Translations under genes and position numbers: made by a program
Part shown: piece after piece, positions 1 to 32,191 of the stretch
Layout of the letters: the number at the start of each line of letters is the position of its first letter
Position numbering within the stretch: the stretch's first letter is position 1
Notes under the pieces: generated by a model
The model's database searches: none
Seen by the model: only the letters and a program-made list of their open reading frames with translations
What the model was told of the DNA's origin: nothing
NCBI GenBank assembly: GCA_036382135.1
Contig: DASVIK010000095.1
Location: 1 to 32,191, forward strand
Direction of reading: 5' to 3'
DNA length: 32,191 bases
DNA from: Candidatus Limnocylindrales bacterium
Lineage (GTDB): Bacteria > Chloroflexota > Limnocylindria > Limnocylindrales > CSP1-4

Positions 1-330
1 CCGGAAGGCGGGCCGGTCGACGAACCCCGCGAGCTGTTCCTCAACCACCTCGGGACGGCCCTCGGGGCGCGCGGCCTGCGCTTCCGGCTCGAGCGACTCC
101 GGCGTCGGGCGGGCCTGCCGATCGGCGTCTCTCCGCACACGTTGCGCCACAGCTTCGCGACCCATCTGCTCGACGGCGGGGCGGACCTGCGCGTCGTCCA
201 GGAGCTGCTCGGGCACAGCAGCCTCGCGACGACCCAGATCTACACGCACGTCTCGCCGACACGCCTGCGGACCGCGTACCGGGCCGCCCATCCGCGGGCG
301 AGGGCGGGCTCGGGCGACCTGCCGGCGTGA
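1..330 (+). CDS. tyrosine recombinase, XerC/XerD family, C-terminal part (5-prime end cut by window edge)
   Basis: Frame 1 is open from base 1. The translation ...[41 protein letters not shown] carries the HxxR box and the LGH...Y catalytic tyrosine box of Xer/phage-integrase recombinases. Stop TGA 328-330 overlaps the next start (GTGA). Confidence 0.85.
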
Positions 331-1907
331 CCGCGCGGGCGAGCGGTCGGACTCTCGCGCGGGCCGGCCTCATCGTCACCACCGCGTTCCTCGCGTCGCG
401 GATCCTCGGCTGGATCCGCCTGGCGATCATCGGGACGACGTTCGGGGCGGGCGCGGAGCTCGACAGCTTCTACGCGGCATTCCGCATCCCCGACTTCATC
501 TTCCAGCTCGTCGCCGCCGGGGCGCTCAGCTCGGCGCTCATCCCCGTGCTGGCCGGCCTCCACGCACGCGACGAGGACGACCGCGCCTGGCGGGTCGCCT
601 CGACCGTGGCGAACCTGATGATGGCCCTCCTGCTCGTGCTGGCGGTCGCGGTCTGGCTGGCCGCGCCGGCCATCGTCCCGGCGATCACGCCCGGGTTCGA
701 CCCGGCCAAGGTCGCGCGCACGGTCGAACTGACCCGGGTCATGCTCGCCAGCCCGGTCTTCCTGGCCCTCGGCGCCCTGGCGACGAGCCTGCTCAACGCC
801 CGCGGTCGCTTCGCGGCGTCGGCGGTGGCTCCACTCGTCTACAACGCCGCGATCATCGGCGGCGCGGTCTTCCTGGCCCCGACGATGGGGGTGACGGGCC
901 TGGCGATCGGGGTCGTCGTGGGGGCGATCGGCCACGTCGCGGTCCAGCTTGTGCCGCTCCGGGGCATCGGGTTCCGCTATCGGCCCGCCATCGAGCTCGA
1001 CGATCCCGATGCCCGGGCCGCGTTGCTGCTCATGGTCCCGCGGGCCTTCGGCCTCGCGGCGAGCCAGCTGACGTTCATCGTCGCCACGACGCTGGCCTCG
1101 ACGCTGCCGGACGGCTCCCTCGCCGCGTTCTCCATCGCGTTCAACGTCTTCCAGATCCCGTTCGGCGTCATCGGCGTGTCGATGGGCGTCGTCGCGCTGC
1201 CGACGCTCTCGGCGGAACTGGCCCGCGGCGACGTGGCGCGCTACCTCGACCTCGTCACGCGCGGCCTGCGGCTGGTCGTCTTCATCATGCTGCCGCTGGC
1301 GGCGATGGGGATGGTCCTCCACGTGCAGGTGATCCAGGTGCTGTTCGGCTACGGGCGATTCGACGACCAGGCCATCGACTGGACGGCGACCGCCCTGCTC
1401 GTCCTCCTGCTGGCCCTCACATCGGAGTCGCTCATCGCGATCCTCGCCCGCGCGTTCTACGCCGACCGCGACACGACCACCCCGGTCATCGCGGCGATCC
1501 TGGCCGTCGTCATCAACACGATCGTCGCGGTCCTGACCGTCGGGGCGCTCGGCCTCCGCGGCATCGCGCTCGGCATCGTCCTCGGGTCGTTCGCCGAGGC
1601 CGCGTTCCTCGCCCTGAGGCTCGCCCGGCGCGTCCCGGGGTTCGATCCGGCCGCGATCGTCCGGGCGCTGGTGCCCGCCGGCGCGTCGGCGCTCGGCGCT
1701 GCCGCGATCGCCGCGCTCGTCGTGACGGGCGCGCTCGGCGCGCTCGGCGGCGCGGGCAGGCTCGGCGTGGTCGCCGCGCTCGTCCTCGCGTCGGCCGGTG
1801 GCGGGATCGCCTACCTCGGGCTCGGACGGGTGCTCCGGATCGGGGAGCTCGCCACGGTCATCGGGCTGGCCCGGTCGGCGGTCCGGCGATCGGAGCGACC
1901 GACATGA
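327..1907 (+). CDS. murJ: lipid II flippase MurJ/MviN (526 aa)
   Basis: The N-terminus ...[60 protein letters not shown] is the characteristic MurJ signature. The protein is polytopic and hydrophobic throughout. GTG start overlaps the xer stop; the stop overlaps the next ATG (ATGA). Confidence 0.9.
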
Positions 1908-3112
1908 GCGGACCCGCCGAGGACCCCGCGGGCACGGCGGTGAGCACAGCCGGCGACGCGGGGTCGGCCGTGGACGTCGGTACGGCCGTCGGTGCCACCA
2001 GGCGGACCGGGGACGCCGCCGCCTGGGACGCCTTCGTCGAGGCCGACCCTCGTGCGACCTACCTCCAGGCCACGGCCTGGGCGGCCGTGAAGGCCGCCAA
2101 CGGCTGGCGGTCGCGGCGCGTGGTGACGGGCGCCGGCGACGCCACGATGGGCGGCCAGGTGCTCCTGCGTCGGCCCCGGGTCGTCCCGTGGTCGTTCGGA
2201 TACGCTCCACGCGGCCCGATCGCCCGGCGCTGGGATCGGTCGACGATCGGCGCCTGGACCGAAGCGCTGCGCGTGACCCGCTGGGGCGAGCGGGTCGCCC
2301 AGGTCCGCATCGACCCGGAGATCGAGGCCGACGGCGAGCTCGACCCCGGGGGCGCCCTCCGGGCCGACCTCGTCCGGGCCGGCTGGCGGCCGGCAGCGTC
2401 GATCCAGCCTCCGGTGTCGCGGGTCGTCGACCTTCGGGCAGACGAGGCGGCCCTGTGGTCCGACCTGCGCACGAAGTGGCGCCAGTACGTCAACAAGGCA
2501 CGCTCCGGCGGTGTCACGGTCGTGGACGTGGGCGAGGATCGACTGGCCGAGTTCCACGCCATCCTCACCGAGACCGCGCGGCGGGCCGGGACGCGGATCC
2601 GGGCGGCCTCCGCCTACCGCGACGTGTGGGACGCGTTCCGACCGGCCGGTCGAGCCCGCCTCCTCCTGGCACTCGGCCCGGCGGGCGACGCCCAGGCGGC
2701 GCTCCTGCTCGTCCGGTCCGGCGATCGGGTCGTCGAACCGTATGGCGGGATGACCGCGGCCGGGGCGCTGACCCGCGCCAACTACCTCGTCAAATGGGAG
2801 GCGATCCGCAGCTCCCGGGAGGCGGGCGCCACGGCCTACGACATGTGGGGGCTCGTCCACCCCGGCATCCGTCAGTTCAAGGCGGGCTTCGGCGGGCGCG
2901 AGATCGCCTATATCGGCGGGTGGGAACTCGCGCTCGATCCGCTCGGCGCCGCGGCCTATCGGGTCGGCGCCGCCGCGAGCGAGCGACTGAGCGCGATGCG
3001 TGCCGGACGGCCACGGGATGGCGACGCCGCGACCGCGGCCGGGACGGCCCCTGCCGCCGCCAAAAGCCCCAGCGCGTCGCCGACGCCGCCGGACCCCGGG
3101 ACGGACACGTGA
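1904..3112 (+). CDS. FemAB-family peptidoglycan interpeptide-bridge aminoacyltransferase, paralog 1 (402 aa)
   Basis: Motifs ATYLQATAWAAVKAANGW, WRQYVNKARSGGV and GGMTAAG...ANYLVKWEAIRSSREAGATAYDMWGL...GIRQFKAGFGGRE are typical of the FemA/FemB/FemX (lipid II:aminoacyl-tRNA transferase) family. GGAG lies 8 nt upstream of ATG 1904. ATGA overlap with murJ. Confidence 0.8.
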   Translation: MSGPAEDPAGTAVSTAGDAGSAVDVGTAVGATRRTGDAAAWDAFVEADPRATYLQATAWAAVKAANGWRSRRVVTGAGDATMGGQVLLRRPRVVPWSFGYAPRGPIARRWDRSTIGAWTEALRVTRWGERVAQVRIDPEIEADGELDPGGALRADLVRAGWRPAASIQPPVSRVVDLRADEAALWSDLRTKWRQYVNKARSGGVTVVDVGEDRLAEFHAILTETARRAGTRIRAASAYRDVWDAFRPAGRARLLLALGPAGDAQAALLLVRSGDRVVEPYGGMTAAGALTRANYLVKWEAIRSSREAGATAYDMWGLVHPGIRQFKAGFGGREIAYIGGWELALDPLGAAAYRVGAAASERLSAMRAGRPRDGDAATAAGTAPAAAKSPSASPTPPDPGTDT

Positions 3113-4245
3113 GCGACCGCCTCCACGAGGCCACGGCCGACGAGCTCGGTGACTGGGATGCCCGGACGGTCGAGCTGCCGGGCGGCGACGTCGAACAGTC
3201 CCTCGCCTGGGCCCGGCACCGGGCTCGACTCGGGTGGCGGCCGCGCCATCTCGTGTTCGACGACGGGTACCGCCTGCTCTCGCTGGAACGCCCGTGGGTG
3301 CTCGTCGGTGGGTCGGGCGCCTACCTGTCGCACGGCCCCATCGGTGCCGGCGAGCCGGTGGCCCGAACGGCCGAGCGGTTGCGCGCGGCTGCCGATCACC
3401 TGGCGTCGACAGGGGTGGATGTGCTCTCGTCGGACGCGGAGATCGAGGCCTCCACCGGGTACGGCGCCCTTATCGAGCGAGACGGCTTCCGGCCGATCGA
3501 GGAGGCCCGCGCGTCGCGCCACCGGATGCGTCTCCGCCTGCCGCCCGGCACGGACGAGGACGCGCTGTTCCGCGGCTTCCAGGCTACCCTGCGCCAGCTC
3601 GTCCGGGGCGCCGAGCGGAGCGGCCTCGAGGTCGTCCGCTACGACGCGCGCTGCGGCGACGGGCCGGGAGCGCCGGTGGGCGAGGGGTTCCGGGCACCGG
3701 AGGACGGCACGCTGGGCACCGGATCCCGTGCGGCGTTCGAGCGCCTCTACGACCTGCTCGTCGCGGCCGCGACCAGGCGCCACTTCCGGCTTGGGACGCG
3801 GCGCGGCTTCGTCGAGTGGTCGGCCGATGCCCTGGCGGCCGGGCACGTCGTCTATCTCGAGGTGCGCGATCCGGACGACCGGATGCTCGGCGGCGCGACG
3901 TTCTACCGTCATGGCGGCCGGCTCACGTACTCCCACTCGGCGGACCGCGTCGAGGTGCGGCGCGAGCATCCCGGGGTCGTGCGACTGCTCCTCTGGCGGG
4001 CCATCCAGCTGGCGCTCCGCGAGGGCCTCGGGGAGATGGACCTCGGCGGCGTCGACGTGGCCGGGGCGCGTCGAGTCCCGGACGAGGGTGAGCCGATGTA
4101 CGGGCTCTACGCGTTCAAGCGGTCCTTCGGGGCCGAGTGGGTCGAGCAGGTCGGCAATCACGAGTGGGTGGCCCGACCGTGGCGCTACGCCGCGGGACGG
4201 TTGACTGGGCGCGTGGTGGCGCTGGCCCGGCGGAGTGGTCCATGA
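3109..4245 (+). CDS. FemAB-family aminoacyltransferase, paralog 2 (378 aa)
   Basis: GTG 3109 is in frame with the long ORF 1798-4245 and overlaps the previous stop (GTGA). Family-like segments: VEQSLAWARHRARLGW, LRQLVRGAERSGL and GGATFYRHGGRLTYSHSAD...HPGVVRLLLWRAIQLALREG...MDLGGVD...LYAFKRSFGAEW. The upstream part of the ORF is R/G-rich shadow over paralog 1. Confidence 0.75.
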   Translation: MSDRLHEATADELGDWDARTVELPGGDVEQSLAWARHRARLGWRPRHLVFDDGYRLLSLERPWVLVGGSGAYLSHGPIGAGEPVARTAERLRAAADHLASTGVDVLSSDAEIEASTGYGALIERDGFRPIEEARASRHRMRLRLPPGTDEDALFRGFQATLRQLVRGAERSGLEVVRYDARCGDGPGAPVGEGFRAPEDGTLGTGSRAAFERLYDLLVAAATRRHFRLGTRRGFVEWSADALAAGHVVYLEVRDPDDRMLGGATFYRHGGRLTYSHSADRVEVRREHPGVVRLLLWRAIQLALREGLGEMDLGGVDVAGARRVPDEGEPMYGLYAFKRSFGAEWVEQVGNHEWVARPWRYAAGRLTGRVVALARRSGP

Positions 4246-5867
4246 ATGTCGTCCCGGCCACGATCGCGGACGCGCTGGCAGCGAGCGAACCGGCGGAGGC
4301 CCGCCCGCTCGCGGACCTCATCGACCGGCTGGCCGGCCTCGGCGACGCCGGGCTGCACAGCGCACGGGAGGGCGGTCGGGCGATCGGCCCCGCGGCGCTC
4401 GGGGCCGTGCTCGTGCGCGGGGTCACCTCCGACTCGCGCCGGGTCGCACCGGGCAACATCTTCGTCGCGGTGCCCGGCGAGCACGTGGACGGCCACGACT
4501 TCGTGGCTGCGGCCGCGGCCGCCGGCGCGGCCGCGGCGATCGTGGAGCGGCCGCTCCCCGACGTGGGCCTGCCCCAGCTCGTCGTGGGGCGCGCCTCGCG
4601 GAATCTCGCCTCGGCCGCGGCCTGGTGGTACGGCGACCCGAGCCACGAGCTCGCGGTCGTCGGGGTGACCGGCACCGACGGCAAGACGACGACCTCCTTC
4701 CTGGCGGTAGCTGCGCTCGAGGCGGCGGGCGTGCCGGCCGGCCTCGTCGGCACGATCGACACGAAGGTCGGCAGCCTCCGCGAGGCCAACGCGGAACACG
4801 TCACGACGCCCGAGGCCACGGAGCTCCAGGCGCTCCTCCGGGCGATGGTCGCGAGCGGCGACGGCGCCGCTGTCGTGGAGACGACATCGCACGGGCTCGC
4901 CCTCGAACGGGTCGCCGACGTCGCCTACGACGCGGCCATCCTGACCAACGTCAGCCACGAGCACCTCGAGCTGCACGGGACGTTCGAGGCGTACCGGGCC
5001 GCCAAGCTCTCGTTGTTCGAGCGGCTGGCCACGCAGGGAACGGCCGTCCGGCCCCGGGTCGGGATCGTGAATCGCGACGACCCGAGCGCGCCGCTGTTCG
5101 AGGCGGTCGTCCGCGAATCCGGGGCCCGCCTTCTCACGTACGGCGCGGACCCGTCTGCGACCGTGCACGCGACCCGGGTCGTCGAGGACGCCCGCCGATT
5201 GCGCGTGCGCTTCGTGACGCCGCGCGGCGAGGCTGACCTCGAGCTGCGCCTCGCCGGCCGCTTCAACGTGCACAACGCGCTCGCCGTTGTCACGCTCGGC
5301 GAGGCGTGGGACCTCGATCCGGCCGCGGTTCGCCTGGGGCTCGAATCGATGGCCGGAGTCCCCGGGCGCATGGAACGGGTGGAAGCTGGCCAGCCGTTCG
5401 GGGTGATCATCGACTACGCCCACACCCCGGCCTCGCTTGGCGGCGTGCTCGACCTGCTGGCGCCGGTGGCGGCAGCGCGCGGCGGCGAGCTCATCGCGGT
5501 CTTCGGGTCGGCTGGCGAGCGCGACACGGCGAAGCGGCCGATGATGGGCCGCCTGGCGGCGGAGCGCTGCCGGCTCGTGATCGTGACGGACGAGGACCCG
5601 CGGGGCGAGGACCGCGACGCGATCCTCGAGGAGATCGCCCGCGGGGCCGAGGGTGCCGGGGCCCGCCGCGACCGGGACCTCTTCGTCATCGCCGACCGGC
5701 GGGCGGCCATCGGCGCGGCCATCGAGCGCGCGAAGCCGGGCGATGTCGTCCTCCTGGCGGGCAAGGGCCACGAGCGCTCGATCATCGGTCCCGACGGGCC
5801 GAAGCCGTGGGACGAGCGGGCGGCGGCCCTGGCCGCGCTCGCCGACCGCGGCTACGAAGGGAGCTGA
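4242..5867 (+). CDS. murE: UDP-N-acetylmuramoyl-L-alanyl-D-glutamate--diamino acid ligase MurE (541 aa)
   Basis: Mur ligase P-loop VVGVTGTDGKTTT, plus the DYAHTP and GKGHE motifs. GGAG lies 6 nt upstream of ATG 4242. ATGA overlap with the preceding gene. Confidence 0.9.
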   Translation: MNVVPATIADALAASEPAEARPLADLIDRLAGLGDAGLHSAREGGRAIGPAALGAVLVRGVTSDSRRVAPGNIFVAVPGEHVDGHDFVAAAAAAGAAAAIVERPLPDVGLPQLVVGRASRNLASAAAWWYGDPSHELAVVGVTGTDGKTTTSFLAVAALEAAGVPAGLVGTIDTKVGSLREANAEHVTTPEATELQALLRAMVASGDGAAVVETTSHGLALERVADVAYDAAILTNVSHEHLELHGTFEAYRAAKLSLFERLATQGTAVRPRVGIVNRDDPSAPLFEAVVRESGARLLTYGADPSATVHATRVVEDARRLRVRFVTPRGEADLELRLAGRFNVHNALAVVTLGEAWDLDPAAVRLGLESMAGVPGRMERVEAGQPFGVIIDYAHTPASLGGVLDLLAPVAAARGGELIAVFGSAGERDTAKRPMMGRLAAERCRLVIVTDEDPRGEDRDAILEEIARGAEGAGARRDRDLFVIADRRAAIGAAIERAKPGDVVLLAGKGHERSIIGPDGPKPWDERAAALAALADRGYEGS

Positions 5868-5870
5868 CCG

Positions 5871-6590
5871 GTGCGCGGCTGTCTCACCTGGTTCTTCGTC
5901 CTCCTCGCCGTCGTCCTCATCTGCGTCTGGTCCTTCGCCCCGGCCGTCGCCGGCGGGCTCGTGTCGGCCGGCCTGGGCACCGCCGGGTTCGAGAGCCGGG
6001 ACAAGCTGGTGACCGTGATCGCCGACCCGCCCATCGAGCTGCTGACGCTGCGCGCCGACAAGATCCGCATCCGGGCGACGGACGCGCGGTTCGCCGGGCT
6101 GCGCATCGCCGGCGTGGATCTCGTCCTCGGCGGTGTCGGCCTCGTGGGCCGGCAGGCCGATTCGGTCACGGGCACCCTGACCGGCGTGCAGGTCCCGAGC
6201 CCCCTCGGGACGACGGCGACGATCAGCTCGGTGGGCCTGAGCGGCCCGAGCTCCGACCTGCGAGCCATCCTCACCTTCACGGCCAAGGACATCCAGGCCC
6301 TGGCGAGCGCGGCCGTCGAGGGCCAGATGGGCTCGATCCCGACGAAGGTCATCCTCGCGGCCCCGGACAAGGTGAACGTCATCGCGTCGGGGATCAGCGT
6401 GCGTGGCCGCCTCGCGGTGGACGGCGCCGGCGGGCTCGTCCTCATCACGACGTCGCCGCCCGGGTTCAGCGGGCCCATCGACATCATCCGGCCGGGTCCG
6501 ACCGAACCGCTCCGCCTGACGAGCGTCGTCCTGCGGCCCAACGGCGCGACGATCACGGCGACCGTCGACCCGTCGTTCTTCGGCGGCTGA
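5871..6590 (+). CDS. membrane-anchored protein, DUF2993/LmeA-like (239 aa)
   Basis: AGGGAG lies 7 nt upstream of GTG 5871. N-terminal TM helix LTWFFVLLAVVLICVWSF, followed by a repetitive beta-rich pattern (VTVIADPPIELLTLRADKIRIRATDARFAGLRIAGVDLVLGGV...). From memory this resembles the LmeA/DUF2993 lipid-binding family. Family assignment is tentative. Confidence 0.55.
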   Translation: MRGCLTWFFVLLAVVLICVWSFAPAVAGGLVSAGLGTAGFESRDKLVTVIADPPIELLTLRADKIRIRATDARFAGLRIAGVDLVLGGVGLVGRQADSVTGTLTGVQVPSPLGTTATISSVGLSGPSSDLRAILTFTAKDIQALASAAVEGQMGSIPTKVILAAPDKVNVIASGISVRGRLAVDGAGGLVLITTSPPGFSGPIDIIRPGPTEPLRLTSVVLRPNGATITATVDPSFFGG

Positions 6591-6593
6591 GGC

Positions 6594-6599
6594 TATCCT
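6594..6599 (+). promoter_or_regulatory. putative -10 box TATCCT, 8 nt before the rel ATG (leaderless signature)
   Basis: A TANNNT hexamer sits 8 nt upstream of ATG 6608, and no SD lies between them. Confidence 0.35.
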
Positions 6600-6607
6600 T
6601 GGCGCCC

Positions 6608-8884
6608 ATGTCGGTGAACACAGACAGGTCCGCGACCTCGCCGACCGGAGCGCCCGCGGCGCCGTCCGGCGTGGCGACGAGCGACGCGGGCAAGATCAAG
6701 CGGTCGGTCCGCCGACCATCGTCGAGCGACGGTCCGACGCCGTCGCTCGATCGCATGCGCAAGGATCTCGTCGCGTCGGTCGTCCGGCACTATCCCGTGG
6801 CGGACCTCGCCCAGATCGACAAGGCCTTCGATCTCGCCGTCGAGGCGCACGCGCTCCAGGTCCGGGCGTCCGGCGAGCCCTATGTCACCCACCCGATCGC
6901 CGCGGCGCAGATCGTGGCCGACCTGGGCATCGATCCGGCCGCCGTGGAAGCCGCCCTGCTCCACGATGTCCCGGAGGACACGGAGTACAACCTCACCGAC
7001 ATCGACGAGCGCTTCGGCAGTGATGTCGCCCACCTCGTGGATGGCGTCACGAAGCTCTCAAAGTTCAGCACCCACAGCCACGAGCAACAGCAGGCCGAGA
7101 ACATCCGGAAGATGTTCCTGGCGATGGCGGAGGACATCCGGGTCGTCCTCATCAAGCTCGCCGACCGCCTCCACAACATGCGCACCCTGGGTGCGCTTCC
7201 GATCGAGAAGCAGCAGCGCATCGCGCGCCAGACGATGGAGATCTACGCCCCGCTCGCCGAACGGCTCGGGATCTGGCAGATGAAGTGGGAGCTCGAGGAC
7301 CTCGCGTTCAAGGTCCTCGAGCCGGAGGCGTTCCGCGAGCTCGCCAGACTCCTGGACACGCGGCGCAAGGGTCGCGAGTCGTACATCGACCGGGCGATCG
7401 ACACGCTCCGCCCGGAGCTCGCCAAGGCGGGCATCGAGGCCGAGCTCCAGGGCCGCCCGAAGCACCTGTACAGCATCCACAAGAAGATGGAGCGCAAGAG
7501 TGCGGAGTTCGGCGAGATCTACGACGTCTACGCCATCCGCATCCTGGTCAACGAGCTGAAGGACAGCTACGCGGCCCTGGGTGTCGTCCACAGCCTGTGG
7601 CGGCCGATCCCCGGCCAGTTCGACGACTACATCGCGGTCCCCAAGAACAACCTCTACCAGAGCCTGCACACCGCGGTGATCGCGCTCGACGGGAAGCCGC
7701 TCGAGATCCAGATCCGGACCCACCAGATGCACCAGGTGAGCGAGGTGGGGATCGCCGCCCACTGGCGCTACAAGGAAGGCTCGAAGTCGGACCGGGAGTA
7801 CGACGCCAAGCTCGCCTGGCTCCGCCAGCTGATGGACTGGCAGCGCGAGGTCGCCGACGCGACGGAGTTCGTCGAGGGCATCAAGCTCGACATCTTCCAG
7901 GACCAGGTCTTCGTGTTCACACCGCGCGGCGACGTCAAGGACCTGCCGGCCGGCGCGACGCCGCTCGACTTCGCGTATCGCATCCACACCGATGTCGGCC
8001 ACCGGACGATCGGGGCCAAGGTGAACAACCGGCTCGTGCCGCTCGATTCGCGCCTCAAGAACGGCGACATCGTCGAGATCGTCACCACCAAGGCCGAGCA
8101 CGGACCGTCGCGCGACTGGCTGAACATCGTCCGGACGACCCACGCCCGCGAGAAGATCCGCCAATGGTTCAAGCGCCAGGAGCGAGACGACAACATCATC
8201 CATGGGCGGGAGTCGCTCGAGCGTGAGTTGCGGCGCCTGGCCCGCACGTCGATCCAGGCCATCGGCCTCGAGCGGGTAGGCGAAATGGCCAAGGCCTACA
8301 ACTACGACTCGGTCGAGGACTTCTACGCCGCGATCGGGTACGGCGCGGTGGCCGCCCAGCAGGTGGTCACTCGCCTGGGCGTCGTCGACGACGCCGAGCT
8401 GCGCGTCCCGGCCGTCGCGCCCGCGTCGATCCCGATCCGGCCCGGCGGGGTACGGGTCAAGGGCGTCGGCGACCTCCTCGTCCGGTTCGCCAAGTGCTGC
8501 CATCCGATCCCGGGCGACCCGATCAGCGGCTTCATCACCCGGGGCAAGGGCGTGACGGTGCACCTCACGACCTGCCCGACGGTGGTCAACGAGCGCGAGG
8601 TGAGCCGGCTCATCGAAGTCGAATGGGAGGCGGCCGCGACCCAGACCTACCCGATCGCGATCCGGGTCGAGGCGTACGACCGGACGGGCCTCCTGTCCGA
8701 CATCACCCAGGTCGTGGCCGAGAACAAGGTCAACATCCTGTCCGCGTCGGTCCACGTCTCGCCGGATCACACCGCGACCGTGGTCGCGACCCTCCAGGTC
8801 TCGTCCGTCGCCCAGCTCGCCAAGGTCATGGGCCGCATCGAGCAGCTGAAGGACGTCCTGAGCGTCCAGCGCGACCTGGCGTAA
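6608..8884 (+). CDS. rel: bifunctional (p)ppGpp synthetase/hydrolase Rel (RelA/SpoT homolog, 758 aa)
   Basis: HD hydrolase motif HPIAAAQIVADLGIDPAAVEAALLHDVPEDT. Synthetase motifs GRPKHLYSIHKKM, YQSLHTAV and EIQIRTHQMH. TGS segment VFVFTPRGDVKDLPAGATPLDFAYRIH. C-terminal ACT-like domain. ATG 6608 chosen because the upstream part of ORF 5306-8884 is R/G-rich shadow over murE and the LmeA-like gene. Confidence 0.95.
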   Translation: MSVNTDRSATSPTGAPAAPSGVATSDAGKIKRSVRRPSSSDGPTPSLDRMRKDLVASVVRHYPVADLAQIDKAFDLAVEAHALQVRASGEPYVTHPIAAAQIVADLGIDPAAVEAALLHDVPEDTEYNLTDIDERFGSDVAHLVDGVTKLSKFSTHSHEQQQAENIRKMFLAMAEDIRVVLIKLADRLHNMRTLGALPIEKQQRIARQTMEIYAPLAERLGIWQMKWELEDLAFKVLEPEAFRELARLLDTRRKGRESYIDRAIDTLRPELAKAGIEAELQGRPKHLYSIHKKMERKSAEFGEIYDVYAIRILVNELKDSYAALGVVHSLWRPIPGQFDDYIAVPKNNLYQSLHTAVIALDGKPLEIQIRTHQMHQVSEVGIAAHWRYKEGSKSDREYDAKLAWLRQLMDWQREVADATEFVEGIKLDIFQDQVFVFTPRGDVKDLPAGATPLDFAYRIHTDVGHRTIGAKVNNRLVPLDSRLKNGDIVEIVTTKAEHGPSRDWLNIVRTTHAREKIRQWFKRQERDDNIIHGRESLERELRRLARTSIQAIGLERVGEMAKAYNYDSVEDFYAAIGYGAVAAQQVVTRLGVVDDAELRVPAVAPASIPIRPGGVRVKGVGDLLVRFAKCCHPIPGDPISGFITRGKGVTVHLTTCPTVVNEREVSRLIEVEWEAAATQTYPIAIRVEAYDRTGLLSDITQVVAENKVNILSASVHVSPDHTATVVATLQVSSVAQLAKVMGRIEQLKDVLSVQRDLA

Positions 8885-8921
8885 GACGGGGGAGGGGGAT
8901 GCGCACCGAAGCGCGGTTGCG

Positions 8922-9119
8922 TGCAGATACAACCCGGGGTAGTGCTATCCGCTCGGACCGGGCGTCTTGTTGCAGATACCACGGTGGGTGATGTTCGGGG
9001 CCTGGGCGATGCCCTGTGGGGCATAAGGCGGGCGGGCGGCGGATCGGTTCGTGCTCACGAAGCCCGGGGGTGGCCTTCCCATGGGCGCGCCAGCGGGACC
9101 TAGTACCACCGTGGGTGAT
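8922..9119 (+). repeat. three dispersed direct copies of a 16-19 nt motif in the rel-hisS spacer
   Basis: TGCAGATAC occurs at 8922-8930 and 8971-8979. TACCACGGTGGGTGAT (8977-8992) matches TACCACCGTGGGTGAT (9104-9119) at 15/16 positions. Copy A (8922-8940) matches copy B (8971-8989) at 15/19 positions. Confidence 0.7.
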
Positions 9120-9244
9120 ATCTGGCACGAACGCGGCATACGACCGCGCGACGAACCCTCGGCGCGGCTCTCCGCCGGACGCCGGGCGTGGGCCTCAGGC
9201 GGTGGCGCGGAGCAGAGCCAGGGCCCGGGCCCGGGAGCTGCCGC

Positions 9245-9250
9245 TAGACT
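9245..9250 (+). promoter_or_regulatory. putative -10 box TAGACT, 7 nt before the hisS ATG (leaderless signature)
   Basis: A TANNNT hexamer sits 7 nt upstream of ATG 9258, with no SD. Confidence 0.35.
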
Positions 9251-9257
9251 GCGCGGC

Positions 9258-10559
9258 ATGCCCCAGTTCCGAGCACCGCGCGGGATGCGCGACCTCCTGC
9301 CCCCCGAGCGGGCCGCCTACGCCCGCCTCGAGCGGATCGCCCGCGAGCTCGGCGTGCGCTACGGGTACCGCGAGATGGAGACGCCGCTGTTCGAACTGAG
9401 CGCGGTGTTCGAGCGGGGCATCGGCGAGGTCACCGACGTCGTCGAGAAGGAGCTGTTCCGGCTCCAGCAACGGACCGAGGAGAGCGAAGCGTGGGCCCTC
9501 CGCCCGGAGGCGACGGCCGGGATCGTGCGCGCCTACCTCCAGCACGGGATGCACACCTGGCCATCACCGGTGAAGCTCGCGCTCACCGGTCCGATGTTCC
9601 GCTACGACCGGCCCCAGGCCGGCCGCTTCCGCCAGTTCTGGCAGTGGGACGTTGAGGCGATCGGCGATGCGGGCCCGGCCGTGGACGCGGAGCTCATCGA
9701 GCTCGGCGCCCGGTTCTACCGCGAGGCCGGCCTCGCCGATGTCGAGGTCCGCCTCAACTCGATCGGCGATCCGGCCTGCCGGCCCGCCTACATCGCGCTT
9801 CTCCGCGCCCACTTCGAAGCCGCCGCCGATCGGCTGCCGACGCTCGAGCGCCGGCGCCTCGACACGAACCCGCTGCGCCTCCTGGATTCGAAGGACCCGG
9901 CGATGAAGGCGCTCAACGAGAGCGCGCCGCGGATCACGGATCACCTGTGCGGACCGTGTGCCGACCACTTCGCGGCGGTGCGAGCCCACCTCGATGGAGT
10001 CGGCATCGCCTACCGGATCGAGGCCACGCTCGTGCGGGGTCTGGACTACTACACGCGGACGGCCTTCGAGTACTACCCGCGCGGCGCCGAGGGCCAGCAA
10101 TCGGCGCTGGGTGGGGGAGGGCGGTATGACGGCCTCGTCGAGCTGCTCGGCGGGCGACCGACGCCGGGGATCGGCTTCGCGCTCGGGCTGGACCGGGTCG
10201 TGCTCGCCCTCGAGACCGCGTCGGTGCTCCAGGCGCCCGACCCCGGCCCGCTTGCCGTCGTCGTAGGCGCGGATCCCGGGGCGACGGCGGAGCGGCTCCG
10301 CGTGGTCACGATGCTCCGGGCAGAGGGCGTGCGGGCGCGGGCGGACCTCGGCGTGCGCAAGCTCGGGCGCCAGCTCGAGGGCGCGTCACGCGACGGGGCG
10401 CATTTCGCGGTCATCCTGGGCGACGAGCTGGCCGAGGGCGATGTCCAGCTGCGGGACCTCCAGGCGGGCACGCAGCGGCCGGTACCCCTCGCTGACCTGG
10501 TCCGTGAGCTGCGCCGCGCGGACGCCGGCCATCGGCACGGCGAGGCCGCCCAGTCCTAG
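9258..10559 (+). CDS. hisS: histidine--tRNA ligase (433 aa)
   Basis: N-terminus MPQFRAPRGMRDLLPPE, class II motifs FRYDRPQAGRFRQFWQ and GGGGRYDGL. ATG 9258 is in frame with ORF 9051-10559. Confidence 0.95.
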   Translation: MPQFRAPRGMRDLLPPERAAYARLERIARELGVRYGYREMETPLFELSAVFERGIGEVTDVVEKELFRLQQRTEESEAWALRPEATAGIVRAYLQHGMHTWPSPVKLALTGPMFRYDRPQAGRFRQFWQWDVEAIGDAGPAVDAELIELGARFYREAGLADVEVRLNSIGDPACRPAYIALLRAHFEAAADRLPTLERRRLDTNPLRLLDSKDPAMKALNESAPRITDHLCGPCADHFAAVRAHLDGVGIAYRIEATLVRGLDYYTRTAFEYYPRGAEGQQSALGGGGRYDGLVELLGGRPTPGIGFALGLDRVVLALETASVLQAPDPGPLAVVVGADPGATAERLRVVTMLRAEGVRARADLGVRKLGRQLEGASRDGAHFAVILGDELAEGDVQLRDLQAGTQRPVPLADLVRELRRADAGHRHGEAAQS

Positions 10560-10580
10560 GCCGGCGGCGCGCCGCGATGC

Positions 10581-10958
10581 TCAGTCGAACTGGATGAGCC
10601 CGACCATGTTCCCCGCGGGGTCGAAGAACCACGCGCCCCTGCCGGCGCCGGTCGTGGCGATGCTGCCCTCGGTCCTGAAGCCCGGAGCGTCGTATTCCTC
10701 GAAGACGACCCCACGCCGCTTGAGATCGGCGACTTCGGCCTCGATGTCCGCCACCGTGAACCCGATCTGCGTGTGCGTGCCGGCCGATTTGCCGGAGCTC
10801 TTCGTCACCGCGAACTTCGAGCCCTCCCCGGCCTCGTACATCACGCCCGCATCGTTCGGCTGGTACGGCTTGAAGCCGAGCGTCCCTTCGTAGAACCCGC
10901 GCGCCGCCTCGAGATCCGAGACGGGGAGCGTGGCGTGGCAGCGGCTCGCTGAGAGCAT
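10581..10958 (-). CDS. VOC (glyoxalase/bleomycin-resistance/dioxygenase) family protein (125 aa; alternative start at 10970)
   Basis: Translation ...HATLPVSDLEAARGFYEGTLGFKP...THTQIGFTVADIEAEVADLKRRGVVFEE...GAWFFDPAGNMVGLIQ is a typical single-module VOC fold. The internal ATG at 10958 is preceded by GGAGG with a 5-nt spacer, so it is preferred over ATG 10970. Confidence 0.75.
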   Translation of the reverse strand: MLSASRCHATLPVSDLEAARGFYEGTLGFKPYQPNDAGVMYEAGEGSKFAVTKSSGKSAGTHTQIGFTVADIEAEVADLKRRGVVFEEYDAPGFRTEGSIATTGAGRGAWFFDPAGNMVGLIQFD

Positions 10959-11027
10959 CGGGGCCTCCATTCATCGTCGGTGCGTTCGTGGCCGGCCACC
11001 CCGCTGTCAGGGGATCGGCGCCTTCGT

Positions 11028-11033
11028 TACGAT
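11028..11033 (+). promoter_or_regulatory. putative -10 box TACGAT, 9 nt before the aspS ATG
   Basis: A TANNNT hexamer sits 9 nt upstream of ATG 11043, with no SD. The spacing is at the long end for a leaderless start. Confidence 0.3.
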
Positions 11034-11042
11034 ACGACGACG

Positions 11043-12911
11043 ATGACCGACCCCGGCCCCAGCCTCGCAACCCCCTATCGCACCCATACGTGCGGGCAAT
11101 TGCGCGCCGGCGATGCCGGCTCCTCCGCTCGCCTGGCGGGCTGGGTCCACCGGCGACGCGACCACGGGCACCTCATCTTCCTGGACCTGCGCGATCGCCA
11201 CGGGCTCACCCAGGTGATCGTGGACGAGGAATCCGCCCCGGCGGCCCACGAGGTCGCCAGCCGGGTGCGGTCCGAATTCGTGATCAATGTCTCGGGCGAA
11301 GTCGCCGCGCGCCTGGCCGGCACGGAGAACGCGAAGCTGGCGACCGGGGCGATCGAGCTTCGCGCCTCGGACGTGGAGATCCTGTCCGAGGCGAAGACGC
11401 CGCCGTTCTACATCAACGAGCCCGACGCCACGATCGACGAGACCGTCCGCCTGCGCTACCGCTACCTCGACCTGCGCCGTGAGCCGATGCAGCGCCGCCT
11501 GCTCCTGCGCAGCACGCTCGTGCAGGCCATCCGGGACGTCCACCACGCGAACGGCTTCGTCGAGATCGAGACGCCGAACCTCATCAAGTCCACCCCGGAG
11601 GGCGCCCGCGACTTCATCGTGCCCTCGCGGCTCCAGCCGGGCACCGTCTACGCGCTCCCGCAGAGCCCGCAGCAGCTCAAGCAGTTGCTCATGGTGGCCG
11701 GGATGGACCGCTACTTCCAGATCGCCCGGTGCTACCGCGACGAGGACCTGCGCGGCGATCGGCAGCCGGAGTTCACCCAGCTCGACCTCGAGATGAGCTT
11801 CGTCACCGAGGACGCGGTGATGGACTTCGTCGAGCGGATGGTCATCGAGGTGACCCGGGCCACGGTCCCCGACCGGCCGATCCGCGAAGTGCCGTTCCCG
11901 CGCTTCACGTACGCCGAGGCGATCGAGCGCTTCGGTTCGGACAAGCCGGACCTGCGCTTCGCGATGGAGCTCGTGGACCTCGGCCCCGCCCTCACGGATC
12001 CCGCGGGGAGCCCGGCGAGCGGCTTCCGCGTCTTCGACGACACGCTCGGCACGGGCGGCCGGGTAAAGGGCCTCGCCGTCCCGGGCCGGGCGGACGCCAG
12101 CCGACGGGAGATCGACGAGCTGACCGAGACCGCCCGCCGGTTCGGCGCCAAGGGGCTCGTCCACCTCGCGGTCCAGCCCGGCGGCGAGCTCCACGGTCCC
12201 GTCGCCAAGTTCCTGTCGGACGACGTGCAGCGAGCCGTCCTCGAGCGGAGCGGTGCGAACGCCGGTGACCTCCTGCTCATCGTGGCCGACGCCCCCGCCG
12301 TCACCGCCGACGTGCTGGGCCGGCTGCGGGCCGAGCTCGGGTCCCGCCTCGGCCTCGGCGACCCCGCCGAGCTCGCCTACTGCTGGGTCCACCGCTTCCC
12401 CATGTACCAGTGGGATGCCGAGAACGGGCGCTGGGACGCGACCCACAACCCGTTCAGTGGAGTCGTCCCGGAGGACCGCCCGCTCCTGGCGACGCTCTCC
12501 GGCGATCCGGCACGACCGTCGCCGGACGACCCGGCCGGCCGCGCCCGGGCGATGCAATACGACATCGCGCTCAACGGCTGGGAGCTCGGCGGCGGTTCCG
12601 TGCGCATCCACCGGCGCGACCTGCTCGAGCTGAGCTTCGCCCTCCAGGGCCAGACCCTCGACGGGATGCGTTCGAAATTCGGGGCGATCCTGGATGCGTT
12701 CGAATACGGTGCACCGCCGCACGGCGGCATCGCCCTGGGCATCGATCGATGGGCCGCTCTGTTCACGGATCAGGCCACGATCCGCGAGGTGATGGCGTTC
12801 CCGAAGACCCAATCCGGCTCGGACCTCATGCTCGAGGCGCCGTCCGCCCCGGACCCGACGCAGTACGCTGAGCTCGGCCTGCGCTTCGTCGGACCGCCGG
12901 GCAAGGCGTGA
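11043..12911 (+). CDS. aspS: aspartate--tRNA ligase (622 aa)
   Basis: Motifs YRTHTCGQLR, IFLDLRDRHGLTQVV, PQSPQQLKQLLMVAGMDRYFQIARCYRDEDLRGDRQPEFTQLD and PHGGIALGIDR. The start is ATG 11043, at residue 22 of the tracked ORF. Confidence 0.95.
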   Translation: MTDPGPSLATPYRTHTCGQLRAGDAGSSARLAGWVHRRRDHGHLIFLDLRDRHGLTQVIVDEESAPAAHEVASRVRSEFVINVSGEVAARLAGTENAKLATGAIELRASDVEILSEAKTPPFYINEPDATIDETVRLRYRYLDLRREPMQRRLLLRSTLVQAIRDVHHANGFVEIETPNLIKSTPEGARDFIVPSRLQPGTVYALPQSPQQLKQLLMVAGMDRYFQIARCYRDEDLRGDRQPEFTQLDLEMSFVTEDAVMDFVERMVIEVTRATVPDRPIREVPFPRFTYAEAIERFGSDKPDLRFAMELVDLGPALTDPAGSPASGFRVFDDTLGTGGRVKGLAVPGRADASRREIDELTETARRFGAKGLVHLAVQPGGELHGPVAKFLSDDVQRAVLERSGANAGDLLLIVADAPAVTADVLGRLRAELGSRLGLGDPAELAYCWVHRFPMYQWDAENGRWDATHNPFSGVVPEDRPLLATLSGDPARPSPDDPAGRARAMQYDIALNGWELGGGSVRIHRRDLLELSFALQGQTLDGMRSKFGAILDAFEYGAPPHGGIALGIDRWAALFTDQATIREVMAFPKTQSGSDLMLEAPSAPDPTQYAELGLRFVGPPGKA

Positions 12912-12943
12912 CATCAGGTCCGCCAGCGGAGGGGGGAGACTAC

Positions 12944-13792
12944 GTGACTGAAGAACGGGACACCCGTTCGTACACGGAGCGGCACGCTGCGCCGCCGCCC
13001 CCGCCTCCTCCTCCCACCTCCGAATCGATGGACGGCCGGTTCCTGGCGATCATCGGGGTCGGCCTGCTCAGCGCGGCGGTCGTCGCGGCCCTCGTGCTTC
13101 GGGGCCCGGGCACCCCGGCCGTTGCGACGGCATCCCCAACGGCGAACGCGCCCACCGCGTCCGCGGCCCCGCCGGCCACGCCGGAAGCGGACGACCTGGC
13201 CCGGCAGCGGTTCTGGGCGCTCATCGAGGATCCCAAGCTCAGCTACCACCTCGATACGAAGGGCGGCGGCCGGTTCGGGAGCGAGGCCTATTCGTTCTCC
13301 GAATCGCTCGATATCTCGGGCGACGCCTGGAAGGGCACGGAGCTCGCGCACGGCCTGGGATCGGCGAGCGCCCTCCAGATCGTCGTGCTCGATACCGTGG
13401 CCTGGATCAAGTTCCCCGACGGCTGGCACAAGAACATCGAGCACGATCCGTACTTCCGGAGCCGGCCGTTGCTCGACCTCGATTCGGAGCGGGACCTCGT
13501 CCTGTCGGGGAAGACGGTCGTGCGAGGCGGGCAGACGCTTTTCGAGCTCGCGTCGACCACGAACTACCAGCCCTACCCGGGTCGCCTCATCGGGTTCGTG
13601 GCGATGGGCATGCGGGTCGACAGTATCGTGCTCGACATCCTCGTGACCGACCAGGGCGTCCCGGTCGAGGCCACCGTCCACATCCTTGCCGGTGGGCCCG
13701 GTGCCGACGGGAAGTCCCAGTTCGATGCGAAGGCGACGCGCACGTTCAGCAAGGTCGGCGCCGCGTTCACGATCGCCGCCCCCAAGCCCTGA
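12944..13792 (+). CDS. hypothetical single-pass membrane/secreted protein with an N-terminal PPPPPPPP run (282 aa)
   Basis: Strong SD GGAGGGGGGAG (12928-12938) lies 5 nt upstream of GTG 12944. An alternative GTG at 12908 overlaps the aspS stop. TM helix FLAIIGVGLLSAAVVAALVL is followed by an A/P/T linker and a ~200-aa beta-rich domain. No family recognised; the fold may be LolA/LppX-like. Confidence 0.6.
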   Translation: MTEERDTRSYTERHAAPPPPPPPPTSESMDGRFLAIIGVGLLSAAVVAALVLRGPGTPAVATASPTANAPTASAAPPATPEADDLARQRFWALIEDPKLSYHLDTKGGGRFGSEAYSFSESLDISGDAWKGTELAHGLGSASALQIVVLDTVAWIKFPDGWHKNIEHDPYFRSRPLLDLDSERDLVLSGKTVVRGGQTLFELASTTNYQPYPGRLIGFVAMGMRVDSIVLDILVTDQGVPVEATVHILAGGPGADGKSQFDAKATRTFSKVGAAFTIAAPKP

Positions 13793-13793
13793 C

Positions 13794-14747
13794 GTGCATC
13801 GGCCGGGAGCGACGCGCGGGCCGGCTGCGCGGGTCCTGGCCGGCCTGGAGGCTCAGCCGCGCCTGACGGCCCTGCTGGGGGCGATGTGCATCGCCTTCAG
13901 CGGCATCTTCTTCCGGTACTCGGCCGTCTCCCCGTCGACCGCGACCGTCTTCCGCTGCCTGTACGCGCTGCCGCTCCTGGCCCTGCTCGCCTATCGCGAG
14001 ACGGGCACGCATGGCCCACGGTCCAGGCGGAACCACCTCGTCGCGATCGCCGCCGGCGTCTTCTTCGCGAGCGACCTGACGCTCTACCACCACGGCGTCC
14101 AGCAGGTCGGCGCGGGCCTCGGCACGGTCATCCCGAATCTGCAGGTGGTGATCGTCGCGATCGCCGGCTGGCTCTTCCTCGGCGAGCATCCGGATCGCCG
14201 GACGTGGGTCGCGATGCCGGTCGCCGTCGTCGGCGTCCTCCTCATCTCCGGCCTGCTCGAGCACGGCGCGTATGGCGCCGATCCACCGCTCGGGGTCGCG
14301 TTCGGCCTGGGCGCCGGAGCGAGCTATGCGGGCTACCTGCTCATCATCCGCCAGGGCAACCGCGACGGGAGGCGTCCCTTCGGAACGCTGTTCGACGCGT
14401 CCGCGGCGACGGTCGTCGTGGCCGGCCTGGCGGGCCTCGTCGTCGGCGATCTCGACCTCGTCCCGAGCTGGCCGGCTCACGGCTGGCTCCTGGCGCTGGC
14501 GCTCATCTCGCAGGTCGCCGGCTACGGCCTCATCAACCTGTCGCTGCCCCGGCTGCCGGCCGTCCTGACCTCCGTGCTCCTGCTGGCCCAGCCGATCGCC
14601 ACGCTCGTCTTCAGCGGGCTCCTGCTCAGCGAGGCGCCATCCGCGCTTCAACTCGGCGGCGTCGCGCTCATCCTGGGCGGCGTCGTCCTCGCGGCGGCGC
14701 GCCGATCGAGCTCGCCCGTCGCGGAGGGTGCCACCGAACCGGCCTGA
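13794..14747 (+). CDS. EamA/DMT-family transporter (about 317 aa, start uncertain)
   Basis: About ten hydrophobic helices in two repeated halves (…LLGAMCIAFSGIFFRYS… and …LALISQVAGYGLINLSLPRLPAVLTSVLLLAQPIATLVFSGLLLSE…LQLGGVALILGGVVL), typical of the drug/metabolite transporter superfamily. GTG 13794 is the first in-frame start after the upstream stop. Confidence 0.8.
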   Translation: MHRPGATRGPAARVLAGLEAQPRLTALLGAMCIAFSGIFFRYSAVSPSTATVFRCLYALPLLALLAYRETGTHGPRSRRNHLVAIAAGVFFASDLTLYHHGVQQVGAGLGTVIPNLQVVIVAIAGWLFLGEHPDRRTWVAMPVAVVGVLLISGLLEHGAYGADPPLGVAFGLGAGASYAGYLLIIRQGNRDGRRPFGTLFDASAATVVVAGLAGLVVGDLDLVPSWPAHGWLLALALISQVAGYGLINLSLPRLPAVLTSVLLLAQPIATLVFSGLLLSEAPSALQLGGVALILGGVVLAAARRSSSPVAEGATEPA

Positions 14748-14791
14748 TCGCGCCGGGCGCCTCGGTCGCGTCGGGCGCCGGCGGTCGAGGC

Positions 14792-15487
14792 CTAGCGCTC
14801 CCCGCGTGAGAGCGGCGCGCGCGGGCCCTCGAGCGGAGCGTCCTCGGGCGTATCGGCTGCCGCCGCGCCCCACTCGTGCCCGTGCCCGGACGCCGGGACC
14901 GTCGGACCGACGTATGGCGGCAACTCGGCGCGGGCGGTCCGCGCGTCGAAGGTCGTGCCCGGATCGCCCATGTCGATCGTCCGGACGGGAACGCCGCCGG
15001 CCTCCAGGTCGGCCAGCAGCTCGTCGGGCATCCGATGCGGCGGCAGCGCTCGGAGGGCCTCGAGGAAGCCGACCGGCAGGAGGGCCGGCCAGCCGGCCTT
15101 GTCCTGGTAGGCCGGGCGGAGCATCTCGTCGGGATGGAGGCCGTGGGCCTCGATGAGCGACGTGATCGTCTCGGGCCCGACCCAGACCATCCGGGCCGGC
15201 CAGATGAGCGCCGCGTCCGTGTCGTCGATCTCGCCGATCGCGAGGTCGATGCCGCGGACGATCTGGCCCACCGGACCCGCCTCCTCGGGCGCAGGCGTGG
15301 CGAGGGTGACCGAAGCGCCGGCCAGGGCGCGCGCGATCTTCTCGTCCGGATCGCCGGCCACCACGATGATCGGCAACGCTCCGCCCGACCACGCGAGATC
15401 GGCGAGCCGGCGGACGCGCGGCAGACCCTCGAGCAGAGTGAGCGCGGAGGCCTCGCTCGCGGCGAGGATGACCGCCGCGACCGTCAT
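14792..15487 (-). CDS. MobA-like nucleotidyltransferase (NTP_transf_3-type) protein (231 aa)
   Basis: ATG at 15487 is preceded by GGAGGG on the minus strand. The N-terminus MTVAAVILAASEASAL...LPIIVVAGDPD...GPVGQIVRGIDLA...DAALIWPARMVWVGPETI fits the MobA/MocA glycosyltransferase-A-like nucleotidyltransferase pattern. The upstream part of ORF 14792-15673 was discarded. Confidence 0.65.
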   Translation of the reverse strand: MTVAAVILAASEASALTLLEGLPRVRRLADLAWSGGALPIIVVAGDPDEKIARALAGASVTLATPAPEEAGPVGQIVRGIDLAIGEIDDTDAALIWPARMVWVGPETITSLIEAHGLHPDEMLRPAYQDKAGWPALLPVGFLEALRALPPHRMPDELLADLEAGGVPVRTIDMGDPGTTFDARTARAELPPYVGPTVPASGHGHEWGAAAADTPEDAPLEGPRAPLSRGER

Positions 15488-15599
15488 CGTGGACCCTCCT
15501 ACGGATGGCACCGGCCCGGCTCCGGGCAGGCTTCGCCAGAATCGCAGTCTATCGTCCGGTCCGCCGGATTCGCCACTCATGCGACAATGAGCGTCCCCC

Positions 15600-17531
15600 A
15601 TGACACCGTCCGGACCCACCATGCCCTCGACCCCGTCCCGCCCGCCCCTCGTGGAGCGGCGGGACCTCCGCAATGTCGCGATCGTCGCTCACGTCGACCA
15701 CGGCAAGACGACGCTCGTCGACGCGATGCTCCGCCAGACGGGCGCGTTCCGGGCGAACCAGGCGCTCGTGGATCGCGTCCTCGACTCGGGCGACCTCGAG
15801 CGTGAGAAGGGCATCACGATCCTGGCCAAGCAGACCACGGTCGACTACGGGCACGTCCGGCTCAACATCGTCGATACCCCGGGTCACGCGGACTTCGGCG
15901 GCGAGGTGGAGCGGGGCCTGATGATGGTCGACTCCGTGCTGTTGCTCGTGGACGCGGCCGAGGGGCCGCTGCCCCAGACCCGCTACGTGCTCCAGAAGGC
16001 GATGGCCCGTCGCCTGCCGGTCGTCGTGGCGCTCAACAAGATCGACCGCGACGATGCCCGACCCGAGACTGTCCTGGACGACGTGTACGAGCTGTTCATG
16101 AACCTCGGGGCGGACGCCGGGCAGATCGACTTCCCGGTCGTATACACCAACGCGAAGGCCGGTACGGCGACGATGGACCTGGCAGTGCCGGGAACCGACC
16201 TGCGCCCGCTGCTGGACCTGCTCATCCACGTGACGCCGGCCCCGACGTACGAACCGGGCCATCCCCTCCAGCTGCTCGTCACGAACCTCTCCGCCAACGA
16301 TTACGTGGGGCGGATGGCCGTCGGCCGGATCCGCAACGGGTCGATCCGGGTCGGCCAGCGGATCGCCGTCGTGCGCGAGGAACCCGCCGACACGGACGGG
16401 ACCGTGGAACCCGGCCGGGTCGTGACGCTGACCGGGACAGTCACCAGCCTCCAGACGGCCCACGGCATCGAGCGGGTCGAGATCGAGGAGGCGTCGGCCG
16501 GCGACATCGTCTCGGTGGCCGGCCTGCCGGAGGTCACGAGCGGCGACACGCTCACGGACCCGGCCGATCCGCGGCCCCTGCCTCGCCTCGACGTCGACGC
16601 GCCGACGCTCCGGATGACGTTCGGGGTGAACACCTCGCCCCTCTCTGGCCGCGAGGGGAAGTACGTCACGTCGCGCCAGATCAAGGCCCGCCTCGAGCGG
16701 GAGGTCCTGGGCAACGTGAGCATCGAGGTCCGGCCGACGGAATCGGGCGACACGTTCGAGGTGCGTGGCCGCGGCGAGCTCCAGCTGGCCGTCCTCATCG
16801 AGCAGATGCGCCGCGAGGGGTTCGAGCTCCAGGTGAGCCGCCCGGAGGTGCTCCTGCACGAGGAGCACGGCGAGACCCTCGAGCCATACGAACGGATCAC
16901 GATCGACATCCCGCCCGAGTTCATCGGCGAGGTCCAGCACGCGCTGGCCGGCCGGAAGGCGCGGCTGGAGCAGATGACGACCGACGCCGACGGCCGCGTG
17001 CGCCTGGAGTTCGTGCTCCCGGTCCGGGGGCTCATCGGGTACCGCGGCCAGCTCCTGACCGACACCCGCGGAACCGCCCTGATGCACCAGATCGGCGAGG
17101 GCTACGGCCCGTGGGCGGGCGAGGTCACCCATCGGACCTCCGGCGTGCTCGTGGCCGACCGGACGGGGACCTCGAACTCCTACGGCCTCTTCAACCTCCA
17201 GGAGCGCGCCGCGCTGTTCATCGGGACCGGCGCCGACGTCTACGAGGGCATGATCGTCGGCGAGAACTCGCGCCCCGGCGACATGGACGTCAACGCGACC
17301 AAGGAGAAGAAGCTCACCAACATCCGGACCCACGCCCACGACGAGTCGCTCCGGCTCACGCCGCCTCGGCCGGCGACCCTCGAGACGGCGCTGGAGTTCA
17401 TCTCGGGCGATGAACTCGTCGAGGTCACTCCGCTGTCGATCCGGCTCCGGAAGCGGGTCCTCTCGGCGCACGGCCGGCGTCGCGAGAAGGGCCGCGAAGA
17501 CGACCGTCAGCGGAACACCGAGGCCGACTGA
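15600..17531 (+). CDS. typA: translational GTPase TypA/BipA (643 aa; alternative start ATG 15621)
   Basis: Motifs LRNVAIVAHVDHGKTTLVDAML, DTPGHADFGGEVER and NKIDR, followed by EF-G-like domains and the BipA C-terminal domain (…VYEGMIVGENSRPGDMDVNATKEKKLTNIR…). Confidence 0.95.
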   Translation: MTPSGPTMPSTPSRPPLVERRDLRNVAIVAHVDHGKTTLVDAMLRQTGAFRANQALVDRVLDSGDLEREKGITILAKQTTVDYGHVRLNIVDTPGHADFGGEVERGLMMVDSVLLLVDAAEGPLPQTRYVLQKAMARRLPVVVALNKIDRDDARPETVLDDVYELFMNLGADAGQIDFPVVYTNAKAGTATMDLAVPGTDLRPLLDLLIHVTPAPTYEPGHPLQLLVTNLSANDYVGRMAVGRIRNGSIRVGQRIAVVREEPADTDGTVEPGRVVTLTGTVTSLQTAHGIERVEIEEASAGDIVSVAGLPEVTSGDTLTDPADPRPLPRLDVDAPTLRMTFGVNTSPLSGREGKYVTSRQIKARLEREVLGNVSIEVRPTESGDTFEVRGRGELQLAVLIEQMRREGFELQVSRPEVLLHEEHGETLEPYERITIDIPPEFIGEVQHALAGRKARLEQMTTDADGRVRLEFVLPVRGLIGYRGQLLTDTRGTALMHQIGEGYGPWAGEVTHRTSGVLVADRTGTSNSYGLFNLQERAALFIGTGADVYEGMIVGENSRPGDMDVNATKEKKLTNIRTHAHDESLRLTPPRPATLETALEFISGDELVEVTPLSIRLRKRVLSAHGRRREKGREDDRQRNTEAD

Positions 17532-17549
17532 CGATTGTCGGCGCGGCGC

Positions 17550-18464
17550 TCAGCCCTTGTCGCGCCGGTAGCTCCGGCCGGGGCGGGCCCGCTCCATTCC
17601 GACGCGCAGCAGCACGGTCGCCCACATCCGGTAGGGTCGCCAGCCGTCGGTGATCCGGTGCCAGGTCGCGGCATCGAGCGGGCTGGGGAGCCCGTAGAAC
17701 TCGCCGATCGCCTCGGCGGTCATCGCGTCGCTGGGTAGCTCGTCGACGACCCCGCAGCCGCGCAGGAGCGTCCCCTCGGCCGTGAAGTCGCCCACGCCGT
17801 GCAGGGTCTTGAGGTCGGCGAGTGCCTCGTCCTTCGGGAGCGCCCGGAGCCGTTCCGTGTCGAGCCGCCCGTCGATCGCCGCCTCGGCCAGGCCGTGGAG
17901 CCGGCGGACCTTCTCGGGCGCCAGGCCGGGTATAGCGACCACGTCGAGCAGTCGCTCCGGCCGTGGGAACGCCCGGTACGACCGGCCGTCCAGCTCGAGC
18001 TCGTCGCCGTAGCGCTCCCCGAGCGTGGCCTTGATCCGCGCTCCCTGGCGGCGGGCGATGCGTTGGCCGATGACGAACGAGGTCGCGGCTTCGTAGGCCG
18101 AGTAGAAACAGACCGGCCGAAGCCACCGATGCCCCGCCTGGAGGCCACCGATGACCGGGTCGCGTCGGCCGACTTCCGGCCAGCCGGTCCCATCGTGGTC
18201 GAGGGACACCGAACGGGCGGCCTGTCGCTGGGCGGTCCCGGAATCGGCCGTCCCGACGATGCGGCCGGAGATCGGACCGTCGTCCGCCTCCTGGCGGAGT
18301 TCGACGAGCGCACTGTCACGCCAGCCCTCGACGGGGAACGCGAGGATGAGGGAGGTTCCGGTCGCCGAACCGCCGCCGATGCCGGCCGGAAAGCCGCCGG
18401 CGAAGTCCTGGGCCGCGGCCAAACTGAAGGGACCGCTGGGCTCGATCGTGAAGGTGTCGGTCAT
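17550..18464 (-). CDS. DNA-3-methyladenine glycosylase II (AlkA-like, HhH-GPD superfamily) (304 aa)
   Basis: AlkA-type N-terminal domain plus helix-hairpin-helix [21 protein letters not shown] followed by ...VDELPSD. Confidence 0.8.
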
Positions 18465-18522
18465 AGGGCCAATCGTCGCACCGATGGCGCGACCCCGCCA
18501 CGCCGCGAGCGCCGGGCTCGTG

Positions 18523-18636
18523 CTCGGGAGGGGTCACCCCCGACCTTCGCTCGGGCTCGGGGAGGGGTCACCCCCGACCTTCGCTCGGGAGTCTTGCCCG
18601 GGTCACCCCCGACCTTCGCTCGGGAGTCTTGCCCGG
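18523..18636. repeat. tandem repeat, 3 copies with a 34-35 bp period, in the alkA/nifS divergent intergenic region
   Basis: The core GGTCACCCCCGACCTTCGCTCGGG is identical at 18532-18555, 18566-18589 and 18601-18624. The flank GGGAGTCTTGCCCGG is repeated at 18587-18601 and 18622-18636. Each core contains a small hairpin CCCGA-CCTTCGC-TCGGG. Confidence 0.9.
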
Positions 18637-18643
18637 TCGGCCC

Positions 18644-18649
18644 TACAAT
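18644..18649 (+). promoter_or_regulatory. putative -10 box TACAAT, 8 nt before the cysteine desulfurase ATG (leaderless signature)
   Basis: A near-consensus TACAAT in very GC-rich DNA sits 8 nt upstream of ATG 18658, with no SD. Confidence 0.45.
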
Positions 18650-18657
18650 CCGACGGT

Positions 18658-19896
18658 ATGAGCGGCCTGACCATCTATCTCGATCACGCGGCGACGACAC
18701 GGCCGCGGTCCGAGGTCCTCGACGCGATGCGCGCGGTGCAGGAGGCCGCGTGGGGCAACCCCGGTTCGCCGCACACCGCCGGTCGGTCGGCCCGCGCCGC
18801 GCTCGACGATGCCCGGGAACGCCTGGCCACCCGGCTGGGCGTCGAGCCGCGCGAGATCGTCTTCACGTCCGGCGGGACCGAGGCCGACAACCTGGCCATC
18901 AAGGGCGCCGCGTGGGCCGGCAAGGGCCGTGGCCACCGGATCGTCACGACGGCGATCGAGCATCACGCGGTCGGCCACACGGTGCGCTATCTCGAGAAGT
19001 TCGGGTTCGAGATCAACGAGGTCGGCGTCGACCGCTACGGACGCATCGATCCCGACGCTATCGAGGCCGCGATCACGGACCGGACGACCCTCGTCTCGGT
19101 CATGTACGCGAACAACGAGGTCGGCACGATCCAGCCGATCGCCGAGGTCGTCGAGCGCGTCCACCGCCACCATGGCGTGCTGCTCCACATCGACGCGGTC
19201 CAGGCCGCCCCGTGGGTCGAGCTCGACCTGGGGGCGCTCGGGGCCGACCTGGTGAGCCTGGCTGCCCACAAGTTCGAAGGCCCGCGCGGCGTCGGGGCCC
19301 TCTACATCCGGCACGGGACGCACATCCTCTCGCAGCAGCACGGCGGCAGCCAGGAGCGGCACCGGCGCGCCGGCACGGAAGACGTGGCAGGGGCCGTGGG
19401 GATGGCGACCGCCTACGAGCTCGTGCGGGACGAGCTGCGGGCCACGGTCGGCCGAGTCCGCCGGCTCCGGGAGCGCCTGGCGTCGGCCGTCCTCGCGACG
19501 CCGGGCACCGAGCTGACGGGTCACCCGGTGGAGCGCCTGCCGGGGCTCCTGTCGATCATCGCCCGAGGGACGGACGGGAACTCCGTCGTCCTGGCGCTCG
19601 ACCTGGCCGGGGTCGCGGCGGCCGTGGGATCGGCGTGCACCTCCGGTTCGACCGAGGTGAGTCACGTCCTCACCGCGATGGGGTATCCGGAGGACGAGGC
19701 CCGTGGGGCGCTCCGGCTATCGCTCGGTCGCTCGACGACCCAGGCCGATGTGGACGCCGCGGCCGCCATCGTCCCCGAGGTCATCGCGCACCAGCGCGAG
19801 GGCGCAGAGGCGGGCAGCGGGACCGGGGCGGGCTCGCCGTCCGTCGGTCCGGGCGTCGGGGCGGGGGCAACGGCCGTGGCCGGGGCGGGCGGGTGA
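18658..19896 (+). CDS. cysteine desulfurase, NifS/IscS/YrvO-type class V aminotransferase (412 aa)
   Basis: Motifs [26 protein letters not shown]-lysine context [17 protein letters not shown] and catalytic cysteine loop GSACTSGS. C-terminal G/A-rich tail. Stop overlaps the mnmA start (GTGA). Confidence 0.9.
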
Positions 19897-21014
19897 GCCG
19901 CGTCCTTGTCGCGATGTCGGGCGGGGTGGACAGTTCGGTCGCCGCGGCACTCGTCCGCGACGCGGGGCACGAGGCGATCGGCGTCTGGATGCGCCTGCAC
20001 GACGTGGCCGACAGCTACTCGGAGTTCAAGCGGAGCTGCTGCAGCCTCGACGCGGCGGACGACGCGCGGCGGGTCGCGGCTCGCCTCGGGATCCCGTTCT
20101 ACGTGCTCAACCTCGAGCGTGAGTTCGACGCGGGCGTGCTCCAGCCGTTCCTCGCCGCGTACCTCGACGGTCGCACGCCGAGCCCCTGCGTCGACTGCAA
20201 CACGTACGTGAAGTTCGGTGCCCTGCTCGGCCGGGCGCGCCACCTGTACGAGTGCGAGGCCGTGGCTACCGGCCACTACGCCCGCCGGGACGACGGCGGG
20301 CCGGATGGCGAGGCGCGGCTGCTCACGGCCGTCGACGGCGCGAAGGACCAGACGTACTTCCTCTATGGGCTGCGCCAGGATCAGCTCGCCCACGCCCGGT
20401 TCCCGCTCGGCGAGCTGACCAAGCCGGAGGTCCGATCGATCGCCCGGGACCTGGGCCTCGCCACGGCCGACAAGCCCGAGAGCCAGGAGATCTGCTTCGT
20501 GCCCGGCGGCGACTACCGCGCGGCCCTCCGGGAGCGCGGCGGCTGGCAGCCCGAGCCCGGGCCGCTGGTCGATGCGGATGGGACCGAGGTCGGGGTCCAC
20601 GCCGGCATCGCGGCATACACGGTGGGTCAGCGGCAGGGGCTGGGCGTGGCACTCGGCGAGCCCCGCTACGTGAGTCGGATCGAGCCGCTGACGAACACGA
20701 TCACGCTGGCGAAGCGCCGGGACCTCGAGACGCACACCTTCGCCATCGAGGACGGGACATTCGTCGCCGGGACGGCGCCCACGCCGAGTGCGAACGGTCC
20801 GATGGAGGACGCCTTCCGGGCCACGGTCCGCATCCGCCACCGCGGTGTGCCCGTGCCGGCCACAGTTCGTCGTGCGTCACCGGGCGAACCGGACCGCGGC
20901 GGGCGCTGGCTCGTCGAGACCGACGATCCCGTCTGGGCGGCTGCGCCCGGCCAGGCGGCCGTGCTGTACGACGGGCCGGTGGTCCTCGGCGGCGGTCGCA
21001 TCGCGCGGGCCTGA
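19893..21014 (+). CDS. mnmA: tRNA 2-thiouridine(34) synthase MnmA (373 aa)
   Basis: PP-loop [64 protein letters not shown] and KDQTYFL. Confidence 0.95.
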
Positions 21015-21018
21015 GCCC

Positions 21019-21774
21019 GTGGACTGGCGATCGCGAGGTGTGGGTCTGCGGGTCGGCGGCCATCGGGGGGCCGGTGCCCTGGCGCCCGAGAACACGGTCG
21101 CCGCGCTCGAGACGGCCGCCGGCCTCGGCGTCGACTACGTCGAGCTCGACGTTGCCCTGACCGCCGACGGGGTCCTCATCCTCATGCACGACGCGGACCT
21201 CGACCGGACCACGGACGGGCACGGACGCGTAGCGGAACGGACCCTCGCCGAGCTCGAGGACCTCGATGCCGCAGTGGGTTTCTGGGGCCGGTTCGGGCGG
21301 CTCGGCGTGCCCAGCCTCGACGAGGTCCTTGCCTGGTTCGCGGTCCATCCGGCCGTCGGGGCGACCCTCGAGGCGAAGGCCCGGGGCACGGGCGGCCCGC
21401 TCGCTCGGGCGATCGCCGCGAGCCCGGTTCGAGACGGCCTTGCCATCTGCTCCTTCGAGCTCGACGAGCTGCGGGCGGCCCACGCCGGCGACCCGAGCGT
21501 CGCGCGGATGCTCATCGTCGATCGTGACCTGGCGGACGCCGACGCGACACCGGACGAGCTCATCGGTCGGGGCCTCGCCGCGGGCGTGGACGCGATCAAC
21601 GTCGCGCCCGGCTGGGCAACGCCGGCGCTCGTCTCCGCGGCGCACGCCGCGGGCCTGGCGGTGAGCGCCGGGACCGTCAACGACGCGGCCGGTATCCGGC
21701 GACTCGTCCGCCTGGGCGTCGACTACGTGGATTCGGACCGGCCGGACGTGACGGTTCCCGCCCTGCGCGGCTGA
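21019..21774 (+). CDS. glycerophosphodiester phosphodiesterase family protein (about 251 aa; alternative start GTG 21040)
   Basis: Motifs GGHRGAGALAPENTVAA, YVELDVALTADGVLILMHDADLDRTTDG and PSLDEVL. The start is not resolved between the two in-frame GTGs. Confidence 0.8.
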   Translation: MDWRSRGVGLRVGGHRGAGALAPENTVAALETAAGLGVDYVELDVALTADGVLILMHDADLDRTTDGHGRVAERTLAELEDLDAAVGFWGRFGRLGVPSLDEVLAWFAVHPAVGATLEAKARGTGGPLARAIAASPVRDGLAICSFELDELRAAHAGDPSVARMLIVDRDLADADATPDELIGRGLAAGVDAINVAPGWATPALVSAAHAAGLAVSAGTVNDAAGIRRLVRLGVDYVDSDRPDVTVPALRG

Positions 21775-21810
21775 CCGGCCCGACCGGGCGTGGCAAGTCA
21801 TCGGCGGGCC

Positions 21811-21824
21811 CATTTGGCCAAATG
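21811..21824. promoter_or_regulatory. 14-bp perfect AT-rich palindrome CATTTGGCCAAATG (candidate operator)
   Basis: Perfect dyad symmetry, read directly. It lies in a 334-nt non-coding spacer (21775-22108) in otherwise very GC-rich DNA. Confidence 0.35.
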
Positions 21825-22094
21825 CACGCGCAGGAGACCTCGGGCCGCGTTGCAGGCGGCTTTCGGCGTCGGATTCGGGCCTCGCGGGCCTATCCGTCCC
21901 ATGGCTGAGCACGCATCGCCGACGCCGGGTCCGCGCCGAGCCACCTCACGGCGACCGGAGGCGGCCCCAGGTCCTGGGAGCGTGCATCTGGCCACATTCC
22001 CTGGCGTCCACCCGCTGTCGTGGCCAGCGTTGCGCCCCGAGCCGCCGGAGGCGCCAGGCCGAACCGGCCGTCGGGCCGGACAAGCGCCCGCGCC

Positions 22095-22100
22095 TATACT
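22095..22100 (+). promoter_or_regulatory. putative -10 box TATACT, 8 nt before ATG 22109 (leaderless signature)
   Basis: A TANNNT hexamer sits 8 nt upstream of the start, with no SD. Confidence 0.4.
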
Positions 22101-22108
22101 CCGGCGAG

Positions 22109-22399
22109 ATGGCGATCGGACCGGCCCCGCTCCTCGCCGCCCTCGTCGGGACGTTCTGCACCGCGCTCTTCATCTTCCTCCGCGGATCGGCCGGCGGTCG
22201 CGCGGTGGTTCTGCTCCTGGCGGCCATCCTCGGCGCATGGGCGGGCGATGCGGTGGGCGCCCGGCTCGGGATCGACCTGCTTCGTATCGGGGACTTCCGG
22301 CCAGTGACGGCGGTCCTCGTCGCCTGGGCCGGTCTCGGCATCGTGTCGGTCATCGCGATCCTGGGTCCTTCCCGGCGCGGGACCTCAGAGCGGAGGTGA
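22109..22399 (+). CDS. small hydrophobic membrane protein (96 aa, about 3 TM helices), no family recognised
   Basis: Third codon positions are almost all G/C, matching the neighbouring real genes. Three hydrophobic stretches: PLLAALVGTFCTALFIFL, VVLLLAAILGAWAG and VTAVLVAWAGLGIVSVIAIL. Confidence 0.5.
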   Translation: MAIGPAPLLAALVGTFCTALFIFLRGSAGGRAVVLLLAAILGAWAGDAVGARLGIDLLRIGDFRPVTAVLVAWAGLGIVSVIAILGPSRRGTSERR

Positions 22400-22403
22400 C
22401 ATC

Positions 22404-22625
22404 GTGAAACGTGGCGATCCCGATGAGCGAGCCGCGCGGGCGCAGGGCGCAGAAGCCGCCTCGGATGCCGACGCGGACCCGCGGGTGGCCTCGTTCCTGC
22501 GCGGCGTGACGATCGGTGCCCTGGTCGGGGCCGCGATCGCCGGATCGGCGCTCTGGGAGCGGGCCGCGCGCCGCCGGGCGGCCGAGGCCGCGACGACCGA
22601 CGGCGAGGACGCGCCGCCCTCCTGA
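22404..22625 (+). CDS. small single-TM protein (73 aa), possibly YtxH-like
   Basis: Strong SD GGAGGTGA lies 5 nt upstream of GTG 22404. One glycine-zipper-like helix FLRGVTIGALVGAAIAGSALW is flanked by charged tails. The family guess is weak. Confidence 0.5.
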   Translation: MKRGDPDERAARAQGAEAASDADADPRVASFLRGVTIGALVGAAIAGSALWERAARRRAAEAATTDGEDAPPS

Positions 22626-22677
22626 GAGCCGCGCGCGGCGATCCCGGCACAAGGGGCGGTACGGCCGTTCGGTTTGG

Positions 22678-22683
22678 TACCGT
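22678..22683 (+). promoter_or_regulatory. putative extended -10 (TGgTACCGT), 7 nt before the alaS ATG
   Basis: TANNNT hexamer TACCGT with TG at the extended -10 position and 7 nt to ATG 22691, no SD. Weak match. Confidence 0.25.
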
Positions 22684-22690
22684 ACTCACG

Positions 22691-25453
22691 ATGCCGACCG
22701 CCGAAACCGCACGCGATCCACGGATCGTCAGCTTGCCCGCGTCCGAGATCCGCCGGCGGTTCGTGGAGTTCTTCGCCGAGCGCGGGCACGCCATCGTCCC
22801 CTCGGCGAGCCTGGTACCGGCCGGCGACCAGACCCTGCTCTTCACGAACAGCGGGATGGTCCAGTTCAAGGAGGTCCTGACGGGGGCCGAGACGCGGAGC
22901 TACAAGCGGGCGGTCGACTACCAGCGGGTCCTGCGCGTGGCGGGCAAGCACAACGACTTCGAGGAAGTCGGCCGGACGACCCGCCATAACACGTTCTTCG
23001 AGATGCTCGGCAACTGGAGCTTCGGCGACTACTTCAAGCGCGAGGCCATCCAGTGGGCCTGGGATTTCCTGACCCGCGACCTCGCCATCCCGCCCGAGCG
23101 GCTCGCGGCGACGACCTACAAGGACGACGAGGTCGCCCGGGCGGTGTGGCGGGATGAGATCGGCCTGCCGCCGGAGCGAATGGCGATCTGGGGCGATGTC
23201 GACGCCGGCGACGACAACAACTTCTGGCGGATGGCGGACACGGGCCCGTGCGGGCCGTGCAGCGAGATCCATTTCGATCGAGGCGCACATCTGTCCGAAG
23301 GTCCGCATTGCGTGCCCGATCACTCCGAGAACTGCCCGCGCTGGCTCGAGATCTGGAACCTCGTGTTCATGGAGTACGACCAGCGGCCGGACGGTCGCGT
23401 GCCGCTTCCCTTCCAGAGCATCGACACCGGGATGAGCCTCGAGCGCCTGGCGAGCGTCCTCCAGCAGGTCCCGAGCAACTTCGACACGGACCTGTTCACG
23501 CCGATCCACGCCCGCATGCGGGAGCTCCTCGGCCATGACCCCGGCGCGTTCGAGGCGGAGCGGTTCAGCTACCAGGTCATCGCCGACCACGCCCGGGCGA
23601 TCACGTTCCTCATCGCCGACGGCGTGGTCCCCTCGAATGAGGGTCGCGGTTACGTCCTGCGCCGGATCGTCCGGCGTGCCGTCCGGCACGGACGCCTGCT
23701 CGGCCGTCGGGAGCCGTTCCTGGCGACGTTGGCCACCGTCGTCGTCGAGATCATGGGCGAGGCGTACCCGCTCCTCGTCGAGCGCGAGGCGGAGATCCTC
23801 GCCGTGATCGGGCGCGAGGAGGCCCAGTTCGCCCGGACCCTCGATTCCGGCACCGGACACCTCGAGGCGGCCCTGACGGGCCTGGCCACCACCGAGCGCA
23901 CGATCGGCCGGCGGGTCGACGCCCTGCCGGACGACGCTCCGGTGGTGCCCGGCGACATCGCGTTCCGGCTCCACGACACGTACGGCTTCCCGATCGATCT
24001 CACGATCGAGCTCGCGGCCGAGTACGGCGTGCGCGTCGACCGCGACGGGTTCGAAACGGCGATGGCTCACCAGCGCGAGCAGAGCAAATCCGGCAAGAAG
24101 GCCGAGCTGTCGAAGCACGCCGAGCTGACCTCGCTGTACGAGTCGATCCTGCGGCGCGTGGGCGACGTCCGGTTCCTCGGCTATGAGACAACGACGGCCG
24201 ACGGTCGCGTCGTCGCGATCCTCCGGGAGGGCACCGAGTACCAGGAGCTCACCGGCAACGCCGAGGTGGAGGTCGTCCTCGACGCGACGCCGTTCTACGC
24301 GGAGGGCGGCGGCCAGGTCGCCGACACAGGCGAGCTGCGCGAGGCGGGCGGGGGATCCGTGCTCGTGACCGTCGAGGACGTCCAGCGCCCCGTCGGTGCC
24401 CAGGGTGCCGGGCTCGTGGTCCATCGCGGCCGGCTCCACGGCCGGCTGCGGGTCGGCGAGACCGTGAGCACCGTCGTTGACGTGGAGCGGCGGGCCCGGA
24501 CGATGCGCAACCACACGGGCACCCACCTGCTCCATCGAGCCCTGCGCAACGTCGTGGGGGAGCGGGCGCGGCAGGCGGGCTCGCTCGTCACGCCCGACTA
24601 CCTGCGCTTCGACTTCCCGCTCGAGCGCGCCGTCACCTCCGACGAATTGCGGGCCATCGAGACGGAGGTCCGGCGCATCATCCGCGACGCGCGGACCGTC
24701 ACGCCGAGCGTGATGACGATGGAGGAGGCCGTCGCGGCCGGCGCCGATGCGTTCTTCGACGAGAAGTACGGCGAGCGCGTGCGCACCGTACGGGTCGAGG
24801 GCTACAGCCACGAGCTCTGCGGCGGCACTCATTGCTCCAACTCGGGCCAGATCGGGAGCTTCGTCATCACCGGCGAGCGGAGCATCGGCACCGGACAGCG
24901 TCGCATCGAGGCCCTCACCGGCGACGGGGCAGACGCCTGGCTCGCGACCCGCATGGAGACGCTGGAGCGGGCCGCCGAGGCGGTCGGCGCGCAGTCCGTC
25001 GAGGCGGTCCCCGAACGGATCGCCACACTCCAGGGCGAGCTGCGCGAGGCGAAGCGCCTCCTGAAAGCCGGCGGAGGGGGCGGCATCCCGCGCCCGGCCG
25101 AGCTGGCGGCGCTGGCCGTCGAGGCCGTGGCCGGGGTGCGCCTCGTCGCCTTCGCCGGCGCGTTCGCCTCGATCGATGCAGTCAAGGCCGCGGCGAAGGA
25201 CCTGCGAGGCGTCTTCCCGTCGGGTGTCATCGCGCTGGCGCTCGACGGCGACGAGCCGCAGCTCTTCGTGTCGGTCAGCGACGATCTCGTCGGCCGGGGC
25301 ATCGCCGCCGGCAAGCTCGTCCAGGCGGCTATCGCGGCGATCGACGGTCGAGGTGGCGGCAGTGCCGCGATGGCCCAGGGCAAGGGCACCAGACGCGACG
25401 GCGTCGCGGCCGCGCTGGCCTCGATCCGCGCCGCCCTCGAGGCCTCCGGCTAG
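22691..25453 (+). CDS. alaS: alanine--tRNA ligase (920 aa)
   Basis: Motifs FFAERGHAIVPSASLVP, LLFTNSGMVQFK, RHNTFFEMLGNWSFGDYFK and CGPCSEIHFD, editing-domain HTGTHLLH and CGGTHC, and a C-terminal DHHA1-type domain. Confidence 0.95.
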   Translation: MPTAETARDPRIVSLPASEIRRRFVEFFAERGHAIVPSASLVPAGDQTLLFTNSGMVQFKEVLTGAETRSYKRAVDYQRVLRVAGKHNDFEEVGRTTRHNTFFEMLGNWSFGDYFKREAIQWAWDFLTRDLAIPPERLAATTYKDDEVARAVWRDEIGLPPERMAIWGDVDAGDDNNFWRMADTGPCGPCSEIHFDRGAHLSEGPHCVPDHSENCPRWLEIWNLVFMEYDQRPDGRVPLPFQSIDTGMSLERLASVLQQVPSNFDTDLFTPIHARMRELLGHDPGAFEAERFSYQVIADHARAITFLIADGVVPSNEGRGYVLRRIVRRAVRHGRLLGRREPFLATLATVVVEIMGEAYPLLVEREAEILAVIGREEAQFARTLDSGTGHLEAALTGLATTERTIGRRVDALPDDAPVVPGDIAFRLHDTYGFPIDLTIELAAEYGVRVDRDGFETAMAHQREQSKSGKKAELSKHAELTSLYESILRRVGDVRFLGYETTTADGRVVAILREGTEYQELTGNAEVEVVLDATPFYAEGGGQVADTGELREAGGGSVLVTVEDVQRPVGAQGAGLVVHRGRLHGRLRVGETVSTVVDVERRARTMRNHTGTHLLHRALRNVVGERARQAGSLVTPDYLRFDFPLERAVTSDELRAIETEVRRIIRDARTVTPSVMTMEEAVAAGADAFFDEKYGERVRTVRVEGYSHELCGGTHCSNSGQIGSFVITGERSIGTGQRRIEALTGDGADAWLATRMETLERAAEAVGAQSVEAVPERIATLQGELREAKRLLKAGGGGGIPRPAELAALAVEAVAGVRLVAFAGAFASIDAVKAAAKDLRGVFPSGVIALALDGDEPQLFVSVSDDLVGRGIAAGKLVQAAIAAIDGRGGGSAAMAQGKGTRRDGVAAALASIRAALEASG

Positions 25454-26716
25454 ATGGCCTTCCTGCGCCGGATCTGGCAGCGCGACGGTCGATCGGCGCT
25501 GGCGGCATGCACGGCGCTCGACATCGGGACCGAGTTCGCCAAGGCGCTCGTCTTCGAGATCGACGACGACGGCCACGGCACGATCCGCGGTGTCGGTCGC
25601 AAGCGCCAGGGCTTGTCGCACATGCAGTCGGGCACCGTGGCCGACATCGCCGCGGTGGTCGACAATTGCTCGGTGGCGCTCCAGGAAGCCGAGGAGATGG
25701 CCGGGTTCCGGCCGACCCAGGTGGTGATCGGCATCGCGGGCGAGCTCGTCAAGGGCTTCACGACGACCCACAACCAGGAACGCAAGAAGCCCGATACCGA
25801 GATCACCGAGGCCGAGCTCCAGCGGCTCATCGACGGCGTCCAGCGGGAGGCGCTGCGCGAGGCCGAGCGGGCCATCACCTGGGAGACGGGGCTGCCGCAG
25901 GTCGACGTCCGGCTCGTCCACGCCGCCATCACGGCGGCGAGCATCGATGGGTACGCGCTGACGAACCCGGTCGGCTTCAAGGGCCGCCACGTGACGATCA
26001 GCATCTTCAACGCGTTCGCGCCACTCGTGCATCTGGGGGCGCTCCACAGCGTCGCGAGCCAGCTCGACCTGGAGCTGCTCGAGGTGGTCGCCGAGCCGTA
26101 CGCGGTCGCGCGCGTCCTGGGCGTCGACCAGGTCCGTCAGGCCGGGGCGATCTTCATCGACGTCGGCGGCGGCACGACCGACGTCGCCCTCGTCCGCCAG
26201 GGCGGGATCGAGGGCACCCGGATGTTCGCGCTCGGCGGGCGAGCGTTCACGAAATCGCTGGCCGATCGCCTCGACCTGCCGTTCCCGCGAGCGGAGGCCC
26301 TCAAGGTCGATTACGCCCGCGGCATCGAGGTGCCCGACCGGGCCGAGGTCGCGGCCGTCATCGCCGACGATGTCACGGTCTGGGCGGCCGGCGTGGAGCT
26401 CGTGATCGAGGAGCTCGCGGCCGGGGAGCCGCTCCCGTCGCGCATCCACCTCTGCGGCGGCGGCTCGCGCCTGCCGGAGATCCGCGCGGCACTCGCCGCC
26501 GAGCGGTTCTGGAAGCGCCTGCCGTTCAGCCGGCCGACCGAGGTCACGATCATGGCGCCGGACCAGGTCTCGGCGATCACCGATGCCACCAACCTGCTCG
26601 TCGACCAGCAGGACGTGACGCCGCTCGGCCTGGCCTACCAGGCCATCGAGCACCAGGCCGAGGAGGACCCGCTCGACGCGGCCCTCCGGCGCGTCCTCCG
26701 GGCGATGAAGGTCTAG
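25454..26716 (+). CDS. FtsA/PilM-branch actin-fold (ASKHA) ATPase, non-dcw location (420 aa)
   Basis: The ATG follows directly after the alaS TAG. Phosphate-1 ALDIGTEF, phosphate-2 IFIDVGGGTTDVALV, adenosine motif IHLCGGGSRLPEI. FtsA-like middle region SGTVADIAAVVDNCSVALQEAEEMAGFRPTQVVIGIAG ... ASIDGYALTNPVGFKGRHVTISIFNAF ... LELLEVVAEPYAVARVL. C-terminal amphipathic-looking LDAALRRVLRAMKV. Confidence 0.85.
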   Translation: MAFLRRIWQRDGRSALAACTALDIGTEFAKALVFEIDDDGHGTIRGVGRKRQGLSHMQSGTVADIAAVVDNCSVALQEAEEMAGFRPTQVVIGIAGELVKGFTTTHNQERKKPDTEITEAELQRLIDGVQREALREAERAITWETGLPQVDVRLVHAAITAASIDGYALTNPVGFKGRHVTISIFNAFAPLVHLGALHSVASQLDLELLEVVAEPYAVARVLGVDQVRQAGAIFIDVGGGTTDVALVRQGGIEGTRMFALGGRAFTKSLADRLDLPFPRAEALKVDYARGIEVPDRAEVAAVIADDVTVWAAGVELVIEELAAGEPLPSRIHLCGGGSRLPEIRAALAAERFWKRLPFSRPTEVTIMAPDQVSAITDATNLLVDQQDVTPLGLAYQAIEHQAEEDPLDAALRRVLRAMKV

Positions 26717-26718
26717 CC

Positions 26719-28575
26719 GTGGCCGGCCCGATCAGCTTCATCTTCCTGGACGTCGACGACGAGATCACGTCAGCCGCGAATCGGATCCGGCACGTGACGG
26801 AGATGCGGGTCGCGCTCGTCCTGCCGGCCGGCTCGCGCCTGGCCACGTCCCGGATCAACTTCCGGCTCCTCGCCCGGGAGGCGCAGGCCCACGCCCACGA
26901 CTTGTACATCGTCGCGCCCGAGGCGGCGGCCCGCGCCCTGGCGGCGTCGGCGGGAATGGCCGTCTATGCGACGGTGCGGGAGCTCGAAGACGCGATGGAG
27001 GGCGCCGGGGCGGCCGAGCCGGGAGGGACCGCGCTTGCCTCCCCGGGCGTCGTCGCGGTGCTCCCGGACCCGGGACCCGTACCGCGGCGGCGCGACATGG
27101 CCCGCCCCGCCGGCGAGCGGTCCGTGCCGCCATACGAAGCTCCGGCCGGTTCCGGAGCGGGGGATCGGGGCGGCTCCGACGAGCGCCGCGGCAGCCTCGC
27201 CGGGCGCAGCGCGGCCGCGGACCTGCCCGTCGTCCCCGGTGTCCGAGGCCGCGCGGGCCACCGGCGAGCCTGGCTCGGCGTCCTTGCGGTGATCGTCGTC
27301 GTCGCATTCATCGGCGGCTTCGCGGGCGCTCAGTACCTGCCGGCGGCGACGATCGTCGTCACGCCCCGGGTCGAGACGATCGGCCCGCAGACGTTCAGCG
27401 TCACGGCCGATCCGACCGTCGGCGCTCCGGACCTGGCGGCCGGCATCGTCCCGGCGACCCAGCCGACGATCCCACTGGACGCTTCCGGCACCTACCCTGC
27501 GACCGGCACGAAGGTGACCGAGACGAAGGCCACCGGAGTTGTGCGGTACACGAGCTACGACACCGGGGCGAACACCGACATTCCATCGGGCTCCCTGGTA
27601 TCGACGACCGATGGGATCGAGTTCGTGACCCAGCGGGACCTGCATCTCGGCTTCGCGCCTATCGGCGGCTCCGTGTCCGCCGACATCCCCGTGACGGCAC
27701 GGAAGCCCGGCGTGATCGGGAATGTCGCCGCCGGGACGATCACGGTGATCGAGGCCTATCCGAAGCAGGTGCTCGGGATCCTGAAGGTCACGAACAAGGC
27801 GGTCACGACCGGCGGAACCCACGTCGTGATCCTCATCGTGAGCCAGAAGGACCTCGACAAGGCGCTGGCCGACCTCAACAGTCAGCTCGACAACGAGTTC
27901 GACCAGGTCATGACCGAACCGGGCCAGATCCTGCCCGACGTGACGGTCTTCCCGGAGACGAAGGCGCGCACCCCCGCCGTCCTGTCTCCCGACCCCAAGA
28001 CGCTTCTCGGCGATCAGGCCAAGTCCTTCTCACTCGCCGCGTCCGCGACCGGCCAGGTCACCGCGGTCGACGAGGCGGCGGTCTCGGCGCTCGCGACGGA
28101 CCGGCTCCGGGCGTCGGTGGCCGCGGGTCACGACCTCGTGAAGGATTCGCTGGTGGTGACCGTCGGCCCGGGTAAGGCCCAGGGCGCGGACATCGTCTTC
28201 TCGGTGAAGGCGACCGCACAGCAGGTCCGGCGGGTCGTCGCGGCCGATCTCCGCGAGGCGATCCGGGGCCGGCCGCTGGTCGAGGCGCGGACGACGCTCG
28301 AGGCCTACGGCACCACGACGATCGACCTGTGGCCGGGGTTCGTGTCGACGATCCCGAACTACGACTTCCGGATCGATCTCACGGTCCGCGACGAGGTCCC
28401 CGTCGAGAGCGCGGGGCCCGGTCCGGGATCGTCCGGAGCCTCCGCGTCTCCGTCCCCGTCGGCCAGCGCGTCGTCAGGACCCTCGGCCGGCGGGTCGTCG
28501 AAACCGGCCGCGAGCGGATCCGCGAAACCGTCCCCCGCCGGATCGGCCAAGGCGTCCCCGAGCGCTGCGCCATGA
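26719..28575 (+). CDS. bitopic membrane protein (618 aa): cytoplasmic N-domain, linker, TM helix, beta-rich ectodomain (baseplate-J/gp47-like segment), S/A/P-rich tail
   Basis: GTG 26719 lies 2 nt after the previous stop, with GAAGG 7 nt upstream. The single TM helix AWLGVLAVIVVVAFIGGFAGAQYL is at about 27268-27339. The ectodomain segment ATGVVRYTSYDTGANTDIPSGSLVSTTDGIEFVTQRDLHL...IPVTARKPGVIGNVAAGTITVI...VTNKAVTTGG resembles, from memory, non-phage proteins annotated baseplate J/gp47 family. Stop overlaps the ruvX ATG (ATGA). Confidence 0.8.
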   Translation: MAGPISFIFLDVDDEITSAANRIRHVTEMRVALVLPAGSRLATSRINFRLLAREAQAHAHDLYIVAPEAAARALAASAGMAVYATVRELEDAMEGAGAAEPGGTALASPGVVAVLPDPGPVPRRRDMARPAGERSVPPYEAPAGSGAGDRGGSDERRGSLAGRSAAADLPVVPGVRGRAGHRRAWLGVLAVIVVVAFIGGFAGAQYLPAATIVVTPRVETIGPQTFSVTADPTVGAPDLAAGIVPATQPTIPLDASGTYPATGTKVTETKATGVVRYTSYDTGANTDIPSGSLVSTTDGIEFVTQRDLHLGFAPIGGSVSADIPVTARKPGVIGNVAAGTITVIEAYPKQVLGILKVTNKAVTTGGTHVVILIVSQKDLDKALADLNSQLDNEFDQVMTEPGQILPDVTVFPETKARTPAVLSPDPKTLLGDQAKSFSLAASATGQVTAVDEAAVSALATDRLRASVAAGHDLVKDSLVVTVGPGKAQGADIVFSVKATAQQVRRVVAADLREAIRGRPLVEARTTLEAYGTTTIDLWPGFVSTIPNYDFRIDLTVRDEVPVESAGPGPGSSGASASPSPSASASSGPSAGGSSKPAASGSAKPSPAGSAKASPSAAP

Positions 28576-29087
28576 GCCGGCTGCTCGGCATCGATCTTGG
28601 GGAGCGCCGGATCGGCCTGGCGCTCGCCGATCGGGACGGCTCGGCGGCCCGCCCGCTCGCCACCGTCCGACGCGCCCGCCACATCGCCGGGGACGTGGCT
28701 GCCCTGGCCCGCGTCATCGCCGAGCAGGCAGTCGACGAGATCGTCGTTGGCCTGCCCCTCGAGGCCTCGGGAGCGGACGGACCGCAGGCCCGGCTCACCC
28801 GGACGTGGGCGGATGCCGTCGCCGCGACGCTCGACGTCCGGATGGCGTACCGTGACGAGCGCCTGACCAGTCACCTCGCCGAGCAGCGCCTCGGCCCGAT
28901 GCCACGCGGCCGGTCGGGCGGTCCACCGACAGCTCACCAGCGCGATGTGTATCGCGCACGCGTGGACCGTGAGGCGGCCGCGATCATCCTGCAGGACGAG
29001 CTCGACGCCCGGGCGGCCGCCGCGGCCGGCTCGCTGGCAGCCCGCCCCGACCTGCCGGGCCAGCCGTCCGGAGGACATTCAGCGTGA
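28572..29087 (+). CDS. ruvX: Holliday-junction-resolvase-like nuclease RuvX/YqgF (171 aa)
   Basis: N-terminus MSRLLGIDLGERRIGLALADRDGSAARPL and DEIVVGLPLEASG..GPQA are canonical YqgF motifs. ATGA overlap upstream and GTGA overlap downstream. Confidence 0.9.
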   Translation: MSRLLGIDLGERRIGLALADRDGSAARPLATVRRARHIAGDVAALARVIAEQAVDEIVVGLPLEASGADGPQARLTRTWADAVAATLDVRMAYRDERLTSHLAEQRLGPMPRGRSGGPPTAHQRDVYRARVDREAAAIILQDELDARAAAAAGSLAARPDLPGQPSGGHSA

Positions 29088-30442
29088 CGATCCGAAGCGG
29101 CGGCTCGCCGCGTGGCGAGTACGAGGGGCCCGACGTCGCGCAGGCGCATCCCCTCGACGAAGAGGAATGGACCCCCGTCGCGCAGAGCACCCGCCGCGAC
29201 CCCCGCTCGTCGCGCGGCCGGAACCGCGGGGGCGGTGGGGTGTCGGGGCTCATTCGGTTCCTCATCTTCGCGCTGGTCATGGCCTCGGTCGTGATGGTCG
29301 CCCTCCTGACGATCCTGCGCCCCGTCCTCGCCGGGGCGATCGTGGGCTGGGCGTACGACAGCCCGAGCGCGCTCGGGCTTCCGTTCGTGAAGGAGCTCGT
29401 CCGGGAGGACCTGGGTACCCGACTCACGACCGCGCCGGGCACCGACGCCGCGCAGGTGGAGTTCGTCGTCGACCAGGGCGACACGGCGGCCGCGATCGCC
29501 ACCCGTCTGGAGGCCGCGGGGTTCCTCACCGACGCCCGGGCGTTCGTCTTCACGGCGATCGATCGCAACCTCGCCGACAAGCTCGAGACCGGCACCTTCA
29601 TCCTCCGCAAGAACATGACGCCCGACCAGCTCGTCACGGCTCTCCTCCAGGCCGCGGACCTGGCCATCGACCTGCCGTTCCGCGAGGGGCTCCGGCTCGA
29701 ACAGGTGGTCACCAAGCTCGAGACGTTGCCGGTGAAGATGGATCCCAATGCCTTCTACCAGCTCGTCAAGCATCCGACGGCGGCGATCTTCGCGGCCCAC
29801 CCGTGGCTCCAGCTGCCGAAGGGCGCCTCACTCGAAGGGTTCCTCGGACCGGCGGTCTACCACGTCCTGCCGGACATCACGCCCGAGCAGCTCGTGAACA
29901 AGATGCTCGACACGTTCTATCTCCAGGTAGGCCAGGCGCGCATCGACGTCCCCAAGAGCCGGGGGCTGAGCTTCTACCAGGTGATGACGCTCGCGTCGCT
30001 CGTCGAGCGGGAGGCCAAGCTCGACGCCGACCGGCCGCTCATCGCCGGCGTGTTCCAGAACCGGCTCAACCCGAGGCTCTTCCCGACCGGCCTGTTCCAG
30101 TCGGACGTGACGATCTTCTACATCCACGACACGCTCCAGCTGGCCAAGATCCCCGTGGGCCAGTGGACCCAGTACACGTTCTGGGCGCCGGTCAACGGTG
30201 CCCTCACCGGCGTCACGATCCCGGCCGCCCTGAAGGGCTACGACACCTACTCGAACAAGGGCCTCATGCCCGGGCCGATCTGCACGCCGACGCTCGCGTC
30301 GATCGACGCCGCGCTCGCGCCGAACACGAAGGCGGGATTCCTCTTCTTCGTGGCCAAGAACGACGGGTCGAATGGAACGGCGTTCGCGAAGACCCAGGCC
30401 GAGCACGACAGGAACGTCAAGAAGTACGGCGCCAAGAAGTGA
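29084..30442 (+). CDS. mltG: endolytic murein transglycosylase MltG/YceG-like (452 aa)
   Basis: GGAGGA (29070-29075) lies 8 nt upstream of GTG 29084. N-terminal TM helix LIRFLIFALVMASVVMVALL. YceG motifs FREGLRLEQV, MTLASLVEREAK, IAGVFQNRLN, LFQSDVTIFY and YDTYSNKGLMPGPICTP. Confidence 0.9.
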   Translation: MTIRSGGSPRGEYEGPDVAQAHPLDEEEWTPVAQSTRRDPRSSRGRNRGGGGVSGLIRFLIFALVMASVVMVALLTILRPVLAGAIVGWAYDSPSALGLPFVKELVREDLGTRLTTAPGTDAAQVEFVVDQGDTAAAIATRLEAAGFLTDARAFVFTAIDRNLADKLETGTFILRKNMTPDQLVTALLQAADLAIDLPFREGLRLEQVVTKLETLPVKMDPNAFYQLVKHPTAAIFAAHPWLQLPKGASLEGFLGPAVYHVLPDITPEQLVNKMLDTFYLQVGQARIDVPKSRGLSFYQVMTLASLVEREAKLDADRPLIAGVFQNRLNPRLFPTGLFQSDVTIFYIHDTLQLAKIPVGQWTQYTFWAPVNGALTGVTIPAALKGYDTYSNKGLMPGPICTPTLASIDAALAPNTKAGFLFFVAKNDGSNGTAFAKTQAEHDRNVKKYGAKK

Positions 30443-31653
30443 CCGCCACCGCGGTCGAGCCGGCCGACTTCGCGCCGGCGCCGACGGCGGCCGACAGGAC
30501 ACGCTGGGCCGAGGCGGATCGGGCGGCACGGCCGGCCCGACTCGCCCGGTTGCGGGAGCGATTCGCCGACGCGGGAATCGATGCCTACTTCGGCGTCCGG
30601 CCCGAGCACATCCGCTACCTCACGGGCTTCGCCCTGGACGACGGCGAGGAGAAGAACGCCGGCGTCTCCGGGCAGTTCCTCGTCGGTGGCGACGAGGTCG
30701 TCCTCTTCGCCGACAGCCGGTACACGATCCAGGCGGGCCGCCAGGCGCCGGACGTGCGGATCGAAGAGGTGTACGGCGACCTGCCGAGCCGCTGGCCGGA
30801 GCTCGTCGCGTCGCTCGGAGCGCGGCGCGTGGCCGTGGAGGCTGGCGTCGTCAGCAAGGCGACCTGGGACCGGCTCGCAACGGCCGCTCCGGACGTCGAC
30901 CTGGTCCCGATCGAGGGCTGGGTCGAAGCGGACCGGGCGATCAAGGAGCCGAGCGAGCTCGAGCGCATCGGCGCCGCGTGTGCCGTCGCCGACCGGGCGC
31001 TGGCCGGCCTGCTGCCGGCCATCCGGGTCGGACGCACGGAGCGGGAGATCGCGCTGGAACTCGAGTTCGCGATGCGGACCGGCGGCGCGGACGCCCTCGC
31101 CTTCGATGTCGCCTGCCTGTCCGGTCCGGAGGCGGCGCTGCCCCACGGCGGACCCGGTGATCGCCCGATCCGCGACCGTGCCGTCCTTCTGTTCGACTTC
31201 GGGGCGCAGGTCGCGGGCTATCGGAGCGACATGACTCGGACGCTCTTCGTCGGCGACCCGCAGGCCCGCGACCTGGCGGTGTATGAGCTCGTGGTCGCGG
31301 CCCAGGCGGCGTCGATCGCCGGGATCGAGGCCTCGGTCCGCGACGGGCGACCGATCTCCGGCCGGGCCGCCGATGCGCTGGCCCGCGACGTCATCGACGC
31401 GGCCGGTCACGGCGCCCACTTCGGCCACGGGACCGGCCACGGGATCGGCCTCGCGACCCACGAGCTGCCGTCGCTCGGCAAGCGGGCGGCGGATGCGCCG
31501 CTGCCGTCGCCCACGGTCTTCTCGGTGGAGCCCGGCGTCTACCTCGCCGACGAGACCGGGGTCCGGATCGAGGACCTCATCGCCTATGACGCGGCCGCGC
31601 GACGGGTCGAGCGCCTGACCCGATTCCCGCGCGAGGTGCTCGTCGTCGGCTGA
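30439..31653 (+). CDS. M24-family Xaa-Pro aminopeptidase/dipeptidase (404 aa, start moderately certain)
   Basis: Motifs LLFDFGAQVAGYRSDMTRT, HGTGHGIGLATHELP, VFSVEPGVYL and GVRIEDLI (pita-bread metal ligands). GTGA overlap with mltG. A Xaa-Pro peptidase directly upstream of efp is a common arrangement. Confidence 0.9.
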   Translation: MTATAVEPADFAPAPTAADRTRWAEADRAARPARLARLRERFADAGIDAYFGVRPEHIRYLTGFALDDGEEKNAGVSGQFLVGGDEVVLFADSRYTIQAGRQAPDVRIEEVYGDLPSRWPELVASLGARRVAVEAGVVSKATWDRLATAAPDVDLVPIEGWVEADRAIKEPSELERIGAACAVADRALAGLLPAIRVGRTEREIALELEFAMRTGGADALAFDVACLSGPEAALPHGGPGDRPIRDRAVLLFDFGAQVAGYRSDMTRTLFVGDPQARDLAVYELVVAAQAASIAGIEASVRDGRPISGRAADALARDVIDAAGHGAHFGHGTGHGIGLATHELPSLGKRAADAPLPSPTVFSVEPGVYLADETGVRIEDLIAYDAAARRVERLTRFPREVLVVG

Positions 31654-31661
31654 GGGCGCGA

Positions 31662-31676
31662 GGCCGCGGGGCGGCC
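31662..31676 (+). terminator. weak GC hairpin after the pepP-like stop (GGCCGC-GGG-GCGGCC), no U-tract
   Basis: A 6-bp perfect stem with a 3-nt loop begins 9 nt after stop 31651-31653. No T-run follows, so this is only a candidate. Confidence 0.25.
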
Positions 31677-31677
31677 C

Positions 31678-31895
31678 GATCCGCCTCCGTCTTCACCGGA
31701 TGAAGCCAACGGAACGAGCGAGCGCTCACCTGGTCGCCGGATCGTCGATCTTCGTCATGGGCTGAAGGATCCTCGTCCCATCCGGCGTCAGCTCTTCGCG
31801 AAGGAGCGTTTCCCTTCAATGGATGACGGGATCGTGCCGCCTCCCGGCGTCGAGGTCGGCTTGGCTCCACCGGGTGAAGGGTCCGGAGGCGGATC
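31678..31895. repeat. 218-bp element bounded by imperfect ~30-nt inverted repeats (MITE-like or structured RNA)
   Basis: Left arm GATCCGCCTCCGTCTTCACCGGATGAAGCC (31678-31707). The reverse complement of the right arm (31863-31895) is GATCCGCCTCCGGACCCTTCACCCGGTGGAGCC. The outer 12 nt are identical and the rest is about 80% matched with small indels. The interior is visibly less GC-rich. Confidence 0.6.
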
Positions 31896-31943
31896 GTCGC
31901 GCGCTGAAGAGATCCCACGATAGCGGCGCGGCCACCGCGCGGG

Positions 31944-31967
31944 GCCGAGCCGCGACATCGGCTCGGC
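31944..31967 (+). promoter_or_regulatory. 8-bp stem hairpin GCCGAGCC-(8 nt)-GGCTCGGC abutting a TACAAT box
   Basis: A perfect inverted repeat, read directly. It ends 1 nt before TACAAT 31968-31973. It could be an operator over the -35 region or a terminator/attenuator stem. Confidence 0.3.
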
Positions 31968-31973
31968 TACAAT
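31968..31973 (+). promoter_or_regulatory. putative -10 box TACAAT for efp (leadered transcript, SD AGGAG at 32039-32043)
   Basis: A consensus-like hexamer sits about 80 nt upstream of the efp ATG. AGGAG lies 11 nt upstream of ATG 32055. Confidence 0.35.
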
Positions 31974-32054
31974 CGCCCGACCGACCCGGATCCGGCCACC
32001 CCGCCGGCGTGCGCGCCGTTGGACGCCCGTCTCGCCTCAGGAGCCCACCAAGCC

Positions 32055-32191
32055 ATGATCAGCACCGGCGAACTGCGCAAGGGCGTCGCCATCGAGCTCG
32101 ACGGCGAGCTCTGGCAGATCCTCGACTACCACCACATCAAGATGGGCCGAGGCTCGGCCCAGGTGAAGATCACCCTGCGCAACATCAAGCG
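32055..32191 (+). CDS. efp: elongation factor P, N-terminal part (3-prime end cut by window edge)
   Basis: MISTGELRKGVAIELDGELWQILDYHHIKMGRGSAQVKITLRNIK is the canonical EF-P domain I, including the KxGRG loop that carries the modified residue. Confidence 0.9.
   Translation, partial: MISTGELRKGVAIELDGELWQILDYHHIKMGRGSAQVKITLRNIK

Follow-up and report, generated by a model that had tools for sequence, protein, structure and literature searches.

A divergent FtsA-like protein and a bitopic membrane protein encoded between alaS and ruvX in Limnocylindria

Results

Two genes between alaS and ruvX

The window, i.e., the whole stretch of 32,191 nucleotides that was analyzed, represents one entire 32-kb contig from a MAG of Candidatus Limnocylindrales (Chloroflexota). 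Two genes, here termed A and B, are located between alaS and a string of ruvX, mltG and a pepP/pepQ-like gene (Table 1). We called alaS from the domains of its counterparts in related loci (PF01411, PF07973 and PF02272, i.e., tRNA-synt_2c, tRNA_SAD and DHHA1) and not from the reading frame of the window itself. The alaS stop codon (TAG, 25451–25453) directly abuts the ATG at 25454 of gene A, gene A ends with TAG at 26714–26716, gene B starts with GTG at 26719, and stop and start codons overlap at the junctions of B with ruvX (ATGA, 28572–28575), ruvX with mltG (GTGA, 29084–29087) and mltG with pepP (GTGA, 30439–30442). All gene boundaries, coordinates and overlapping codons given in the original prediction were reproduced, and searches with Pfam and NCBIfam models bore out its naming of the flanking genes, with matches to RuvX, MltG/YceG and an M24 Xaa-Pro peptidase. 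A consensus scan of the plus strand from 22691 to 31653 revealed no terminator-like site, which is weak evidence that alaS, A, B, ruvX, mltG and pepP may share a single transcript.

Table 1. Features of the alaS–A–B–ruvX–mltG–pepP region
Feature	Position	Strand	Basis or remark
alaS, alanyl-tRNA synthetase, 920 aa	22691..25453	+	ORF and junction; opens the conserved string
Gene A, 420 aa, putative divergent FtsA-family actin-fold ATPase	25454..26716	+	HMM, PDB and Foldseek matches
A aa 2–11, predicted N-terminal basic/aromatic amphipathic helix (AF[WL]RR[IFL]W..R)	25457..25486	+	Alignments; hydrophobic moment ~0.8; AlphaFold2
A aa 22–28, LDIGTEF, phosphate-1 motif	25517..25537	+	L22, D23, G25, T26, E27 invariant (n=40)
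A aa 233–247, IFIDVGGGTTDVALV, phosphate-2 motif	26150..26194	+	D236, G238–G240, T241, T242, D243 invariant (n=40)
A aa 331–343, IHLCGGGSRLPEI, adenosine-binding motif	26444..26482	+	C334, G335–G337, S338, R339, L340 invariant (n=40)
A aa 407–420, LDAALRRVLRAMKV, predicted C-terminal amphipathic helix	26672..26713	+	Linker of ~7 aa before helix; moment 0.68
Gene B, 618 aa, predicted bitopic (N-in) membrane protein	26719..28575	+	ORF; directly 3′ of A
B aa 1–97, predicted cytoplasmic alpha/beta domain, conserved, four beta-alpha units	26719..27009	+	AlphaFold2, pLDDT ~95
B aa 98–181, predicted disordered cytoplasmic tether of variable length	27010..27261	+	pLDDT <50; alignment gappy, unconserved
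B aa 186–208, predicted single transmembrane helix	27274..27342	+	Hydropathy maximum LGVLAVIVVVAFIGGFAGA
B aa 209–560, predicted ectodomain, folded, with a beta-rich half preceding alpha/beta modules	27343..28398	+	pLDDT mostly >90
B aa 269–367, baseplate-J-type beta-barrel (GNVxxGxI ... NxxxTxGG)	27523..27819	+	PF04865, phrog_6, Foldseek
B aa 561–618, predicted disordered Ser/Pro/Ala-rich C-terminal tail, extracytoplasmic	28399..28572	+	pLDDT <50; low complexity, length varies
ruvX, YqgF-type nuclease	28572..29087	+	PF03652 5.8e-29; TIGR00250
mltG, endolytic transglycosylase, YceG family	29084..30442	+	PF02618 2.5e-61; TIGR00247 136.3 bits vs. cutoff 103.4
pepP/pepQ-like M24 Xaa-Pro peptidase	30439..31653	+	PF00557, PF01321; closes putative operon
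Terminator-like hairpin, first after alaS on + strand	31791..31807	+	Consensus scan; ~140 nt 3′ of pepP

All 83 related loci show alaS, A, B, ruvX, mltG and pepP in the same order and on the same strand, alaS being located upstream of A wherever the locus extends that far. This confirms that the arrangement is more than chance and answers in the affirmative the question raised originally of whether A and B stay together and with ruvX and mltG. The approximate distance between A and B is −1 nt at the median, with 73 of 80 loci staying within 30 nt, and the same adjacency prevails in a second clade whose A proteins are only 62–66% identical. B is located downstream of A in each locus examined, and it is retained even in L090, where an IS30-like element has inserted between the two. 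The genetic environment is one of housekeeping and cell wall genes, not a mobile one: the window contains murJ, a femAB-like gene, a Mur ligase gene, mltG, tRNA synthetase genes and efp. No other phage genes were found at the locus, and a search of 2.9 million viral contigs yielded no relative. The alaS–ruvX–mltG string is an ancient housekeeping arrangement, and the original statement that it normally lacks an actin homologue agrees with the situation in Listeria, where ireB occupies the slot between alaS and ruvX.

The pair is confined to a single bacterial class, the Limnocylindria of soil and freshwater. We found 1046 relatives of B, and 523 relatives are present in a collection of 185,579 genomes with one genome per species. 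Median identity across loci amounts to 82% for A, 70% each for AlaS and PepP, 62% for RuvX, 49% for MltG and 39% for B, the lowest value among the operon genes compared. A is conserved above AlaS in 63 of 63 loci (mean Kimura distance 0.23 vs. 0.38), i.e., purifying selection on A is very strong and its constraint is cytoskeleton-like. Existing pipelines label A as "cell division FtsA domain-containing protein" or, in IMG, its family as "cell division protein FtsA", and B as "baseplate J/gp47 family protein" (NCBI). The pair is real and uncharacterized: PADLOC gave no defense-system match for the locus, no NCBIfam model matches B, and no paper on the pair was found, in line with the original remark that the pair was not recognized as a characterized system.

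Gene A probably encodes a divergent protein of the FtsA/PilM branch

Gene A matched the Pfam FtsA model (PF14450) with 52.4 bits (cutoff 31.8) and TIGR01174 (ftsA) with 110.9 bits (7e-32), which is below the equivalog cutoff of 175.85, the latter match stopping at residue 290. TIGR00904 (mreB) was matched with 8e-6 (25 bits vs. a cutoff of 366), PRK13927 (MreB) with 2e-6 and the dnaK model with 4e-4, while the match to Pfam MreB spans just 74 of 327 profile positions. PilM models remained subthreshold (PF11104, 15.9 vs. 27; TIGR01175, 25.3 vs. 133), and EutJ models also matched residues 196–366 (1.1e-14). FtsA and then PilM were the top matches in the PDB, both by sequence and with Foldseek. 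Together, these profile and fold matches support the earlier placement of A in the FtsA/PilM branch and not with MreB or DnaK. In tblastn comparisons, A was 24.8% identical to E. coli FtsA (69 bits) and 24.8% identical to a PilM (75 bits), and came nearest to a non-canonical 711-residue clostridial FtsA-like protein (96 bits). SHS2_FTSA was not detected at threshold in A or in the precomputed Pfam lists of 240 listed relatives. AlphaFold2 modeled A poorly (pLDDT 57), which leaves subdomain details uncertain.

All peptides originally quoted for A, i.e., ALDIGTEF, IFIDVGGGTTDVALV, IHLCGGGSRLPEI, ASIDGYALTNPVGFKGRHVTISIFNAF, LELLEVVAEPYAVARVL and LDAALRRVLRAMKV, are present in the translation. 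Judged by residue conservation, the ATP-binding motifs appear intact, and the phosphate-2 region is where the FtsA, MreB, EutJ and Hsp70 models match. Both ends of the protein are predicted to form amphipathic helices. In the N-terminal helix, F3, R5 and R6 do not vary in either alignment, nor do W8, Q9 and R10 in the 40-sequence set; AlphaFold2 models residues 2–11 as helical with low confidence. The sequence of the C-terminal helix is almost unchanged across 55 loci, and its hydrophobic moment of 0.68 is higher than the 0.57 computed for the membrane-targeting helix of E. coli FtsA. These ends suggest proximity to the membrane, although their near-invariant sequence would also fit docking to a protein instead of binding to lipids.

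Gene B is predicted to encode a membrane protein with a phage-type barrel

That B is a single-pass membrane protein, as the original prediction had it, is supported by one hydrophobic segment (residues 186–208), for which AlphaFold2 models a helix (residues 182–205), and the net charge of +4 on its N-terminal and 0 on its C-terminal side points to a cytoplasmic N-terminus. Residues 1–97 are the best-conserved portion of B and carry the motifs LDVDDEITSAA and GSRxATSRINFRLLAREA. A Pfam search with this domain gave no family match, and its fold matches, to small Rossmann/STAS-like domains, are weak; we consider it a candidate docking domain for A. Beyond the barrel, the ectodomain had no Pfam match, and no catalytic motif was recognized among its conserved residues inspected. 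The barrel itself matched Baseplate_J (PF04865; 40.1 bits, cutoff 21.1) over profile positions 21–110 of 255 and the phrog_6 baseplate wedge subunit (3.4e-15). Foldseek aligned it over ~100–112 columns with wedge proteins of phiCD508 and Mu at an rmsd of 2.4–3.0 Å and at most 35% identity, while whole-chain TM-scores did not exceed 0.25. This barrel, the folded cytoplasmic domain of B and the N-terminal helix of A had not been part of the earlier description. Taken as modelled, the architecture of B, with a folded cytoplasmic domain, tether, transmembrane helix and ectodomain, resembles that of a cytoskeleton adaptor.

Discussion

We tentatively propose, with somewhat less than even confidence, that the two proteins A and B together constitute a transmembrane scaffold that is specific to the Limnocylindria lineage and takes part in envelope growth or division. 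ATP-binding A would be held at the inner surface of the membrane by its amphipathic end helices and would probably self-assemble. B would serve as its transmembrane adaptor, the cytoplasmic alpha/beta domain, carried on a flexible tether of ~85 residues, docking on A and the ectodomain, consisting of the barrel, alpha/beta modules and the Ser/Pro/Ala tail, reaching into the wall. Presumably transcribed together with alaS, ruvX, mltG and pepP, the pair would most likely organize peptidoglycan growth or septation by connecting an actin-like protein in the cytoplasm with a machine outside it, in the manner of FtsA–FtsN, PilM–PilN and MreB–RodZ. We infer membrane binding and polymerization of A, its contact with B, and the role in envelope growth or division, including any link to MltG. 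Coupling to MltG is suggested solely by operon membership, which may be a historical accident because the alaS–ruvX–mltG string is old. The original idea of a two-component module gains from the branch assignment of A, the topology of B and their strict co-occurrence, but not from co-evolution: in a distance-matrix (mirror-tree) analysis, the partial correlation between A and the N-terminal domain of B was 0.25 and not above that of other gene pairs.

Alternatively, A could be the sole orthologous FtsA, moved away from the dcw cluster and tethering FtsZ, with B as a lineage-specific divisome accessory like FtsN or DivIB; the pair would then be an ordinary divisome in an unusual place and no separate module. 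We consider this less likely than the scaffold. FtsA is the top model, PDB and fold match of A, a length of 420 residues and a C-terminal amphipathic helix are typical of FtsA, IMG names the family accordingly, a single essential gene could well be conserved this strongly, and the window and the 83 related loci revealed neither ftsZ nor a second ftsA. Against this stand the score well under the equivalog cutoff with a match ending at residue 290, the undetected SHS2_FTSA in A and its listed relatives, the fact that A is no closer to E. coli FtsA than to a PilM, and the non-canonical nature of its nearest clostridial relative. To our knowledge, canonical FtsA also lacks an N-terminal amphipathic helix like that of A. 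In other Chloroflexota, ftsA adjoins ftsZ (PMC10608941), and a canonical copy may therefore well exist in Limnocylindria too, which again speaks against relocation. The presence or absence of a separate dcw ftsA/ftsZ in these genomes distinguishes a new module from an FtsA that has been relocated.

It is improbable that A and B are neighbors without partnership, i.e., that A is a cytoplasmic ASKHA ATPase, chaperone-like or other (EutJ/Hsp70-like), and B a wall or surface protein acting on its own, with a stable housekeeping operon simply carrying the two along. The EutJ matches, the lack of a specific co-evolution signal and the very different rates of A and B would agree with this, whereas the invariant adjacency with near-zero spacing in two deep clades, the amphipathic ends of A and the fact that the best-conserved part of B is a cytoplasmic domain, which would need a cytoplasmic ligand, argue for a partnership. 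We give very little credence to the idea that A and B, in the style of PilM–PilN, act as an inner-membrane platform for a surface appendage or secretion device and that the ectodomain of B belongs to an extracellular structure. PilM structures rank high among the fold matches of A, the gene order is that of pilM–pilN, and the barrel is of phage-tail type, but PilM models stay subthreshold, and none of the loci inspected has a pilO/P/Q, pilin, secretin, ATPase or tail gene within 10 kb. The view of B, together with A, as what remains of a prophage or tailocin baseplate draws on the Baseplate_J and PHROG matches and on the NCBI name; it is effectively refuted by context and distribution, since only the ~100-residue barrel is shared, other phage genes are absent, and the locus has a fixed place in a housekeeping operon, with hundreds of genomic and no viral relatives.

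Comparison with known systems

With the baseplate wedge protein J (Mu gp47/P2 gpJ/T4 gp6; PF04865, phrog_6), B has one domain in common, the barrel of ~100 residues with GNVxxGxI and NxxxxxGG motifs; its counterparts are the phiCD508 wedge chain 9gb2_G (≤35% identity, rmsd 2.6 Å), gp65 (9g8s_C, by HMM) and Mu gp47 (rmsd 2.4–3.0 Å). Unlike the wedge protein, B appears to be membrane-anchored with a cytoplasmic domain, and it has neither nearby tail genes nor a relative in viral contigs. IreB is a cell wall homeostasis regulator. In the alaS–ireB–ruvX–mltG string of Firmicutes, it holds the position of A–B between alaS and ruvX, but the parallel is positional only, as this small soluble phosphoprotein is related to neither A nor B.

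In PilM–PilN (PDB 2ych, 5eou), the gene for an FtsA-like ATPase likewise immediately precedes that for a bitopic N-in partner with a conserved cytoplasmic N-terminus. In contrast to PilN, B has a predicted folded cytoplasmic domain of 97 residues instead of a short peptide and an unrelated ectodomain, and pilO/P/Q or pilin genes are missing near A–B. FtsA (FtsA–FtsN, PDB 7q6i) resembles A in its actin fold, with an insertion in A where FtsA has subdomain 1C, and in the apparently intact ATP-binding motifs, size and C-terminal helix. A differs from FtsA in its subthreshold TIGR01174 score, the lack of an SHS2_FTSA match at threshold, the ~25% identity to the E. coli protein, the absence of an adjacent ftsZ in the window and the 83 loci, the additional N-terminal helix, the linker of only ~7 residues to the C-terminal helix and a conservation exceeding that of AlaS; B bears no resemblance to FtsN or FtsQ.

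Compared with MreB–RodZ (PDB 2WUS), A is not MreB, and the N-terminal domain of B is predicted to be alpha/beta and not helix-turn-helix. In return, B would share with RodZ the succession of a folded domain in the cytoplasm, a disordered juxtamembrane linker, a single transmembrane helix and an extracytoplasmic domain, A combines cytoskeleton-grade conservation with a putative amphipathic helix at its N-terminus, a feature also of Gram-negative MreB, and the pair is genomically associated with MltG, which acts on the wall as part of the elongation machinery.

Genetic organization and conservation

The genes for protein A, a 420-aa protein with an actin fold, and protein B, a 618-aa membrane protein, are embedded in the gene string alaS-A-B-ruvX-mltG-pepP. 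The junctions are those originally predicted: the ATG of A directly abuts the alaS stop codon, B opens with GTG immediately downstream of A, and B overlaps ruvX (ATGA), ruvX overlaps mltG (GTGA) and mltG overlaps pepP (GTGA). All peptide motifs quoted for A were found in the translation, and the identities of RuvX, MltG/YceG and the M24 Xaa-Pro peptidase are supported by Pfam as well as by NCBIfam. A consensus scan, which is weak evidence, detected no plus-strand terminator-like site anywhere from alaS through pepP and located the first such site after alaS well downstream (see table). A hydrophobic 96-aa open reading frame without a Pfam match lies just 5' of alaS, and small unassigned reading frames occupy the matching position in the related loci L001 and L002.

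Features of the window and of proteins A and B, with median identities of the proteins in related loci to the window proteins
Feature	Position	Strand	Median identity	Remarks
Cell-wall cluster	3-5867	+		murJ, FemAB-family gene, 351-aa unassigned ORF, Mur ligase
FemAB-family gene	1904-3112	+
Mur ligase gene	4092-5867	+
RelA/SpoT-type gene	~6650-8884	+
96-aa hydrophobic ORF	22109-22399	+
AlaS	stop 25451-25453		70%
A	25454-26716	+	82%
A, N-terminal helix	25457-25486 (aa 2-11)	+
B	26719-28575	+	39%
B, alpha/beta domain	aa 1-97			four beta-alpha units; best-conserved part of B (AlphaFold2 and alignment)
B, disordered stretch	aa 98-181			not conserved, length varies (AlphaFold2 and alignment)
B, transmembrane helix	aa 186-208			single; +4 charge bias on N-side
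B, ectodomain	aa 209-560			folded (AlphaFold2 and alignment)
B, beta-barrel	aa 269-367			within ectodomain; phage baseplate wedge protein J type
B, tail	aa 561-618			disordered, Ser/Pro/Ala
RuvX			62%
MltG			49%
PepP			70%
First terminator-like site after alaS	31791-31807	+		consensus scan

The window stems from a member of the class Candidatus Limnocylindria (Chloroflexota). Relatives of B number 1046 in a protein set clustered at 90%, and 2098 clusters were counted for B at 50% identity (E <= 1e-30); for A, the set clustered at 90% contains more than 7000 relatives. A genome collection that covers 185,579 species, each by a single genome, contains 523 stretches with a gene for a B relative, and nearly all of the best 80 of these carry the labels Chloroflexi, Chloroflexota or Limnocylindr-; the few other taxon labels among them are probably due to mis-binning. 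Across 83 related loci, A and B stay together and remain associated with ruvX and mltG, and whichever of the six genes are present are always colinear and on the same strand. The complete string occurs in 64 loci, and contig ends account for 17 of the 19 incomplete ones. The two true breaks of synteny are L013 (JAJYXX010000321.1), which lacks ruvX so that mltG directly follows B, and L006 (CAVUWY010000002.1), where pepP is missing from the 10 kb downstream. A and B are separated by an approximate gap whose median is -1 nt; of 80 loci, 73 have a gap no larger than 30 nt. The arrangement is the same in a second, deeper clade, where A is 62-66% identical to its counterpart in the window.

Additional genes or reading frames lie between A and B in L090 and L089. 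In L090 (ENA ERZ25039541 contig_61460, 7433-9696), they encode an IS30-like transposase (HTH_38 and rve) and an HTH_31 protein; B is retained past the insertion at ~10517-12087, with frameshifts in the reading of this long-read assembly. L089, a member of the deeper clade (A ~63% identical), contains an extra 229-aa open reading frame at 7460-8149 without a Pfam match.

The proteins encoded in the string differ markedly in conservation (see table). A is better conserved than AlaS in all 63 loci compared, and its class-wide identity of 75-94% is tighter than that of an aminoacyl-tRNA synthetase. Constraint at this level is typical of cytoskeletal proteins that form polymers. A mirror-tree analysis of 41 loci gave a partial correlation of 0.25 for A with the N-terminal domain of B, a background-level value from which we draw no conclusion. 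After removal of the housekeeping trend, the largest residual correlation in the distance matrices for these 41 loci was that of the B ectodomain with MltG (0.50), followed by that of the B N-terminal domain with MltG (0.42). These values may reflect co-evolution or the fast evolution common to envelope proteins.

Protein A

The original prediction assigned A to the FtsA/PilM branch of actin-fold proteins rather than to MreB or DnaK, and this assignment is sustained: FtsA provides the best profile and structure matches, and the models for PilM, MreB, EutJ and Hsp70 are either far weaker or confined to the phosphate-2 region. The match to the curated whole-protein (equivalog) model for FtsA, TIGR01174, is nevertheless limited to aa 20-290 and, at 110.9 bits (7e-32), remains below the cutoff of 175.85; for PRK09472 the values are 57 against 409. 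The Pfam FtsA domain PF14450 is recognized at aa 234-358 with 52.4 bits, above the gathering score of 31.8. The model for SHS2 (subdomain 1C), PF02491, gave 13.2 bits versus 25.4 (E = 0.12, aa 104-141) and does not figure in the precomputed Pfam annotation of any of the 240 A relatives among the matches listed; the alignments of A with the FtsA proteins from Vibrio and E. coli continue unbroken across the SHS2 region. The PilM models stay under threshold (PF11104, 15.9 vs 27; TIGR01175, 25.3 vs 133). Of the MreB models, PF06723 matches only over aa 195-268 (74 of 327 positions) and TIGR00904 gave 25.2 vs 365.75. A thus falls short of the thresholds of the FtsA equivalog, PilM and MreB models alike.

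By sequence, the closest solved structures are the FtsA proteins from Vibrio, Xenorhabdus and E. coli. The AlphaFold2 model of A is poor (pLDDT 57) because all usable relatives are at least 83% identical and the alignment is therefore shallow, and it served solely to rank fold matches; Foldseek nonetheless placed FtsA at the top, followed by PilM. The model is unreliable for comparison in the 2B region (~aa 277-325), which varies more than any other part of A; in FtsA, subdomain 2B binds the C-terminal peptide of FtsZ. In tblastn searches, identity amounted to 24.8% both with E. coli FtsA (aa 21-377) and with Anoxybacillus PilM (aa 18-397). Taken together, the weak or partial model scores and the equal identity to FtsA and PilM indicate that A is a separate branch of the FtsA/PilM group, for which orthology with FtsA is not demonstrable. 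It adjoins alaS and B, not ftsZ, in the window and in the related loci, and no FtsZ signature was found in the window or in the 83 loci of up to 22 kb.

The best tblastn match to A in the plasmid collection, and the closest protein there outside the Chloroflexota, is a non-canonical FtsA-like protein of 711 aa from Acetoanaerobium noterae (L087, 5956-8091; NZ_CP154629.1, a 2.6-Mb replicon filed as a plasmid and chromosome-like in appearance). It has a C-terminal extension of ~320 aa with repeated segments ending in GDxVxI, and its gene does not adjoin ftsZ.

The ATP-binding motifs of A are invariant. An FtsA-like membrane-targeting helix had been proposed for the C-terminus, and LDAALRRVLRAMKV is indeed predicted to form an amphipathic helix (hydrophobic moment 0.68) that is near-invariant in 55 loci, has the consensus LDxALRRVLRAMKV and is preceded by a very short linker. 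A second conserved helix, basic/aromatic and amphipathic, is present at the N-terminus (AF[WL]RR[IFL]W..R). To our knowledge, canonical FtsA has no N-terminal amphipathic helix of this type; the helix resembles the anchor by which Gram-negative MreB is attached to the membrane at its N-terminus.

Protein B

The folded parts of B are modeled with confidence by AlphaFold2 (mean pLDDT 81). In agreement with the single-pass topology proposed earlier, one transmembrane helix is present, and since the charge bias on its N-side satisfies the positive-inside rule, the N-terminus is placed in the cytoplasm. The N-terminal domain contains the motifs LDVDDEITSAA and GSRxATSRINFRLLAREA and matches neither an HTH nor any other Pfam family. 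A segment of the ectodomain matches Pfam Baseplate_J (PF04865; 40.1 bits, gathering score 21.1) over profile positions 21-110 of 255 as well as phrog_6 (3.4e-15), and Foldseek aligned this barrel with the wedge proteins of phiCD508 and Mu over ~100-112 columns (rmsd 2.4-3.0 A, up to 35% identity). Good superposition with wedge proteins is confined to ~100-115 columns (rmsd 2.4-5 A); longer alignments yield rmsd values of 27-48 A, their TM-scores not exceeding 0.25, and likeness over the whole chain is therefore unsupported. Outside the barrel, the ectodomain has no Pfam match, and its conserved residues form no catalytic pattern in the alignment.

Genomic context

The context of the pair in the window (G+C 66-75%) is that of housekeeping and cell wall genes: murJ, a FemAB-like gene, a Mur ligase gene, relA/spoT, hisS, aspS, typA, iscS, mnmA and a GDPD gene are located upstream, and efp, xseAB and dxs follow downstream in relatives. 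The FemAB-type gene in the cell-wall cluster at the contig start suggests peptidoglycan interpeptide bridges in this Chloroflexota lineage. The gene for a RelA/SpoT-type (p)ppGpp synthetase/hydrolase, identified by reading the translation, lies in the sole stretch of clearly lower G+C (0.66-0.68 vs 0.70-0.75 elsewhere) and did not pass the GC3 filter for native genes. No Rfam family was detected anywhere in the window.

B is encoded among housekeeping genes rather than alongside genes for the tail or baseplate of a phage, prophage or tailocin, and no relatives were found in IMG/VR viral contigs or in the plasmid collection. Given this context, the distribution and the absence from viral contigs, we rejected a prophage origin. 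A defense system was likewise rejected, as PADLOC returned no match.

In Listeria, the order is alaS-ireB-ruvX-DUF1292-dedA-mltG. It follows that the alaS-ruvX-mltG string is old and, as the original prediction had stated, normally devoid of an actin homologue. The gene between alaS and ruvX in Listeria monocytogenes (NZ_LR134401.1; L092, 3920-4192) encodes an IreB-family regulatory phosphoprotein and thus fills the slot taken by A and B in Limnocylindria; IreB is a cell-wall regulator. The mltG-aroE locus on the Thermomicrobium roseum megaplasmid contains neither alaS and ruvX nor A and B, a single replicon that weakly suggests a class-specific insertion of the pair.

Possible function and alternatives

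The pair is real, strongly selected, class-wide and uncharacterized. The analysis shows its architecture and topology, motifs that are intact, a pairing that is strict and a constraint by selection; membrane binding and polymerization of A, contact between A and B and a role in the envelope are inferred. Tentatively, and with somewhat less than even confidence, we regard A and B as a transmembrane scaffold that organizes envelope growth or division. A would bind ATP, be seated at the membrane via its amphipathic ends and probably oligomerize; the cytoplasmic domain of B, on its long tether, would dock on A, and the ectodomain would act in the wall. A functional link of the pair to MltG, for which operon membership is the basis, is unlikely. 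The proposal of a new module made at the outset holds with regard to pairing (83 colinear loci) and novelty: PADLOC gave no match, and the literature searched yielded no description of the pair, no paper that treats FtsA together with 'baseplate J', FtsA-like proteins in connection with Chloroflexota, or alaS along with ruvX and mltG, and nothing useful on cell division in Limnocylindria. The interface between A and B, the coupling to MltG and the independence of A from a canonical FtsA are putative.

The main rival explanation, which we consider less probable though not negligible, is that A is the sole FtsA of the class, relocated from its usual place, and B a lineage-specific divisome protein. 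FtsA as the best profile and structural match of A agrees with this, whereas the score under the equivalog cutoff speaks against it. A more far-reaching idea, which we regard as improbable, is that A is an FtsA paralogue forming a third membrane-bound bacterial actin cytoskeleton, distinct from MreB. It would polymerize under the membrane in Limnocylindria and, via B, position an oligomeric array of baseplate-J-like ectodomains that controls MltG-dependent termination of glycan strands. If true, a major soil and freshwater lineage would possess an alternative organizer of wall elongation or septation.

Significance

Limnocylindria (formerly Ellin6529), a Chloroflexota class with hardly any cultured members, are abundant in soils and lakes, and we know of no information on their cell biology. 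Here, a highly constrained A invariably has as its partner the wall-facing B, which evolves fast and in which a barrel of the phage baseplate type is reused. As a scaffold, the two would provide a handle on the organization of wall growth in monoderm Chloroflexota. A carries the label 'FtsA' in IMG, and other KO/COG-style pipelines presumably name it likewise; what genomes are taken to say about the divisome of the class may therefore be based on a protein that does not pass as an FtsA equivalog.

Comparison with known systems

In its presumed way of working, the pair would most resemble FtsA-FtsN, PilM-PilN or MreB-RodZ, and if it is a scaffold, this small set of actin-like proteins with bitopic adaptors would gain a new type of partner. 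A shares with FtsA the PF14450 domain and a predicted C-terminal amphipathic helix, but it stays under the TIGR01174 cutoff and its gene is not located beside ftsZ. PilM models match A below threshold, and the neighbors of the pair in all loci inspected are alaS, ruvX, mltG, pepP and efp, not pilN, pilO, pilP or pilQ. No MreB model matches A over its full length. With the baseplate J/gp47 wedge proteins, B has one barrel domain in common and nothing more. The N-terminal domain of B, with its four predicted beta-alpha units, differs from the cytoplasmic helix-turn-helix domain of RodZ; B is likewise bitopic with its N-terminus inside and has a disordered juxtamembrane linker, an architectural analogy to RodZ rather than membership in its family.
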